A stretch of 64,000 nucleotides of DNA from a virus. The DNA is taken from the IMG/VR virus record IMGVR_UViG_3300009130_000016, positions 18,902 through 82,901 of that record; one strand, written 5' to 3'. The position numbers and the translations under genes were made by a program. The notes beneath the pieces are model-generated. The model was not told the origin of the DNA. It saw nothing but the letters and a program-made list of their open reading frames with translations, and ran no database searches. The stretch's first letter is position 1. Each line of letters starts with the position of its first letter. Shown here in pieces: positions 1 to 64,000 of the stretch.

Positions 1-1101
1 GAAGAAGAAACTGAAGAAGAACCTGTTGAAGATTTTTCTGACGAAGGAGAAACTGAAGATGAAATTGAAGCTGAAGAAGAAACGGAAGACGAAGCATCTG
101 AAGAAGAAGATGAGGAAGAAACTGAAGAAGAAACTTTATTTGAAGTTGTTCAGTTCGAAGAAGAAGAAATTGAATTAGAAGAGCCTGCTGCTGCTGCTGA
201 AGAACCTGCTATTGAGGAACCTGCATTAGAGGAACCTGCAATGGAAGAGCCAGCTGTTGAAACTCCAGAAGCAAATGTTACTTTAGATTTATCTCCATTA
301 GTTGACATGATGCAAAAAGTATTAGACAAATTGGAAGGTGGATCTCCAGAAGGAGAAGAAGGTGAAGTTGAAGTGATTGATGACACTACTGCTGAGGAGC
401 CTGCATTAGAGGAGCCTGCAATGGAAGAGCCAGCTGTTGAAGAGGAGCCAGAAGCTATCCAAGAATTTGAACTTTCTGAATTCGAAGAAACTTTCTCTGA
501 AGGGGACTTGGTTGACGAAGGAGAAATTGTTGGTGAAACAGAAGAATTAGAGGAAGAAGACTCAGTTGAAGAACAAATGGGAGTTGGACACCTTGCAAAA
601 AATGACGGAAGATCTGCTGGTAAATTACCAAGAGAAGTAAGTCATAAACTAAAAGAAAACACAGCTCAAAATGAGTCCGATGCGGATGAGCTTATTAAGG
701 AAAACAAAGGTTTAAAGAAAGACATCAGTGAATTTCAAGAAGCATTTATCATGCTTAGAGATCAACTTGATGAGATGCAAAATTTCAATGCGAAATTAGC
801 ATTAGCTAACAAGGTCTTTTTAAATGGTGGTCTTACTACTGATGAGAAGCATGCAATCAGCGAAGAGTTTGATGCTGCTACAACAGTAAAAGAGGCAACA
901 GAAGTGTACCATAGAATTATCAAGGAACATAAGATCTCTTTAAAAGAATCTACAGTTAGCAAAATCAAATCTAAGAACATTAATGTTGGTAAATCTAAAG
1001 AAACTGCTAAGCCACTTTACGAAAGTGCTCAAGCAAAAGTTCTTAAAGAATCCACTTTAAGACAACAAAGATTAGCTGGTATTATAAAAAACGAAGATTA
1101 A
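1..1101 (+). CDS. Prohead scaffolding/core protein (T4 gp22-like), 5'-truncated by the window edge
   Basis: Frame 1 is open from base 1, so the 241 ATG in the ORF track is internal. Very Glu-rich N-part with EEPA repeats and a coiled-coil C-part; lies directly upstream of the major capsid gene. Confidence 0.75.
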   Translation, partial: EEETEEEPVEDFSDEGETEDEIEAEEETEDEASEEEDEEETEEETLFEVVQFEEEEIELEEPAAAAEEPAIEEPALEEPAMEEPAVETPEANVTLDLSPLVDMMQKVLDKLEGGSPEGEEGEVEVIDDTTAEEPALEEPAMEEPAVEEEPEAIQEFELSEFEETFSEGDLVDEGEIVGETEELEEEDSVEEQMGVGHLAKNDGRSAGKLPREVSHKLKENTAQNESDADELIKENKGLKKDISEFQEAFIMLRDQLDEMQNFNAKLALANKVFLNGGLTTDEKHAISEEFDAATTVKEATEVYHRIIKEHKISLKESTVSKIKSKNINVGKSKETAKPLYESAQAKVLKESTLRQQRLAGIIKNED

Positions 1102-1182
1102 TTCATAAAAAAAAGAACGAATTAATCAGTTTTTGAAAAACTTAGACTATTTAAATTAAACAAAACTTTAAACTTAAAAAAA

Positions 1183-2838
1183 ATGAGCGGAATTTTAAAC
1201 TCAGGTAACGTAGGTTTGACTAACATCAAAACTCTTGCCGAACAAAGAAAAGCTATCGTTTCTAACTGGGATAACTCAGGATTGTTAGAAGGATTGAAAG
1301 GTATGAAAAAGTCCAACATTGCTCAGTTGCTTGAAAACCAAGCTGCTAACATGTTGAACGAGGTTACTTTAGATTCATCTGCTGGTAGATTCGACACAGT
1401 AGCGTTCCCAATCGTGAGAAGAGTATTCTCTAGATTATTGGCTAACGAATTAGTTTCAGTACAACCATTAGCACTTCCTTCAGGATTGTTATTCTATTTA
1501 GATGCGAAAGTTTCTTTCAATGGAGCTGACAACACTTTTGATAACCAAATTGGAAGAGCTGCTGAACTTGCTGGACAACAAAAAGTATCTCCAAAAAATG
1601 ATGCAAACGGACAAGCTGGTCCTCAATTCGCAGACACTACTGCATACGAAAGATTCTACAACAACAAAGGATTTGACCTTTCTTTTGGACAAGGTACAAC
1701 AAACTTAGCTGGTGTTGTTAACAATACAGCTACTGCTGCTGATGCTGCAAACGGACTTCTTCCATTGACTATGGATTTAGGTGCTGGATATGACGTTTCT
1801 AAATCTCAGTCTTCTTCTACTTTAAGATTTACTGCTTCTACGGATCTTTATTATTCTTCAGGATCAGAAAACATCTTATTAGTTGCTGCTGGTGAAGAGC
1901 TTCCTTTCTATCACGGAATCCAAGATTACTCTTTAGATTTATTTGATTCTCAAATGGCTAAAGTTGTTTTTGATCTTAGACCTGCGTCTGTAGAAGGATC
2001 TAACTTTAACTCATCAATGGTTAATGATGAAACAAACTTCGGTGCTGCTTTAACATTGGAAATTAAGCCTTTATACGAGGTATTTAATGACCTTGAAGCG
2101 AGTTCTGAAATGGCTGAATTGACTATTCAATTCTCATCTGTTACTGTATTTACTGTAACTAGAAAATTAAGAGCTCACTGGACTCCAGAATTAGCTCAAG
2201 ATTTAGAGGCTTACCACTCTATCGATGCTGAAGCAGAATTAACTGCACTTCTTTCTGAGCACATTGCTGCTGAGGTTGACAGAGAAATCATCATCGACTT
2301 GATTAACGAAGCTCCATTCAGAGCTAGATGGGATTATAACGGTTTACAAAACAATGCTAACTTCTTCGGAACGCAAAAGGATTGGAACCAAACTTTAATC
2401 ACAAGAATCAACGAAATATCTGCACAAATTCACAAAGCAACATTGAGAGGTGGAGCTAACTGGGTAGTTTGTTCTGCAGAAGCTGGTGCGATTTTTGATG
2501 ATTTAGAATACTTCCACGTTGCTGGTTCTGCATCTCCAGAGCAAGAAAAATACAACTTGGGTGTTGAGAAAATCGGAAATTTAGGAAACAGATACACAAT
2601 CTTCAAAGATCCTTATTTACCTGCTGAGATCGTATTAATCGGTCACAAAGGAAATACTTTCTTAGAAGCTGGTTACATCTACGCTCCTTACATTCCTTTA
2701 CAATTAACGCAAACTATTTATGATCCAAACGACTTCACACCTCGTAAAGGTATCATGACTAGATACGCTAAGAAAATGGTTAATAACAGATTCTATGGTG
2801 TAATTGTAGTTGATAATATCAGAACTTACGCTGTATAA
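1183..2838 (+). CDS. Major capsid protein (T4 gp23-like)
   Basis: Gp23-like motifs: AQLLENQ, FPIVRRVF..LLANELVSVQP, RKLRAHWTPELAQDL.AYH.IDAEAEL, YAPYIPL, PRKGIMTRY. Confidence 0.97.
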   Translation: MSGILNSGNVGLTNIKTLAEQRKAIVSNWDNSGLLEGLKGMKKSNIAQLLENQAANMLNEVTLDSSAGRFDTVAFPIVRRVFSRLLANELVSVQPLALPSGLLFYLDAKVSFNGADNTFDNQIGRAAELAGQQKVSPKNDANGQAGPQFADTTAYERFYNNKGFDLSFGQGTTNLAGVVNNTATAADAANGLLPLTMDLGAGYDVSKSQSSSTLRFTASTDLYYSSGSENILLVAAGEELPFYHGIQDYSLDLFDSQMAKVVFDLRPASVEGSNFNSSMVNDETNFGAALTLEIKPLYEVFNDLEASSEMAELTIQFSSVTVFTVTRKLRAHWTPELAQDLEAYHSIDAEAELTALLSEHIAAEVDREIIIDLINEAPFRARWDYNGLQNNANFFGTQKDWNQTLITRINEISAQIHKATLRGGANWVVCSAEAGAIFDDLEYFHVAGSASPEQEKYNLGVEKIGNLGNRYTIFKDPYLPAEIVLIGHKGNTFLEAGYIYAPYIPLQLTQTIYDPNDFTPRKGIMTRYAKKMVNNRFYGVIVVDNIRTYAV

Positions 2839-2864
2839 TCTTAGGATTAACGGTTAAGGCATAT

Positions 2865-2897
2865 AAAAGGAAGAAACTTAGTTTCTTCCTTTTTTTT
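2865..2897. terminator. Bidirectional intrinsic terminator after the capsid gene
   Basis: aaaaggaagaaac-tta-gtttcttcctttttttt at the convergence of the capsid and HD genes. Confidence 0.8.
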
Positions 2898-3417
2898 GTT
2901 TAACACTTTTTTTAGGGTCTGTCAATTGATTAAACCTATCTAAAAACGCAGACTCAGCTTCTTTTGGAGTTAATGTTGCAACATTGCCGTCCTCTCCTTT
3001 ATAGTTCTCGAATTCAGTAATAAGCATCTGTTTATCAGCTTTTTTTACCTCAAGACTCATAGGAAACTCCAAATCGAAAAACTTATAAATAAATTCCATT
3101 AAAGCATCCTCTTTCTCCATGTAAACAGGAAGCCTGTTTTTAATTGGTGTAGGCATATCGACCATGTAAGCTTCAGTTGCATCATGCAACAAGGCAGATA
3201 GTGCATGTTCTTCTGGTACCAATTTAGAACATGCAACAGAGTGTTCTGCAACCGAGTAAAAATTGTTGCAATGTCCTGCAAATCTACATAAATTAGACAA
3301 TGCATGTGCAATATCTTCGATCTTTATTTGACCTTCTTTTGGGTCAAAAGGATCAATTAAAACACCTGTAAAAGTTTCAATTACACCATTTTTTTCACCT
3401 TCTGTTCTGTGTTCCAT
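2878..3417 (-). CDS. HD-domain phosphohydrolase (YfbR/5'-deoxynucleotidase-like)
   Basis: Motifs IEDIAHALSNLCRFAGH, YSVAEHSV, ALLHDATEAY.DMPTP, ADKQML. Confidence 0.88.
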   Translation of the reverse strand: MEHRTEGEKNGVIETFTGVLIDPFDPKEGQIKIEDIAHALSNLCRFAGHCNNFYSVAEHSVACSKLVPEEHALSALLHDATEAYMVDMPTPIKNRLPVYMEKEDALMEFIYKFFDLEFPMSLEVKKADKQMLITEFENYKGEDGNVATLTPKEAESAFLDRFNQLTDPKKSVKQKKGRN

Positions 3418-3433
3418 AATTAAGTTTATTTAT

Positions 3434-3441
3434 CAAAGTTA
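3434..3441 (-). promoter_or_regulatory. Bacteroidota-type -7 promoter element (TAACTTTG) for the HD gene
   Basis: Matches TAnnTTTG on the minus strand, 17 nt upstream of the ATG. Confidence 0.55.
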
Positions 3442-3474
3442 ACAATAAACATGTAAACAAAGAAATATTTGAAC

Positions 3475-3482
3475 TATTTATA
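3475..3482 (+). promoter_or_regulatory. Putative late promoter motif TATTTATA
   Basis: The same motif recurs upstream of about 15 mostly structural genes in the window. Confidence 0.6.
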
Positions 3483-3492
3483 AGTAAAAGAT

Positions 3493-3753
3493 ATGAATTT
3501 TAAAGCAAATTACGAAATTGTAAACCTTGTATCTGGATTAAATGAGTTTCCTACGTCTGGAAACACATCAGAAATACACCAAGTTTATTGCATTGCACCA
3601 GGAAGTGTTACAATTAAAGCTGTTGGTGGAGGTGAAGCAGATTTTGCACTTACAGCAAACGATAAAGTTGATGTTCTTACAAGAAGCGTAGATGTATCAA
3701 GTGGTACATTTATAGGTTTTAGGACAAAAAACGACTCTCAAAGATATTTATAA
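3493..3753 (+). CDS. Hypothetical small beta-rich virion protein
   Basis: 86-aa ORF in the head/neck operon, preceded by TATTTATA. Confidence 0.6.
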   Translation: MNFKANYEIVNLVSGLNEFPTSGNTSEIHQVYCIAPGSVTIKAVGGGEADFALTANDKVDVLTRSVDVSSGTFIGFRTKNDSQRYL

Positions 3754-3769
3754 TATAAATTAACTAATT

Positions 3770-4945
3770 ATGTCATTTTGTACAGATGGATGTCTTACAG
3801 GTGTAACATCAGTTGATAAAACTAGGATGTTTAACCGTATTAGACGAAAACTTGGTGCACCAGTTATGGGTGTTGAACTTGTTGACGAACAAATAGAGGA
3901 ATGTATTTGTGAGGCAATAGAAGAATACTCTTACCAAATTAACACTTGGGCAATGGAAAACAAAATGGCAGAAATGCTAGGTCTTCCAACTACTGTTGAT
4001 TTTACCTTAAAATATGTTACACACTCATTATATTTCGAAAAGTCTTTTGCTAAAAGTGCATCAGAGATGATAGGTGGTGGTGTAAACACTACAAGAGAAT
4101 TGAAAACAGCCTCAATACCATTAACTTCTGGAACTCAAAATTATGAAATTTCGGATAAACATGAGATTGAAGAATTGATGTGGTATACGCCTTCTTATAT
4201 TAACATGTTTGGGCTTGACCCGTTTGCAAACTCAAATATTGCATTTTCAGAATTTGGTGCCAGTTTTGCTGGACAAACACTTTACCATGTAATGCCTGTT
4301 TTTGATACAATTTTAACTGCTCAGGCAGCTGAATTAAGAAATAAAGTAAGAGGGTCGGAATATTCGTTTTCTATACACAAGGGGCCTGCAGATAAGAGGG
4401 TCATAAGGTTATATCCAATACCAAATGCTAATAATGGAGGCTCTAGTGGATCTATGGGTATAGGCGGTGGTGCTGGTACACCAGGGACAGTTTTTTATCA
4501 ATACTATGATAAGATTAGTGATTTTGGTAATCCAGAATATTCTGGAAACACATCAGGTGGGTACACGGCTCAAACTGGCGACCAAGGAAACGGTGTTGTA
4601 TCAGGTCCTGCAGATGCACCTCTTTACAATCTAAATTGGAGTCAACTAAATGACTTGGCTAAATCTTGGATTAAAAAATATGCACAAGCATTGGCGAAAG
4701 AATTATTGGGTATCGGTATTAGAGGGAAATTCAGCGGAGAACTTCCAATACCAGATGCATCACTAACATTGAATAGTGGCGATTTAATTTCAACAGGTAG
4801 AGCCGATCAAGAAAGGTATCTTGAACAACTTAGAACCGATCTTGAAAAACTAAACCTTAAAAAACTATTGGAAGAAAGGGCTGAAATGTCCGAATCAATT
4901 AATAAAGCATTACAGGCTATTCCTTTGGGAATATACTGGGGATAA
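3770..4945 (+). CDS. Neck/head-tail adaptor protein (T4 gp13-like)
   Basis: RRKLGAPVMGVELVDEQI at the N-terminus; WIKKYAQALAKE.LG..RGKF and LTLNSGDL near the C-terminus. Confidence 0.85.
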   Translation: MSFCTDGCLTGVTSVDKTRMFNRIRRKLGAPVMGVELVDEQIEECICEAIEEYSYQINTWAMENKMAEMLGLPTTVDFTLKYVTHSLYFEKSFAKSASEMIGGGVNTTRELKTASIPLTSGTQNYEISDKHEIEELMWYTPSYINMFGLDPFANSNIAFSEFGASFAGQTLYHVMPVFDTILTAQAAELRNKVRGSEYSFSIHKGPADKRVIRLYPIPNANNGGSSGSMGIGGGAGTPGTVFYQYYDKISDFGNPEYSGNTSGGYTAQTGDQGNGVVSGPADAPLYNLNWSQLNDLAKSWIKKYAQALAKELLGIGIRGKFSGELPIPDASLTLNSGDLISTGRADQERYLEQLRTDLEKLNLKKLLEERAEMSESINKALQAIPLGIYWG

Positions 4946-4956
4946 ATTAAACACGT

Positions 4957-5526
4957 ATGTCAAACCACAAAGACTTATATGGGTCTCAAAGACCAGATGA
5001 AGCAGAAAAGAATTTATCAGAAAACAAAGGTATCGATCTTTTTTTCGGAGACCTAGAAGCCTCTTTTTTTGACCAAGTAGGTAAAGAGATGACAATCAAT
5101 ATCTTAAAAGAGAGTTTTATCCTTTATAGAGTTGATTTGAACAAGACTTCTTCTCATGCTTTATACGGGGAATCCATTCAAAAAGAATATAGAGATCCAG
5201 TTGAAGTTTTTGGAAGAATAAATGTCGAGGTTGATGATCCGACAATGAGGACCAAAAATGGTATAACCAAACAAGGTATGGGTCAACTTACAGCCAGCTT
5301 ACATCTTTCTCACTTAGAGGAAATTGGAATACTGGAAATGGATGAAAATGATCCTGTAATCGATATGAAGAAAGGTGACTTTATCGGATATAAAGGCCAG
5401 TTCTATGAAGTGTGGGATGATGGTTATGCACAAATTGCTAACCAATTCTCTTATGCAGGAGATAGAAGAGCTTTCTTAAGAGTTCGTGCAAAAGAAGTTG
5501 ATAGAGACGTATTTAACGGAATATAA
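4957..5526 (+). CDS. Head closure/neck protein (T4 gp14-like)
   Basis: LYRVD....HALYGE motif, GDFI..KGQFYEV; follows the gp13-like gene. Confidence 0.7.
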   Translation: MSNHKDLYGSQRPDEAEKNLSENKGIDLFFGDLEASFFDQVGKEMTINILKESFILYRVDLNKTSSHALYGESIQKEYRDPVEVFGRINVEVDDPTMRTKNGITKQGMGQLTASLHLSHLEEIGILEMDENDPVIDMKKGDFIGYKGQFYEVWDDGYAQIANQFSYAGDRRAFLRVRAKEVDRDVFNGI

Positions 5527-5687
5527 ATAGAAAAGATGACTCTTAGGTCATCTTGTTTTGTATAAACTTTTCTCTTCGAAATACCATAAAACTCTGTATA
5601 GAATATACTTAGAAGGTAATAGTGCAATTGTGAATATTTTAAAAACAACAACATAACTAATAATTGCGTTTTCTGTGTATTGGGTTT

Positions 5688-5942
5688 TTACAATTCCCTT
5701 TGTGATCCAACATTCCCTTTAATACTTTTTATAAAAGACTTAAATCTTGTCTTCAGTTTTCTCTCGTGAATAGCAACTCGATAGGCACCATTCATTTGCT
5801 TCACAAGTAAATCGGCAAACTTATTTCTTTCGACTTGACTCATGTCACTACAATAAATTCTAATCATTGTTTTGAATCCACGGTGCATTTTATCACTTAG
5901 CATTCTGTTTACTATCTTGTCACTAACTTTGAGGTTATCCAT
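5688..5942 (-). CDS. Hypothetical protein
   Basis: 84-aa ORF in the minus-strand small-gene cluster. Confidence 0.55.
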   Translation of the reverse strand: MDNLKVSDKIVNRMLSDKMHRGFKTMIRIYCSDMSQVERNKFADLLVKQMNGAYRVAIHERKLKTRFKSFIKSIKGNVGSQREL

Positions 5943-5989
5943 ATGATCTAATTATTGTTTCAATAGTTCTAACGAGAAAACTACTCAGT

Positions 5990-6322
5990 TTATTCCTCAC
6001 CTAAAGCTCTTTTTACAGCTTTTCTTGCTTTATCTACGTTGAAGTCTAGTAACTGCCCTTTTTCATCATAGGTATTAAGAAGATCAGTTAAAGCCTCTAG
6101 CATATCTGGAGCAGATTGAATAAGCTTTGCATTTGCCTGTCTTTCTCGAACAGTAACAGTTTCACACATAGATTCATAATTTCCAGTTTCATCATCAGGG
6201 TCATTTGAATTCATTGCACAAACTGTGGCATATCCAGAGCCAGCAAAAACGTAATGAGATTTCTTTCCCTCACTTGTACAACAGGCTTCCCAAGGCCCTT
6301 TCGTTCCTCCAAAATCTTTCAT
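5990..6322 (-). CDS. Hypothetical phage protein (TKGPW...ANAKLIxxAPDMLEAL family)
   Basis: Characteristic N-terminal TxGPW and C-terminal ANA.LI..AP.LLEAL motifs of a widespread small phage protein family. Confidence 0.75.
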   Translation of the reverse strand: MKDFGGTKGPWEACCTSEGKKSHYVFAGSGYATVCAMNSNDPDDETGNYESMCETVTVRERQANAKLIQSAPDMLEALTDLLNTYDEKGQLLDFNVDKARKAVKRALGEE

Positions 6323-6600
6323 TTTTTCACAATTTCTAATTTACAGTTGACTCCACATCCTTGACAAAATGGATGTGAGACACCTTTTGAATGTGCTATT
6401 CCGTATGCGTAACCAACATGTCCACATGCACCGCATTTACAAAACTCTCCACTTCGTATAACTTCTTCGCCTTTCTTACTAACGATTTTATGAGCATCGT
6501 GATTGAAGATTGACATAATATAATTTAAGACGAAAGTTCCTCTAAAAAACTCAATGAGCTTCTTAATCTTCGTGTCCAAGATATTTTTCAAACCTTTCAA
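6319..6600 (-). CDS. Hypothetical zinc-ribbon protein
   Basis: CKCGACG and CQGCG cysteine pairs. The start is an alternative codon and uncertain. Confidence 0.55.
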   Translation of the reverse strand: MKGLKNILDTKIKKLIEFFRGTFVLNYIMSIFNHDAHKIVSKKGEEVIRSGEFCKCGACGHVGYAYGIAHSKGVSHPFCQGCGVNCKLEIVKK

Positions 6601-6784
6601 TTAAAGTGCTAAATGCCTGTGCTTTATTAACCTTCTCTTTCATCGCAAAAAAAGTGGTTTCATCATCTTTTTTCATTTGCTCGATGTGATTAAGAAGAAT
6701 GTCTCTCTCTTTCTTAACTATCGCCAGGCACTCACCGTTATTCAGTGATAGTCCTAAGTCACTTATTGTTTTGTGTGCATCCAT
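6563..6784 (-). CDS. Hypothetical protein
   Basis: 73-aa ATG ORF within the cluster. Confidence 0.55.
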   Translation of the reverse strand: MDAHKTISDLGLSLNNGECLAIVKKERDILLNHIEQMKKDDETTFFAMKEKVNKAQAFSTLIERFEKYLGHED

Positions 6785-6806
6785 ATTACTTTAGATTTTT
6801 TATAAA

Positions 6807-6983
6807 CTAAAATCCTAACCACTCTTTAAACTCTTTGTCATTATTGACAGTTTCTTTAAAAAACTTTTTACGTTCTTTCTTGAACTTCTTGTAACAGCTT
6901 TTGTGAAAAGCATCTCCATCAGGAGACGTTATTTTGTGAGGCTTACTTTCGTCAATCTTTTTTTTACAGTAAAAACATTTCAT
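6807..6983 (-). CDS. Small zinc-finger protein, 58 aa (below the ORF-track cutoff)
   Basis: My translation: MKCFYCKKKIDESKPHKITSPDGDAFHKSCYKKFKKERKKFFKETVNNDKEFKEWLGF*. It has a CxxC...HxxC pattern and an ATGA overlap with the upstream ORF. Confidence 0.7.
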   Translation of the reverse strand: MKCFYCKKKIDESKPHKITSPDGDAFHKSCYKKFKKERKKFFKETVNNDKEFKEWLGF

Positions 6984-7189
6984 ACAAATTCTTCAAATGT
7001 AACCATTTCTTCATTAGTGTCAGTAAGACAACTTGTGAATTTACTTTTCGGGTACTTGGAATCAAGGCGATCCCATTCCATATTCTTCCCTTTCTTGTTG
7101 AAATGACTAACGTCTACAACAGCAACAGATTTCCCCCTATTATAAGGTGTTTCCCTTACTATTATGTAACTAAATTTGTATTTCGCCAT
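6980..7189 (-). CDS. Hypothetical protein
   Basis: 69-aa ATG ORF preceded by a TAGAAC-N17-CGTTA motif. Confidence 0.6.
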   Translation of the reverse strand: MAKYKFSYIIVRETPYNRGKSVAVVDVSHFNKKGKNMEWDRLDSKYPKSKFTSCLTDTNEEMVTFEEFV

Positions 7190-7475
7190 ATTAAATCTTT
7201 TTTATAAATGTAACGAGTTTTGTCGTAATTAAGTTCTATCTAAATTGAAATTTTCTGACCAATACTACAATTCTTGCTTAAGCCTATGTTTGATCAAGGT
7301 TTCATTTCTGTACTTCTTATAGGTTCTAAACTCATGTTCCTGCCTTTATCATGGTTGTAAGGTGGAATTTTCCACAATACTCACATTTGTAGCCTCTCAT
7401 CATACACTTTTTGTAATCCTTTTTGACACCAGATGCGTTGATCTCCTTTTCAGTTTTAAATGTAGTTTTTACAAA

Positions 7476-7700
7476 TTACCTTTCCAGCCATTTCTTGAAT
7501 ATTTTGCCTAAAATAGGCAGACAAACATAAGACATTAATAAAACTAGAGCAGTTGTCACAATAAGCTCCTTGAGTACATAACCAACTCCGAGTGATATTA
7601 GTGTCTCACTCAAATACGGAAGAACAGTGAACACTAGGGGTACAATAGACACCCAAACAAGAATTGTTGTCTTCCATATTTTTGGTTGTTGATTATCCAT
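7476..7700 (-). CDS. Small two-TM membrane protein
   Basis: Two hydrophobic helices (WKTTILVWVSIVPLVF..., ELIVTTALVLLMSYVCLP). The ATG at 7700 is preferred over the TTG at 7718. Confidence 0.65.
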   Translation of the reverse strand: MDNQQPKIWKTTILVWVSIVPLVFTVLPYLSETLISLGVGYVLKELIVTTALVLLMSYVCLPILGKIFKKWLER

Positions 7701-8122
7701 ATTAAAAATCAGAAACAAGATTGTTAAATAAACAAGTTTTTAAAACTCTATTCCTATTTAATATTTTTTTCAATTTATTCATATACTTTTTGTTTTAAGA
7801 ATTTATCATTCTGAGGTTATAACGAATTTTTAAGAATCAAATGTTTCATTATTTATTTTTAACTCTTAGGGATGATCTTAGAACCCTTATTATATATTAT
7901 ACTATATAATATTCTGTTTTTAGGGTAAACGGTAATAAATCAACCCCCTCCCCTTACCCCAGTTAATAAAAACTGAAGCCCTCTAAAAAGAGGAAAAAGA
8001 AAAGAAAATAGGTAATTTATTACCGAGTAAAGAGTGTAATTCATTCTCCCTCCAGTGCCAAACAGTCCGTTGTCAAAATTACAACCCCTAGAAGAAAAGA
8101 CATTGCGGACCTAAAACCAAGG

Positions 8123-8155
8123 CAAATATAAGAAACAAAAAACCCATTTTCCAAA
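8123..8155 (-). promoter_or_regulatory. Full Bacteroidota primary-sigma promoter (TTTG-N21-TATATTTG), leftward
   Basis: Minus strand reads tttg gaaaatgggttttttgtttct tatatttg, matching the -33/-7 consensus. Confidence 0.7.
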
Positions 8156-8187
8156 TAAACTTAGATATTTATTTTAAAAAGAGTCTT

Positions 8188-8931
8188 ATGGGAACTATAA
8201 AAAATCAATCAGATGGTTTAGATAAAAGCTTCGAAAACCACAACTACTTGCCACAAAAGCTACTTTTGGAAGATATTGACATGGGACTTTTTAATTATAT
8301 AAAAAGTCAAGGAATTTCTATGACCAATGAAAAAAAAGAGAATAGAAGAGTTCCAGTAATTTGGGCAACTCAAGAACTTTGGGCTGAAAGAAAGCAAAAC
8401 TTTCAATTCATGGAAAATGAAAATGGCGAAGAAATCGGAAGGCCATTTATTGCAATTTATAAAACAGGTGTAAGCGAAGGTACATCACCATTGAAATATA
8501 GCATTCCAGCTTTTAATAGATCGACTTTATCTGCAGGAGTTCATAAATTTAAATATGTAAAAGTGCCTGTTTTTGATGGAACGCTAAAGGGTTATACACT
8601 TTGGAAAGTTCCGCAGCCAGTTTACGTAGATGTTGACTATGAAATGATATTCGAAACAAGGTATCAAACACAAGTTAACCAGTTCATTGAAATGCTTAAC
8701 ATTGAGGCGTTTCCGTCTAGACAAGGTTACATGAGAGTGAATGGATATAGCATTCCTTCTATGATGGAGAATCCTAGTGAAACTAGTACGTTTGGAGACA
8801 TAAGTTCAGAGCAAATTTTTCAAATAACAGTACCATTAAAGGTATACGGAAAATTGGTTGATCCAAGTAAGTTTGAGGAAGTTCAAACAATAAATAAAAT
8901 TTCAATTAACATTTGTGAGAAAAAGGATTAG
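8188..8931 (+). CDS. Tail completion/terminator protein (T4 gp15-like)
   Basis: VPVIWA.QE.W and PQPVYVDVDYE motifs; lies upstream of the sheath and is preceded by TATTTAT. Confidence 0.65.
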   Translation: MGTIKNQSDGLDKSFENHNYLPQKLLLEDIDMGLFNYIKSQGISMTNEKKENRRVPVIWATQELWAERKQNFQFMENENGEEIGRPFIAIYKTGVSEGTSPLKYSIPAFNRSTLSAGVHKFKYVKVPVFDGTLKGYTLWKVPQPVYVDVDYEMIFETRYQTQVNQFIEMLNIEAFPSRQGYMRVNGYSIPSMMENPSETSTFGDISSEQIFQITVPLKVYGKLVDPSKFEEVQTINKISINICEKKD

Positions 8932-8972
8932 TTTTCAAAAAATTTATCTATTTATTAGAAAACAAGCAAGAA

Positions 8973-9356
8973 ATGAAGATAAAGAATAACAGAAACAACT
9001 TTGTTGTATTGCAAATAAAAGATGGAAGTAGAAAGATGATCCAAAAGTTTAATCCTTTGGAAGTTATCGAAATACCTTATTTATTTGACATGAAGCAAGT
9101 TGCTAATAAATTTCTTTTTAGTATTGGGAATTTATCTGTTGTAAAATCAAATGATGTTGCTTTAGAAAAAAAGGAATCAAAGACAAAAAAAACGACTGCA
9201 AAGAAAACTACTTCTAAGAAGAAAGTTGCTAAAAAGTCAAAAGTTGAGAAGGCTATTGAGAAAGCGGATGATTTTATGAATGGAGACGTTGAAGAGTCAG
9301 AAAAAGTTCAAAAAGCTAAATCAAACAAAAACAAAACAAAAAAAGAGGAAAAGTAA
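8973..9356 (+). CDS. Hypothetical Lys-rich protein
   Basis: 127 aa with a KKTTAKKTTSKKK basic tail; preceded by the late motif. Confidence 0.65.
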   Translation: MKIKNNRNNFVVLQIKDGSRKMIQKFNPLEVIEIPYLFDMKQVANKFLFSIGNLSVVKSNDVALEKKESKTKKTTAKKTTSKKKVAKKSKVEKAIEKADDFMNGDVEESEKVQKAKSNKNKTKKEEK

Positions 9357-9369
9357 AAATTATTAAACT

Positions 9370-11751
9370 ATGGCAAGTAAATTTCTTTCACCTGGTGTGT
9401 TCACAAGAGAGCAAGATTTCACTATCTTTGCTTCTAGAGTAGGATTAACAAGACTAGGATTAGTTGGTTTAACTCAAAAGGGACCAGCATTTGAAACTGT
9501 AAAAATTGAATCAACAGACGATTACCTCTTAAGATTTGGTGGTACTGACACAGATATGGCATTACCATATGTGGCTCAAGCGTTTTTAGGTCAATCAAAC
9601 GAACTTAGTGTTACAAGAATATTAGGTGAAACTGGTTTCCAAAACTCTGGAGCTTGGTTGGTTGTTGCAGGGTCTGGTTCTGCACAGTCAGGAGCAACTT
9701 TAGCAGTATTGAGATCTAAGAGAAATCAGGTTTCTGGTGACTTCTATTTCAATCAAGAATCAGATGTAACTATTGGTGGTATAACATCTGCTTCTACAGC
9801 ATTAGATTCTTTCGTATTAAGTGCAACAACAGGACCACTTACAGCGGTTACAAATTCAGGGGTAACAGTTTCTTTAGATGAAACAAGTGTTGATTATATT
9901 GTAAAAAAATTAACTAAAAATCCAGAGATTGTAACTGGAGATTTAGATCTTTATGTTGAGAAGATTTATCCTCATTATTTGAGAGAAGCTTTCGCTAGAG
10001 GTGAAGTTTCTGATCTTGACCCACAATTAGTTTATGCAACTGATGCATCTTATACAGATTATAACGATAAATATTCAAACGCTGTAACTCCTTGGATTGT
10101 ATCAAGAGTTGTTGGTTCTGACGTAAAAAATTTATTCAGAATTCAAACTATTTCTGATGGTGATTCTGCAAACACTGAATTGAAATTCTCAATTCAAAAC
10201 ATTGATATTGTAAACCACAAGTTCGACCTTGTTGTTAGAAGGTTTAGTGACACAGATGCTACTGCAAATTCTACTGCTGTAGAAATATTTGCTAATTTGA
10301 GCATGGATGAAACTGATCAAAACTTTATCGGTAAAGCTATTGGTACAACAGATGAGTCTTATCCAAGAAGATCAAGATTTATTACAGTTGATATTTCTGA
10401 GTCTTACCCAGATGGTTCTGTTCCTGCAGGATTCAGAGGATATGATTTAAGAGACAATGGTGTGTCTGGGACTACTGCTCCAGGTGTTTATTATAAAACA
10501 ACTTATTTATCAGGTGATTCTTCTTTCAGAACTTACTTGGGTATTTCTGAATTAGCATACACAAGCTTAACTTCTGACCAAATTTCTTTCAGAAATGCGG
10601 TAAAAACTGTTGAGTCTGACATATTTGCTTACAATGGTGGTGTTTCTACTGGAACAACTACTACTAAAGGATTCCATATGGAGAACACAGCTGATTCTAA
10701 CTTGTTTGATTCAGGTGATAAAGACTCTTTAACAGGATATACAAATGCAGCAGGGACTCTTATCGACAGAGGGTTGCTTAAATTCACACTTGCACCAGCT
10801 GGCGGATTTGACGGATTTGATAAATACGCAACATTCGCTGATCCATACGAAATGTTCACTGATGCATATGTTGATAACGTATCTCAATTTAAGAAAGCTA
10901 TTTATACTTTCGAAAATAGAGAAGAAGTAGATATTAATTTATTTGCAACTCCAGGTATTAATTTTAGGAACAACTTATCAATTGTTAAATATGCATTGGA
11001 ATTAGTTGAAACTAGAGCGGATTCACTTTATGTGATTGATGCACCGAGAATTACAGTTGGTACTAACAAAGGTACTCCTGAGGAAGTTGTTTCTATTTTA
11101 GAATCTACTGGACTTGATTCAAGTTATGCTTGTACATACTGGCCATGGATCCAAATGGAAGATGTAAGTAACTCTAAGTATACTTGGCAATCACCGACTG
11201 TTATGGCTGTTGAAGCAATGGCGTTTACTGATAATGTAAGTAACCCATGGTATGCACCAGCAGGTATAAATAGAGGTAAAGCTAACACTACAATTAAGAG
11301 AGCTGATATTAAATTAAAAGAATCTCATAGAGATACTCTTTATCAAGGTAGAATTAACCCAATTGCCACATTCATACAAGAAGGTGTTGTAATTTGGGGA
11401 CAAAAAACTTTACAAGTTGATGCATCTGCACTTGATAGAATTAATGTTAGAAGATTGTTACTACAAGTAAGAAGGTTAATCGCAGCAGCTTCGTTGACAT
11501 TGTTATTCGAACAAAACGATCAAACTCTTAGAGATCAATTCTTATCAAGAGTTGAACCGATCTTATTGAACATTCAAAACAGAAGAGGCCTTACGGCATT
11601 TAAAGTTGTAATGGATGACAGTAACAACAATGAAACTGTGGATAGAAATACATTAGTTGGTAAGATTCAATTGAAGCCTACACCGACTGCTGAATATGTT
11701 GATTTAGAATTCCAAGTATTACCTGCAGGTGCTAACTTCGAGGATTTTTAA
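9370..11751 (+). CDS. Contractile tail sheath protein (gp18-like)
   Basis: FLSPGVFTREQD, GLTQKGPAF, PWYAPAGINRG, LYQGRINPI, IWGQKTLQ..SALDRINVRRLL. Confidence 0.97.
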   Translation: MASKFLSPGVFTREQDFTIFASRVGLTRLGLVGLTQKGPAFETVKIESTDDYLLRFGGTDTDMALPYVAQAFLGQSNELSVTRILGETGFQNSGAWLVVAGSGSAQSGATLAVLRSKRNQVSGDFYFNQESDVTIGGITSASTALDSFVLSATTGPLTAVTNSGVTVSLDETSVDYIVKKLTKNPEIVTGDLDLYVEKIYPHYLREAFARGEVSDLDPQLVYATDASYTDYNDKYSNAVTPWIVSRVVGSDVKNLFRIQTISDGDSANTELKFSIQNIDIVNHKFDLVVRRFSDTDATANSTAVEIFANLSMDETDQNFIGKAIGTTDESYPRRSRFITVDISESYPDGSVPAGFRGYDLRDNGVSGTTAPGVYYKTTYLSGDSSFRTYLGISELAYTSLTSDQISFRNAVKTVESDIFAYNGGVSTGTTTTKGFHMENTADSNLFDSGDKDSLTGYTNAAGTLIDRGLLKFTLAPAGGFDGFDKYATFADPYEMFTDAYVDNVSQFKKAIYTFENREEVDINLFATPGINFRNNLSIVKYALELVETRADSLYVIDAPRITVGTNKGTPEEVVSILESTGLDSSYACTYWPWIQMEDVSNSKYTWQSPTVMAVEAMAFTDNVSNPWYAPAGINRGKANTTIKRADIKLKESHRDTLYQGRINPIATFIQEGVVIWGQKTLQVDASALDRINVRRLLLQVRRLIAAASLTLLFEQNDQTLRDQFLSRVEPILLNIQNRRGLTAFKVVMDDSNNNETVDRNTLVGKIQLKPTPTAEYVDLEFQVLPAGANFEDF

Positions 11752-11769
11752 CAGATCCTAATAAAAGAT

Positions 11770-11805
11770 AAAAAAGAGAGCTTAAAAAAGCTCTCTTTTT
11801 TTTTT
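11770..11805 (+). terminator. Intrinsic terminator after the sheath gene
   Basis: aaaaagagagct/agctctcttttt stem followed by a T run. Confidence 0.8.
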
Positions 11806-11980
11806 GCCCTAATAAATTTACGGCAACTATACTACAATTAGGTAGTGGGTTTGTTGATGAAAATATTTTTGTTTGTCAGGAGATGTAATTAATTCTGGAA
11901 GTTATTAAAAACATATGTTTATATAAAAAGGAATAGTTTTTTATGTTTGTTTGTATATTTATAAATAAAGAAGTAAAGCT

Positions 11981-12343
11981 ATGCCTTTAGATAAAAAGAA
12001 AGTTACAATAAAAAGAAATGATACGTTGCCATCTTTGATGGTTAACGTAATAGATAGGGGTTGTCTTTATGAAAAAAAGCCATTTCATTTAAGTGGTGTT
12101 ACGGCAGTTACTTTTTCAATGTTGAATACAGATTGCGATTATCATAAAATATCACAAAAGACAGCGTTTGTTTTTTGTTACTCTGGTGGGACATTGCAAT
12201 ATAATTGGTCGTCAGAAGACACAAATGAATCAGGTAATTACCTTGGTGAATTTGAATTAAATTTCATAGGTGGAGGAAAAATGTCTGTTCCGCAAATTGG
12301 GGGAATAAATATACAAATTGTAGATGATATTAATGTGGGTTAA
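11981..12343 (+). CDS. BppU N-terminal-like Ig-fold virion protein
   Basis: IKRNDTLPSL...LSGVTAVTFSM...QYNW...DT..G.Y.GEFE pattern. Confidence 0.6.
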   Translation: MPLDKKKVTIKRNDTLPSLMVNVIDRGCLYEKKPFHLSGVTAVTFSMLNTDCDYHKISQKTAFVFCYSGGTLQYNWSSEDTNESGNYLGEFELNFIGGGKMSVPQIGGINIQIVDDINVG

Positions 12344-12705
12344 CCAATTTCTATATCTATATTGTTATTGAGTATTTCAATTTCTATTTGTTCTCCTATT
12401 ACATTTGGGTTTACCATAAATCTTGTAGGCAATCTTTTTTCTGGGGCACCAGGCACATATGAAACAAACCAGTTTAGTTCATATGTTATGTCTGCTGCAT
12501 ATAAAGTTGGGTCTAAGTTAACATAGTATATTCCTAAAGATTCTGGGATAGGTTGTAAAAAATTTTCTACAAAAGCAGATCCTGTTCCTGCAATAGTTTT
12601 TGTCGAAGCACTTATAGTGTTTGCACTTATAAGTGCTTGAGTAGTGCTTCCGCTTCCATTGGAGCTAAAGCAATGAATTTGTCTATATAATCTTATTTCT
12701 CCCAT
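12340..12705 (-). CDS. Hypothetical virion protein
   Basis: ATG at 12705 preferred; beta-rich; its stop overlaps the convergent gene's stop (TTAA). Confidence 0.6.
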   Translation of the reverse strand: MGEIRLYRQIHCFSSNGSGSTTQALISANTISASTKTIAGTGSAFVENFLQPIPESLGIYYVNLDPTLYAADITYELNWFVSYVPGAPEKRLPTRFMVNPNVIGEQIEIEILNNNIDIEIG

Positions 12706-12711
12706 AATAAA

Positions 12712-12755
12712 AAAAGGTTTTCCCAAAAGAATAAATTCAGATGGGAAAACCTTTT
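12712..12755 (-). terminator. Hairpin/terminator after the tail tube gene
   Basis: 14-bp stem aaaaggttttccca/tgggaaaacctttt, T-rich on the minus-strand 3' side. Confidence 0.6.
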
Positions 12756-12771
12756 AAATTTTAAACAATAA

Positions 12772-13260
12772 TTAAGCTGCTAATAAGCACTTGTCCATTT
12801 GAACATTGATTGTAATATCAGCTAACGCATCATCACTGTGATCAAATCCACCGAAGTCGATGTTTGTGATCATAGATCCAACAAGAGTCCATTTTTCAAC
12901 TTCAATACCAGTTGGGTCTAAAGCTTTAAGTACAAGGTTTTTCTTGTATCCAACTGCGTATCCCATACGTCCAGTAGCTGTTTCGAAATGAAGTCTTACC
13001 CATTCCATAAGTTTTTGTGTACCTGATGGCCCGATGACATCGATAAATGAGATATCGATTGCTTGCCACACAGATCTACCTGCAACCCAAGTGCTTGAGT
13101 TCATATATGGAATTTCTGTAGCGTTAATAGCTAATTTAGGTTTACCTGAAGTTTGAACAATGAAAGAATCTATTCCTAATTCCGTTGGGAATTCAAGAAC
13201 AAATCTATTCTTTCTTTTCGGTTCCTGCTCAATCGGAACTGGTCTATACATATCTGCCAT
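12772..13260 (-). CDS. Tail tube protein (T4 gp19-like)
   Basis: EPKRKNRF, W..I.I.F.D.IGPS..Q..MEWVRLH.E..TGR.GY, LDPTG..VEKW.L. Confidence 0.9.
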   Translation of the reverse strand: MADMYRPVPIEQEPKRKNRFVLEFPTELGIDSFIVQTSGKPKLAINATEIPYMNSSTWVAGRSVWQAIDISFIDVIGPSGTQKLMEWVRLHFETATGRMGYAVGYKKNLVLKALDPTGIEVEKWTLVGSMITNIDFGGFDHSDDALADITINVQMDKCLLAA

Positions 13261-13418
13261 AGTTCTCCGTTTTTTGTTGTTTGTATTACTTTTAGTTTTG
13301 TTTATAAATATGAGAAAAAAATTTTTATAAACATTTTTTAATAATATTTATATGAAGAGATATATATCTTAATTCATCTATTTTTAGAGTGAATTTGTTA
13401 TAACTAAAGTTTTGTTTC

Positions 13419-13847
13419 ATGAGTGGTAAATATATATTCCCAAGTTTTTTTGGTAATTTTCTTCCTTTGTCTGGTGGTACAGTAACTGGCGATTCTGTTT
13501 TTACAGAAAAATTAAGTGCAGATACGATAACTACTGAAAACTTGACTGTTAAGTCAGGAACTGTATCTTCCTCAAATGTATATGAAACGAATGAGCTTAC
13601 TTTTGTTAATACAACAGGTGATTATTTTGGCAAGCTATCAACACCAAGGACAGGAACTCTAACTTTAGATATATCAAGTGCCGTAACAGGTGGTAATGTT
13701 ATTGTATATTATCAAAATGAAACTTTAGATTTACCTTTTACACCTATAAATGTGCCTGATTTTTCACCAAATCAATTATGTAAATTGTACATAGAAAGAG
13801 ATGTAGACAACAATTATACTGTAAACGTAATAGCGGTTACTGTTTAA
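13419..13847 (+). CDS. Hypothetical virion/tail-fibre-like protein
   Basis: FLPLSGGTVTG fibre-type repeat motif; Thr/Ser-rich. Confidence 0.55.
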   Translation: MSGKYIFPSFFGNFLPLSGGTVTGDSVFTEKLSADTITTENLTVKSGTVSSSNVYETNELTFVNTTGDYFGKLSTPRTGTLTLDISSAVTGGNVIVYYQNETLDLPFTPINVPDFSPNQLCKLYIERDVDNNYTVNVIAVTV

Positions 13848-14050
13848 TATATAAAATTTAGATAATATAATTAGTTATTATCTGTCGTTGTATAGAGGTG
13901 TATTTACAGATGGGGTATGTGTACTAACAGTGTATGTAGAAACAAAATGATCAAGGTTATTAGATATACAGAAAGTGTTTGTAATAACGGGTACACTATA
14001 ATTGGGTTAGTTTTTTAATAAGTTTTAGGATATTTATAAATAAAACCAAA

Positions 14051-15007
14051 ATGAATAAGAAAAAAGCTTTAGTAATATCAGGTGGAGGTGCCTTTGGGGC
14101 TTGGGGAGGAGGAACTATACAAGGTATAACAGAATGTACTGGAAAAGAGTATGATATGGTAGTAGGTGCATCTACTGGAAGCCTTTTATCGCCACTTGTA
14201 GCTATTGGTAAGTTTGAAAAACTTAAAGAAGCTTATACAAGTGTTAATCAAGATAGTATTTTTGATGTTAACCCATTTAATAAAAAAGGTGAAATAAAAT
14301 TAACCAATGCAATTTGGAGAGTTTTAGTAGCTAATCCAATAAGTGGTATTTTTAAAAAGAAACACAAACCAACTTTTGGAGAGTCAAATGAATTGAGAAA
14401 AACAATAAAAAGTTTTTTCACAATTGAAGATTTCGAAAAATTAAAAAACAGTGGGAAAGAAATTATAGCTGCTGTTGTAAACTTAAACACAGAGTTAGCT
14501 GAAATGAAGTCTTCAGATGATTTTGGATACGAAGATTTCGTGGATTGGATTTGGATCTCTGCAAATGCACCATTATTCATGTCTCTTGTAACTAAAAATG
14601 GATGTGAGTATGTTGATGGAGGCATTGTTGAGCATGTGCCGATTCAAGAGGCTATCAATAAAGGGGCGACTGAAATTGATGTCATAATTCACAGAACTGA
14701 ATTTTCAACTCCAAACAAAAACTATGTATCTAAAAACATTCTTGATATGTTTATGAAAATAGTAAACGTAATGCACAAAGAGGTTTCAAATGATGATGTA
14801 GCAATTTCTAAATTAATGGCTTTTGATGAAGATGTTACAATTACATATCATTACACACCATATAAGTTATCGGATAACTCATTAATGTTTGACAAGCAAA
14901 CAATGACTGAGTGGTGGGATCTTGGATATAAAGGTATCAAAGAAAGCATTTGTAAGAAAAAGGTTGTAAAGTTATCAAAAGACGGTTCAACTAAAAAAAT
15001 AAAATAA
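14051..15007 (+). CDS. Patatin-like phospholipase
   Basis: GGGAFG oxyanion loop, GASTG nucleophile elbow and YVDGG catalytic Asp. Confidence 0.92.
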   Translation: MNKKKALVISGGGAFGAWGGGTIQGITECTGKEYDMVVGASTGSLLSPLVAIGKFEKLKEAYTSVNQDSIFDVNPFNKKGEIKLTNAIWRVLVANPISGIFKKKHKPTFGESNELRKTIKSFFTIEDFEKLKNSGKEIIAAVVNLNTELAEMKSSDDFGYEDFVDWIWISANAPLFMSLVTKNGCEYVDGGIVEHVPIQEAINKGATEIDVIIHRTEFSTPNKNYVSKNILDMFMKIVNVMHKEVSNDDVAISKLMAFDEDVTITYHYTPYKLSDNSLMFDKQTMTEWWDLGYKGIKESICKKKVVKLSKDGSTKKIK

Positions 15008-15008
15008 T

Positions 15009-15323
15009 ATGTCAATAAGAATAGGTACAGGTCAAACAGTGTATGATATTATCATGTCTGTTGACAGTAATAACATACCAGTTACAGGGGTAACCTTTTC
15101 TTCTGTAGTTCATAAAGATGGTTCGGTTTATACAGGTGTTACAGCAAGCACAGTTATAGCGGATAATGTTACAGGTGCCTATACAGGCAGTTGGTCTGCA
15201 GATACGACAGGTGTATATCAAATATTGTATACAAACAATGTTACTAACGTATTATTTATAACTGATTCATACCAAGTATTGAGTGATGATGAACTTAGTA
15301 CAAACGTTTACATAGGGCTATAA
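15009..15323 (+). CDS. Hypothetical beta-rich virion protein
   Basis: 104 aa, Thr/Val-rich, starts 1 nt after the patatin stop. Confidence 0.6.
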   Translation: MSIRIGTGQTVYDIIMSVDSNNIPVTGVTFSSVVHKDGSVYTGVTASTVIADNVTGAYTGSWSADTTGVYQILYTNNVTNVLFITDSYQVLSDDELSTNVYIGL

Positions 15324-15387
15324 TACACTTATGGCTTTTTTTTCATAAAAAACGCACTATTTATCTATATAACAAACATTTATAGAT

Positions 15388-17157
15388 ATGACTGTTGCAG
15401 AGAAAAAAGAAGAGTTAATTAAATGTATGGTTAATCCACAATACTATTTGGATCACTATGCACACGCATTTAATGCTAAGACTCAAAAAGTGTCTCAGCT
15501 AGAATGCTTTGACTACCAAGTCGATGCTATAAAGAATTTCCACAAGCACATGAATAACATTGTGCTTAAATCTAGGCAAACAGGTTTTTCGGTAATAACA
15601 GCAGCTTACATAGCTTGGAGGTTATTATTTATGTCTGATGAAAAAATACTAATCATTGCCAATGATTTTAACGGAGCAAAAAGACTCCTTAAAACGGTTA
15701 AAGACTATGTTGATAATACTCCGAAATGGCTTCTTCCAGAAAGTGTTGTAAAAAACAACGAGAGTTATTTGGAATTTTCTAACAACTCATTTGTAAAAGC
15801 TTTGGCATGTTCTGCTCAAGCAGGTCGTGGGGAATCTTTGACATTGTTGGTTTTGGATGAGGTTGCATTTATCGAGAATGCAGATGATATTAAGGCTGGT
15901 GCATTAATGGCTGTGTCTCAAACGAAAGGTAAGACGATTATGATTTCCACTCCAAATGGTACAAACAATTTGTATTATGAGACTTGGAAAAATGCAGTTA
16001 AGGGAGAGAATAACTTTAATAAGCAAATTGTTCATTGGAAAGATAATCCGTTGTCGAACCCAGGCTTGGAAGTTAGAGTTGATCCAGAAAATGGGCAAGA
16101 TTATTTTTGGTCACCATGGTATCAAGAGCAATGTGATAGACTTGCACAAGACAAAGTTAAGATTGCACAGGAGTTAGACCTTTCATTCGAATCTTCTAAA
16201 TACCTTGCTGTTGATGTAAATATTGTCAACAAGTACAAGAAGGATGTTGAAGAAGCTAGGGTTGATTGCTACTTCGATTACACCAAATATAACAATAAGG
16301 AATTAGAATTTAAGTCAGATCCATTTGTAAAAGAGAAGACGGCCTTCTGGGTTTACGAGAAACCGATTGAGGGTAACAAATATATATTGGCTGCGGATGT
16401 TGCTCGTGGAGATGGTAAGGATTATTCTACCATACAAATTATAGATGCAGTGAATTTGAGACAAGTTGCAGAGTTTCAATCTAAGATAACATCTGATAAG
16501 TTTGCTGAGGTAATACTTCCAGCTGCAATTCTTTACAACAATGCTTATGTAGCAATCGAGGCCAACAATATGGGCCTAACAACATGTTATTATTTGCACA
16601 AGACACACAAATACAAGAATGTGCATAAATCTAAAACTATTCAACAGATGCAAGGAGGTCCTCGTGACAAAAGGTGGTCGGTTGATGAAGGAGATGAAAT
16701 ACCAGGATTCCAAACAACAAGTAAAACAAGGCCTTTCTTGGTGGATTCACTTAGAAAGTACATGAGAGAAAAAGAGGTTGTGATCAGGTCTCCAAGGATC
16801 ATGTCTGAGTTTGAAACTTTTGTAATAAAGCCAAATGGTAAAGCTGAACATGAGAAAGGTGCTAACGATGACCTTATTATTGCTTTTGCGATTGCTTTGT
16901 TTATTAGGGATTCAGAATGGGAGAGAGTAAATAGAGGGCTTAATATGTATAAGTCGATGTTAGGAGCGTGGTCATCTAGTAAAGTTGAATACAGAGGTAA
17001 GGAGAGTGTTATTCAAAAGGCTTCTGATATGAATAAAATAAAAAAATTCGAAGAAACAGAAAGGGCAGGGTACATGCCCATTATACACGGTAATGATTTA
17101 AAGCCAGGCCAGAGCGACACAAGTGGTGATGACGATTTAAGTTGGCTTTATGATTAA
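15388..17157 (+). CDS. Terminase large subunit (T4 gp17-like)
   Basis: KSRQTGFS Walker A, LVLDEVAFI Walker B, ISTPNG, ADVARGDGKDYS, EANN and NDDLIIA nuclease motifs. Confidence 0.96.
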   Translation: MTVAEKKEELIKCMVNPQYYLDHYAHAFNAKTQKVSQLECFDYQVDAIKNFHKHMNNIVLKSRQTGFSVITAAYIAWRLLFMSDEKILIIANDFNGAKRLLKTVKDYVDNTPKWLLPESVVKNNESYLEFSNNSFVKALACSAQAGRGESLTLLVLDEVAFIENADDIKAGALMAVSQTKGKTIMISTPNGTNNLYYETWKNAVKGENNFNKQIVHWKDNPLSNPGLEVRVDPENGQDYFWSPWYQEQCDRLAQDKVKIAQELDLSFESSKYLAVDVNIVNKYKKDVEEARVDCYFDYTKYNNKELEFKSDPFVKEKTAFWVYEKPIEGNKYILAADVARGDGKDYSTIQIIDAVNLRQVAEFQSKITSDKFAEVILPAAILYNNAYVAIEANNMGLTTCYYLHKTHKYKNVHKSKTIQQMQGGPRDKRWSVDEGDEIPGFQTTSKTRPFLVDSLRKYMREKEVVIRSPRIMSEFETFVIKPNGKAEHEKGANDDLIIAFAIALFIRDSEWERVNRGLNMYKSMLGAWSSSKVEYRGKESVIQKASDMNKIKKFEETERAGYMPIIHGNDLKPGQSDTSGDDDLSWLYD

Positions 17158-17222
17158 GTATTTACTATTTAAAATAGATTAATTACATTTTAAAAATAAG
17201 GTTTTTGGACCAAGATAAATAA

Positions 17223-20200
17223 ATGGCAGAAAATAATAAAGGTACAATTTTTCAGAGAGCTTTACATGCTTTCAGAAAGGATCCTAGATCGGGAATAAAT
17301 CAAGCACCAATGGGTCACACCCCAATGGCAAGCACACAAAATATGGATGGATACCCAACGAGGGTAAACCCATCAAGTCCAGTAAATTCGCTTGAACATC
17401 AACAACAACAATATCTTGACTGGCAAATGGATGCTATTGCTCAAGATATTTACACTAGAACTGTATATTATGATACAGATAGGGTTGGTGCATATCAAGA
17501 CTACAATGCAATGGATCATTCACCAGAGATTGCTGCAGCACTTGATATAATCAGAGATGAATGTTTAGTAAGAAACGAAAGGGGTAATATTCTTGAGATA
17601 TATTCTGAAAATGATCGTGTAAAGGAAGTTCTTAAAGACCTGTTTAATAACAAGCTTAATGTTGAATATAACATGAGGTTATGGATTCGTGAATTGGTGA
17701 AAAAGGGAGATTTCTTTTTACATTTACACATTGACGGAGAAGGTCGTAAAGGTGTTTATGACGTAATGGCTTTGCCTGCTGAAGAGATTCATCGTGAAGA
17801 CGGTGTTGATGGAATGATTGATAACACAAGGTTCCGTTGGGATAGTAAAAACATGTATTTCGAGGAATGGCAAATTGCACATTTCAGATTAATAGAAGAC
17901 ACAAAAAGATTACCATACGGTAGATCGATGTTGGATCCAGCTAGAAAGCTTTGGAAACAATTACAGCTATCAGAAGATGCAATGCTAGTTTACAGATTAG
18001 CAAGAGCTCCTGAGAGAAGAGTTTTTTACATTGATGTTGGGAATATTGATGATGCCGATGTAAAACAATATATCGATCAAGTTAAATTGTCTGTTAAGGG
18101 GCAACCAGTGGTTAATTCGAAAACTGGAGACATTAGTAGAAAGTTTAATCCAGCTCATGTTGAGGAAGATTTCTTTATTCCAATTAGAGGTGATAAGTCT
18201 TCGAAGATTGAAACATTGCCTGGAGCGTGTCTTGCATTGGATACAGAAATATGTTTACTTGATGGTCGAAATTTGGAACTTAATGAAATAATTGAAGAAT
18301 TTAAAGTAAATAAAAATCTTTGGTCATACTCTATTAATCCAGAAACAGGAGAAATTGTTCCTGGTAAAATCACTTGGGCTGGTGTAACTAGAAAAGATAC
18401 AGAAGTTGTGAAAATCACTCTTGATAACGGTGAAACGATAACTACAACTCCAGATCACAAATTTCCTACTAGATTTAATGGAATTAAGGAAGCAAAAGAT
18501 TTGCAACCAAACGAGTCTCTTTGGTCATTTAATAAGAAACTTGCTCCTGTGTCAAAAGACACAAGGAAGAAAAGAAATGATTATGAAATGGTTTTTGATC
18601 ATTCTAGTAATGATTGGGTTTACACTCATAGATTGGTAGCAAATTATTTTAAATCTTTAGGTGAGCATAATGAATTGGTGTTTAATGAAAGTAGTTCTGA
18701 TAAATCAAAGCAAACTATTCATCACCAGGATTATGATAGATTTAATAATAATCCAAGTAATCTTCACTTTATGAACAATAAAGATCATAGAGATTTGCAT
18801 GCTGACAATATTTATGAATGGTCTAAACTTGGCGTTGAAGCTTGGATGAAAAAGTTTGATAATGATGAAGAATTTAAGCAAGAGGTTTTATTAAGGTTAG
18901 AAAAAAGTAGAACTGAATATTATGCCAATAGAGATGGGGAGACAACTCAAAAACACAATGAATCAATCTCGAAAGGTATAAAAGAATATTTTAACAATAT
19001 AAGTAAAGAAGAGGCAGAGAGAAGAAAGGGAATAAATATTAAAAATATTTCTGGTGCAAATGCAAGACTTAAAGAGTTAATGCAAGATGAGTGTTTTAAA
19101 CAAGAAATGTATGAGAAATCTTCAAAAAATCTTAAGATAGTTAAAAACACTCCTGAGTATAAGGAGATACAAAGTGGTATTTCTAAAAATTTGTGGAAAG
19201 ATGAGTCTTATAGAAATGCAATAGCAGAGAAGCAAACAATTAAGTATGCAGACTCAATGTTGCAATTTGTAGTTAATCTTTATAAAAAAGGATTTTCTGC
19301 AAAAGATATTGTAATTGCAATAAATGAAGAGGGGTCTACTTTTATGGAGGCTTTCAATTCATTAAACGAAGGAAACAAGCAGCTTAAGAAGATGGAAAAC
19401 GGGTTTACCCATAATAACCTTGTTAAGTTAATGTCTCATTTCGGGTATGACAATTGGAGAGATTTCAAAAACAAAGCAGAGTTATTTAATCACAGGATTG
19501 TATCTATTGAGTTCTTGGAAGAGAAAGTTGACACTGGTACAATCACCATCGATGGAGGTGAGAAATATCACGATCACCATAACTTCGCATTGGCATCTGG
19601 TGTGTTTACACAGAATTCAAATATGGGAGACATTGCTGATATCGAATATCTTGAAAACAAATTGTTTGCAGCATTAAAAGTTCCAAAGCCTTATTTGAAC
19701 TATGCTGAATCAATGCCAGGTGGATCAATGTTATCGCAGGCTGATTTACGTTTTGCAAGAACAATTAACTCTATACAAGAATCTGTTTTGATGGAATTAA
19801 GAAGAATAGCTAATATTCACTTAATGTTCACAGGGTTCGAAGATGATATTGATAACTTCACTTTGACGTTAACAAATCCTTCGTCTCAACAAGAGTTGTT
19901 AAACTTGGAAACATGGAGAACAAGACTTGAGATATTTAAGGAAATGTTTAATACAGAGCCAGGATCACCAACGTCATACACTTGGGCTATGGAGAATATT
20001 TTAGGGTTTTCTCAAGCAGAAATTAAATTAATGTTTAAGCAGAAGAAAGTTGAGAAGAAATTATTCACCGAAATTGAAGCTGCTGCTGAAACATATAAGA
20101 AAATCGGATTGTTTAAGGATCTAGATAAGAGGTATGAAGATCCAGAAAAGGCTGCTGCTGCCGAAGGAGGTGGAGCTGAAGGTGGTGGAGAAGACGAATT

Positions 20201-20768
20201 CGGGGGAGATCTCGGAGGAGGAGGAGGCCTTGGCGGTGGTCTAGGCGGAGACTTAGGTGGTCTCGGTGGTGATCTTGAAGGAGACCTTGATGATGAAGAA
20301 CTTGGTGGTGAAGAATTAGGTGATGAAGAAGGGTTGGAAGGAACTGAAGAAGCACCAGAAGAAGAGTCAGAGGCATTATCGGAGTCTAAGAAGGCTAAAT
20401 ATATCAAAAGAGAGCTTAAAGAGTCTGACAAAAGGTATGGTGAGTATTTTAATGAACTATTTCAAGAAGAGAAAAAGCCTGCAAACAGTCTTTTAAATAA
20501 CTATGAAAAATCTAACACAAAATCATTGAAACTTAAATCTTCGATGAAAAGTGTTGAGAAGATTATTAAGGAAAGAGGCGAAGAGAGAAGAAGGGAGTCT
20601 GAGTTATTGATTAATGAAATAGCTGAGAACGAAATGGAAACTCTTCAAGAATCTGTTGAGTTTAAATCAAATAAGTTGCATGAATCAAATGATGAATTAA
20701 ACAAAAGAGCAAGGGAGGCAATAGAAAGAGTTAATGAAAGGATGAAAAAACCTGGAAATGAGCAATAA
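17223..20768 (+). CDS. Portal protein (T4 gp20-like) containing an HNH-type intein
   Basis: YGRSML..ARK.WKQL.L.EDAMLVYRLARAPERRVFYIDVGN, EEDFFIP, TLPGA|intein|SNMGDI.DIEYL..KLF.ALKVP. Confidence 0.95.
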   Translation: MAENNKGTIFQRALHAFRKDPRSGINQAPMGHTPMASTQNMDGYPTRVNPSSPVNSLEHQQQQYLDWQMDAIAQDIYTRTVYYDTDRVGAYQDYNAMDHSPEIAAALDIIRDECLVRNERGNILEIYSENDRVKEVLKDLFNNKLNVEYNMRLWIRELVKKGDFFLHLHIDGEGRKGVYDVMALPAEEIHREDGVDGMIDNTRFRWDSKNMYFEEWQIAHFRLIEDTKRLPYGRSMLDPARKLWKQLQLSEDAMLVYRLARAPERRVFYIDVGNIDDADVKQYIDQVKLSVKGQPVVNSKTGDISRKFNPAHVEEDFFIPIRGDKSSKIETLPGACLALDTEICLLDGRNLELNEIIEEFKVNKNLWSYSINPETGEIVPGKITWAGVTRKDTEVVKITLDNGETITTTPDHKFPTRFNGIKEAKDLQPNESLWSFNKKLAPVSKDTRKKRNDYEMVFDHSSNDWVYTHRLVANYFKSLGEHNELVFNESSSDKSKQTIHHQDYDRFNNNPSNLHFMNNKDHRDLHADNIYEWSKLGVEAWMKKFDNDEEFKQEVLLRLEKSRTEYYANRDGETTQKHNESISKGIKEYFNNISKEEAERRKGINIKNISGANARLKELMQDECFKQEMYEKSSKNLKIVKNTPEYKEIQSGISKNLWKDESYRNAIAEKQTIKYADSMLQFVVNLYKKGFSAKDIVIAINEEGSTFMEAFNSLNEGNKQLKKMENGFTHNNLVKLMSHFGYDNWRDFKNKAELFNHRIVSIEFLEEKVDTGTITIDGGEKYHDHHNFALASGVFTQNSNMGDIADIEYLENKLFAALKVPKPYLNYAESMPGGSMLSQADLRFARTINSIQESVLMELRRIANIHLMFTGFEDDIDNFTLTLTNPSSQQELLNLETWRTRLEIFKEMFNTEPGSPTSYTWAMENILGFSQAEIKLMFKQKKVEKKLFTEIEAAAETYKKIGLFKDLDKRYEDPEKAAAAEGGGAEGGGEDEFGGDLGGGGGLGGGLGGDLGGLGGDLEGDLDDEELGGEELGDEEGLEGTEEAPEEESEALSESKKAKYIKRELKESDKRYGEYFNELFQEEKKPANSLLNNYEKSNTKSLKLKSSMKSVEKIIKERGEERRRESELLINEIAENEMETLQESVEFKSNKLHESNDELNKRAREAIERVNERMKKPGNEQ
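18228..19616 (+). mobile_element. Intein (463 aa) with embedded HNH homing endonuclease, in the portal
   Basis: Starts CLALDTEI, block B TTPDHKF, HNH-like YTHRLVA...IHHQDYDRFNNNPSNL, ends HNFALASGVFTQN; the +1 residue is Ser. Confidence 0.92.
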
Positions 20769-21150
20769 AACAAAAAAGGCCTTAAGAAAGATAGAGATAC
20801 AAAAAAAGAGAAATCTTGCTGAAATAAGGTCTGCAATTCTCCAACTCCACAAAATGAGAGATGAAATCGGAAATGGTGAAGAATGGGATATACAAATCGT
20901 AGAGGTGGATGATGAAGAGGAATCTGGAGAGGAATTTGTCGATTACGATAATCATGACATTCGACAAGATTGGAATGATATAAAAGAAATGATGGAAGAA
21001 ATCGAGCCTGACATAGAAAAGGTTCTTACCAAGAAAGGGGTGAGGGCCAGTGTTAGAGCAAGGAATGGTTTGAGTAGCATCAGGCATTTGTGCATAAGGC
21101 TAAGAGAAGGGATTTTATTCCAAAGGCAAGACAATCGAAGTGGATATTAG
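20758..21150 (+). CDS. Protein with C-terminal Hc1/histone-H1-like nucleoid domain
   Basis: EKVLTKKGVRASVRARNGLSSIRHLC..LR resembles the Hc1-like KGNKAA..RAR..L pattern. Confidence 0.55.
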   Translation: MSNKTKKALRKIEIQKKRNLAEIRSAILQLHKMRDEIGNGEEWDIQIVEVDDEEESGEEFVDYDNHDIRQDWNDIKEMMEEIEPDIEKVLTKKGVRASVRARNGLSSIRHLCIRLREGILFQRQDNRSGY

Positions 21151-21157
21151 AAATATT

Positions 21158-21185
21158 TGAAACTTTTTTATAAGCTCATCCGTTA
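21158..21185 (+). promoter_or_regulatory. ECF-like promoter motif TGAAAC-N17-CGTTA
   Basis: Recurs with the same or near-identical spacing at 31608, 33379 and 46304 (+) and at 7238 and 7848 (-). Confidence 0.55.
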
Positions 21186-21212
21186 ATAGTGTAGGAACTA
21201 AATTATACTATT

Positions 21213-21476
21213 ATGATGAGCTTATTTTATTTTATTACACTATTTTCTTCATTTTGCGGTTTGTTTGCTTTTTTAACATCGTTTCTTGAGGTTTATCAGA
21301 ATGGTTTAACGAAAGTTGTTTTTGATCGATTAATTCTTGGGAGCAGTGCGTTTGTATTATCAGGTGCTTTGTTGCTTGTTGTTTTCCAAAAAGGAGTAGG
21401 TCTACACATATCAATACCAATGGTGGTTATCACTGCCTGTTTCATTTATTTTAAAGCTAAATTAACACATGAATAA
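21213..21476 (+). CDS. Small membrane protein (about 3 TM helices)
   Basis: 87 aa, almost entirely hydrophobic. Confidence 0.6.
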   Translation: MMSLFYFITLFSSFCGLFAFLTSFLEVYQNGLTKVVFDRLILGSSAFVLSGALLLVVFQKGVGLHISIPMVVITACFIYFKAKLTHE

Positions 21477-21795
21477 AAAGTACATTATTTACGACAATGA
21501 ACTGAGAATGGGTCATGTCGATTATCACAAAGAATTATTCTCTAAACTAAGAGGTGACGAGTCTAAAGTTAAAGGTGGAGGATGGTGGCACATGAATAGG
21601 GAGAAAGGTGTTATCTATTTGTATTCAAGTAGCGAAGATTTTGGTAAGGCTCAATTAGAAGATGTCAAGAGAGCTATTGAGACAGGGTATTTAAAAGGGT
21701 TTGATAAGCTTTTTAAGTATGCTTATAGCACAAGTGATAGCTTGGGTGAAGCGATGGAAAATCACATTCTTTTAGAAAGAATTGAAGAATCGTAA
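21469..21795 (+). CDS. Hypothetical protein
   Basis: 108 aa with a GGGWW...LYSSSEDFG motif; overlaps the upstream stop. Confidence 0.65.
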   Translation: MNKKYIIYDNELRMGHVDYHKELFSKLRGDESKVKGGGWWHMNREKGVIYLYSSSEDFGKAQLEDVKRAIETGYLKGFDKLFKYAYSTSDSLGEAMENHILLERIEES

Positions 21796-21816
21796 TAGGT
21801 AATAATAAAAAATGTG

Positions 21817-21824
21817 TATATTTG
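21817..21824 (+). promoter_or_regulatory. Bacteroidota-type -7 element (TATATTTG) upstream of dnaE
   Basis: TAnnTTTG match about 25 nt before the ATG. Confidence 0.6.
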
Positions 21825-21848
21825 TCGATACACGACAAAATAGGTTAG

Positions 21849-24800
21849 ATGTATATTATATTTGATACGGAGACTACAGGTCTTCCAAAAAATTATAACG
21901 CACCATACACTGATGTTCGTAACTGGCCTAGAATGGTTCAGTTAGCATGGCAAGTGTATGATAGGGATGGGAAGTTGTTAGATGAGAAGGATCTTATAAT
22001 CAAACCTGATGGATTTATTATTCCGCCAGAATCTACAAAGATTCACAGGATCGGAAACGAAAGAGCAAATAGAGAAGGTATTCCTTTAGAAGATGCTTTG
22101 GAGCAGTTTGATAAAGCTATTGCTGAAAACAAGGTTCTTGTTGCACACAACATTAAATTCGATGAGAAGATAATCGCTTGTGAGCAATACAGAGGTAGTA
22201 GAAAGATAACTATCTACGACTGTCAGCATATTGATACCATGAAAGGTACGATTAACTTTTGTGCCGTTCCTGCAAAGAGAGGTAAAGGTTTTAAGTTCCC
22301 CTCCCTTGCCGAGTTACATTATAAATTGTTTAAGCAATATTTCGAAGATGCCCATGATGCATTAATTGATGTTCAGGCGTTAGCGAAGTGCTTTTTCGAA
22401 TTACAAAAGGTCGGTGTAGTAGGTAAAGCTCCAGAAGAATCTCAGCAAAGTGCTGCAGAGATGCTTAGTGGACTTTCAGTTTCTTATTCTGCAAACACAA
22501 GTAATGGTGATGAAGAAAAGCCGTTTGTGAATTTATCAATTCACACGTATCACTCCATACTTGAAGGTGCTGGTTCTGTAAAGGAGTATTTGGAGTTAGC
22601 AAAAGCTAATAACCAACCTGCGTTAGCAATAACGGATATCTCAACAATGTCTGGGACATTTGAATTGTTTCAGAAAGCAGATGGGATTAAGCCTGTTTAC
22701 GGCATCGAATTCTATGTTAATGACAAACTGCTAAAGTTCGATGAATTAAGAGCTCAAGGGGGTTGTTATAAGCTTAGAATGTATGCTAAGAATGAAACTG
22801 GGTATCACAATCTTTCTAGGTTATTGTATTTAGCCAACACGGAAGGGTTTGGTGACTTTGGGCGTATTTGTCCAGAGTGGATTCAAGAAAATTCAGAAGG
22901 AATCATTGTAACAACAACTTCAATAGAAGGTAAGGTTGCCGAGTTGTTACAAATGGGTAAGATTACAAAAGCAGAAGAGCATATTCAATGGCTATTGACT
23001 ACTTTCGGAAAGGAAAATGTGTATGCTGAATTTCAGTTGACGAAAGACGCAGATCAAAGAACATATAATACGTTTATGGTAAAGGCTGCTACCACTTATG
23101 GTATCAAAAGTATTTTATCAAACAACACATATTTTCCAAGACCAGAAGACTGGGAGTTGCAACATGTTGTTTCAGCAATGAAGCAAAAGGCTCCTATTGA
23201 AACTGCAAGGTTGAAAGAGAATTCTGAGATGTTTTTCTTTAACAGAGGTGATTTCTACAGAGCAAACAAAGAGAATGGCTACAACTACCCAGAGTGGTTT
23301 ATTGACAAGTGTCTTGATAGAACATTGGAGATTGCAGAACGTTGTAACTTTGAGTTTGAGACAGGTGTTGAGAAATACCCAGAGTATGAGCCTACACAAG
23401 AAGTTCTTGATTGGTGTAAGAGTGATGATGTTGAACACATTGTTGCTAAGATTGCACATGCAAAGCTTAAGGTGAAACTTAAAAAGAATGCAGACCTTGG
23501 TTATATTGAATTAGATGATGAAAAATATCAAGCTTATGTTGATAGATTAAATTATGAAATCGGTGTAATTCGAGATAAGAAAATGCTTGATTACTTTTTG
23601 GTGTGTTGGGAACTTGTTCGTGATTATGAGAAGACAGAGTATGAAGGCAAACCTTTATCTGTAGGGCCAGGTCGTGGAAGTGCTGGAGGAAGTTTATTGT
23701 CTTGGTGCCTTGACTTAATTAAGGTTGACCCTGTAAGATTTGATCTTTGTTTTGAGAGATTCTTGAATCCAACAAGGAATTCCCCTCCCGATCTCGACAT
23801 TGACTTTGAGACAGGTACTGACCACATCTCAAATGAGTTTCTTTACAATAAGTATGGGAGAGATAGGGTTGTTAGTGTTGGTACGTTCTACACATTTAAC
23901 GAAAAAGGTTGTCTTAAAGATGTTGCTAGATCAATCATTGGTAGAGAGGCCACTTCAAGTGGATCTCCTGTGTGGAAAGTTACCGATGAAATGCCAATTA
24001 ACAAAGCTGGTAAGTGGACAAATAAAGAGATGCCATTCGAAAAGTGGCTTATTGAATATCCAAAAGATCCAGAATGTTCTCAAATAACTCGTGAGTTCTT
24101 ACAAGACCCTGCTAACGCAAGAGTTTTAAAGTACACAGTTAGATTACAAGGTGAGATTAGGGGTATTGGACAACACGCAGCAGGTGTGGCTATTACTCCA
24201 GATAAGTGTTGGAAATATTTCCCAACAAACGTTATCCCAAAGAAAGGTGAAGCTCCTGCGTTGGTAACAGCATTCCAAGAGGCCGATGGTTCTGGTAAGG
24301 ATTTGTCTGCTCTTGGTATTCTTAAATTGGATAGGTTGAAATTGGAGACAATTAATGTTGTTGAAGATTGTGTACACTTGATTAAGGAGACACAAGGTAT
24401 TGACATTAGAGATACTTTGTATCATTTAGATCTTAGTGATCCTAATTTGTACGAAGAAGTTAGGTTGGGTCTTAATCATGGTGTATTCCAGTTTGAATCT
24501 GCAGGGATGGGGTCTTTGATTAAGTCTATGAAAGTAGATAACTTCATGGAGTTGGTTGCATGTAACGCATTGTATCGTCCAGGTCCGATGGGTATTGGAG
24601 CCCATGATGAATTTGTTCGTAATAAGTTCAACCCAGAGGGTATTCAGTACATTCACCCATCTTTGGAGCCAATATTGTCTAAAACAAATGGTGTATTGGT
24701 TTTCCAAGAGCAGTTAATGTTTATTGCCGAGTCAATTGGTGGTATGACATTGGGGGATGGTGATTACTTGCGTAGGTTTATGGGTAACTCTGGAGATCTT

Positions 24801-25958
24801 ATTCAAAAAGAATTAGATGGTATTCCTTTAACAAAAGAAGAGGTTGAAAGTTATAATTTTCAAAGTTTTAAGAAGTACTGGGGAATGTTTATTGATGGTG
24901 CAAAGAGGCAAGGTTTCTCTGAAGTAGATGTTGAGCGTTTGAAAAAGTACTTGATGAAATATTTAGGTTACTCATTTAACTTATCTCACTCACTTTGTTA
25001 TTCATACGTTGCTTGTCAAACATTATATTTGAAGCATTATTATCCAACAGAGTATTATACTTGTTTGTTGAATCACCCTAAAACTTCTGGTAAGCCAGAG
25101 GAAATTCAAGCATGGATTTCAGCAGCTATATCTAGTGCAATATCAAAAGGTATTAAGGTTAATTCTCCAACTAGAGAATCAAACTGGGATTGGAAAGCTA
25201 CAGGTAAAGGTGAAATCACAATGGGTTACTCTGGTATCAAAGGATTCGGAGATGTTGCTTATGAAGAGTTGAAATCTAACTTAGCAGCAAAGGAAACAAC
25301 TTTTGACCAAGTGGATAAGTTTACATTCTTCGATACAGTGTATTCTAAGTTTAACAAGTCTGCATTTACATCTTTATTGAAAGCAGGGGTTTTTGATGAT
25401 TGGTCACATTCAAGAGAAGAATTAACTGATTTGTTCTTGAAGGCTACTAAGACTAAGAAGAAGAGAAAGGCAGATCCTAAGCAATTAGGGTTGTTTGGTG
25501 CAACATTTAAACCTCAGCTTAAGCCTAATGAAGATTTGTATAAGCCAACAACAGATTTGCACAAGTCAGTTGACTTTGTTGATGTTTGTAACTGTGACCT
25601 TCAATACATTGAGCAAGCAACTAAGGTTAAGAGTAGGATTTCAGAAAAAGCAGGTAGAGATATCGAAAGTATAAGTGATTATGTTAACGAGGATTTCTAT
25701 TACTTCATCATGGAGAAAAAAGAGATCAGAAAAAACATTAGAGGTAACGATTACTTAATATTAACGGTAAGTAACGGATTCTCTCAAAGTAAGCTTAGAA
25801 TATTCGGTGGAGATGTTAAGAAAGTTGATCCATTGATGGAAGAGAAAGGAGTTTATGTTGGAAGGTTTGTAAAGAATGATAAAGGGTTTATCAACTTTGC
25901 TAAGATGAGCATAAAAGGTAAAAAACAAATTTATTTAAAGAAAGTTGATCAAATTTAA
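21849..25958 (+). CDS. dnaE: DNA polymerase III alpha subunit with N-terminal DEDDh exonuclease
   Basis: MYIIFDTETTG/AHN..FD/AHDA..D exonuclease; PHP HTYHS; GPGRGSAGGSL; FERFLNP.R...PDLDID; GQHAAGV; GVFQFES; YSFN.SH. Confidence 0.95.
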   Translation: MYIIFDTETTGLPKNYNAPYTDVRNWPRMVQLAWQVYDRDGKLLDEKDLIIKPDGFIIPPESTKIHRIGNERANREGIPLEDALEQFDKAIAENKVLVAHNIKFDEKIIACEQYRGSRKITIYDCQHIDTMKGTINFCAVPAKRGKGFKFPSLAELHYKLFKQYFEDAHDALIDVQALAKCFFELQKVGVVGKAPEESQQSAAEMLSGLSVSYSANTSNGDEEKPFVNLSIHTYHSILEGAGSVKEYLELAKANNQPALAITDISTMSGTFELFQKADGIKPVYGIEFYVNDKLLKFDELRAQGGCYKLRMYAKNETGYHNLSRLLYLANTEGFGDFGRICPEWIQENSEGIIVTTTSIEGKVAELLQMGKITKAEEHIQWLLTTFGKENVYAEFQLTKDADQRTYNTFMVKAATTYGIKSILSNNTYFPRPEDWELQHVVSAMKQKAPIETARLKENSEMFFFNRGDFYRANKENGYNYPEWFIDKCLDRTLEIAERCNFEFETGVEKYPEYEPTQEVLDWCKSDDVEHIVAKIAHAKLKVKLKKNADLGYIELDDEKYQAYVDRLNYEIGVIRDKKMLDYFLVCWELVRDYEKTEYEGKPLSVGPGRGSAGGSLLSWCLDLIKVDPVRFDLCFERFLNPTRNSPPDLDIDFETGTDHISNEFLYNKYGRDRVVSVGTFYTFNEKGCLKDVARSIIGREATSSGSPVWKVTDEMPINKAGKWTNKEMPFEKWLIEYPKDPECSQITREFLQDPANARVLKYTVRLQGEIRGIGQHAAGVAITPDKCWKYFPTNVIPKKGEAPALVTAFQEADGSGKDLSALGILKLDRLKLETINVVEDCVHLIKETQGIDIRDTLYHLDLSDPNLYEEVRLGLNHGVFQFESAGMGSLIKSMKVDNFMELVACNALYRPGPMGIGAHDEFVRNKFNPEGIQYIHPSLEPILSKTNGVLVFQEQLMFIAESIGGMTLGDGDYLRRFMGNSGDLIQKELDGIPLTKEEVESYNFQSFKKYWGMFIDGAKRQGFSEVDVERLKKYLMKYLGYSFNLSHSLCYSYVACQTLYLKHYYPTEYYTCLLNHPKTSGKPEEIQAWISAAISSAISKGIKVNSPTRESNWDWKATGKGEITMGYSGIKGFGDVAYEELKSNLAAKETTFDQVDKFTFFDTVYSKFNKSAFTSLLKAGVFDDWSHSREELTDLFLKATKTKKKRKADPKQLGLFGATFKPQLKPNEDLYKPTTDLHKSVDFVDVCNCDLQYIEQATKVKSRISEKAGRDIESISDYVNEDFYYFIMEKKEIRKNIRGNDYLILTVSNGFSQSKLRIFGGDVKKVDPLMEEKGVYVGRFVKNDKGFINFAKMSIKGKKQIYLKKVDQI

Positions 25959-25969
25959 TAACAATTAAT

Positions 25970-26419
25970 ATGAAAAAGATTTACACAGATGGAGCATGTA
26001 AAGGAAACCCTGGAAAGGGTGCATGGGCATTTCTTATCTTGGAAAATGGTGAAAAGATAGAAGATGGTTTTGGGCCTGATAAGATGACAACGAATAACCA
26101 AATGGAAATGAAGGCTGTCATCGAAGGTTTAAAGAAAACGGAAAAAGGTGAAATTTTGGAAGTGTATTCTGATAGTGCTTATGTTGTAAACTGCTTTAAG
26201 CAAAATTGGATTGCTGGATGGAAAAAGAAAGGTTGGAAAAATAGCCAAAGAAAGCCAGTAAAGAATAAAGAACTTTGGGAAGAAATGGATGCATTAGTAT
26301 CTGCAAGAACTGTTGATTTCTTTAAGGTTGTTGCCCACTTACCAAAAGGGCATAAAGACTATGATGAACATAATGATTACGTTGATGAATTGGCTAGTAA
26401 TACAGCTTACAACGCTTAA
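25970..26419 (+). CDS. rnhA: Ribonuclease HI
   Basis: IYTDGACKGNPG, TTNNQME, YSDSAYV, W..KGW.....PVKN.ELW, N..VDELA. Confidence 0.93.
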   Translation: MKKIYTDGACKGNPGKGAWAFLILENGEKIEDGFGPDKMTTNNQMEMKAVIEGLKKTEKGEILEVYSDSAYVVNCFKQNWIAGWKKKGWKNSQRKPVKNKELWEEMDALVSARTVDFFKVVAHLPKGHKDYDEHNDYVDELASNTAYNA

Positions 26420-26536
26420 ATTTTTGTAACTGTTTTAAAGGTATTGGTGATGTTGGTTTTATTTTTGTTATCTAAAAGTTTATCAACATCACCACATTTC
26501 TTAGAAAGCTTACTTCTAACCTCTTTGAGTTTGCTT

Positions 26537-27001
26537 TTATTTTCCATCGATCTTACTAGTTATGTTATCAATTTTAACCTCAATTAACTCTTTGAGGTTT
26601 CTAACTTCTTGACCTAAGGACTCTGTGTTATTTTTTTGATTGTCAATAGTCTTGTCGCTCAGTGTTTTTTGAGTTTCAATAAGCTTGTCAATTGTTTGGT
26701 TAAGATCAGATAATACTTGAAGGTTTTCTTTATCGTTTTCACGAATATATTCATTTAACTCTTCTAGTTTTTCATCTTTTTGTTTAATTGCTTTTTCTAA
26801 AAACACATCTTTTTCTTTAATTGTTTTCTCAATTAAAATGTCTTTAGCTTTAATTATCTTATCTTTCAGTTTCAGTTGTTTCACTAACCAAACTATAGAC
26901 ATACCCATTAGTACAGCTGTTATCCCAAGCTTTGCTAATTCTCCCCAAACATCAACTGATGAAGGTGTGGATGTGACTTCTAATAAAAGGATTGATAACA
27001 T
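26537..27001 (-). CDS. Single-TM coiled-coil protein (holin/spanin-like)
   Basis: One N-terminal TM (LGITAVLMGMSIVWLV) followed by a long coiled coil. Confidence 0.55.
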   Translation of the reverse strand: MLSILLLEVTSTPSSVDVWGELAKLGITAVLMGMSIVWLVKQLKLKDKIIKAKDILIEKTIKEKDVFLEKAIKQKDEKLEELNEYIRENDKENLQVLSDLNQTIDKLIETQKTLSDKTIDNQKNNTESLGQEVRNLKELIEVKIDNITSKIDGK

Positions 27002-27114
27002 TTTTTAAGTGTTTAATTATATTTATTCGCAAATATTGTAAAACTTGCTAAGAAACAGAAAAAATAGATATTTATAATTAAAATAGGTGGAACTACCTAC
27101 AAACAAAAAAATAT

Positions 27115-28674
27115 ATGGGTTTACTTAATGAGAATCAAGTTAAAATGCAATTAATGGCAGGTGTCATTAGTGAAAACCGTTTTGACGAATTAATGAAGCA
27201 AATTAAATCAGAAAAAGAAGCTTCTGATCAATACGAAGAAGATAAAGAAGAGCTTTATGGTCTTAATGAAAATGAAATAGATCCAATAGCAAGAGCTAAG
27301 ACGGATGCAGCAGAATCTTACAATTGGTTAGAAGATGCTATTGAGTATGTTGGTGGAAAAAAAGAATGGGAGGCATTAAGTGTTTCAGACAAAGAAGAGG
27401 TAAAATCATTTATGAAAAATGGTCAACGTTCTGATTTGAACGAATCGGTTAATCCAGAGGTCATGAAAAACCTTGTGACTCATTTAAGTACAGAGAAAAA
27501 TGCTGCTGATGAGTATGAAAGAGAAAAGGAAGAGATATACGGTCTTCATGAAGGGGTTGACATAAGTGCTATGAACAAGCTTATGAGTCAGATTAAAAAC
27601 GAGAAAGAAGCTTTTGATGAGTACGAGAAAGAGAGAGATGATATGTACCTGCAAGAAGGTCATGTTTTCAAATCAACTATTTTGAGAGAAAGTGTAGAAG
27701 AACAAGTTGTAGAAGGTGATAAGTTTTCTGATTTTCTTAGAACAGAATATGGTGATACACCAGCTCCACAAGAAGTTGCCGAGGCAATTGTTAATTGGGC
27801 TAATAACTATATGACAAGTGATCAAGACGCAGATTTCGAAGGTGTTTCTGAATATATGAATGATGATATCTGGGCTCTTATGAAAGATGATGTTTCTGAA
27901 AACTATATGTCTGAGCTTAGAGCTTTTGTTAGTCAACAACAAAATGGTGTTGATGAGCAAATAGGAATTAAGCCAAAAGATGACATTGACACAGAAATGG
28001 GTGGAATCGAACCTTCTTTAAAAGAAGATGAGGTAAACGAGAGTCAAGGTGACCAAATTTTAAAAAAAAAATTAGACAACGTTTTTGCAGCAGCAATTCA
28101 AAGTCTTCCAGGAATGCTTAAAAAAGCTGACAAGGATAGAGACGGTAAATTAGAATTAACAGGAGAGCCACAATTAAATGAGCAATATCTTAATGAGGTG
28201 TTGGGCCTTGGGTTGGTGGCTGCTAACTTAGCATTATCGGCTCCTGGAATTGTAGGTCTTGCAGGTAAGTTGATTAAAGGAATGGGTAGTATACCAGGAA
28301 TGAATATCAATGCATTAAAAACTGCTGGTGATGCTGTTTCTAAATTCGGAAAGGATTGGCAAGCGAAACACATGAAGGCTATTGAGGTTATTCTTAGAAA
28401 GTTCATGCCAAACGCTGACGAGAAAACAATTGAAAGAGGATCAAAAGCTGTTTTTATTGTTATTATGGCTTCATTGGCTATATCAGGAGGTGTTGTAGCA
28501 GGGACAGGTTCTGAAGCTGAAGCGGTTAATTCTGCTGTTGGTGTTGGTAAAACTGCAGGAGGCATAAACAAGACTAAAGATTTAGGTCTTCAATTAGCTA
28601 AAGCAGATACTTCTGATTGGAAAAGTAAACTTTCAGGATTGTTACCTTTCGCAATAGGTAAAGTTTTCGGTTAA
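27115..28674 (+). CDS. Putative internal head/ejection protein
   Basis: Preceded by the late motif; acidic N-part with many LxE sites and 3 internal repeats; hydrophobic Gly/Ala helices at the C-terminus. Confidence 0.6.
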   Translation: MGLLNENQVKMQLMAGVISENRFDELMKQIKSEKEASDQYEEDKEELYGLNENEIDPIARAKTDAAESYNWLEDAIEYVGGKKEWEALSVSDKEEVKSFMKNGQRSDLNESVNPEVMKNLVTHLSTEKNAADEYEREKEEIYGLHEGVDISAMNKLMSQIKNEKEAFDEYEKERDDMYLQEGHVFKSTILRESVEEQVVEGDKFSDFLRTEYGDTPAPQEVAEAIVNWANNYMTSDQDADFEGVSEYMNDDIWALMKDDVSENYMSELRAFVSQQQNGVDEQIGIKPKDDIDTEMGGIEPSLKEDEVNESQGDQILKKKLDNVFAAAIQSLPGMLKKADKDRDGKLELTGEPQLNEQYLNEVLGLGLVAANLALSAPGIVGLAGKLIKGMGSIPGMNINALKTAGDAVSKFGKDWQAKHMKAIEVILRKFMPNADEKTIERGSKAVFIVIMASLAISGGVVAGTGSEAEAVNSAVGVGKTAGGINKTKDLGLQLAKADTSDWKSKLSGLLPFAIGKVFG

Positions 28675-29120
28675 TGGCAAAAAGAAGAGTAAGGAAATAT
28701 AAACCTAGAGCTCCAAGGAAAAGAAGAACACCTGAAGAGAAAGAAGCTTTTTTAAAAGCCAAAGCTCTTGAGATGTCCGAGAAAAAGACTTGGCCAGAAT
28801 TGGAGTTTGAAAAAATGTTGAATGAATTAGGAGTTGAGTTTAGGACTCAAGAGATAGTTGGAGGGAAGATATTTGATTTTTATATTCCCTCTGAAAATTT
28901 GCTTGTTGAAATAGATGGAGATTATTGGCATGGGAATCCTAGTGTTTACAAGAGGCCAAATAAGATGCAGAATACCAACAGGAAGAACGATAGAAGGAAA
29001 ACTCTTATCGCAGAAAATGAAGGGTACAAAATATCAAGAGTTTGGGAATCTGATTTAAAAGATAATTACGGAGTACAAAAAGGAAGGTTTAAGAGAATAT
29101 TAAAATGGAAGAAAGATTAG
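28674..29120 (+). CDS. Vsr/DUF559-family endonuclease
   Basis: TWPE..F, FDFYIP...LVEIDGDYWHGNP, D..K...A...GY...RVWE. Confidence 0.85.
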   Translation: MAKRRVRKYKPRAPRKRRTPEEKEAFLKAKALEMSEKKTWPELEFEKMLNELGVEFRTQEIVGGKIFDFYIPSENLLVEIDGDYWHGNPSVYKRPNKMQNTNRKNDRRKTLIAENEGYKISRVWESDLKDNYGVQKGRFKRILKWKKD

Positions 29121-29458
29121 TTCAAATAATTAGGGAAGAAGTTGCCGATTTTATTAACACATTGGATTCTCACTTGGAAGACTCTGAGGAAAGGCTTAAC
29201 AACAAAATTGATTTCATCAAGAAAACTTATGGTTCTATTCCAAAGGATAGGCCAGAAGAGAAAAAGATGAGAGATGCTGAAAGAAAGGATGCAGAAGCAG
29301 AATTGAAAGACGTTAAGGATATGGAGAAAGAGATGGAAGATAAAGCTGCTGAGTTGGAGAAAGCTGAAAAAGAAGCTGGATCTGAAATAACAAATTCTAA
29401 CATTCTAAATTCTCCGAGCACACAAACTACAACAACTGCAATAACAGGCAGTATATAA
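29105..29458 (+). CDS. Hypothetical coiled-coil protein
   Basis: N-terminal LVQIIREEV motif; charged helical composition. Confidence 0.6.
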   Translation: MEERLVQIIREEVADFINTLDSHLEDSEERLNNKIDFIKKTYGSIPKDRPEEKKMRDAERKDAEAELKDVKDMEKEMEDKAAELEKAEKEAGSEITNSNILNSPSTQTTTTAITGSI

Positions 29459-29532
29459 TAATTACTTTTGTTTACTTTAATTTTTTTTGTAAGTATATTT
29501 ATTTACGAACAGAAATTATTAAAGTATAAATT

Positions 29533-30573
29533 ATGAACGACAGAAAAATCGTTGTGGGTGGTAATAAAGACATTAACACACACGAACCTAAAGCACCGAT
29601 GTTTTCAGCTGAAGAAATTGCAGCAATGAAAGCAGCAGCTTCAGCATCTGGACAAGACACATCAGGTCTTGATAACATGGCGGTTGCACCTACAGTTAAT
29701 ACTGCTGATCCAATTGTTCAGCAACCAGCACCACAGCCTGTGCAACAAATACAACAGCCAATTCAGCAACAAATTCAGCAAGAGGCTAAAAGTGCACAAG
29801 TTCCAAATGAATTCTTAGAAACTGAATTTGAAATTCCAACAGAAACTGTTGTTTTACCATCAGGAGGTATTTTCTACCCAGGTGGACAAACACAGGTTGT
29901 TATCAAGTATCTTACTGCAGAAGCAGAGGATATTATCTTTTCTCCAGAGTTAATTAACTCAGGAAAAGTATTGGATGTTCTTCTTAGTGAGGGAATTGTT
30001 AATAGCTATGGGCTTAAGACAGAAGACATGTTGGTTGCAGACAGGAATGCGATTATACTTGAACTTCGTAAAACTGGTTTTGGTTCTGACTATGAAGTCG
30101 GAGATCAATCTTGTCCAAGTTGTAGTAAAAAATTTACTCCAACAATTGATTTAGATGAGGTTCAGTACAAAGCTGCATCAGAGGCACCAGATTCAATGGG
30201 AGAGTACACAGTTGTATTGCCTGTTTTGAAAAAAACTATCAAATTCAGATTACTTAATGGAGCAGATGAGAAATTGCTATCTAAAACTGTTTCTACAACT
30301 GGTAAGAGTAAATTGAAGTACAACAAAATGGTTACGCAAAGATATTTACGTCAAATCATGGAAGTTGAGGGGAATCGAGACAAGACTTACATCAATAAAC
30401 TTATCGGTTTTATGCCTCTTAAAGACTCTGCATTCCTTAGAGAATATATCAAGAGGGTTGAGCCAGGTTTTGATTTAAACGTAACTCTAGAATGTCCTCA
30501 CTGTGGACACATTCACGATGAAGAGATTGTATTAAATCCAGTAAAATTGTTTTATCCAGATGCTAATTTTTAA
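29533..30573 (+). CDS. Baseplate hub assembly/tail chaperone (T4 gp26-like)
   Basis: LPSGG.FY, YLTAE.EDI, DRNAII..LR..GFG..Y, CPSC and CPHCG zinc knuckles. Confidence 0.75.
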   Translation: MNDRKIVVGGNKDINTHEPKAPMFSAEEIAAMKAAASASGQDTSGLDNMAVAPTVNTADPIVQQPAPQPVQQIQQPIQQQIQQEAKSAQVPNEFLETEFEIPTETVVLPSGGIFYPGGQTQVVIKYLTAEAEDIIFSPELINSGKVLDVLLSEGIVNSYGLKTEDMLVADRNAIILELRKTGFGSDYEVGDQSCPSCSKKFTPTIDLDEVQYKAASEAPDSMGEYTVVLPVLKKTIKFRLLNGADEKLLSKTVSTTGKSKLKYNKMVTQRYLRQIMEVEGNRDKTYINKLIGFMPLKDSAFLREYIKRVEPGFDLNVTLECPHCGHIHDEEIVLNPVKLFYPDANF

Positions 30574-30593
30574 TTGGCCAATAAATTAAATAG

Positions 30594-30619
30594 AAAGCAG
30601 GCTTAGGTCTGCTTTTTTT
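30594..30619 (+). terminator. Intrinsic terminator
   Basis: aaagcaggc-tta-ggtctgcttttttt. Confidence 0.6.
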
Positions 30620-30623
30620 CGTT

Positions 30624-31610
30624 ATGGGGAAATTAGATTTAAATGAAATATTTAGTAGGACTTTTGATAAAATCAACCTACCGTCTAAGGGTGAGTTTTA
30701 CAAAGATAATTTGTCCTCTTTTAAAATAAGGTATTTAAGTGGTATCGAGGAAAAGGTTCTAACAAGTGATTTTTTAACCAAGAGTGGAGAGGCGTTAGAA
30801 ATGGTTCTTAGTAATGTTATCTTGGATGATTTTGATGTTAGAGATTTGGTTATATCCGATATGCAGGGTATAATGATATTCCTTTATTCAACAGCGTATG
30901 GCGATATCATCCCTTATCAAATGAAATGCCCAAGCTGTAGCTATGAAGATGAATTAAGTGTTAGGTTGTCTGACATAGACTTTAAGAAGTCGGAGTACAA
31001 GCCTATGAGTGGGAAGTTTATGTATTATGCTCCAATGAAGCAAAATTTCCTGTCTAGCGTTCACACTCCAAAAGTGTTGACTCAAGAGAATGGTGAAAAG
31101 TTTGTTGAGTTTGTTCTGTCACCGATCACTTTCGGTAAAGAACTAGACATGAAAAAGAAAGGTGTTGACAATAAAGGGATTAACAAAATAATAAGTTCAA
31201 TAAAGAGTATCGGAGGTGTGACAGATGTTGAGTATATTGAAAATTCTGTAAAAAGAATGAATATGCAAGACTTTAAGAGGCTTCGTGAGTTCTCTGATAG
31301 AAATGAAATGGCATTGGAAGATAAAATTTCTGTTGTTTGCCCTGCTTGTGGACATGAACATAAATTTCAAGTAAACTTTGGATATGACTTTTTGAAATTG
31401 CCAGAGAAACACAGGGAGAACATTATGGAAGAATGTTTTCTGATCTCTCATTATTCAGAATCAGGTATGGACTTCCAACAAGCAATGAACCTCCCTATCA
31501 CAGAGAGAAGGTGGTATTTGCAAAGGATAAGTGAAGAACTTGAGAAGAAAAGAGAAGCTGAGAAAAAGGCTGCAGATGCAGCGAAATCAGGAGGCGGTGG
31601 TAGAAGATAG
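30624..31610 (+). CDS. gp26-like paralog with a C-terminal gp51-like chaperone segment
   Basis: LPSKGEFY, CPSC and CPACG, then EECFLI.HY...AMNLPITERRWY. Confidence 0.7.
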   Translation: MGKLDLNEIFSRTFDKINLPSKGEFYKDNLSSFKIRYLSGIEEKVLTSDFLTKSGEALEMVLSNVILDDFDVRDLVISDMQGIMIFLYSTAYGDIIPYQMKCPSCSYEDELSVRLSDIDFKKSEYKPMSGKFMYYAPMKQNFLSSVHTPKVLTQENGEKFVEFVLSPITFGKELDMKKKGVDNKGINKIISSIKSIGGVTDVEYIENSVKRMNMQDFKRLREFSDRNEMALEDKISVVCPACGHEHKFQVNFGYDFLKLPEKHRENIMEECFLISHYSESGMDFQQAMNLPITERRWYLQRISEELEKKREAEKKAADAAKSGGGGRR

Positions 31611-31681
31611 AACTTTTAATTGGACTTTCTCGTTATAACACTAGAATCAAAATTGCCAACTATTTATCTAAAATAAATATT

Positions 31682-33400
31682 ATGTCAGATAAAATAGAAA
31701 AATCAGAGGAATTAAGAAATAAAATCAATGAGTCTTTGAAGAGGATTGAGGAAGTTAGTTTCATTAAGAAAATAAAAAATGGCATCAAAGATATTGTATC
31801 TTCTTTTGATAGCCATGAGAAGATAGTTTTCGATAAATTGAAGAATAAGGATTCTGCTGCTACTAAGAAGTATCTTGACTTTAACAGGGGTGGGATGGAT
31901 GACAAAACCATTAAGGTGGTTGAGAAGGTTATTAAGTTGAAACAGCAAGAAGAAAAGGTTAATAAAGCTGAAAAACAATCAAGGGGAGACACTAGCAAAT
32001 CAAATAAATCTAGTGTAATGGTTTATCTGGGTGGAGATTCATGGAAACTAAACGGAAACCACATTGAAAACCTTATTATTTATAAACCTGGAGTAAATCC
32101 GAAAGAGACTCTTGAAAACTATGATTGGTCAAATGGTGCAATGTCTTGGTTGGCAAAAGCTAAATTTAGTGCAAAGTATTTGTCAATTGATTTATCACAA
32201 GAAATGGTTGACGTGTTTGTAGGAGAGTGGAATGGTGGTGCATTTAGAGGAAATATATTCACTGATTACGGAATCGGTAGAATACAAGCCAAAGAAGGTG
32301 ATTCTAAATTTAGAGCAGGAATTTTTAGTGGGAAGACTCTTAGAATTAATTACACTAATTGGATGACAAGTCCATATAATTTTGCTGGTAGAAAAATAGA
32401 TCACACAGAAGAAGGGATTCTTGGTTTACCAAATACAACAAGTACTCAAGAAGTTGATCACAATGGTATTCATTTAATACAAGTTCCAAACGGTTATACA
32501 ATCGAATTCAAAACAGAAGATGATGAGTTCATAAATGCTGTGAGGGTTGTTAAGAGAATGGATGCAAGAAACACGGACTTTGTGTTTTCTGATGTGAACA
32601 CTGGAAATCAAGTCACTGTTCTTTGGGATGACATGAGAAAGAGTTTTAATAAATTTTATCTTAAGCCAGGGAAGGTGTTTAACATTCCTGGGTTGTTTGA
32701 AACTAGAGAGCCGATAGGTACAATAGAAATAAAGAAATCATCTGCTGTAAGCAGAAAGTCAATTGGTCAAGCATATCAAAAACAAAAAGGCGGAGGATTA
32801 ACTAAAATTAAGTTTGGTAGTAAATTCCCCGTTTTAGGAAAAGTGGGATTAAAAGGAGAGTTTAATATTTTGAACTTCAACAAGATTCTATCTAAAGATC
32901 CTGAGGCATTACATTTCATTAAGATGTTTCAAAAAGACCTTGAAGGTGGTGGTGGTATTTTCACTTCTCATATGAACAAGGTGAAAGATGCAATTGTTAA
33001 TCGAGATAAATACAAAAGAGAAGTTGGTTACGGTAAATATCCATATCTTAAAAGGTTAACCGATAAACAAGGGAGTAAGATAACGGATCCTGATTTAGAT
33101 AAGTCATTAAAATTTATTAGTGACTTCATAGAAAATATTGTTGGAAACGTTGGGAAGGTGAGTAGGAAAACTGGGAATTTTGCAAAAGATGACAAGTCTC
33201 AAGGCGTTTTGTTAAATGCAATGAAAAAGGCATTACACATCACTAAGGAGAAAGAAACTAAAGCTTCTGCTACATCTAAAAGTGCTCCAAAAAGAAATAC
33301 GGTGAGTAACATCATGAAAAATTTAGAGGAATCAGATGTTAGGAGATCTGTCCGTAAAATAATCCAAGAAGAGGATGATGAAACTTTTTTCGGTAAATAG
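31682..33400 (+). CDS. Hypothetical late (virion) protein
   Basis: 572 aa, preceded by TATTTAT; INES and VRKIIQEE motifs at the termini. Confidence 0.7.
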   Translation: MSDKIEKSEELRNKINESLKRIEEVSFIKKIKNGIKDIVSSFDSHEKIVFDKLKNKDSAATKKYLDFNRGGMDDKTIKVVEKVIKLKQQEEKVNKAEKQSRGDTSKSNKSSVMVYLGGDSWKLNGNHIENLIIYKPGVNPKETLENYDWSNGAMSWLAKAKFSAKYLSIDLSQEMVDVFVGEWNGGAFRGNIFTDYGIGRIQAKEGDSKFRAGIFSGKTLRINYTNWMTSPYNFAGRKIDHTEEGILGLPNTTSTQEVDHNGIHLIQVPNGYTIEFKTEDDEFINAVRVVKRMDARNTDFVFSDVNTGNQVTVLWDDMRKSFNKFYLKPGKVFNIPGLFETREPIGTIEIKKSSAVSRKSIGQAYQKQKGGGLTKIKFGSKFPVLGKVGLKGEFNILNFNKILSKDPEALHFIKMFQKDLEGGGGIFTSHMNKVKDAIVNRDKYKREVGYGKYPYLKRLTDKQGSKITDPDLDKSLKFISDFIENIVGNVGKVSRKTGNFAKDDKSQGVLLNAMKKALHITKEKETKASATSKSAPKRNTVSNIMKNLEESDVRRSVRKIIQEEDDETFFGK

Positions 33401-33434
33401 TCGTTAGATATAATAAGGACCAAAATTTACTGAT

Positions 33435-34052
33435 ATGAAAAAGTTATATAGGAAAATGTTATACATACCAATAACTAGAATATTGATTGGTTTATGTCAG
33501 ATATCTTGGTTTTTTTTCATATTGATTAAAGGTAAATCTTTGGTAGATATTTCACAACATTTGTTCGGTTTACCTTGGGCAACAGGATCTTTAGAATTTG
33601 ATGGAACTTTACATTTGGTTGACAAGAGTTTGCTATATGATGAAACAGGCCATTTGACAGCAGCTGCAACCCTTGGGTTCTTTTTATATGTAGCAATATT
33701 GTTTGTTTCTTTGATTTATATGGTTAGGGGTGGATACAAAGTGTTAACATGGCAAACAGGTCCAATTGCGAAATTTAATTCAGATCATGCATGGGAAGAA
33801 ATTAAGGATGGAAGCGTATTTGAATATGTTGCATCTGGAGAGAAATCGTCCGATTATAAAAACATTGATTCCACTCTTAAATATATTAAGAATAAAAATG
33901 TGGGATTGACAAGAGAGAAAGCCACAGATAACCTGATTTCAATAACAGGGGGTTTATCTTTAGCTTCCCATAGTGAGTTGTCTTACATTGATGGAAAGTT
34001 GTCAAGAATGTCTATATCAAATGGTTCAAAATATTTGATGAACAGGAAATAA
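33435..34052 (+). CDS. Membrane protein (2 TM helices plus soluble C-domain)
   Basis: Two hydrophobic segments; preceded by TGAAAC-N17-CGTTA and followed by a terminator. Confidence 0.65.
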   Translation: MKKLYRKMLYIPITRILIGLCQISWFFFILIKGKSLVDISQHLFGLPWATGSLEFDGTLHLVDKSLLYDETGHLTAAATLGFFLYVAILFVSLIYMVRGGYKVLTWQTGPIAKFNSDHAWEEIKDGSVFEYVASGEKSSDYKNIDSTLKYIKNKNVGLTREKATDNLISITGGLSLASHSELSYIDGKLSRMSISNGSKYLMNRK

Positions 34053-34077
34053 AATAAACTTAAAAATTAATACAGAT

Positions 34078-34109
34078 AAAGCTCCTTTAGATTAGAGGGG
34101 CTTTTTTTT
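34078..34109 (+). terminator. Intrinsic terminator
   Basis: aaagctccttt-agatt-agaggggctttttttt. Confidence 0.65.
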
Positions 34110-34140
34110 ATGATCTATTTATAAGTAAAACTGTAGATAG

Positions 34141-37100
34141 ATGGCTGACGATTTCAGTAAACAGAATAAAAATTACCAAGAGGCTTTAAAAGCAGCTGAA
34201 AAACTGGTACAAACACATGAATCAATGGAAAAAAGTTCCCAAAAGGTTAATGAGGTTTTGGGTAGTATTTCTAGTTCTCTTTTAGGTTTGTCGGAATCCG
34301 TTTTTTTTAAGAAGATACCAAAGAGTAATGAAGATCTTGCGGAATCAGCAAGGCAAATACAACAAATAAAAGATAAGGTCGGAACTGCAGGAGATGCTCT
34401 TAATCAAGGTTTTGATAAAAGACTAGAGAGTATTAAGAAAAAATTTAAAGGTCTAGAGAACACAAGTCTTTCAATGAACGTTAAATTCAACGAAGAGGAT
34501 GTGAAAAAATTCCATGAATATAATAGAGGTCAGTTAACGGATCTTTCTGCTGACGAAAAAATTAGGATGAAAGAAATTTCTGAGTTTAACAAAGAATTGT
34601 TAAAGAATCAGGAAGACATCAATGAATTAATGGTAGAAGAGTATGGGAAAGAATGGGATTCTATTATAGATGGTCACAGCGATTTCCTTGTTGGTAAATT
34701 TAAGGAAGCAGCCGTCCAAGGAGATATAGCCAAATTTGTAAAAGAAGAAGGTCAAGATGCGAGGGATTTACTTATGTCTCTCGAAGGTCACACATCTGAA
34801 CTTAGTAAACAAGTGCAATCATATGATCAGTTAACAAAAAATAGTAAAGAGCTTATTGGTAATCTGAAAAATTCTAATAAAGAAGTGTTTACTATGAGGA
34901 AGGCTATTGAAGAAATTGGGGATAGGTTTGCTAAAAAAATAATAGGCACATTGATGAAGTTTGATCAAGCTTTATCTACCGCACAAAAAAACACTGGTGT
35001 AATGTTCAAAGAGAACTCTGTTCAAATGAGTCATTTAACTAGTGAGACTGCAGCTTTTGGTATGAGTATTGAAGATACTACTGCTATGATGGGAGATCTT
35101 GGTGATGAGCTAAGAACAACTGATTTTGGCGTATTGTCTCAAGCTGCAAAGGATTTCGCAGCAATACAATTGGCAACAGGTGTGTCTTCAAAAGAAATTA
35201 CAACGATTGCTGGTGAACTTATGAGGGCAGGTGTTTCATCTGGAGACATGAGTGAAGCAATTCAAAATACTGTTAAGGATTCTAAGATGCTTGGAGTTAA
35301 CAGTAAAAGAGTTATCCAACAGATGGAGAAGAACATTGACAAAATGCGTAAGTTTGGATTCACTGGTGGTATTGAATCTCTTAGAAAAATGGCTGTTGAG
35401 GCAGAGAGGTTGAGAATAAATGTTGACTCTATATTTAATGTTGCAGAGAGAGCTCGTAGTATTGAGGGTGCAATGGAAATGGCAGCTGAATTACAGTTGG
35501 CAGGTGGTTCATTTGCAGCAATCAATCCAATGGATTTATTATCTGCTGCAAGGAAAGGTCCAAAAGAGATGCAAAACATCTTAAAGACAATGGGTAAAGA
35601 CATCGGTTCGTTCAACAAGAAAGGTGAATTTATTATTGATCCAGTTGATTCCGATAGATTAAGAATGGTTGCAGAGTCAACAGGAATGGCTTATGAAGAC
35701 CTTTCTAATATGATTCAGAAAACTGCAGATGATGCAAGGAAGATGGAAAAATTTCAAGGTGGAAGTTTTATGAGTTTTTCTGATGAAGATAAGGCTTTTG
35801 TTACAGAAATGACTAAAATCGGGGAAGGTGGTACACTTAAGGTGAAGACAGAGTCAAAAGATCTTCTTAAAGACGCTGGTATAGATGATATTACGATGAT
35901 CACACCAGATCAGCTTAAGAAGTTAAAAGATTTGAGAGAGAAGCAGGCAGGTGATTTGAAATCACAAGCAGCAGCAAATGCTTCATTTCAAGAAGCAATG
36001 ACAGGGCTTGCCAATTCGTTTATGCATATGTTTACAATGTTTGAGCCAGCAATTATTTTATTATCAGAAGCAATAGGTAGTATAGCTCAATTTATTGGTG
36101 AGTTGCCAGATTGGGGCAAAAACTCTATTGTAGCAGGTAGTTTGTTCCTTCTTGCAGTTACCAAGATGGGTGGAATGATAGGTTTGTTCCAAAAAACTGT
36201 TGGTTTATTTACTGGTGGCATTAAGGATATGGCTAAAAATGTTGTAAGTAAAGTTATGGGTAGCAAAGGCGGTGGAGCTAAAGATATGGCAAGTAAAGTT
36301 TTATCAAATGATGAATCTGGTGCTATGGATAAGGCTAATAAGGTGAAAAGCGGTGGAGGAATAGCAGGTTTTGTTAAATCTCTTAAGCAAGCATCTAAAG
36401 AAGCTGCGAAGATAAGTATGAAAGGTGTCCTTAAGTTTGCTAGTTCTATGGCAATAATAGGAAGTGTTCTCGTTGGATTTGGTGCTGCTATGGCAGCTTT
36501 TGGTGGAGAAGCATCAATGGATCAATTAATCACTATGGGTGCTTCCCTTGTGTTACTAGGAGGGTCAATGATATTGTTCTCTAAATTAGCAGGAGCTATT
36601 GATATTAAAAACCTTGTTAAGTTCTCATTAGCCATGGCGTTAGTCGGTGGTGGTCTGTTGTTGTTTGGAATGGCAGCTGACACATTAACAAATGTTGACT
36701 TGGTTAAAGTGCTTGCATCTATTGGGTTGTTAACACTTGTTATTGTTGGTCTTGCCTTATTGGGTGCAATGATGACGGGTCCACAAATACTTGGTTTACT
36801 TGTTGGTGTTGGTATACTTGTTTCAGTTTCTGCAGGTTTGTTGCTATTTGCATCATCCTTGCTTGTTGCTGGGATTGCATTTGATAAAATGGCAGGAATT
36901 AATTGGAGTGGATTCGCAGAGATGGGTCCAGCACTTATGAGTGTTATTCCAGGATTGCTTGGATTCTCGGTGGCAGCAATGTCTTTCTTAAATCCTCTTA
37001 CATTACTAGGGTTTATTACAATGACTGCAACACTTGGTACATTCGCAGCTATTATGATACCACTTGCTGATGCTTTGGCAAAAGGTGCTGATGGTTTTGA

Positions 37101-37374
37101 TAGATTTGCTGAGGGGGTTAATTCTCTTAAAGAAGCAACTGCAGACTTAGATTTTGAGAAATTAGAAAAGCTGTCTGAGCTATCACAAGGGCTTGCAGGA
37201 GCGTCTGTTATGGCAAACATAGCATCATCGTTATCTGACATGGTTAAAGGCTCTGGAGGAAGCGGAAGTAGCGGAGGCGGAGGAAGCCAAACGGTTAAGC
37301 ATGAGGTTACACTTAAGCTTAACGGTAGGGATCTCCAAAGGTTTATTATTGAAGATACAGATTTACAATCATAA
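34141..37374 (+). CDS. Tail tape measure protein
   Basis: 1077 aa alpha-helical protein with a hydrophobic Gly/Ala-rich C-half; follows the chaperone genes; ends VTLKLNGRDL. Confidence 0.85.
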   Translation: MADDFSKQNKNYQEALKAAEKLVQTHESMEKSSQKVNEVLGSISSSLLGLSESVFFKKIPKSNEDLAESARQIQQIKDKVGTAGDALNQGFDKRLESIKKKFKGLENTSLSMNVKFNEEDVKKFHEYNRGQLTDLSADEKIRMKEISEFNKELLKNQEDINELMVEEYGKEWDSIIDGHSDFLVGKFKEAAVQGDIAKFVKEEGQDARDLLMSLEGHTSELSKQVQSYDQLTKNSKELIGNLKNSNKEVFTMRKAIEEIGDRFAKKIIGTLMKFDQALSTAQKNTGVMFKENSVQMSHLTSETAAFGMSIEDTTAMMGDLGDELRTTDFGVLSQAAKDFAAIQLATGVSSKEITTIAGELMRAGVSSGDMSEAIQNTVKDSKMLGVNSKRVIQQMEKNIDKMRKFGFTGGIESLRKMAVEAERLRINVDSIFNVAERARSIEGAMEMAAELQLAGGSFAAINPMDLLSAARKGPKEMQNILKTMGKDIGSFNKKGEFIIDPVDSDRLRMVAESTGMAYEDLSNMIQKTADDARKMEKFQGGSFMSFSDEDKAFVTEMTKIGEGGTLKVKTESKDLLKDAGIDDITMITPDQLKKLKDLREKQAGDLKSQAAANASFQEAMTGLANSFMHMFTMFEPAIILLSEAIGSIAQFIGELPDWGKNSIVAGSLFLLAVTKMGGMIGLFQKTVGLFTGGIKDMAKNVVSKVMGSKGGGAKDMASKVLSNDESGAMDKANKVKSGGGIAGFVKSLKQASKEAAKISMKGVLKFASSMAIIGSVLVGFGAAMAAFGGEASMDQLITMGASLVLLGGSMILFSKLAGAIDIKNLVKFSLAMALVGGGLLLFGMAADTLTNVDLVKVLASIGLLTLVIVGLALLGAMMTGPQILGLLVGVGILVSVSAGLLLFASSLLVAGIAFDKMAGINWSGFAEMGPALMSVIPGLLGFSVAAMSFLNPLTLLGFITMTATLGTFAAIMIPLADALAKGADGFDRFAEGVNSLKEATADLDFEKLEKLSELSQGLAGASVMANIASSLSDMVKGSGGSGSSGGGGSQTVKHEVTLKLNGRDLQRFIIEDTDLQS

Positions 37375-37376
37375 TG

Positions 37377-37410
37377 AAAAATCCCCTTTAAAAACAAAGG
37401 GGATTTTTTT
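37377..37410 (+). terminator. Intrinsic terminator
   Basis: aaaaatccccttt-aaaaac-aaaggggattttttt. Confidence 0.75.
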
Positions 37411-37439
37411 ATCTTATTATTTATAAGAAAAACTAATTT

Positions 37440-40400
37440 ATGGAATTTCTTTTTGATCCAAATGACGAAGAAGAAAAGCTAAGGAAAAAAATTGAAGAGT
37501 ACTACGGAGACTTTTCAGATAACACCAGAAATAAGCTTTTTGCAAAAAACATAGAGAAACCAACTAGTGTATATGATCTAATGTACCCTAAACAAAGGGA
37601 ATATTTATTATCGAAAAATATTAGCATATTCGATAAAGAGTTAGATGAAACTAGTATGGCTATTAGAGATATGCTATTGTCTAAGAATAATGGCGAACAA
37701 GGAGACTTGTTGTCAGGGTCAGAAGGGTTTAGGAAATCTTTAGAGGCAAGAAACAGTATGTCTGAAAGAAGAGATGTTCTTGCTGAGCAATCCAATGAAA
37801 TGAGAAAGATCCTTATTTCAAAAGGAATTGTTAGAGATGCAGACTTGTTGGCTGATTCAGAAGGCATCAGAAGAGACAGTGTTGCCAAAAATAAAACAAT
37901 AGAAGTTTCAGAAGACAAACTTTCCGATAACTCAGAAGGTTATAGAGAAGGTTTAATATCTAAAAATGTAACCAAAGAGGGTGACTTACTTTCTAGGTCT
38001 GAAGAAACTAGAAATGCGAACATTTCAAAAATAACAACAAAAGAAGGTGATTTAAAAGCTGAGTCTGAGGATTTCAGAAAAATGAATATCCATAAAAATG
38101 AAAAGGATATTTCACTAGATCAAGTTTCTGACATAGAGACACAATCTGTTTCTTTCAGAGATGACTTGATAGCTAAAAATCTTGTTGGAAAAGACAAGAT
38201 TCCTTTAGACGAATTATTTGAAAGTGCAAGAAATGTTCTTTTAACAAAAGGTGTGTCTAATGGTGTGGATTTACTTGACATATCTGATGCGTTTAGAAAT
38301 GCATTGGTTTCAAAGAATGTTGGTGAACCTAGGGACATTGAGGAAGTGTTCGAAAGTATTAGAGAGGATCTTTTAAGTAAAAACAAACCGTTAAACAGCG
38401 AAGGGTTATTGGAGTCTTCGGAGCATTATAAAGATGATTTATTAAAAAGTAATGTAGTTAATGAAACTTCTCTTGAAGAATTATCGAAATCAATAAGAGA
38501 GGGTTTAATTTCTGCCAACGTAACTGTAAACAGTGAAGACATTGTTGGTTTATATGATTCTGTTAGAAATGGTTTATTAAGTAAAAACAAGTCAGAGGAT
38601 TTGAACTTGCTTGAGATTTTTAACAGTGAGAGAGAAAGGTTGTTATCTGCCAACAAAGGTAAGATTACAGACTTGTCTGTTGATTCAGAATCTTTCAGAG
38701 AAGGTCAAGTATCTAAGAACTCTACAAATGAAACAGATCTTGCAGCAGGTTCAGAACAATTTAGAACAGACTCGCTTTCATTAAATTCTCCAAAGGAGAG
38801 TGATATTGAATCCGATTCAGTTTTATTTAGAGATGGACTTCTTTCTAACAATAAACCTAACTCAAGTGATATTGAAACTGATTCGGTTTCGTTTAGAGAT
38901 GGACTTCTTTCTAATAACGTCCCTAAGTTTAGTGATATTGAAACTGATTCGGTTTCGTTTAGGGATGGGCTTCTTTCTAATAACGTCCCTAAGTTTAGTG
39001 ATTTAGAAGTTGACTCGATAACATTTAGAGATGGTTTGCTTGCCAACAATGTTACTAACTTTAGTGATATTGAAACAGACTCTATAACATTTAGAGATGA
39101 CTTACTTGCAGCGAATGTTCCTAACCCAAGTGACATTAAGACGGATTCTGTTCCGTTTAGAGATGGGCTACTTGCAGCAAACGTTCCCAATACAAGTGAC
39201 ATTGAGTCTGACTCAATAGGTTTTAGAGATGATTTGCTTGCAGCCAATATTCCAAACTTAAATGATATTGAAACTGATTCGGTTCCATTTAGAGATGGCT
39301 TGCTTTCAGCAAACATACCAAACCTAAGTGATATTGAAACTGATTCGGTTTCGTTTAGAGATGGACTTCTTTCTAATAACGTATCTACTCCTAGTGATTT
39401 ATTAGCTGATTCACAAAATTATTATGGAAACAACATATTAAACAACGTTCCAGTAAACACAGACCTGTTGATTGATTCCTTTGAGGCTAGAGAGGCATTG
39501 TTGTCATCGAACATTGGAAGTAATTCTGATTTATTGGCAAACTCAACAGAGCTTAGAAATCAATTACTTGCTAGAAACACTGGTGGATTAATTGGATTAA
39601 ATATTAGTGCAGCTGGTACGAGCACTTTCTTAGGTGTATCTAGGGTTTTAACTCAAGGTGTTCTTTATAGAGCATTATTACTTCCAAGAAGTAAATACAG
39701 AATAAGAAGAGATGAGTATCAAGACGGTGACGGAACGGTTATAGATGGTAATGTAACAACAAAAGAAGGTGCAACTACATCATTTGAAGAAGAAAGAGGT
39801 TTCTTGTTAGGAGGTAATGCATTCGAAATGGATTACAGTTTAACAACTTCTGATGCTGGTGCGTTATCGTTATTTGGTGCTGGTACAAGATTGGCTGATC
39901 AGACATATAGTCAAACCAGAGATGGTATCTTCTATGGAGATAAGCATACAGTTAGTCATCCAGAAGGAGATCAGTTACAAAACTCAACTGTTTTAGGTTC
40001 TGTAACCGAGGCAATCAGATCATTCAACATCTCTAGAAACACTTATGCAGTAGATAAGTCTTATGGAGTAAATAATTTAGAAGGTTTTTCTTACTTAAGC
40101 AATCTTTCTATAAATCCTAGAGTAGGATCAACAGGGGCTCTTATGCCAGACTTATTCCAAGACTTAATTCAAAAGAGTGTTGGTTCATTAAAACCTAATG
40201 TTAATGATTCTGCAGGAACTCCTACAACCCCGTCTTCAGTTATAATTGATAATGGAGGTGGTTATTTCAATAGTGATCCTGTTGATATTTTATCGAACAA
40301 CAATAAGGGTGGTACGATAGAATCAAATCCTGCTAAGTTAGCTGCAAACCAAGTTGTAGGGAACCCGTTTGACACGCCTGATTTCAGAAGTGGAACAAGA

Positions 40401-41528
40401 GGTGTTAAGAGAGTTATTAATTTGATTAAGAATTCTGATTTAGAATTTGCTTCTAACTATGATCCACAAAGAACTAAATCATATGTTACAGGGTTAAAGG
40501 CGGATAGTTCTACAAGGACAAATGCCCAAAGATACACAATAGCAAACCCTTACGCTCCAGGAAAGGCACAGAAGCTTAACTTTATGTTGCAAAATTACTC
40601 GAATGGAGAAAAGTTGTATTTACCACCTTACATCACTTCTATGCAACATAATAGTAGTGCAAGTTGGAACGAGGTAAATTTCCTTGGTAGACCAGAGGCG
40701 TTATACACGTACAACAACTCAAAGAGGGCTGGTAGTATATCTTTCTTTGTGTTGACCGATTATGCTTCACAAGTTGACATAGGTCTTGCAGATGGATTGG
40801 ATGGACCAACAACATTAACAGAGGCTTTTGACAAAAGCTTCTCTAGCGTAGCTATGGCAGATGCACTTGAGGCACAGCTTAAAGATGTAAATCAAAAGAT
40901 TTCTGAAAATGCAGAGATTCAACAAAGTACAGCTGCAGGAGAAACAGCTAAATTGAAAAAGGAGGAATCTGATTTGAAGAAGTTGAAAACGAAAATAGAG
41001 AAAGAGAAAAGAGAAGCGGATAAAAACAAATCTGTTGGGCCTCCTAATTATGCTGAGTCTAGTAAGGATAGTTACAACATATACAGAGATATTATTGGTA
41101 GCAACTCTAGTGCAGATGGTGAGATTGTTAGTACGATTGAAGACACTGAAACTAGGTTGGGTGAAATGAAGAATAAATTAAAGTTCCAGCCATCGTTCTT
41201 CTCTGGTGACAAAGTTGACTTTGTACATAGAATTGAATTCCTTGAGAAAATGACAAGACCATCAAGAAATAATGGTCCTGGGTTTTCATTCCTTAGACCG
41301 CCAGTGTGTCACATACATCTTGGAGATTGGCTTAATCATGATATAATTATTGAGAGTATAGATTATGATTATACTGATGCACCATGGACGTTAGACGGAT
41401 TGGGTAGAGTACAACCTATGTGGACTCAAGTAACAATGAGCTTTAACATTATTGGTAGATATAAACATGGTGCAGGAGACGCACTTACATCTACAGATAG
41501 AGGTGGTTTCTTCCGTCATCAAATATAA
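37440..41528 (+). CDS. Baseplate/tube-initiator-like protein with a long 22-aa repeat region
   Basis: C-terminal SASWNEVNFLGRPEALYTYNNSKR.GSISF and PP..HI.LGD...IIIESI pattern; lies directly after the tape measure gene. Confidence 0.65.
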   Translation: MEFLFDPNDEEEKLRKKIEEYYGDFSDNTRNKLFAKNIEKPTSVYDLMYPKQREYLLSKNISIFDKELDETSMAIRDMLLSKNNGEQGDLLSGSEGFRKSLEARNSMSERRDVLAEQSNEMRKILISKGIVRDADLLADSEGIRRDSVAKNKTIEVSEDKLSDNSEGYREGLISKNVTKEGDLLSRSEETRNANISKITTKEGDLKAESEDFRKMNIHKNEKDISLDQVSDIETQSVSFRDDLIAKNLVGKDKIPLDELFESARNVLLTKGVSNGVDLLDISDAFRNALVSKNVGEPRDIEEVFESIREDLLSKNKPLNSEGLLESSEHYKDDLLKSNVVNETSLEELSKSIREGLISANVTVNSEDIVGLYDSVRNGLLSKNKSEDLNLLEIFNSERERLLSANKGKITDLSVDSESFREGQVSKNSTNETDLAAGSEQFRTDSLSLNSPKESDIESDSVLFRDGLLSNNKPNSSDIETDSVSFRDGLLSNNVPKFSDIETDSVSFRDGLLSNNVPKFSDLEVDSITFRDGLLANNVTNFSDIETDSITFRDDLLAANVPNPSDIKTDSVPFRDGLLAANVPNTSDIESDSIGFRDDLLAANIPNLNDIETDSVPFRDGLLSANIPNLSDIETDSVSFRDGLLSNNVSTPSDLLADSQNYYGNNILNNVPVNTDLLIDSFEAREALLSSNIGSNSDLLANSTELRNQLLARNTGGLIGLNISAAGTSTFLGVSRVLTQGVLYRALLLPRSKYRIRRDEYQDGDGTVIDGNVTTKEGATTSFEEERGFLLGGNAFEMDYSLTTSDAGALSLFGAGTRLADQTYSQTRDGIFYGDKHTVSHPEGDQLQNSTVLGSVTEAIRSFNISRNTYAVDKSYGVNNLEGFSYLSNLSINPRVGSTGALMPDLFQDLIQKSVGSLKPNVNDSAGTPTTPSSVIIDNGGGYFNSDPVDILSNNNKGGTIESNPAKLAANQVVGNPFDTPDFRSGTRGVKRVINLIKNSDLEFASNYDPQRTKSYVTGLKADSSTRTNAQRYTIANPYAPGKAQKLNFMLQNYSNGEKLYLPPYITSMQHNSSASWNEVNFLGRPEALYTYNNSKRAGSISFFVLTDYASQVDIGLADGLDGPTTLTEAFDKSFSSVAMADALEAQLKDVNQKISENAEIQQSTAAGETAKLKKEESDLKKLKTKIEKEKREADKNKSVGPPNYAESSKDSYNIYRDIIGSNSSADGEIVSTIEDTETRLGEMKNKLKFQPSFFSGDKVDFVHRIEFLEKMTRPSRNNGPGFSFLRPPVCHIHLGDWLNHDIIIESIDYDYTDAPWTLDGLGRVQPMWTQVTMSFNIIGRYKHGAGDALTSTDRGGFFRHQI
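38799..39392 (+). repeat. Nine tandem 66-bp coding repeats (SDIETDSVSFRDGLLSNNVPKF consensus)
   Basis: Units start at 38799, 38865, 38931, 38997, 39063, 39129, 39195, 39261 and 39327; degenerate copies extend on both sides. Confidence 0.9.
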
Positions 41529-41567
41529 CTTTGTTTTTTAATAAAATAAGAATTAGATTATAACAAT

Positions 41568-41876
41568 ATGATAGATTTTGCAGCAATACTAAGAGATGGT
41601 CAAGAACTAAGGGCAATGCCTCCTTTTATTATAACAGATAGATCGACAGATGTTTTTGTGACATATAATAAGGAAAAAACTAGATTGGATAGGATTGCAG
41701 GTGATGTTTATTCAGATGCTACCAATTGGAGAATTATACTTTGGGCTAACCCAGAGTATTTTATAGAATTTGATATACCAGACAACACTCAAATCAGAGT
41801 TCCTTACCCATTGAGTGAAGTGCAGTTTGAGATAATATCAAAATTACAAAAAGGAAGAAACAGAGAAACAGTATAA
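41568..41876 (+). CDS. Baseplate wedge LysM-like protein (gp53/tail X-like)
   Basis: RLDRIAGDVY.D...WRII..ANP...IP....IRVP. Confidence 0.75.
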   Translation: MIDFAAILRDGQELRAMPPFIITDRSTDVFVTYNKEKTRLDRIAGDVYSDATNWRIILWANPEYFIEFDIPDNTQIRVPYPLSEVQFEIISKLQKGRNRETV

Positions 41877-44800
41877 TGGGAGTAATAGGTATAGAAACTT
41901 TTGATGAAAGTGAATTGAATCTACAGGTAAGATTAGATACTTGTGTAGATGGTGATGTTGCCATTGATTATACTGGTAAAAAATCTTATACCTTTGGGTT
42001 AATGAGAGAAGGGATTGGGTTTGGCATTACAGGCATAGACATTGATATCAATGCATCTCTACAGCCTGTAATAGAAATTACTTTTAAAGATCTTTATGGA
42101 AACACTTTGTTTGGAACTCAAAGAGTTGGTGGTCAACTTAGAGGTGATAACGAAGGTGCTTTTAACAAGCCCACAGAGATTGATTACTCAGTTTTATTTA
42201 ACTGGCCACCACCAAAGTTTTATTTCACATTTAAAGGATTTCTTGGTGAATCTGTAACTTGGATTTTAAACTTAAAAAAGACAAGTACGACATTTGACTC
42301 AAGTGATCAGTCATTTGTTTTGAAAGCTTCTTTTGTGCCAAATCAGTGGGGCTTCTTTGCAGACATGCCGTTTTTGTTCTTGTTGGCCGTTAAGTCTTTA
42401 AAAACAAAATTTGGAGATGGGACTGTAGAACCTGGATCTTTTACGACATTATATGATTTAATTAAGATTGGGAAAAAAGTAGAGGTTCAAAAAAATGAAA
42501 CCTCAAAAAAGTTCGATGCACTATTGAATCAGATATCTTCATATCAAAGCAACTTAGCTGGAGCTATTGAGATTTCGAAGGTTATAAAATATGACACAGA
42601 AATAACGGGTATTGTTGATGGTCTAAAAATAGATGGTTTTCAACCTTTTCAGGTGGTAAAGCCTGCTTCACATTCAACTGTTACAGATAAACTTGATGAT
42701 CAAGTTAAGTTTTTTTTAAACGATGCATCTAAGTTTGAAAAGTTTACAAAATTTTTGGCAACGGAAGCCACAATATTCGGAGATCAAAATTCAGAGGCAA
42801 ATAAGAAAAAAGCTGATGAGATAAGGAAGAAAACTATTGCTGATATAGATGCTTATGATACAGATGCAAAGAAGGCTGTGTTTGAAAATGTTATGCAAAA
42901 GATTGCAAATAACAGGAGGGCGATTGAGTTAAAAATACAAGAAACCACAATAACAACAACTGGTTCAGAGTTGGGTAAGTTAACTATATCCAATGTTTTG
43001 TCTAAAATAGCTGGTGATAGTGGATATATTTTAGGTAGGATTTTAGAAGCTGGATATGGCATCTTTAATGAAACACCGAACAAAACAGTATCAACAACTT
43101 CTGTTGGTGACACTGGGCCATCTTTACCAAGGGATATATCTGTGGGTGAAGCAAGAGGTGCTAGAAATTCACCAAACCTAATAGGTAAACACTTTCCTAT
43201 GATGATTAAGGAATCGAAAGAGGTTCCTGCAACGACTGAAAATTATGGTCAAGACATTGGTGTCGATAAATACGAGATGAAATTTGTGAAAGATTTTTTC
43301 ACAGCTATTTCAGATGGTATTGTAGAAAACAGGTTAAGTCTTGATGAGGCAAGTTTGAATGCAAGTCAAGATTCGAAAGTGATAAAGAGAGTTTCTAATG
43401 CAGAGATAACTCAAGAAAACCCTTATAAAGCAACATATGAAAGTATTACTACAAACATACTAGAGAGATCAGGTATCATTTCGTTTATAACGAGATCTTA
43501 TGATCCAAATAGGCCTGGAAACTACGGTAACACTACTAATTTTCAAAATGACAATAAACAGAATATTTTAAAACTTGCAAATGCAGATACTCAAAACATT
43601 ACTGAAGATTTGCTTAAGTCGGTTTTTGATGAAGATATTTTAAAACTAAAAAGGTTTTGTCTTTTCTTTAAGAATTTTTTTGATTCAAACGGAGGGGTTA
43701 AAACAACAAATGAAAGTGGTGTAACCGTTCCTTTACATAACCCTGACAGTGATGAGTTTAATGACCCAGCTGAAGAGGTTAAAGAATCTATGAACGCAAG
43801 AGTAAAAACAAGTGATTCTGGTGGGGAAACTGAGGTTGTTAATGCTTTTGATTTTTTTAGGGAAATAGAAACGTTATTGGTTGGAAGTCAAAGTACAGAT
43901 GCTATAAATGAAGTAGGTAGATTCACTAGTTTTTATCAGCTTAGAAGAATGGTGAATAACAACGTTCCTTATTCAGTTGAATCAGATAACGAAGCATCAG
44001 ATTCGAATGAAAATAGCAGAAATGGTTCCCACTATTATATGATTAGGTTTGAAGGTAGTGATGTTGCCACGGCTACTTCTGCTAACAGTAGCGACACTGA
44101 TGGTACTAAAGATAGTGAACATGATGATCCAAATGGTGTGTGGGATGCAGAGGAACCCATAGGACTTGTTAAAGTTAATTCTACAACAGGTGAGGGAGGA
44201 GAAGTTCTAGGTAGAGTTGAGTATTATGATTTTGATTATGCACAAAATAATAAAGTGTATGATTTTGAGAAAATGAAATCTGCAGGTCGTAATTACATAT
44301 CTAAAGGACATAACTCAACACCAACCACGTATCAGGCTAATCAAGTAACAGAGTTAGATGGTAGATATTTTGTTGATGAAACTGGTGGTGAAGCGTATCC
44401 AACGAATGCATCTAACACAGAATTTGTTTCATATGTAGTATCTGGTGGATATATATCAAATGATTTATTAAATTCTGAAGAGTTAGCAGAAAACCTCCCA
44501 AATGGTGGGATGGCTTTCACTATTTATTATCAAGCAGATAGATCTGATAATGATGATAATATTATCTGGGGTCCATTCTTAAACACTACTGAAGGTGTAA
44601 ACCAAAGAAGAGTTCTTTGGGCTTTGTGTAATAATTTGTACGAAAAATTACAAACTGAAGATCAGAGAAGAAGGGAATTGGTTGGTACCATTTTAGGAAA
44701 TGCATCTGAACAACAAGACGTTTTATATAAGCAGTTTCACTTATTGTTTAACCAATGGAATTTATTAGCATATAAGAATCAAGATTTTCTTGACACATCT

Positions 44801-45754
44801 AAAAAACGTCCTAATATATGTCTAAAACAACTTGGTGGTACTAATATTGCAAATTACTTAGAAAAACTTTTCGGTGATAAAGAAAAGCATTTAGATGTTT
44901 CAGGGGTTAGAGATCCTTCTTTGCCAAGTGATACTACTTTTAGATATGACTATCCAATGAACTCTATTGGTGAAAATGGGAATGTGAAAGTTTCTGAGGC
45001 ACTTATTAATATTGATCCTCTTTATAGCCCAAAAGCTAACACAACTGTTTTAAATGCTATTCAGCAGATATGTCAAAAGAATAATTTCATATTCATACCA
45101 ATACCTGGGAATGCGGATTATAGAAATGTTGGTAACATCTATAAGCCAAACCCTGCTGTTGCAGACATTAACATAAGAAATTATTTTCATGTGATGTTTG
45201 CTCCAACCCCAGAAAGGAGAGTGCAAGGAAACGAAGGGTCAACTACTCCAAATAATAGTGGAGATGATTTAAATATACAAGTAGATGCAATACAGTTTGA
45301 GTTTGGTAGTATTAGAAATAAGGTTGTGAAAAGTCTGAACGTTAGTACTGATGAAAACAAGATGACAGCTGAGAGTATTGTCAATCTACAAAGGTTGGTT
45401 GATAATGAAAATAGGAATAAAAAAGTTACAACAGATTGTTCTATGATCCCTGTATTAGAGGGTAGGAGTTATAAGGCAACAGCAGAAGTATTGGGTAATG
45501 CACAAATATACCCTATGCAGTATTTTTTTGTTCCAAAAATGCCTTTGTTTGGAGGCCTGTATCAAATTATGAAGGTTAAGCATAAAATAGAGCCTAATAA
45601 CATGACTACAACAGTAGAAGGTCTTAAAATTCTTTCTGCTGGAGGTAAATATGGAGGTCAGCCACCTGTTACATTAAAATCACTACAAGCAGAAATAGAT
45701 CAAGTTAATGTTGTAGACAATTCAAACACGAATACAAATACGAATAATACATAA
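41876..45754 (+). CDS. Large baseplate hub protein (gp27/VgrG-like ends)
   Basis: C-terminal RSY.A..E.LGNAQI.PMQYF....P.F.G.Y.I.KV.H.I; follows the LysM-like gene. Confidence 0.65.
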   Translation: MGVIGIETFDESELNLQVRLDTCVDGDVAIDYTGKKSYTFGLMREGIGFGITGIDIDINASLQPVIEITFKDLYGNTLFGTQRVGGQLRGDNEGAFNKPTEIDYSVLFNWPPPKFYFTFKGFLGESVTWILNLKKTSTTFDSSDQSFVLKASFVPNQWGFFADMPFLFLLAVKSLKTKFGDGTVEPGSFTTLYDLIKIGKKVEVQKNETSKKFDALLNQISSYQSNLAGAIEISKVIKYDTEITGIVDGLKIDGFQPFQVVKPASHSTVTDKLDDQVKFFLNDASKFEKFTKFLATEATIFGDQNSEANKKKADEIRKKTIADIDAYDTDAKKAVFENVMQKIANNRRAIELKIQETTITTTGSELGKLTISNVLSKIAGDSGYILGRILEAGYGIFNETPNKTVSTTSVGDTGPSLPRDISVGEARGARNSPNLIGKHFPMMIKESKEVPATTENYGQDIGVDKYEMKFVKDFFTAISDGIVENRLSLDEASLNASQDSKVIKRVSNAEITQENPYKATYESITTNILERSGIISFITRSYDPNRPGNYGNTTNFQNDNKQNILKLANADTQNITEDLLKSVFDEDILKLKRFCLFFKNFFDSNGGVKTTNESGVTVPLHNPDSDEFNDPAEEVKESMNARVKTSDSGGETEVVNAFDFFREIETLLVGSQSTDAINEVGRFTSFYQLRRMVNNNVPYSVESDNEASDSNENSRNGSHYYMIRFEGSDVATATSANSSDTDGTKDSEHDDPNGVWDAEEPIGLVKVNSTTGEGGEVLGRVEYYDFDYAQNNKVYDFEKMKSAGRNYISKGHNSTPTTYQANQVTELDGRYFVDETGGEAYPTNASNTEFVSYVVSGGYISNDLLNSEELAENLPNGGMAFTIYYQADRSDNDDNIIWGPFLNTTEGVNQRRVLWALCNNLYEKLQTEDQRRRELVGTILGNASEQQDVLYKQFHLLFNQWNLLAYKNQDFLDTSKKRPNICLKQLGGTNIANYLEKLFGDKEKHLDVSGVRDPSLPSDTTFRYDYPMNSIGENGNVKVSEALINIDPLYSPKANTTVLNAIQQICQKNNFIFIPIPGNADYRNVGNIYKPNPAVADINIRNYFHVMFAPTPERRVQGNEGSTTPNNSGDDLNIQVDAIQFEFGSIRNKVVKSLNVSTDENKMTAESIVNLQRLVDNENRNKKVTTDCSMIPVLEGRSYKATAEVLGNAQIYPMQYFFVPKMPLFGGLYQIMKVKHKIEPNNMTTTVEGLKILSAGGKYGGQPPVTLKSLQAEIDQVNVVDNSNTNTNTNNT

Positions 45755-45756
45755 TA

Positions 45757-46299
45757 ATGGCGATAGACACAAGTTTAGTATGGGATCAGGATGTAACTGT
45801 TCCATCTGTTAATAAATTAAACGATACTATTAAGGATAAAGTGTTTCAGTTTATCCTTATGGCTCAAAGAGAAAGCATATTCCTTAGAGTTCCTACTAAT
45901 GGTGGATACATTTCATTCGATGACCAAGAGGCAAAATTTAACGGTGGGTTTTCTAAGGTTTTGCCTGGAGGAACATTTCATAATTTCGGATTAGCATTCG
46001 ATGTTTTACCTTTAACTAAGACCAAATACACTTTAGACCAAAGGTTGAGTGATGGAAAGAGGACGTTGACAGATGAGAAGTGGCAAAGAGTTGGTCAAAT
46101 TGGAAGGCTGTTAGGATTCGAGTGGGGTGGAGATTGGTTGACCAATGATGATCCTCATCCAAAGTTTGATAGTGCACATTTTCAATTGCCAAGAGATATT
46201 ATTACAACAGAAGAATTGAGAGGTTTAAGAACAACTCAAGGGGTTGATGTTGTAGTATTACCAGATGAAATTAAAGAGGATTTCAATTCTCAAGATTGA
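45757..46299 (+). CDS. M15-family peptidoglycan peptidase (L-Ala-D-Glu peptidase-like lysin)
   Basis: FHNFGLAFD, GFEWGGDW and FDSAHFQ zinc-binding motifs. Confidence 0.82.
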   Translation: MAIDTSLVWDQDVTVPSVNKLNDTIKDKVFQFILMAQRESIFLRVPTNGGYISFDDQEAKFNGGFSKVLPGGTFHNFGLAFDVLPLTKTKYTLDQRLSDGKRTLTDEKWQRVGQIGRLLGFEWGGDWLTNDDPHPKFDSAHFQLPRDIITTEELRGLRTTQGVDVVVLPDEIKEDFNSQD

Positions 46300-46343
46300 T
46301 AATTGAAACTTTTTACTTATATTTGCTGTTATTATAAGCAAGT

Positions 46344-47981
46344 ATGAGAGTTCTAAAGGTATGTAACATATTCTGTACAGAAGAAATAGACTTTGAGATG
46401 TTGAAAACATATCTCAAGGATTTCCCTGTGTACCTTAGTCAAGAAGACAGTGTTTTGGAAGAAGATGTTCCTTCTATTATTGTTGGTTGGAACTATATTA
46501 AGGAGAAATACCCAGACCAAAACATATACGACAAGAAGATTGCTGATACAAACTTGTCTTGGACGTTCTCTCACAATGAAGAGAAAGAAAGTTTCCTCGA
46601 AGATATAAAGTTATTTGTTAATACTGAGATAAAAAGGTGGTTGCCGAAGGATTTTATCATATATGATCCATTTTTTAACGGAGGCCCAAAGGCTTTTATT
46701 GATAAATACATAGATTTCGACAATCCTACGTTCACTTATTACCATAAGGGTGCTTTATATGTGTCAAATAACGATAATAACTACTCATTTAACATGAATT
46801 CGTTATTGTATGCAGATGAACGGTACGGTGAACAGATAATCGATTTCTTAAACGAAAGAAACGTTGTTGTATTTTCTTATTCCAATGTAGATGAGCTTGT
46901 TGATTGTAATAAGTTGAAGAATCCATCATTCGATTCTATTATATGGGCCAAGTTTGGTGTTGAAATAGATGATGAAAAGCAATTTAACATCATACCGAAC
47001 TTTAATTACCAAAAATATGCACCATTCTTCATGAGTTTTATGGGGATCCCTGATTTAGACAAGGAAGACAGAAAGTTTGCTGAACGAATGGTAAAAAGGG
47101 ACAAGGTTACAAGATATTGCTCTACAAGAAAGATTGCTATAAGCAAGACGTTGAAAATACCAGGGAAGAAAGTAATTGAATCAGATGATTGTAACTTTGT
47201 AAACGTAAACTTCTCCAACAAAAGAACTCTTACAAACAGAGTTGTGTGTAAGGATAAGTGGAACGTTCAAAATGAGCCAAAAGATTCTCCTAGAAGAAAA
47301 GAAATGGTGAGTAGGTTCAAAGGTGGGCAGTTACTTGTTTGTGATTATCAATCTTTTGAGACATGGATTTCAATTTACCTTACTAAGAACGAGAATTTCA
47401 TAAACTATTTCAAAGGTAAGGATGTTCATGCAGAAGTAGGTAGGTCTTTATACGGAAAACGTGAGTTGGCTAGTGAAGAGAGGAAGTTTGCCAAGATATT
47501 GAACCATTCAATGTTGTATGGTGCCTCTTATAATAAGCTTGTGGCAATGATTGGTGAAAAGGATATACAAGAGCCACAAGAGAAGCTTTATTATGTACAA
47601 AGGCTTCTTAGGCCCATTGTTGAAAACTCCAAGTTAATCAATGAAGAGGTTAAGAAGAAAGGTTATTCAGTAACATCTTGGGGATCTATTGTAAAGCCTG
47701 ATAAGAGTTATGCAGCTTACAACAATCTGGTTCAAACAACGGCATCGGAAATGTTGATTGATAAAATTGAAACCATAAGGAATTGTTTGTCTAACAAGAG
47801 AAGTGATTTTGTGTTCCAGGTTCATGATTCTCTTATTTTTGATATTTCACCACAGGATAAGGGTGTGATACCTGAGATCCTAAACATTCTATCCATCTTT
47901 GGGAAACGGAATTTCCCAATTACTTATAAAACAGGTAGTAACTATGCTGAACTCTCCGAAGAGTTAGTTTTTTCAGAATAA
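46344..47981 (+). CDS. Family A DNA polymerase core without recognisable exonuclease domains
   Basis: Motif A CDYQSFE, motif B RKFAKILNHSMLYG, motif C FQVHDSLIFD, N.VQ.TA. Confidence 0.85.
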   Translation: MRVLKVCNIFCTEEIDFEMLKTYLKDFPVYLSQEDSVLEEDVPSIIVGWNYIKEKYPDQNIYDKKIADTNLSWTFSHNEEKESFLEDIKLFVNTEIKRWLPKDFIIYDPFFNGGPKAFIDKYIDFDNPTFTYYHKGALYVSNNDNNYSFNMNSLLYADERYGEQIIDFLNERNVVVFSYSNVDELVDCNKLKNPSFDSIIWAKFGVEIDDEKQFNIIPNFNYQKYAPFFMSFMGIPDLDKEDRKFAERMVKRDKVTRYCSTRKIAISKTLKIPGKKVIESDDCNFVNVNFSNKRTLTNRVVCKDKWNVQNEPKDSPRRKEMVSRFKGGQLLVCDYQSFETWISIYLTKNENFINYFKGKDVHAEVGRSLYGKRELASEERKFAKILNHSMLYGASYNKLVAMIGEKDIQEPQEKLYYVQRLLRPIVENSKLINEEVKKKGYSVTSWGSIVKPDKSYAAYNNLVQTTASEMLIDKIETIRNCLSNKRSDFVFQVHDSLIFDISPQDKGVIPEILNILSIFGKRNFPITYKTGSNYAELSEELVFSE

Positions 47982-47983
47982 TT

Positions 47984-48015
47984 AAAAAAAGTTGTCAATT
48001 TTGGCAACTTTTTTT
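47984..48015. terminator. Intrinsic terminator
   Basis: aaaaaaagttgtcaa-tt-ttggcaacttttttt. Confidence 0.7.
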
Positions 48016-48094
48016 GTTTTTGCTATTGATTTTACTTTGCTAATTTTTTAAATTCTCTTATAAGAACATTAGTAAAATATAAATAATAGTAATA

Positions 48095-48430
48095 ATGCAA
48101 AAATCAATCAGAAAAAAAATCGGAAAGGAAGTTCACACATTTTTAGTCGAAGGTGAAACTTTGTTCGATGTCCTTAAGGAAGCAGGGAAATTATCATTTG
48201 GTGATGTACACAAATGTGGAGTTTGTGGAGGTGACCACTTAGCGTTAGGGTGTCACACTGCTCAAGATTTTGATTACACAACAATCAAATGTCTTAACCC
48301 AAGTTGTAAAGCTTCACTTAACTTCGGTAAACAAAAGAAAGACGATTCTGTCTACTACTTAAGAACTAGAGATGAGGACGGAAAGAAAGTCTTAGACTGG
48401 AAACCATTCACTCCAAAAGACGGTCAATAA
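48095..48430 (+). CDS. Hypothetical zinc-binding protein
   Basis: CGVC...CLNPSC cysteine pairs; codon usage resembles highly expressed genes. Confidence 0.7.
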   Translation: MQKSIRKKIGKEVHTFLVEGETLFDVLKEAGKLSFGDVHKCGVCGGDHLALGCHTAQDFDYTTIKCLNPSCKASLNFGKQKKDDSVYYLRTRDEDGKKVLDWKPFTPKDGQ

Positions 48431-48500
48431 GCCGTCTTTTTGCCCTCATTTAACCACAAAAAATATTTAAAGTTTAACCAAAAAAACACATTTGTTAATT

Positions 48501-49610
48501 ATGGCAAAGAAAAAAGCGAAAGAAGAAGAAAATTTAAACCCAGAAGGTTTGAATGTTGATGAGTCAACAGGAGAAATTAAGCACATTAAGAAGAAGAAGT
48601 TTAATCTTGCTTCTTATAGAGCGAAAGCAAACATTGTTGAGGTAGAATATAAATCTCAAGAATGGATCAATATGAGTGCAGGGTTTAAGAATGTAACTAA
48701 ATTGCCTGGTTTACCAATTGGTCACTTGATCATGAATTACGGTAAATCTGATGTTGGTAAAACAACAATGCTTGTTGAAGCTGGAGCTCATGCAATTGAG
48801 CAAGGTATTGTTCCAATCTTAATTATTACTGAGAGTAAATTCTCTTGGGATAGAGCTGCAACAATGGGGTTAGACCCTGACAACTGTATCATTCACAATG
48901 GCGTTAAAACTATTGAGGAAGGTTGGGAAATTGCAAGAGATCACATGGCAGCATTGGAAGATGGTACTTTCCAAAAAGAAACAGAGTGTAGTGATGTTAT
49001 TTTCTTGTGGGATTCTATAGGAGCAACACCATCAAAAGCAGAGTTGGCTAATTCAGATCAAAACGCAGAAGCTCTTAAAAAAGTAAGAGAGTCTATGGTT
49101 GCAGGTGGTAAGCCAATAAAAGATGCTTCTAAGCATGGTGGAATGATGGTAACAGCAAAGGTTTTGAGAGAGAAATTTGCCAGGGACCTTGTTCACAAAA
49201 TTAACAGATCAAGAGAGGTAACGTGTCCTTACAATATTACGATGTTAGTTGTAAATCACGCTTATACTGCACCTCCAGCAATGCCAGGAGGCGTTAGTAC
49301 ATTAAAGCCTTACGGTGGAGATAGTATTTGGTTACCGTCTACTCTTGTGTTCAGGATGGGTGGTGTGATGAGTAATTCATCTCAAGTAACAGCAACAAAA
49401 AATGGAACAACAGTTTCTTTTGCAATTAAATCTGCACTTGTTGTTGAGAAAAACCATATTTCTGATGTATCTGCAAAAGGAAAGATTCTTTGTACTGATC
49501 ATGGGTTTATCGAGGATGACACCAAAGTAATAAATGCATACAAAGATATGTATAAAGGTGACTGGGACTTGGAATTCGACAAGTATTGGGATAACGTCTC
49601 AGACAGCTAA
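48501..49610 (+). CDS. RecA/UvsX-like recombinase
   Basis: GLP.GH...YGKSDVGKTT Walker A, ITE.KFS, FLWDSIG, PYGG; ATG at 48501. Confidence 0.85.
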   Translation: MAKKKAKEEENLNPEGLNVDESTGEIKHIKKKKFNLASYRAKANIVEVEYKSQEWINMSAGFKNVTKLPGLPIGHLIMNYGKSDVGKTTMLVEAGAHAIEQGIVPILIITESKFSWDRAATMGLDPDNCIIHNGVKTIEEGWEIARDHMAALEDGTFQKETECSDVIFLWDSIGATPSKAELANSDQNAEALKKVRESMVAGGKPIKDASKHGGMMVTAKVLREKFARDLVHKINRSREVTCPYNITMLVVNHAYTAPPAMPGGVSTLKPYGGDSIWLPSTLVFRMGGVMSNSSQVTATKNGTTVSFAIKSALVVEKNHISDVSAKGKILCTDHGFIEDDTKVINAYKDMYKGDWDLEFDKYWDNVSDS

Positions 49611-49634
49611 ATATAAGTTTTGTTATTTTTTTTG

Positions 49635-49671
49635 TTGCCTCATCCCTTAACTGGGGTGGGGCAATTTTTTT
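49635..49671 (+). terminator. Intrinsic terminator
   Basis: ttgcctcatccc-ttaact-ggggtggggcaa followed by a T run. Confidence 0.7.
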
Positions 49672-49771
49672 GACTTCTTTTTTTATACAGTTTTAAATCG
49701 TACATTTGCACTCATGGACAACAAATGTTTAAGAGGATGACGGTTGATACACATAACAAAATAATAAATTT

Positions 49772-50815
49772 ATGACTATGCGTACTTTAATATGTGACGG
49801 AAATTGGAACCTGAAAAGGAACTTTCATAGTATGAGAGTTGAAGACGCTTATAAAAATAGGTGTGGTGGTTCATACGGTTTCTTAATGAGTTTGCAGGCC
49901 ATCATGAGAAAAGTTCTTCCTGATCGAGTTATTATCATGTGGGATGGTTTTCAGTCTGGAAGGTACAGGTATGACATCTACAAGCCGTATAAGGCAGGTA
50001 GGGAAGGGAAGTGGTTAAAGGAGCGTGACGTTCTCTCAATGAGAGTTAGAAACGAGAATGATCAAAACGAATTGGATTTGTATAAGCAAAAGCTGGTTAT
50101 ACAAAATTTGATGGAAGAGTTTTCTGTTAGGCAATTAATGTATGATTATATTGAGGGTGACGATTTGATTGCTGGTTACATAAATCAAAGTGAAGAGGAA
50201 GATAGAGATGAAGAAATAATTATTTACAGCAGAGACAAAGATTTTAGACAACTCGTGTCTGATAAGGTTTCTTTGATTACTCCAGATATTAGAGTTCCTG
50301 TTACAATCGACACATTTCAAGAAAAGGTTGGCCATGTTATTGACAATGAGTTATTGTTCAAATGTTTCGAGGGAGATACTTCTGATGAGATATATGGAGT
50401 AAAAGGGGTAACAGTTAACACTTTGGAGAAATACATACCAGACATTCGAGACAGAAAATACACTTACAAAGAAATTGTTGATGAGTGTAAATTGCTCAAA
50501 GAAGAAAAGAAGTACAAGAAAAACAAGTCTCTAGATAAGATTATCAATGCTGGTGATGTTTTGTACAGAAATGCAAGGCTTATGAATTTAAAAAAGCCTT
50601 TCTTAGACGAGGAATCGGAGCAAGGTCTACGAGACATAGCTCATTTAGTTTTAGATTCAGACAGGAGCATTAAAAGAGCTGTGAAGTCACTTACAGATGA
50701 TGGGTATATAAAACTCATGAGAGAATTCAATATTAATGTAAGTGATTTCTTTGCACCTTTTCACAGAATTGCAGGTAAAGAAAAAGAATTTTCAGAAAAA
50801 AAAAGTAAAAAATGA
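49772..50815 (+). CDS. 5'-3' exonuclease/flap endonuclease (PolI N-domain or T4 RNase H-like)
   Basis: LICDGN, WDG, YKAGR, EGDDLIA, SRDKDF.QL, GD.SD.I.GVKG; TACATTTG at 49701. Confidence 0.9.
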   Translation: MTMRTLICDGNWNLKRNFHSMRVEDAYKNRCGGSYGFLMSLQAIMRKVLPDRVIIMWDGFQSGRYRYDIYKPYKAGREGKWLKERDVLSMRVRNENDQNELDLYKQKLVIQNLMEEFSVRQLMYDYIEGDDLIAGYINQSEEEDRDEEIIIYSRDKDFRQLVSDKVSLITPDIRVPVTIDTFQEKVGHVIDNELLFKCFEGDTSDEIYGVKGVTVNTLEKYIPDIRDRKYTYKEIVDECKLLKEEKKYKKNKSLDKIINAGDVLYRNARLMNLKKPFLDEESEQGLRDIAHLVLDSDRSIKRAVKSLTDDGYIKLMREFNINVSDFFAPFHRIAGKEKEFSEKKSKK

Positions 50816-50851
50816 TACGAATAAATATGAAAAATTGTTAGCTTTGTGAGT

Positions 50852-52378
50852 ATGGCGGAAGAAAAAGATGTTGGATTAAACGTTGATGTCCTAAGTAACA
50901 TTGATGAAAACAAGGTTAAAGAAATATTTGACGATGATTATCAAAACAAATTCATCAAGGTCTTCATGGAAGATGTTGAGTTCTATGATCAGGTTGCAGA
51001 TATTATTGTTCCAGATTATTTCGGGAAATACCAAAAGCAAGTTGTTAATAAGATTATAAAGTACATTAGTAAGAATAATGGAAAGCCTGATTATAACGAT
51101 TTGCAACGTCAAATTAAAAAGGATGAAAAAATTGAACAACAAAAAACTTACTTGACTCATTTGGTTGATAAAATCAGAGAGACAGAAGTTAGGAGTTCTA
51201 GTGATATAAAGGATACTGCTCTTTTCTATTTTAAGAAAAAGGGGTTAGCAAATGCTTTGTACAAAATGGCTGAAGCTTGGCATAAAGATGATTTTGATGC
51301 AATGGTAGCCCCACTTACTAAGGCTATGACCGCAGGAGAGGCGAATGACAGTGGTTTGGATTACGATGAAGACATTATGTCAACATTAACAGATGATGTT
51401 CGTAACCCTGTTGCAACAATACCAGAATTAGATGCATTAATCGGTGGTGGTTTATCTTACGGTGAACTTGGTGTTGTAATGGCACCGACTGGTGGTGGTA
51501 AGTCAATGATGTTGGTTATACTTGCTTGTTTTGCTTATTTGAACGGTAGTAACGTTGTTTACTATTCTTTAGAGTTAGGGCAAAAGTATGTTGCAAGAAG
51601 ATTTCATGCTTGTCTTAATGACATTCACCAAGCGTTCTTAAAGTTCTACCCAGATGTAATTAAAGAAAGGGCTGAAGAGGTGAAGTCGAGAGGTGGCAAA
51701 TTGATCATCAAGAAATTCAAAGGCCAAGCTAGTATTCAGAGTATTAAAGGAGATCTTGCAAAGAAGGAGAGGGATAGTAATTTCAAACCAGACATTGTAA
51801 TGATTGATTACGCTGATTTATTGAAACCAGAGGAAATTCACAAAGAACACACTCATACGCTACAGGCTCTTTACAGAGCAATTAGATACATGGGTGATGA
51901 ACTTGGATTTCCAATTTGGTCAGCAACTCAAACCAACAGGAGTGGTGCTAAAACTGAAAATGTTGGTATTGACACAATCTCTGATGCATACGCAAAAGCA
52001 GCAGAATTAGACTTACTTGTTAGTATTGGTAAGAATGATGAAGAGAAAAATGTTTCTTTTGACCCGAATAATATTGAAGATGTTGTTAAGCCTAATTCAA
52101 GGTTTGGGATGCTTAAAAACAGATTTGGTCCTGATGGGTTTTTCATGGATGCAATCCTAGATCCATCTAGAGTTTACTTTGAATTATTCGATCAGAAGAA
52201 ACAAGATAAAAAGGAGAACAAAAGAAGTTCTGCAAATAGTGTGATGGAGAATTTAGATAAAGTTAAAGTTGATGTTAAATCTTCGAGCTCTAAAAAAAGT
52301 TCAGAAGATTTTGAGAAAGAAAGGCTTGAAAATTTATCAGAAGAAGGGATAAGTGATTTAATGAAACAAATGCAGTAA
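50852..52378 (+). CDS. Replicative DnaB-like helicase (T4 gp41-like)
   Basis: GGL..GELGVVMAPTGGGKS, YYSLE, IDYADLL, WSATQTNR, KNRFGPDG; TAGCTTTG at 50839. Confidence 0.92.
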   Translation: MAEEKDVGLNVDVLSNIDENKVKEIFDDDYQNKFIKVFMEDVEFYDQVADIIVPDYFGKYQKQVVNKIIKYISKNNGKPDYNDLQRQIKKDEKIEQQKTYLTHLVDKIRETEVRSSSDIKDTALFYFKKKGLANALYKMAEAWHKDDFDAMVAPLTKAMTAGEANDSGLDYDEDIMSTLTDDVRNPVATIPELDALIGGGLSYGELGVVMAPTGGGKSMMLVILACFAYLNGSNVVYYSLELGQKYVARRFHACLNDIHQAFLKFYPDVIKERAEEVKSRGGKLIIKKFKGQASIQSIKGDLAKKERDSNFKPDIVMIDYADLLKPEEIHKEHTHTLQALYRAIRYMGDELGFPIWSATQTNRSGAKTENVGIDTISDAYAKAAELDLLVSIGKNDEEKNVSFDPNNIEDVVKPNSRFGMLKNRFGPDGFFMDAILDPSRVYFELFDQKKQDKKENKRSSANSVMENLDKVKVDVKSSSSKKSSEDFEKERLENLSEEGISDLMKQMQ

Positions 52379-52432
52379 TTTCTGCGTTAAAAAATTTAAA
52401 AAAGTTATTATTTATTATAGAATGTTTAAAAT

Positions 52433-53416
52433 ATGAGTGAGAAAGAAACAGAACCTATACTAATAGACAACCCTGACAGGTTTGTTATTTTTCCGATAAA
52501 GCATGATGATATCTGGAAAGCATACAAGAAAGCTGAGGCCAGTTTCTGGACTGCTGAGGAATTAGATCTTAGTGCCGATCCAAAGGATTGGGAAAACAAA
52601 CTTAATGACAACGAAAGGTTTTTTATTGAGAATGTATTAGCGTTTTTTGCTGCAAGTGATGGTATTGTTAATGAAAATTTGGCTATAAACTTTACGAATG
52701 AAGTACAATTTCCAGAAGCAAAGTTTTTCTATGGATTCCAAATTATGATGGAAAACATCCATTCAGAGACTTATTCTTTGTTAATTGATACATACATTAC
52801 AGACAAAGAAAAGAAAGCAAAGTTATTAAGAGCTATTGAAACAATGCCTCCTGTTAAGAAAAAAGCGGAATGGGCATTAAAATGGATTGAGAGCGAATCT
52901 TTCGTTGAGAGATTAATTTCTTTCTGTGTAGTTGAGGGAATTTTCTTTAGTGGTAGTTTCTGTGCTTTATTCTGGCTGAAAAAGAGAGGTTTAATGCCTG
53001 GGTTGACATTCTCTAATGAGCTGATCTCAAGAGATGAGGGGATGCACTGTGATTTTGCAGCTTTGTTATACAACAAGTATATCAAAAACAGATTGTCTAG
53101 AGAGAGATTGTTGGAAATCATTCTTGATGCTGTGAAAATCGAAAAAGAGTTTATTACAGAAGCATTACCAGTTAGTTTAATTGGAATGAATGATGAGTTA
53201 ATGTCTCAGTACATCGAATTTGTTGCTGATGGTTTGTTAATTGATCTAGGAGAAGAAAAGCACTTTGGAACAGAAAACCCATTTGACTTCATGGTAAATA
53301 TTGCCCTTGAAGGTAAAACGAATTTCTTTGAGAAGAGAGTTGGGGAATACCAAAAGTCTGGTATTGCAAATGAAAATATTGATGCTTTTGATTCTGATGC
53401 TGACGAGGATTTTTAA
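52433..53416 (+). CDS. nrdB: Ribonucleotide reductase class Ia beta subunit
   Basis: [55 protein letters not shown]. Confidence 0.97.
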
Positions 53417-53433
53417 ACTTTATTAAATTACAT

Positions 53434-53471
53434 AATGCCTTTGTGCGAGATTATTGCACAAAGGCATTTTT
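53434..53471 (+). terminator. Hairpin between nrdB and nrdA-N
   Basis: aatgcctttgtgc/gcacaaaggcatt stem followed by Ts. Confidence 0.55.
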
Positions 53472-53489
53472 ATCTAAAAAACAAAATTT

Positions 53490-54677
53490 ATGAGAATTAT
53501 TAAAAGAAACGGGAAGGAAGAAAGCCTCCGACTGGAAAAAATCACTAAAAGAATTGAGTCAGCGACTTCTTCTTTATCAGGTGTTTTAGATCCAGATTTG
53601 GTTTCCCAAAAGGTTATCTCTGGTTGCTACGATGGAATTACAACAGATGAGATTGATACTTTGGCTTGTGAGACTGCTGCTCAATTAATTATTGAACACC
53701 CAGATTACTCAATGCTTGCATCAAGACTTGCAATTACTGCATTAGAAAAAGTTACTCCTAAGAGTTTCTCTAAAGTTGTGGACAATCTTTATAATTTTAT
53801 TGATCCAATGACTGGTGATCGTGCAGGTATGATTTCTGATGAAGTTTATGACATCATCATGAAAAACAAAGACAGATTGAATTCACATATTATCCACAAG
53901 AGAGATTGGAATATCGATTTCTTCGGGTTTAGAACATTGGAGAGAGCTTATTTGTTAAGAATTAACAATAAGCCTGCAGAGAGAATTCAACATATGTGGA
54001 TGCGTGTTGCAGTTGGTATCTGGGGAGAAAATATCGATAAAGCTATTGATACTTATGATTTAATGTCAGAGAAGTATGCTACTCATGCCACACCTACATT
54101 GTTTAACTCTGGTACAAAGAGACCTCAAATGAGTTCTTGTTTCCTTATTGCAATGAAAGAAGACAGTATCGAAGGTATTTATGATACTTTGAAGCAGTCA
54201 GCTTTGATTTCTCAATCGGCTGGTGGAATTGGGCTTCACATTCACAATGTGAGAGCAACAGGTTCTTATATTAAAGGAACTAATGGTTATTCTAATGGTA
54301 TTGTTCCAATGCTTAGAAACTTCGATATGACTGCTCGTTATGTAGATCAGTGTTTTGATCCAAAAACTAATGTTAAAACAGATTCTGGTCTTGTTCCAAT
54401 TTCAGAGATCAAAGAGGGAGATAAAGTTCTTACATCTGATGGTAATTACAATACTGTAAAGAATAATAAGAAATTCCCTTTTGAAGAACGTAACTTTGTT
54501 AGATTGGATACTAAGGATGGCCATAACATAGTTACTGATGAACATTTATTTTTAGTTATTAAAAATGGAAAGGGAGTAGATAGTATTAAGGAAAAGGTGA
54601 AAAATGGACAATATTCACCTGAATGGGTAAAATCTAATGAAATAACTACTAATGATTTGTTGATTAATATGAAGTAA
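53490..54677 (+). CDS. nrdA: RNR alpha N-terminal fragment (ATP cone to YVDQ) fused to an N-intein
   Basis: IIKRNG ATP cone, [35 protein letters not shown], then CFDPKT intein block A. Confidence 0.95.
54351..54677 (+). mobile_element. Split intein N-half (108 aa)
   Basis: [28 protein letters not shown] block A, IVTDEHLF block B (TxxH), WV...E....D.L, then TAA. Confidence 0.92.
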
Positions 54678-54679
54678 GA

Positions 54680-54722
54680 ATTTTCTTCCGCCTATTTATA
54701 AAAAAACAAGGCGGAAGAAAAT
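54680..54722 (+). promoter_or_regulatory. 14-bp hairpin sequestering the endonuclease start, with TATTTATA at the loop
   Basis: attttcttccgcct (54680-54693) and aggcggaagaaaat (54709-54722) form a perfect inverted repeat that includes the AT of the ATG; TATTTATA at 54693-54700. Confidence 0.8.
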
Positions 54723-55611
54723 GAAAGACTTTTATAAAAACGATAAGTCAGGAAATAAGAAAAAGTACTCTTTTATGAGGGATAATTATCCAGGTATTAC
54801 AAATGAAATTATTAAATGGGGAGAAAGCAATGGTTTATTGCAATTGCCGTTTGATGAATTATCATATTTAAAATTTAATGGATTAAATAAAGTTCCTTCA
54901 GATGAAACAGGATTTAAGAAATTTAAGAGCTGGTCTAAAGGGTATAACAAGAACGGGTCGATAAAATCGATTGAAGATAAATTTATAAACAATAATTTGA
55001 TTGACTTCAAAAAAGGATTGACAGAAGACGATTATGAAATGCAAAAGAAAGGGGGTTATTTAACTCAGTTGATTAGCAACAATTACTTTTTGTATAATGA
55101 ATTAATGGGAATGTTTGACAAAGAAATTCCATTACGTCAGAAAGTTGATATGTTTTTGAATGATATCACAAAGGTTCCTAAATGTAAAGTGTGTGGAAAT
55201 AATGTTAAAGTGAGATTGACACATGGAGGATTTAGAGAAACATGCTCAGAAAAGTGCAGAAGAGAGTTAGAGGGGTCATATAAATCTTATTATATTGATG
55301 TTGATGGTGAAACCATCAAAGTTCAAGGTTATGAAAGGTTTGTGGTTCCTGTTTTGATTGAAAAATATGGACGAGATGATGTTTTGGTTGGTTTTGAAAT
55401 AAAACCTATAGAATATGAACTTAATGGTGAATTAAAAAAGTATTATCCTGACATATACATAAAAAGTGAAAACAAAATTGTAGAAGTTAAATCTACTTAT
55501 ACATTTGACTATGATAAGGAGAAAAACTTAGCAAAAAGAGAAGGGTGCATAAAGAGAGGTTTTGGGTTTGAATTTTACATTTGGGACAAAAAAGGAATGA
55601 AAATAAAATAG
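54721..55611 (+). CDS. Free-standing putative homing endonuclease (zinc finger plus PD-(D/E)xK domain)
   Basis: PKCKVCG...CSEKC zinc motif, then QGYE...YYPDIYI.....IVEVKS; sits between the two intein halves. Confidence 0.8.
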
Positions 55612-55613
55612 AT

Positions 55614-55805
55614 ATGATTAACATAAAATTAGATCATCCTAACATGGATGGAGAGATAACTGAAGAGGTTGTCAAATTAGACATAGACAATGTAGAGTTT
55701 GTTGAGATAGAAAATGTCCAAAGTTTTTTAAAAACTACATCTGTTCATGATTTGGAAGTAGAAAATACACCAAACTATGTAACTGATATATCGATAGTGC
55801 ATAAT
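55614..55805 (+). mobile_element. Split intein C-half (64 aa)
   Basis: Block [14 protein letters not shown] and block G IVHN; the +1 residue is Gly (GGC). Confidence 0.9.
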
Positions 55806-57437
55806 GGCGGTGGAAAAAGAAAAGGTTCTATTGCTATTTATTTAGAGCCATGGCATGCTGACATCTTCGAATTCTTGGATTTAAAGAAAAACCACGGTAA
55901 AGAAGAAGGTAGAGCAAGAGATTTATTCTACGCACTTTGGAATTGTGATTTATTCATGAAGAGATCTAACGAGGGCGGTACTTGGACATTATTCTCACCT
56001 GATTCAGCTCCTGGTTTATCAGACTGTTACGGTGACGAGTTCGAAGCTTTATACACAAAGTATGAGGAAGAAGGTAAAGGTATTAAAACTGTTGATGCTA
56101 GAAAACTTTGGACTAAAATCATTGAATCTCAACAAGAGACAGGCACTCCGTATATGCTTTATAAGGATGCTGCAAACAAGAAGTCTAACCAAAAGAATAT
56201 TGGTGTAATTAAGTCTTCAAATCTTTGTACAGAGATCATGGAATTTTCTAATTCAGAAGAGACTGCTGTATGTAACTTAGCATCGATAGCATTGCCAATG
56301 TTTGTGTCTTCTTCTTATAAGAGAAAGCCGAAGAAAATTGATAAATCTAAATTGTTCTTTGATCACGACAAATTGTATGAAGTTGCCTACAAGATGACTG
56401 AAAACTTAAATCAAGTTATCGACAGAAACTTCTATCCAACACCAGAGACTAAAAACTCTAACATGAAGCATAGGCCAATTGGTTTAGGTGTTCAAGGCTT
56501 AGCTGATGCGTTTGCTGTTTTAGGATTACCTTTTGATTCTCCAGAGGCAAAACAATTAAACAAGGATATATTCGAAACTATCTATTTCGCAGCTGTAACG
56601 GCTTCTGCTGACTTAGCTGAGAGAGATGGTGCCTATTCTTCATTTGAAGGTTCTCCAATGTCAGAAGGTATTTTCCAATTCGACATGTGGGAAGATAGAA
56701 AAGTTGAGAAGAATAAAGAAACAAAAGAATGGGAGATCACAGAGAGAAAGCCAGTTGAATTATCTGGAAGATGGGATTGGGATTCTTTAAAAGAGAAAGT
56801 TAAGAAAACAGGAGTTAGAAACTCATTGTTGCTTGCACCGATGCCAACAGCTTCTACTTCTCAAATTTTAGGAAACAATGAATGTTTCGAACCGTTCACT
56901 TCAAACATGTATTTGAGAAGAGTATTGTCTGGAGAGTTCCCCGTAATCAACAAACACTTGGTTAATGACTTAGTTGAGTTGGATTTGTGGGATAAGGAAA
57001 TGAGTAAGAAGATTATTTCTGAAAACGGATCTGTTCAAAACATTCCAGATATTCCTACTGATATCAAAGAAAGATACAAGACAGTTTGGGAAATGTCAAT
57101 GAAAACAATTATTGATATGGCTGCAGACAGAGGGTACTTCATTGATCAGTCACAGTCTATGAACTTATTCATCAGAGATGTAAATGCTGCTAAATTAACA
57201 GGAGCTCACTTCTACGGATGGTTAAAAGGTCTTAAGACAGGAATGTACTATTTGAGATCAAATGCTGCTCAAGCTGCCAAAGCAAGTCTTGGAGGTATAA
57301 GTAAGAAGGGGGAAGTGGTTGAAGAAGAAAAGCTTTTTAATGGTAAACGTCTTGAAGACATGACTATTGCAGAGAAACGTCAGTATCAACTAGACAACCC
57401 ATCAGATGAGGAAGGTTGTCTTGCATGCGGATCCTAG
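55614..57437 (+). CDS. nrdA: C-intein fused to the RNR alpha C-terminal fragment
   Basis: ATG at 55614; VHDLEV....NYV...IVHN then [52 protein letters not shown]-terminal CLAC. Confidence 0.95.
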
Positions 57438-57556
57438 CTTGTTAGGGTAACTGCTTAATCTATTAAGGTTATTTTGAAAATTCCATGCTATTTATGATTG
57501 TAACAAATCATGGGTAGTGTGGTTTTTTGCGTTTATATATTTAAAACTAATTAATT

Positions 57557-57901
57557 ATGAAAAAAAGAAGAGTATATTTTACAACTCTACCGTTTAAGTT
57601 TAGGTTTTTGTTTAAAAAATTCTTAAAACACTTATTTCATGGTTCGGAAATAATGTCAAAAGAAGCCTTAAATGAGGCAGTTGAGATAGTCGTTCAATCG
57701 GATCCTGAATCATGGGATGGGCCAGTTTTTAAAGATTTCACTTTACTAGATTTTTTGGAAAAAGGGAGAATACACATGGCTTCTGTTTATTGTGCACCTA
57801 TTTTATCTGACAGTAGTTTTACTGATAAGCTTGTTGCATACTATGAAGGCCTAGGTGATGCAGAAGATATTGCCACCATAAACGAGCAGTTAAATAAGTG
57901 A
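57557..57901 (+). CDS. Hypothetical protein
   Basis: 114-aa ORF followed by a terminator. Confidence 0.55.
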   Translation: MKKRRVYFTTLPFKFRFLFKKFLKHLFHGSEIMSKEALNEAVEIVVQSDPESWDGPVFKDFTLLDFLEKGRIHMASVYCAPILSDSSFTDKLVAYYEGLGDAEDIATINEQLNK

Positions 57902-57932
57902 TTTTTAAACCATGTATACACAATGTTTAAAT

Positions 57933-57963
57933 GAGCCAACTAGAAATAGTTGGCTTTTTTTTT
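57933..57963 (+). terminator. Intrinsic terminator
   Basis: agccaacta-gaaa-tagttggct followed by a T run. Confidence 0.8.
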
Positions 57964-57995
57964 GATATTATAAAAATTTTTTAATAAGTTTTTTC

Positions 57996-58301
57996 ATGAA
58001 AGATAAATTGATACTTAGTTTTTATATCGACATAAGAGAGGTGGAAGATCATAGCGTTCAAAATTACCTTAATCAGGTTAAGGAGGTTATGTCAAACCAA
58101 ATAGCTTCTCAGGGTGATGACGGTGTTATGGCCTTCTTTATTCCAATTAAAGGAGAGTCGAGAATTGATTGTGTAAACCCAGTGTTGGTTACAGAAGAAG
58201 AAGCGATTAGCAGATTCAACAAAGCAATGGAAGAGTTGCAGAAATTAAATTTTAAACTTCAAGAAAAAACAATAGAAAAAGATGAAAAAGCCGAAGAGTA
58301 A
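57996..58301 (+). CDS. Hypothetical protein
   Basis: 101 aa with an FFIP...SRIDCVNP motif. Confidence 0.65.
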   Translation: MKDKLILSFYIDIREVEDHSVQNYLNQVKEVMSNQIASQGDDGVMAFFIPIKGESRIDCVNPVLVTEEEAISRFNKAMEELQKLNFKLQEKTIEKDEKAEE

Positions 58302-58482
58302 AGCGAAACAGCTTGCAGCACAAAAAAGAGCTGCAAAAAGAAACAGAAGAGATATCAGAGTTAGAAATGAAGCTCATCTCAGAAGACAAAGGTTAGAACA
58401 AGATCTACATAAACAAAAGAAATTTTTAGAGGAACTTGAAAAAGCTCAAGAGAAATTCCAAGAATCTAACGGTATTGGATAA
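58282..58482 (+). CDS. Small basic coiled-coil protein
   Basis: 66 aa, K/R-rich, overlaps the upstream gene. Confidence 0.55.
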   Translation: MKKPKSKAKQLAAQKRAAKRNRRDIRVRNEAHLRRQRLEQDLHKQKKFLEELEKAQEKFQESNGIG

Positions 58483-58502
58483 CTAAAATTTTATCATAAC
58501 AG

Positions 58503-58535
58503 AAAGCCTTTTTTTATTGAAAAGGCTTTTTTTTT
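58503..58535 (+). terminator. Intrinsic terminator
   Basis: aaagcctttt...aaaaggcttt followed by a T run. Confidence 0.65.
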
Positions 58536-58549
58536 GACTATTTATAAGT

Positions 58550-58975
58550 ATGAACAAGAGAGTTATATCTGAGGATAGAGTTAAAGAATTAGTTAATGAA
58601 GTAGTAGAAAGATTCATTAAAGAGCAACAACCTGTGCTTCCTCAAAAAAAAGTAGCTGCAGTGTCAAGACCTGATAATGTAGCGGTGGCAAAGAAAACAC
58701 CAACACAAAAAAGTGCAACAGTGGCTTCCTCTGAAGTCCCAATGGCTAAACCTAAACCAAAGGCAACAGTTGTCAAATTTGACACCAACACCGAAGATTC
58801 TTACACTGTAAAGTTTTCAGAAAGAGGTTTTTCAATCGGTGGTACAAGGTTAAGTTTTGAAACATTGAAAAATGCATTATCTAAAGGGTACAACATAGTT
58901 CTTGACAGTGGTCAAGGATTAGAGTTAACACCTGTTAGAATGCAACAAATCTTAAAGTACGAAGACAAGTACTAG
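58550..58975 (+). CDS. Hypothetical late protein (possible internal head protein)
   Basis: TATTTATA at 58539; N-terminal ISEDRVKELVNEVV..FIKEQ motif. Confidence 0.65.
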   Translation: MNKRVISEDRVKELVNEVVERFIKEQQPVLPQKKVAAVSRPDNVAVAKKTPTQKSATVASSEVPMAKPKPKATVVKFDTNTEDSYTVKFSERGFSIGGTRLSFETLKNALSKGYNIVLDSGQGLELTPVRMQQILKYEDKY

Positions 58976-59118
58976 TTTTTAAAATACCGTTAAACGTAAT
59001 AAATCAAACTTTTGTTTCATATTTTATGTGAAATAAGGCATTTTATGCTCTATTTTTATAATATATTTGGAATAGAGCCTGGTTTTTTGTAATTTAGTGG
59101 TAATAACTGCGAATAAAT

Positions 59119-59436
59119 ATGGTAGAAATAAAAGAAACAAATCCAGAACAAGGAGTGGCCACAGTGAACACTACAACAAAAAGTACTCAAGAGGTAGCAA
59201 AAGAGGGTAAAGACACTTATCTTCGAGTGAAAGATGAACAAGATGGAACTGTGTTAGAGTTAGATCTTATGTTTGTTAGACAAAAGGGGGAATCGTATCA
59301 GTCGTTAGACATAGCTTTCACAAGCAAAGAGGGTGTCAACAATCAGCAAGTAGAAGTTGTTCATAGAAAATCTATTAACTCTAAAAAAGACTTTGAGGCT
59401 TTGAAAGAATTTTTTTCTAAATTATCTTGGGATTAA
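59119..59436 (+). CDS. Hypothetical protein
   Basis: 105 aa; TAATG coupling to the sigma gene. Confidence 0.6.
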   Translation: MVEIKETNPEQGVATVNTTTKSTQEVAKEGKDTYLRVKDEQDGTVLELDLMFVRQKGESYQSLDIAFTSKEGVNNQQVEVVHRKSINSKKDFEALKEFFSKLSWD

Positions 59437-60305
59437 TGGAGGTGGAAAGAGAACAAACTAACATGGGTGATGATGCAAAATCATTGTCGGCCTTTCAGAA
59501 AGATTTAAGAAAATTTGAACCCCTTAGTGGTGAGGAACAGGTTAGGTTAGCTGTACTAGCTAAGAACGGAGACATGAAAGCTCAAGATCTGTTGGTAACA
59601 TCGAATCAGAGGTTTATCGTAAAGATCACAAGTGAGTATCAAAACTCTACAATGAGTGTTCTTGATCTGGTAAACGAGGGAACAATTGGATTGATAAGAT
59701 CAATCTCAAAGTTTGACGAAACAAAAGGCATTAAATTTTTATCTTATGCAGTTTGGTGGATTAGACAAGCAATGTTCCAAGCGTGTTATGAGAATGGGGA
59801 TACAGTAAGACTTCCAGTTAACAGAATCAACGCTATCAACAAGGTTACGAAAGTAAGAGAGATGTTATCTCAACAATTACAAAGAGAACCGACACTCGAA
59901 GAAATTTGTGAACATTCAGGAATTGATGAAGGAGATGTGTTTGGTACATTGAATGGAAACATATCAATGTCATTAGATACAAAGGTTACTGGAGACAGCG
60001 AAATGTCTTTAATTGATGTCATGGAAGGTAGTAATCATAACGAGATTGAGAATGGGCTTAACAAAGAGTCTTTGATCGATGAAATTAATGATGTATTATC
60101 TGCATTGCCACAAAGAGAAAACGAGATCATGAATATGTATTTCGGTCTTAATGGGCATCAACATAAAACCCTAAAGGAAATTGGGGAAGACTTAGGTCTA
60201 ACTAATGAGAGGGTTAGACAAATAAAAGAGTCGGTAATTAAAAAATTAAGAAGTCACAGCAAAAGCTCCAGGTTAAGAGAATTTTTAAATGTTAAAGTTA
60301 ATTGA
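59436..60305 (+). CDS. RNA polymerase sigma-70 family factor (RpoD/RpoS-like regions 1.2-4)
   Basis: LVTSNQRFIV, DLVNEG.IGL....KFD..KG.KFLSYAVWWIRQA, VRLPVN, TLKEIGEDLGLTNERVRQI. Confidence 0.93.
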   Translation: MEVEREQTNMGDDAKSLSAFQKDLRKFEPLSGEEQVRLAVLAKNGDMKAQDLLVTSNQRFIVKITSEYQNSTMSVLDLVNEGTIGLIRSISKFDETKGIKFLSYAVWWIRQAMFQACYENGDTVRLPVNRINAINKVTKVREMLSQQLQREPTLEEICEHSGIDEGDVFGTLNGNISMSLDTKVTGDSEMSLIDVMEGSNHNEIENGLNKESLIDEINDVLSALPQRENEIMNMYFGLNGHQHKTLKEIGEDLGLTNERVRQIKESVIKKLRSHSKSSRLREFLNVKVN

Positions 60306-60594
60306 TTTAAATTACGACAATATAGACGATGGTCTATATGAATTAGAAGTGTCGTATTACGAGCTTTTATTTAATAAAGAAATGGGGGATGGTGTGGTTT
60401 TTGAATCTGGCACCAGACTCCGAATGCTAAGTGGCGTTGAAGACAAACAGTTTTTCGTAGAAACAGTTAATGGTGATAAAAGTCTCTTCTGGGCGTGTGA
60501 ACATGAGGTGAAATTTTTGGAAAGCAAAATTGAAAATTGGAATAGCGATAACGTCAAACTTTTAAAGAAATATATCCATAACGATTTTTTGTAG
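60289..60594 (+). CDS. Hypothetical protein
   Basis: 101-aa ORF overlapping the end of the sigma gene. Confidence 0.55.
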   Translation: MLKLIDLNYDNIDDGLYELEVSYYELLFNKEMGDGVVFESGTRLRMLSGVEDKQFFVETVNGDKSLFWACEHEVKFLESKIENWNSDNVKLLKKYIHNDFL

Positions 60595-60623
60595 AGTCAT
60601 TAATTTTACTTAATTTTGTTCAC

Positions 60624-61445
60624 ATGGAATTGAGTATTAAAAATAACAAGCCTATTGTGTTTATTAAGGTACAAACCACAGGCTTAAAGTCCGAAGAGGA
60701 CAGGATTGTAGAATTGGCTCTTGTTAAGTTCGAAAAGGAGAAGACCCCAGTGAAAGTCGTCAGGAGATTCAATCCTGGAATCGACATACCAGAAGAATCT
60801 AGTAAATACAGTGGTATCACAGACAAAGATGTTCAAGACGAACCATCTTTCGAAGAAAAGGCAGGAGGAATCCTTGGTTTTATTGAAGGGTGTGATTTCA
60901 TCGGATTCAACATTAGAAATTTCGACATCCCTTTTCTAAGTGCAGAATTTGTACGTTCAGGAGAAAATTTCTCTACTTATGGGAGAAAGTTTATTGACCT
61001 AAAGAGCTTTTATCAAAGAATTGAAGCACGTAACTTTAAAAATGCTGTTAAGAGATTTATTGGCTTGGACATTGAAGACCAGATTAGTTCAGAAGATTTC
61101 TTAAAGCACTCTATTAATCTTTTCAACAGTATGTTGGATAATTCTGAGAATCAAGAGTTAGAAACTGGAGAGGTTGTTATTTCAGATTTTAATACTCTTT
61201 CTCAACTGTTTGACCCTTACTACGGTTCATTAGATGTTGATGGTAAGATAGTTTTAAACAAAGACCGAAGGCCAGTTTTTTCTTTTGGTAAACACAAGAA
61301 TAAATTGTTAGCAGACGTTTTCTTAAAAGAAGATCAAGGGTACTTCAACTGGATTGTGGATGTAAGCGATTTTTCTCATGACACAAAAAATGTGGTAAAG
61401 GAAATTTACAAGAAAGCAAAGAAACACGCAGAACAAATGGCTTAA
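60624..61445 (+). CDS. DnaQ-like DEDDh exonuclease homolog with degenerate catalytic motifs
   Basis: PIVFIKVQTTGL (canonical FFDLETTG), DRIVELA, NPG..IP, GFN..NFDIPFL..EF, C-terminal FSFGKHK...GYF.WI; TAATTTTG at 60611. Confidence 0.8.
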   Translation: MELSIKNNKPIVFIKVQTTGLKSEEDRIVELALVKFEKEKTPVKVVRRFNPGIDIPEESSKYSGITDKDVQDEPSFEEKAGGILGFIEGCDFIGFNIRNFDIPFLSAEFVRSGENFSTYGRKFIDLKSFYQRIEARNFKNAVKRFIGLDIEDQISSEDFLKHSINLFNSMLDNSENQELETGEVVISDFNTLSQLFDPYYGSLDVDGKIVLNKDRRPVFSFGKHKNKLLADVFLKEDQGYFNWIVDVSDFSHDTKNVVKEIYKKAKKHAEQMA

Positions 61446-61476
61446 AGCCATTTGTTTTAAACAACAAAATATACGC

Positions 61477-63000
61477 ATGGCAAAAAAGAAACAAGTATCT
61501 GTGGCTTCGAATCAAATAGATTTATTTGCTGAAGCAGAGGCCGAAAAGAATAAGCCTAACTTTACTGATGAGCAAAAAGAGTTTATTCAGTATACTGGGA
61601 AGGATTCAGTGATTCTATCTGCCACTGCAGGTTCTGGAAAAACTTATAGTTGTGTTGAGAGACTTAGGTTTTTGGTGGAAAGCGGTGTTGATCCAACACG
61701 TATTATATTTTTCAGTTTTACAAAAGCTGCAACAGAAGAGCTTAGAAAAAGAATTGGTCGTGATGACATTGAGATTAGGACTATTCACTCTTATTGCGGA
61801 AAAGTTCTTACAAGAATACAAAAAGGTAAGGAGATTGTAGATTACATGAAGTTTATTGCTTGGTTTAAGAAAAAGAATAAACCATCTAAATATGCACCGA
61901 CTGAAGATAAAGTTGAGTTCGAGGACCGAATCTCAAGAATGTACGAAGAATCTCAATACAACAGTTCTCAAATATCTGCATACAAATTGCAAAAGGAGTC
62001 TGGTATAAAATGTAAGCTACCTGACCTTTGGAGGGATTATGTCGATTTCTTAAGAGAGTCTAAGGCAAGGGATATGACAGACTTGTTAATTGATGTTAGT
62101 AAGTTCTTCAAAGATGATTGGTACTTAAGAAAGTTCAAAAACAAATATGATTACATTTTTGTTGATGAGTATCAAGATACTTCTACTATTCAAATGGAAG
62201 TGTTGTTGGCTTTAAATGCTAAGTATTACTATTTGATTGGTGATATCTCTCAATCTATTTTTGGATTCAGTGGAGCTAATTGTAAAGCTATTGAGGAGTT
62301 ACTTAAGAAAAGGCGAAAGGTAAATACTATGAACCTTTCTATGAACTTCCGTAGTGACATTGCTGTCATCCGTAACTCTAATCTGTATACGGAGCTACAG
62401 GCGACTCCTAGTAGTACCGTAGAAGGAAAGGTGGACACAACATTAATGTTTATGTTGGATCAGCTTATAGAGATATTAAAAGGCCCTGGAGAGGTTGCTG
62501 TATTGGCTAGAACAAATGATACAATCAAGAAACTTGAGTATCAATTGCTCAAAAGGCAAATACCTATGAGGTATTCTAATTATATCACCGAGGAAGACAT
62601 TAAAGATTTCAAGAAGGGTGATAAAATGAGGCCTCAAACAAAGGCGAAGTTCTCAAGGCTAAAAGAGTTTTATAACGGTAGTATGACCGCTGTATCTAAC
62701 TTTATAAGAGGGTGTCATGACAGCAAGAAGTTTATTACTTCGATACATAAGAGTAAAGGTCTGGAATGGGACACTTGTGTAGTGGTTAATTCTATATCTC
62801 CAACGGTTCTTGAGACAACTGGTCTTGTTGGTTCACAAGAAGATTTGATTAACGAAGACTACGGAAAGTTAACCAAGAAACAATTTGAGAAAATATCATT
62901 TAAGTTAGATGATGAGAAATACGAGGAAGCTAGAAATATCCACTACGTTGGTGTTTCAAGATCTAAGCATAATTTGTACTTTATGATTTACGGTTTTTAA
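61477..63000 (+). CDS. UvrD/Rep-like SF1 helicase
   Basis: ATAGSGKT, FSFTKAA, TIHS, VDEYQD, GD..QSIFGF.GA, NFRS, SIHKSKGLEW, YVGVSRSK. Confidence 0.93.
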   Translation: MAKKKQVSVASNQIDLFAEAEAEKNKPNFTDEQKEFIQYTGKDSVILSATAGSGKTYSCVERLRFLVESGVDPTRIIFFSFTKAATEELRKRIGRDDIEIRTIHSYCGKVLTRIQKGKEIVDYMKFIAWFKKKNKPSKYAPTEDKVEFEDRISRMYEESQYNSSQISAYKLQKESGIKCKLPDLWRDYVDFLRESKARDMTDLLIDVSKFFKDDWYLRKFKNKYDYIFVDEYQDTSTIQMEVLLALNAKYYYLIGDISQSIFGFSGANCKAIEELLKKRRKVNTMNLSMNFRSDIAVIRNSNLYTELQATPSSTVEGKVDTTLMFMLDQLIEILKGPGEVAVLARTNDTIKKLEYQLLKRQIPMRYSNYITEEDIKDFKKGDKMRPQTKAKFSRLKEFYNGSMTAVSNFIRGCHDSKKFITSIHKSKGLEWDTCVVVNSISPTVLETTGLVGSQEDLINEDYGKLTKKQFEKISFKLDDEKYEEARNIHYVGVSRSKHNLYFMIYGF

Positions 63001-63002
63001 TT

Positions 63003-63509
63003 ATGAAAAAGTCAAAGGACGAAATAAAAAAGGTGTTGGAAAAATATTCTAACATAGAAGAAAGAATAAAGAAGACAGTTGTTCACACATCTTCAAAAGA
63101 TATTGTGGGAAATGTTGTTAAAAACACTTTTGTTGTATATGTTGGCAGTTATATGTATGCCATAACAGAATATGAGGGAGGATCGTTTTTCGGATTCAAA
63201 GTGTCTCAATGTAGTGGGTCTATGGACGTTGGAGCAATACCACCATTTAACATAATGGAGGCTGCTAAGGAACATGCAGATTCAGGGTTTTCTGGTGGAG
63301 TAGAATCTTTAACTGAATTGTATATGTCAATTGGTATATTACCAATTGATGAGATGAATTTCATCAATGAAAACTACAAGATTCTTTTTAATAGTGCTAA
63401 CAATGAATTGAAGAAAGAAAGGCTTCAGTATGCAATTTCACAAGCTGTTAAGAAAGAAGATTTTAAACAGGCTTCAGAATTAAAAGATAAGTTAGATGAG
63501 CTTGACTAA
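63003..63509 (+). CDS. Protein with C-terminal UVR (UvrB/UvrC) coiled-coil motif
   Basis: LQYAISQAVKKEDFKQASELKDKL. Confidence 0.65.
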   Translation: MKKSKDEIKKVLEKYSNIEERIKKTVVHTSSKDIVGNVVKNTFVVYVGSYMYAITEYEGGSFFGFKVSQCSGSMDVGAIPPFNIMEAAKEHADSGFSGGVESLTELYMSIGILPIDEMNFINENYKILFNSANNELKKERLQYAISQAVKKEDFKQASELKDKLDELD

Positions 63510-63990
63510 TACTGTTCAGAGTTTCCTAAAGGAAGGAAAGGAAAAGGAAGATGAGTTTGCTAAGTTGCTCGGAGGGGCAACTAAGGCTACTCAGAAAGAA
63601 GATATGTCTGAGCATTGGGATATTAAGATCCAAAAAGAGGTTCGTATTGATGTAAAGGCTATAAAGAGAGATAGGAGAAGTGGGGGATACAATGAAGACA
63701 TTCATTGGGTCGAATTGCAAGCTGTCTCTTCAGGTGGAAAGGTGAGAAAGGGGTGGCTATACGGAAACGCCACCCACTTTGCATTTGAGACTTGTAAATA
63801 TTGGATTATTGTTGAAAAAATGTCTTTACAAGTTCTTATCTCCGACCTATGTAAGAGCAAGGTGAGAACCAGCAATGCTGGTGACGCTCTTTACAAGTTG
63901 TATAGCCGTAGTGGAAGGAAAGATTTAATAACTAAAATTAAGACTATTGATCTGTGTTTTATAGCGGAATCAATGATCAAGAAGTCTTAA
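63496..63990 (+). CDS. PD-(D/E)xK-family nuclease
   Basis: G...E..F, EHWD......IDVK, WVEL......GWLYG.A...AF. Confidence 0.65.
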   Translation: MSLTNTVQSFLKEGKEKEDEFAKLLGGATKATQKEDMSEHWDIKIQKEVRIDVKAIKRDRRSGGYNEDIHWVELQAVSSGGKVRKGWLYGNATHFAFETCKYWIIVEKMSLQVLISDLCKSKVRTSNAGDALYKLYSRSGRKDLITKIKTIDLCFIAESMIKKS

Positions 63991-64000
63991 TTAAGTTATT

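Follow-up and report, generated by a model that had tools for sequence, protein, structure and literature searches.

The fractured nrdA locus

The window, meaning the whole 64,000-nt stretch analysed here, carries an nrdA gene in two pieces. Each piece bears one half of an intein, and a free-standing gene lies between them. The features of the region are the following.

52433..53416, + strand: nrdB (RNR small subunit), intact; a 327-aa ORF, named from its sequence as read and from its position
53490..54350, + strand: NrdA N-extein, 287 aa; ATP-cone, all-alpha domain and first 72 barrel positions, with SSCF, ending ARYVDQ; Pfam PF03477, PF00317 and PF02867 (positions 1-72), NCBIfam TIGR02506 (positions 2-151)
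54351..54677, + strand: IntN, 108 aa (CFDPK...LLINMK) plus stop; blocks A and B (Cys1, VTDEH)
54680..54722, + strand: hairpin of 14 bp that hides the purine-rich ribosome site of the endonuclease ORF together with the first two bases of its start codon
54721..55611, + strand: free-standing putative homing endonuclease, 296 aa; a Cys4 zinc-ribbon-like stretch, then a PD...E-x-K-like nuclease core
55614..55805, + strand: IntC, 64 aa (MINIK...DISIVHN); block F (VHDLEVE) and block G (VHN); net charge -11
55806..55808, + strand: Gly+1 codon GGC; the first C-extein residue, which is the native first Gly of loop 2
55806..57437, + strand: NrdA C-extein, 543 aa plus stop; the rest of the barrel, with NLCTEI, PMPTAS, YYLR and a C-terminal CLAC; Pfam PF02867 (positions 65-523, E 1.3e-182), TIGR02506 (positions 132-615)

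The intact nrdB is the immediate upstream neighbor of the fractured nrdA. The NrdA-N ORF (53490-54677) encodes 395 aa, N-extein and IntN together, and the coding part of IntN without its stop is 54351-54674. The break falls after the loop-2 Gln, 138 residues ahead of NLCTEI, in the allosteric specificity loop of the RNR. The RNR motifs are thus divided, with SSCF on the N chain and NLCTEI, YYLR and CLAC on the C chain. The ATG start of NrdA-C at 55614 agrees with the N-termini of four split relatives (P0002, P0003, L035 and L015).

The RNR domains in Pfam abut at the break and are accompanied by Hint matches, and the same junction occurs in hundreds of independent sequences; the junction is therefore not a product of chance. 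On IntN the Pfam Hint and Hint_2 models score just below their cut-offs, as expected for half a domain. IntN tiles the N-terminal part and IntC the C-terminal part of contiguous mini-inteins, and the HINT blocks (Cys1, VTDEH, VHDLEVE and VHN) are all found in the window, alongside the Pfam Hint matches and matches to inteins in the PDB. IntN and IntC together make up one complete predicted HINT domain of class 1 type. The putative mobile cassette, 1,455 bp in length (54351-55805), interrupts the gene precisely where the loop-2 Gln codon meets that of the following Gly.

An earlier note on this DNA had already described most of this anatomy. The ORF coordinates agree with its NrdA-N ending ARYVDQ/CFDPK, with a 108-aa IntN and a stop at 54677, and, from the ATG at 55614, with its NrdA-C opening on a 64-aa IntC that ends IVHN/GGGKRKGS. 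The residues it listed as intact, namely Cys1, the block B TxxH (VTDEH), the block F Asp (VHDLEVE) and the terminal His-Asn, can all be read in the window, and the motif positions match its placement of SSCF on one chain and NLCTEI and CxxC on the other. Overall, its description is borne out: loop 2 holds a natural split intein at DQ/GG, the +1 residue is Gly, and an endonuclease gene separates the halves.

Megablast of the nrdA region against phage records returned no match, and single-sequence locus searches with IntN and IntC retrieved only distant inteins, mostly in other genes. A profile (A2) was built around the IntC/C-extein junction. The phage record is about 29% complete, and a second RNR in the same phage is therefore possible. 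The locus is best explained as a class Ia nrdA that is fractured but working, carried by an uncultured tailed phage of marine origin.

Insertion site and intein-free alleles

The insert is in frame, at a conserved site of a conserved protein, and is missing from close homologues. The nearest intein-free NrdA (P0229/P0230) has 829 aa and is 89% identical to the C-extein of the window. Its loop region corresponds to the two flanks of the window joined, with identity over 31 residues, and the joined exteins come to 830 aa (287+543), against its 829. As the earlier note had proposed, precise removal of 54351-55805 restores an intact loop 2, and it is the same loop as in this nearest intein-free NrdA. 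Among the 119 nearest intein-free homologues, all 119 have an uninterrupted YVDQGGG(K/R)RKG, and with it Gly in the position that becomes +1. An intein-free allele, YVDQG/GGKRKG, is also found in the same samples (Logan contigs with loose ends at 55809). A locus search of viral contigs for the DNA of the 89%-identical relative gave nothing closer than 61%.

Putative endonuclease and hairpin

The ORF between the two halves matches Pfam DUF7487 over residues 192-281 (E 2.1e-20) and PHROG 3339, annotated as a homing endonuclease (E 3.2e-6), with a faint match to a TnsA-like endonuclease (E 0.027). No Vsr or GIY-YIG Pfam match was obtained even at E values up to 10, nor any NCBIfam match, nor any PDB sequence relative at E values up to 1. 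Homologues occupy the same place in two related loci, L035 (47% identity) and L024 (31%). The hairpin over the endonuclease start has a dG of -21.2 kcal/mol (z -6.7), and none of 200 shuffled sequences was as stable. Hairpins of a similar kind have been described upstream of gene-fracturing endonucleases (PMC2677866).

The +1 glycine and the family of loop-2 RNR inteins

Canonical class 1 inteins have Cys, Ser or Thr at +1; the window has Gly. The GGC codon at 55806 is unchanged in Logan contigs, as distinct from raw reads, of three runs (X1 record 2, X2 record 5 and X3 record 11), all of which belong to one study and may include the source sample. A fourth run, X4, gives no cover over 55611-55781.

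Beyond the window, the same site of RNR alpha is occupied by a large set of related inteins, which are contiguous, split or endonuclease-bearing and are hosted by phages, giant viruses and bacteria. The contiguous relatives are inserts of 170 to 500 aa in the same RNR loop. Among the best 150 representatives, 119 have Gly at +1 and 31 have Ser. Gly is likewise found in 7/7 relatives, in all 38 viral loci retrieved by a pattern that set no condition on the +1 codon, in each of the 23 loop-2 RNR inteins among 73 profile matches and in each of the 17 loop-2 RNR intein loci among 41. It also occupies all 28 bacterial RNR junctions, whereas 33 chance matches of the same pattern have varied residues there. 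All four Gly codons are in use (GGC 28, GGT 20, GGA 11 and GGG 7, in 66 loci), which indicates that Gly at +1 has been kept through synonymous turnover. As judged from these sequences, Gly at +1 is the rule in a large and old family of contiguous and split loop-2 RNR inteins.

The other catalytic residues are preserved as well. Cys1 is present in 104/104 sequences and the terminal Asn in all of the best 150 representatives. In 80 aligned Gly+1 sequences, block B has Thr in 97% and His in 100%, block F has Asp in 100%, and block G has His in 97% and Asn in 100%, with a median end-branch length of 0.94 changes per column. A comparison of these 80 with 24 Ser+1 sequences revealed no catalytic residue special to the Gly+1 group. 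The sole group-specific column lies in block F, two positions after the Asp, and is acidic in 57 of the 80 Gly+1 sequences and in none of the 24 Ser+1 sequences; it rests on a single change on the tree and may reflect mere ancestry.

The Ser+1 inteins also follow the loop-2 Gln, have these blocks and Cys1...HN in common with the Gly+1 inteins, and form a single clade within, or beside, the Gly+1 diversity. They differ in that Ser is found in 74 of 75 viral loci with VHN-x-GKRNG, drawn from both Ser codon families, and in that the loop is shorter by one residue (Q-S-G-K-R). Ser is native at +1 in 5 of the 52 intein-free alleles that could be parsed among 80 loci (28 were left out). The Ser+1 inteins can splice by the textbook route, whereas the window intein has Gly at +1.

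The split form of the loop-2 RNR intein is old: L035 and L015 group with the window in a single clade (SH-aLRT 98) at no more than 44% intein identity, and L035 has the same layout as the window, with the endonuclease between the N and C halves. The trees are quick searches over about 140 columns and are unrooted, and the tree of split forms excludes two split loci, L024 and L037, in which IntN could not be parsed. Of four bacterial genomes checked, three have no PF02867 (class I/II RNR alpha) gene other than the one with Gly+1, so its product must work.

These results modify the interpretation given in the earlier note. A split intein with Gly at +1 stands, and so does its GGC codon, which the contigs of three runs carry in place of the TGC or AGC that would have undone the claim. 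What changes is how far the finding reaches: with 119 Gly and 31 Ser among the best 150 representatives, Gly at +1 is a property of the family and extends well beyond this allele. The two outcomes that the note weighed, trans-splicing without a nucleophile and docking with cleavage, are still the leading readings.

Comparison with known systems

The published background on which the earlier note drew agrees with the sources consulted, namely for fractured genes (PMC2677866), for the two-chain Aeh1 RNR (PMC3045599) and for aminolysis in bacterial intein-like (BIL) domains (PMC4031507). Fractured genes with split inteins and free-standing homing endonucleases, including NrdA-1 to NrdA-7, were described by Dassa, London, Stoddard, Schueler-Furman and Pietrokovski in 2009 (PMC2677866). 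Their layout of a host N-half with IntN, an endonuclease ORF, and IntC with the host C-half is that of the window, and the hairpin over the endonuclease start, the phage origin and the marine metagenomes are also shared. The site differs, and the nuclease may do so. As described there, the NrdA-1 to NrdA-7 site is directly N-terminal to the thiyl-radical Cys (PMC2677866), whereas the window site is in loop 2, between Gln and Gly, and has Gly at +1. The endonucleases of such fractured genes are GIY-YIG or Vsr-like, and that of the window matches DUF7487. The window does hold the elements of a fractured gene, in that its two adjacent ORFs each join a host half to an intein half and jointly hold a whole intein.

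BIL domains are found in variable, non-essential proteins of bacteria and are not known to act as homing elements. The loop-2 element, in contrast, occupies one invariant site of an essential enzyme, and intein-free, endonuclease-bearing and split forms of the locus exist. Type A BILs, such as that of Clostridium thermocellum (PDB 2LWY), share with it the HINT domain type, Cys1, a C-terminal His-Asn and the lack of a +1 nucleophile (PMC4031507). A family profile, A1, finds 2LWY with E 1.9e-8 across its first 72 positions, and finds inteins equally well (PI-PkoII, E 1.3e-8). The nearest solved intein to IntN by sequence is the gp41-1 split intein (6QAZ, E 6.8e-6). It too is a phage-type split intein from a fractured gene, but it is shorter, interrupts another host protein and has a canonical +1 nucleophile, which is Ser.

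The phage Aeh1 genes for NrdA-a and NrdA-b offer a parallel from the host side, since here too a phage nrdA has been fractured by a mobile endonuclease gene, and in Aeh1 a two-chain active enzyme results (PMC3045599). No intein is involved in the Aeh1 system as described; short charged tails assemble the enzyme (PMC3045599), whereas the window has complete intein halves with all catalytic residues. The Aeh1 break also falls between the equivalents of Cys439 and Cys462 (PMC3045599), as opposed to loop 2 in the window.

Proposed maturation of the two chains

Because the +1 residue is Gly, and not the Cys, Ser or Thr of textbook splicing, maturation would have to use chemistry not yet shown for a true intein. 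In the favored reading, which is given roughly even confidence, Asn would cyclise first, and the Gly amine thereby freed would then aminolyse the Gln-Cys thioester. The two chains would dock via IntN and IntC and the halves of the RNR barrel, Cys1 would make the thioester between Gln287 and Cys, and the terminal Asn would cyclise to free the C-extein with a Gly alpha-amine. Kept beside the thioester by the folded enzyme, this amine would attack it directly, yielding native YVDQGGGKRKG without a branched intermediate. Canonical inteins with Ala or Gly mutations at +1 cleave but are not known to splice, which counts against ligation. The aminolysis route itself was proposed for type A BIL domains (PMC4031507), and the mostly cleaved products of these domains (PMC4031507, PMC7664689) likewise count against it.

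The main rival, which is doubtful but has to be taken seriously, is that the halves dock and cleave. Hydrolysis of the Cys1 thioester and Asn cyclisation would then remove IntN and IntC and leave an active, nicked NrdA, with chains ending in YVDQ-COOH and beginning with H2N-GGGKRKG held together by the barrel. Where +1 offers no side-chain nucleophile, cleavage is what one would expect by default; it needs the same conserved residues as ligation (Cys1, TxxH and HN), and both the predominantly cleaved products reported for BILs (PMC4031507, PMC7664689) and the full activity of the two-chain class Ia RNR of Aeh1 (PMC3045599) agree with it. However, the nick would fall inside loop 2, between the conserved Gln and the Gly run, in the sequence that is invariant in 119/119 of the nearest intein-free homologues, whereas Aeh1 is broken elsewhere and needs special tails (PMC3045599). 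Moreover, once Asn has cyclised the freed Gly amine would lie beside the thioester, so that ligation would compete with hydrolysis. A third reading seems distinctly unlikely: the intein halves would do no more than tether the two NrdA fragments, with no bond chemistry at all, and the enzyme would function with the HINT domain still on loop 2. Split-intein halves do bind tightly, IntC is strongly acidic (-11), and interaction tails rescue the fractured NrdA of Aeh1 (PMC3045599), but pure docking would not keep Cys1 in 104/104 sequences and the terminal Asn in the best 150 of 150, nor the block B His and block F Asp at 100% in deeply diverged Gly+1 inteins, and it would be meaningless in the contiguous relatives, which include the sole RNR gene of bacteria.

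It is very improbable that the fracture has left a dead or dying gene, with the phage relying on another RNR or on that of its host. Another RNR gene could lie outside a record that is about 29% complete, but each half is open over its full length, the two together carry every catalytic RNR motif, and an intact nrdB adjoins them. Further, the C-extein is 89% identical to an intact homologue, three phages retain both halves of the split gene with intein identity in this lineage down to 44%, and a Gly+1 gene is the only class I/II RNR alpha in three of the four bacterial genomes checked. Canonical splicing after all, whether concealed by an assembly error or recoding at 55806 or carried out by a downstream Ser at +8, is extremely improbable. 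GGC is one transition from AGC (Ser) and a Ser+1 clade exists at the same site; against this, the contigs of three runs agree on GGC, 66 independent loci draw on all four Gly codons, and Gly occupies the position in intein-free alleles. A hidden nucleophile in the form of Ser at +8 was rejected, as this position varies between Ser and Ala. Joining at the RNA level by a group I or group II intron was rejected within the reach of an Rfam search, which found no intron or other RNA family at gathering score in the 64,000-nt window. Sequencing error and pseudogene formation thus both appear unlikely.

With ligation by the freed Gly amine as the favored chemistry, it is possible, if a little short of an even prospect, that the Gly+1 loop-2 RNR inteins, the split pair included, constitute a fourth mechanistic class of true inteins, which would ligate without a +1 side-chain nucleophile. 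A literature search found neither a true intein reported to have Gly at +1 nor one reported at the loop-2 RNR site; supplementary intein tables (PMC5784728, PMC2677866) may list such junctions.

Implications

In the literature, protein splicing is taken to require a Cys, Ser or Thr at +1 as one of its defining features (PMC4031507, PMC7664689). The loop-2 RNR inteins are a large, ancient and mobile family that lacks this nucleophile yet retains every other catalytic residue, and they reside in an essential enzyme. In the window this family is represented by a compact split pair (108 + 64 aa), together with its natural exteins and, next door, the NrdB partner. If ligation is confirmed, this would be a ready-made natural split pair for traceless, scarless trans-ligation at Gln-Gly junctions. 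If the Gly+1 inteins only cleave, the specificity loop of a functioning class Ia RNR is nicked, which would be unexpected in terms of RNR allostery. Ligation, on the other hand, would give the textbook mechanism a natural exception beyond the BIL domains.

The fractured nrdA locus

The large-subunit gene of the class Ia ribonucleotide reductase (RNR) is divided between two ORFs, each carrying one half of a split intein (IntN and IntC), with a third ORF between them.

Features of the nrdA locus
52433-53416, + strand: nrdB, intact, upstream of the nrdA pieces
53490-54677, + strand: ORF, NrdA residues 1-287, then 108 aa starting with Cys (IntN)
54721-55611, + strand: ORF of 296 aa, putative homing endonuclease
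55614 (ATG)-57437, + strand: ORF, IntC of 64 aa with terminal His-Asn, then NrdA residues 288-830

The NrdA parts abut at the break, with the N and C parts covering positions 1-72 and 65-523 of PF02867 (Pfam) and positions 2-151 and 132-615 of TIGR02506 (NCBIfam), and a motif check found all RNR motifs retained across the two halves. The ORF, Pfam and NCBIfam checks bore out all of the sequence statements in an earlier note on this locus, including the codon GGC at 55806, which places Gly at the first C-extein position (+1). This codon is unchanged in the contigs, as distinct from raw reads, of three metagenome runs that belong to one study and may include the source sample.

IntN contains Cys1 and block B (VTDEH), and IntC contains block F (VHDLEVE) and block G (VHN). 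When contiguous mini-inteins of this allele are aligned to the two halves, IntN corresponds to the N-terminal part and IntC to the C-terminal part, and the split point is the place of the endonuclease domain in larger relatives; IntN and IntC are, on this alignment, one whole intein. The net charge is -11 for IntC and 0 for IntN. In a PDB sequence search, IntN matched 6QAZ, the gp41-1 intein (E 6.8e-6), and, less strongly, 2LWY, a domain of the BIL (bacterial intein-like) kind. Matches of IntN to RecA were rejected as repeat artefacts, since no single stretch was significant.

The 296-aa middle ORF matches Pfam DUF7487 (E 2.1e-20) and PHROG 3339, annotated as 'homing endonuclease' (E 3.2e-6), with a faint match to a TnsA-like endonuclease domain; a Cys4 zinc-ribbon-like stretch and a PD…E-V-K motif can be picked out by eye. 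No match to the Vsr-like family of Dassa et al. 2009 or to GIY-YIG came up in Pfam (E up to 10), and no solved relative was found by sequence in the PDB (E up to 1). A 14-bp hairpin (dG -21.2 kcal/mol, z -6.7) covers the ribosome site of this gene together with the AU of its start codon; hairpin attenuators of such a kind are known for gene-fracturing endonucleases (PMC2677866). The endonuclease stop codon is separated by 2 bases from the NrdA-C ATG, and a longer NrdA-C frame, from TTG at 55581, would overlap the endonuclease ORF by 31 bases.

Insertion site and intein-free alleles

The closest C-extein homologues are two uninterrupted NrdA proteins, P0229 and P0230 (829 aa, 89% identity), whose loop is, letter for letter, the window's two flanks joined, and YVDQGGG(K/R)RKG is read in all 119 of the best intein-free homologues. 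The same metagenome runs also contain a relative whose contigs begin to align to the window at 55809; the letters before that point encode …ARYVDQG, so an intein-free allele is present in these samples. Because the uninterrupted homologues and this co-occurring allele all have Gly at the position, the +1 Gly is the native loop residue and not a mutated nucleophile. Among intein-free viral alleles, the residue after Gln is Gly in 39, Ala in 8 and Ser in 5 (52 pattern-parsed of 80 loci), and each intein clade therefore uses a residue that is native to its host loop.

Invaded and uninvaded nrdA alleles thus occur together in the same marine samples. Loose ends at 55809 in the four runs X1-X4 (marine metagenomes of one study, searched as assembled contigs) also reveal a second, more abundant intein-free allele, probably …DNQ|GGKRK, with a consensus agreement of only 0.62.

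The +1 residue across the intein family

All seven relatives recovered with IntC as the query (three split and four contiguous, one of them with a LAGLIDADG domain) read …VHN|GGGKRKG(S/A). A DNA pattern for H-N-x-G-G-K-R-K-G, with x unconstrained, was run on viral loci and on one genome per prokaryote species. It was found in 38 viral loci, many from giant-virus bins and some near-copies of one another, and x is Gly behind block F/G in every one; the 38 divide into 22 contiguous ones (behind …(Y)(V/I/C)DQ|C), 7 split ones and 9 truncated where the locus ends. In prokaryotes, 28 of 61 matches are real RNR junctions, all with Gly, and come mostly from Saprospiraceae, Lewinellaceae, Chitinophagales and Cytophagales bins, and in one case from an Actinomycetota bin. 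The remaining 33 fall in unrelated frames by chance and have varied residues at x, and the pattern therefore does not force Gly.

A profile of five mini-inteins recovered 73 proteins, with Gly+1 in 23/23 of those that have a loop-2 RNR junction and Cys or Ser at +1 of inteins at other sites. On viral loci the same profile found 41, including 17 loop-2 RNR inteins, all with Gly+1. A junction profile built from 24 sequences and spanning 45 intein and 25 extein residues had 2142 matches among 1.84 billion representatives at a threshold of E 1e-3, 314 of them at 1e-10. The best 150 of the 2142 have Gly+1 in 119 (109 GG[G/N][K/R]R and 10 GGKR) and Ser+1 in 31 (SG[K/R]R), with no Cys or Thr at +1; the intein-terminal Asn is present in all 150 (HN 148, KN 2). 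The earlier note had proposed such a tabulation of +1 residues at the DQ|GG site. Its reading of the locus, a split intein at DQ|GG with Gly+1 whose precise removal would restore the loop, stands with a wider scope, as these counts show that Gly+1 is the rule of a large intein family; its interpretation as a whole is supported in part.

In two intein-bearing relatives, P0002 (955 aa) and P0032 (1486 aa), nrdA is interrupted again at the NLC|T(E) thiyl-Cys site, by an intein followed by a canonical Cys+1, so that a single polypeptide holds both a Gly+1 and a canonical intein.

Conservation, the Ser+1 clade and the split lineage

Cys1 is present in 104/104 contiguous inteins with a recognisable N-junction, a count that leaves out one further regex pick, an internal false match. 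In the 80 Gly+1 rows, block B has Thr in 97% and His in 100%, block F Asp in 100%, and block G His in 97% and Asn in 100%; the Ser+1 rows show the same values. This conservation persists despite a median end branch of 0.94 changes per column. The Gly+1 codons of 66 loci are GGC (28), GGT (20), GGA (11) and GGG (7), and Ser, one transition away from GGY, is unused at +1 of these loci.

In three of four bacterial genomes with the Gly+1 allele, PF02867 matches nothing beyond that gene's two parts, a count that covers class I/II RNR; by title, two of these three are complete chromosomes. The fourth genome has two further PF02867 genes. Saprospiraceae and Cyclobacteriaceae are among the carriers of a contiguous Gly+1 allele as sole RNR gene. 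To judge from these sequences, the product of the Gly+1 gene must be functional.

A shorter-loop form, VHN-x-GKRNG, was found in 80 viral loci, 75 of them pattern-recognised as RNR. Of these, 74 carry Ser at x, drawn from both codon families (TCN 53, AGY 21), and the remaining one carries Gly. A quick unrooted tree of the 104 inteins sets the 24 Ser+1 rows apart from all others by one branch (SH-aLRT 98). One Gly/Ser change is enough to account for this, a change that an unrooted tree does not polarise. Among well-conserved columns, one alone distinguishes the groups: the residue two after the block F Asp (Glu in the window, 55749-55751) is Glu/Asp in 57/80 Gly+1 inteins and acidic in 0/24 Ser+1 inteins, where it is mostly Asn. 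With a single change between the groups, this difference may be mere ancestry.

The window, L035 and L015, viral loci with split nrdA, form one clade (SH-aLRT 98, identity <=44%) in a tree that leaves out the split loci L024 and L037. L035 (L035:3-3329) has the same N-endonuclease-C layout, with an endonuclease 47% identical to that of the window. L015 (5924-8952) has lost the middle gene: its two nrdA halves overlap each other, and no endonuclease separates them. L024 has a more distant endonuclease in the middle and a second copy upstream. The split lineage is, on this comparison, old.

The phage and its neighbouring genes

The window is 64 kb of an IMG/VR virus record of 82.9 kb that is ~29% complete by CheckV, an estimate that points to a phage with a probably large genome. 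Coding is almost wholly on the + strand and includes a major head protein, tail sheath, large terminase, T4-like portal, DnaB-like helicase and DNA polymerases; because head, sheath, terminase and portal genes are present, the source is classed as a tailed, myovirus-type phage. Four metagenome runs of one study, from marine or seawater samples, contain contigs nearly identical to the window.

Other features of the window
17223-20768, + strand: T4-like portal protein ORF, 1181 aa, contains an intein
about 18228-19616, + strand: contiguous portal intein, ~463 aa, LPGA|CLALD … GVFTQN|SNMGD
21849-25958, + strand: PolC/DnaE-like replicase ORF, 1369 aa, with an N-terminal RNase T-type exonuclease, then PHP, Pol III alpha, finger and HhH domains
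41876-45754: ORF of 1292 aa, upstream of the family A polymerase ORF, no Pfam match
45757-46299: peptidase M15 ORF, between the 1292-aa and 545-aa ORFs
46344-47981, + strand: family A polymerase fragment-like ORF, 545 aa, match to family A DNA polymerases confined to their C-terminal part

The portal intein has an HNH-endonuclease match within it and ends in Gln-Asn followed by a canonical Ser+1, so the same phage has one textbook junction and one Gly+1 junction. The PolC/DnaE-like replicase and the family A polymerase fragment-like ORF are likewise found in one phage. The T4/Aeh1 late-promoter octamer TATAAATA occurs 20 times in the window against 6.3 expected (0/100 shuffles reach 20). Many copies are on the - strand and precede + strand ORFs by a few to ~40 bases (34116, 37418 and 58539, for example); one (54693-54700, -) is inside the loop of the hairpin preceding the endonuclease gene.

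Proposed chemistry and relation to known systems

In the nrdA intein, the HINT active site is complete for both thioester formation and cyclisation of Asn; the intein differs from a canonical one in a single defining feature, the absent +1 side-chain nucleophile. For type A BIL domains, ligation by a freed amine attacking the thioester is a proposed route (PMC4031507). By analogy, a thioester would be made at Gln-Cys1, Asn cyclisation would release the Gly amine, and this amine would attack the thioester and join the exteins; with both extein ends in one tight loop of the folded barrel, ligation would be favoured over hydrolysis. Such aminolysis is preferred because it fits the complete HINT site, the absent nucleophile and the need for an active enzyme, and we give it roughly an even chance. 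The likeness to type A BIL domains is one of working, itself only proposed there; the context differs, so this intein is not a BIL.

The main rival is double cleavage, which would leave a nicked two-chain NrdA. The two-chain RNR of phage Aeh1 is a partial precedent, at another site (PMC3045599); unlike Aeh1, the nrdA described here carries a full intein. We consider a nicked product possible but less likely than aminolysis. Docking of the intein halves with no chemistry is poorly supported and improbable. The same lack of support applies to a dead gene, which is very improbable, and to a hidden canonical nucleophile, for which the likelihood is slighter still.

The fractured-gene architecture is known and is the same as that described by Dassa et al. 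2009 (PMC2677866), at a different NrdA site here. In the literature covered by the searches, no description was found of a true intein with Gly+1 or of an intein at the loop-2 RNR site. Whether the Gly+1 intein ligates its exteins or leaves a nicked enzyme, either outcome would be unexpected.
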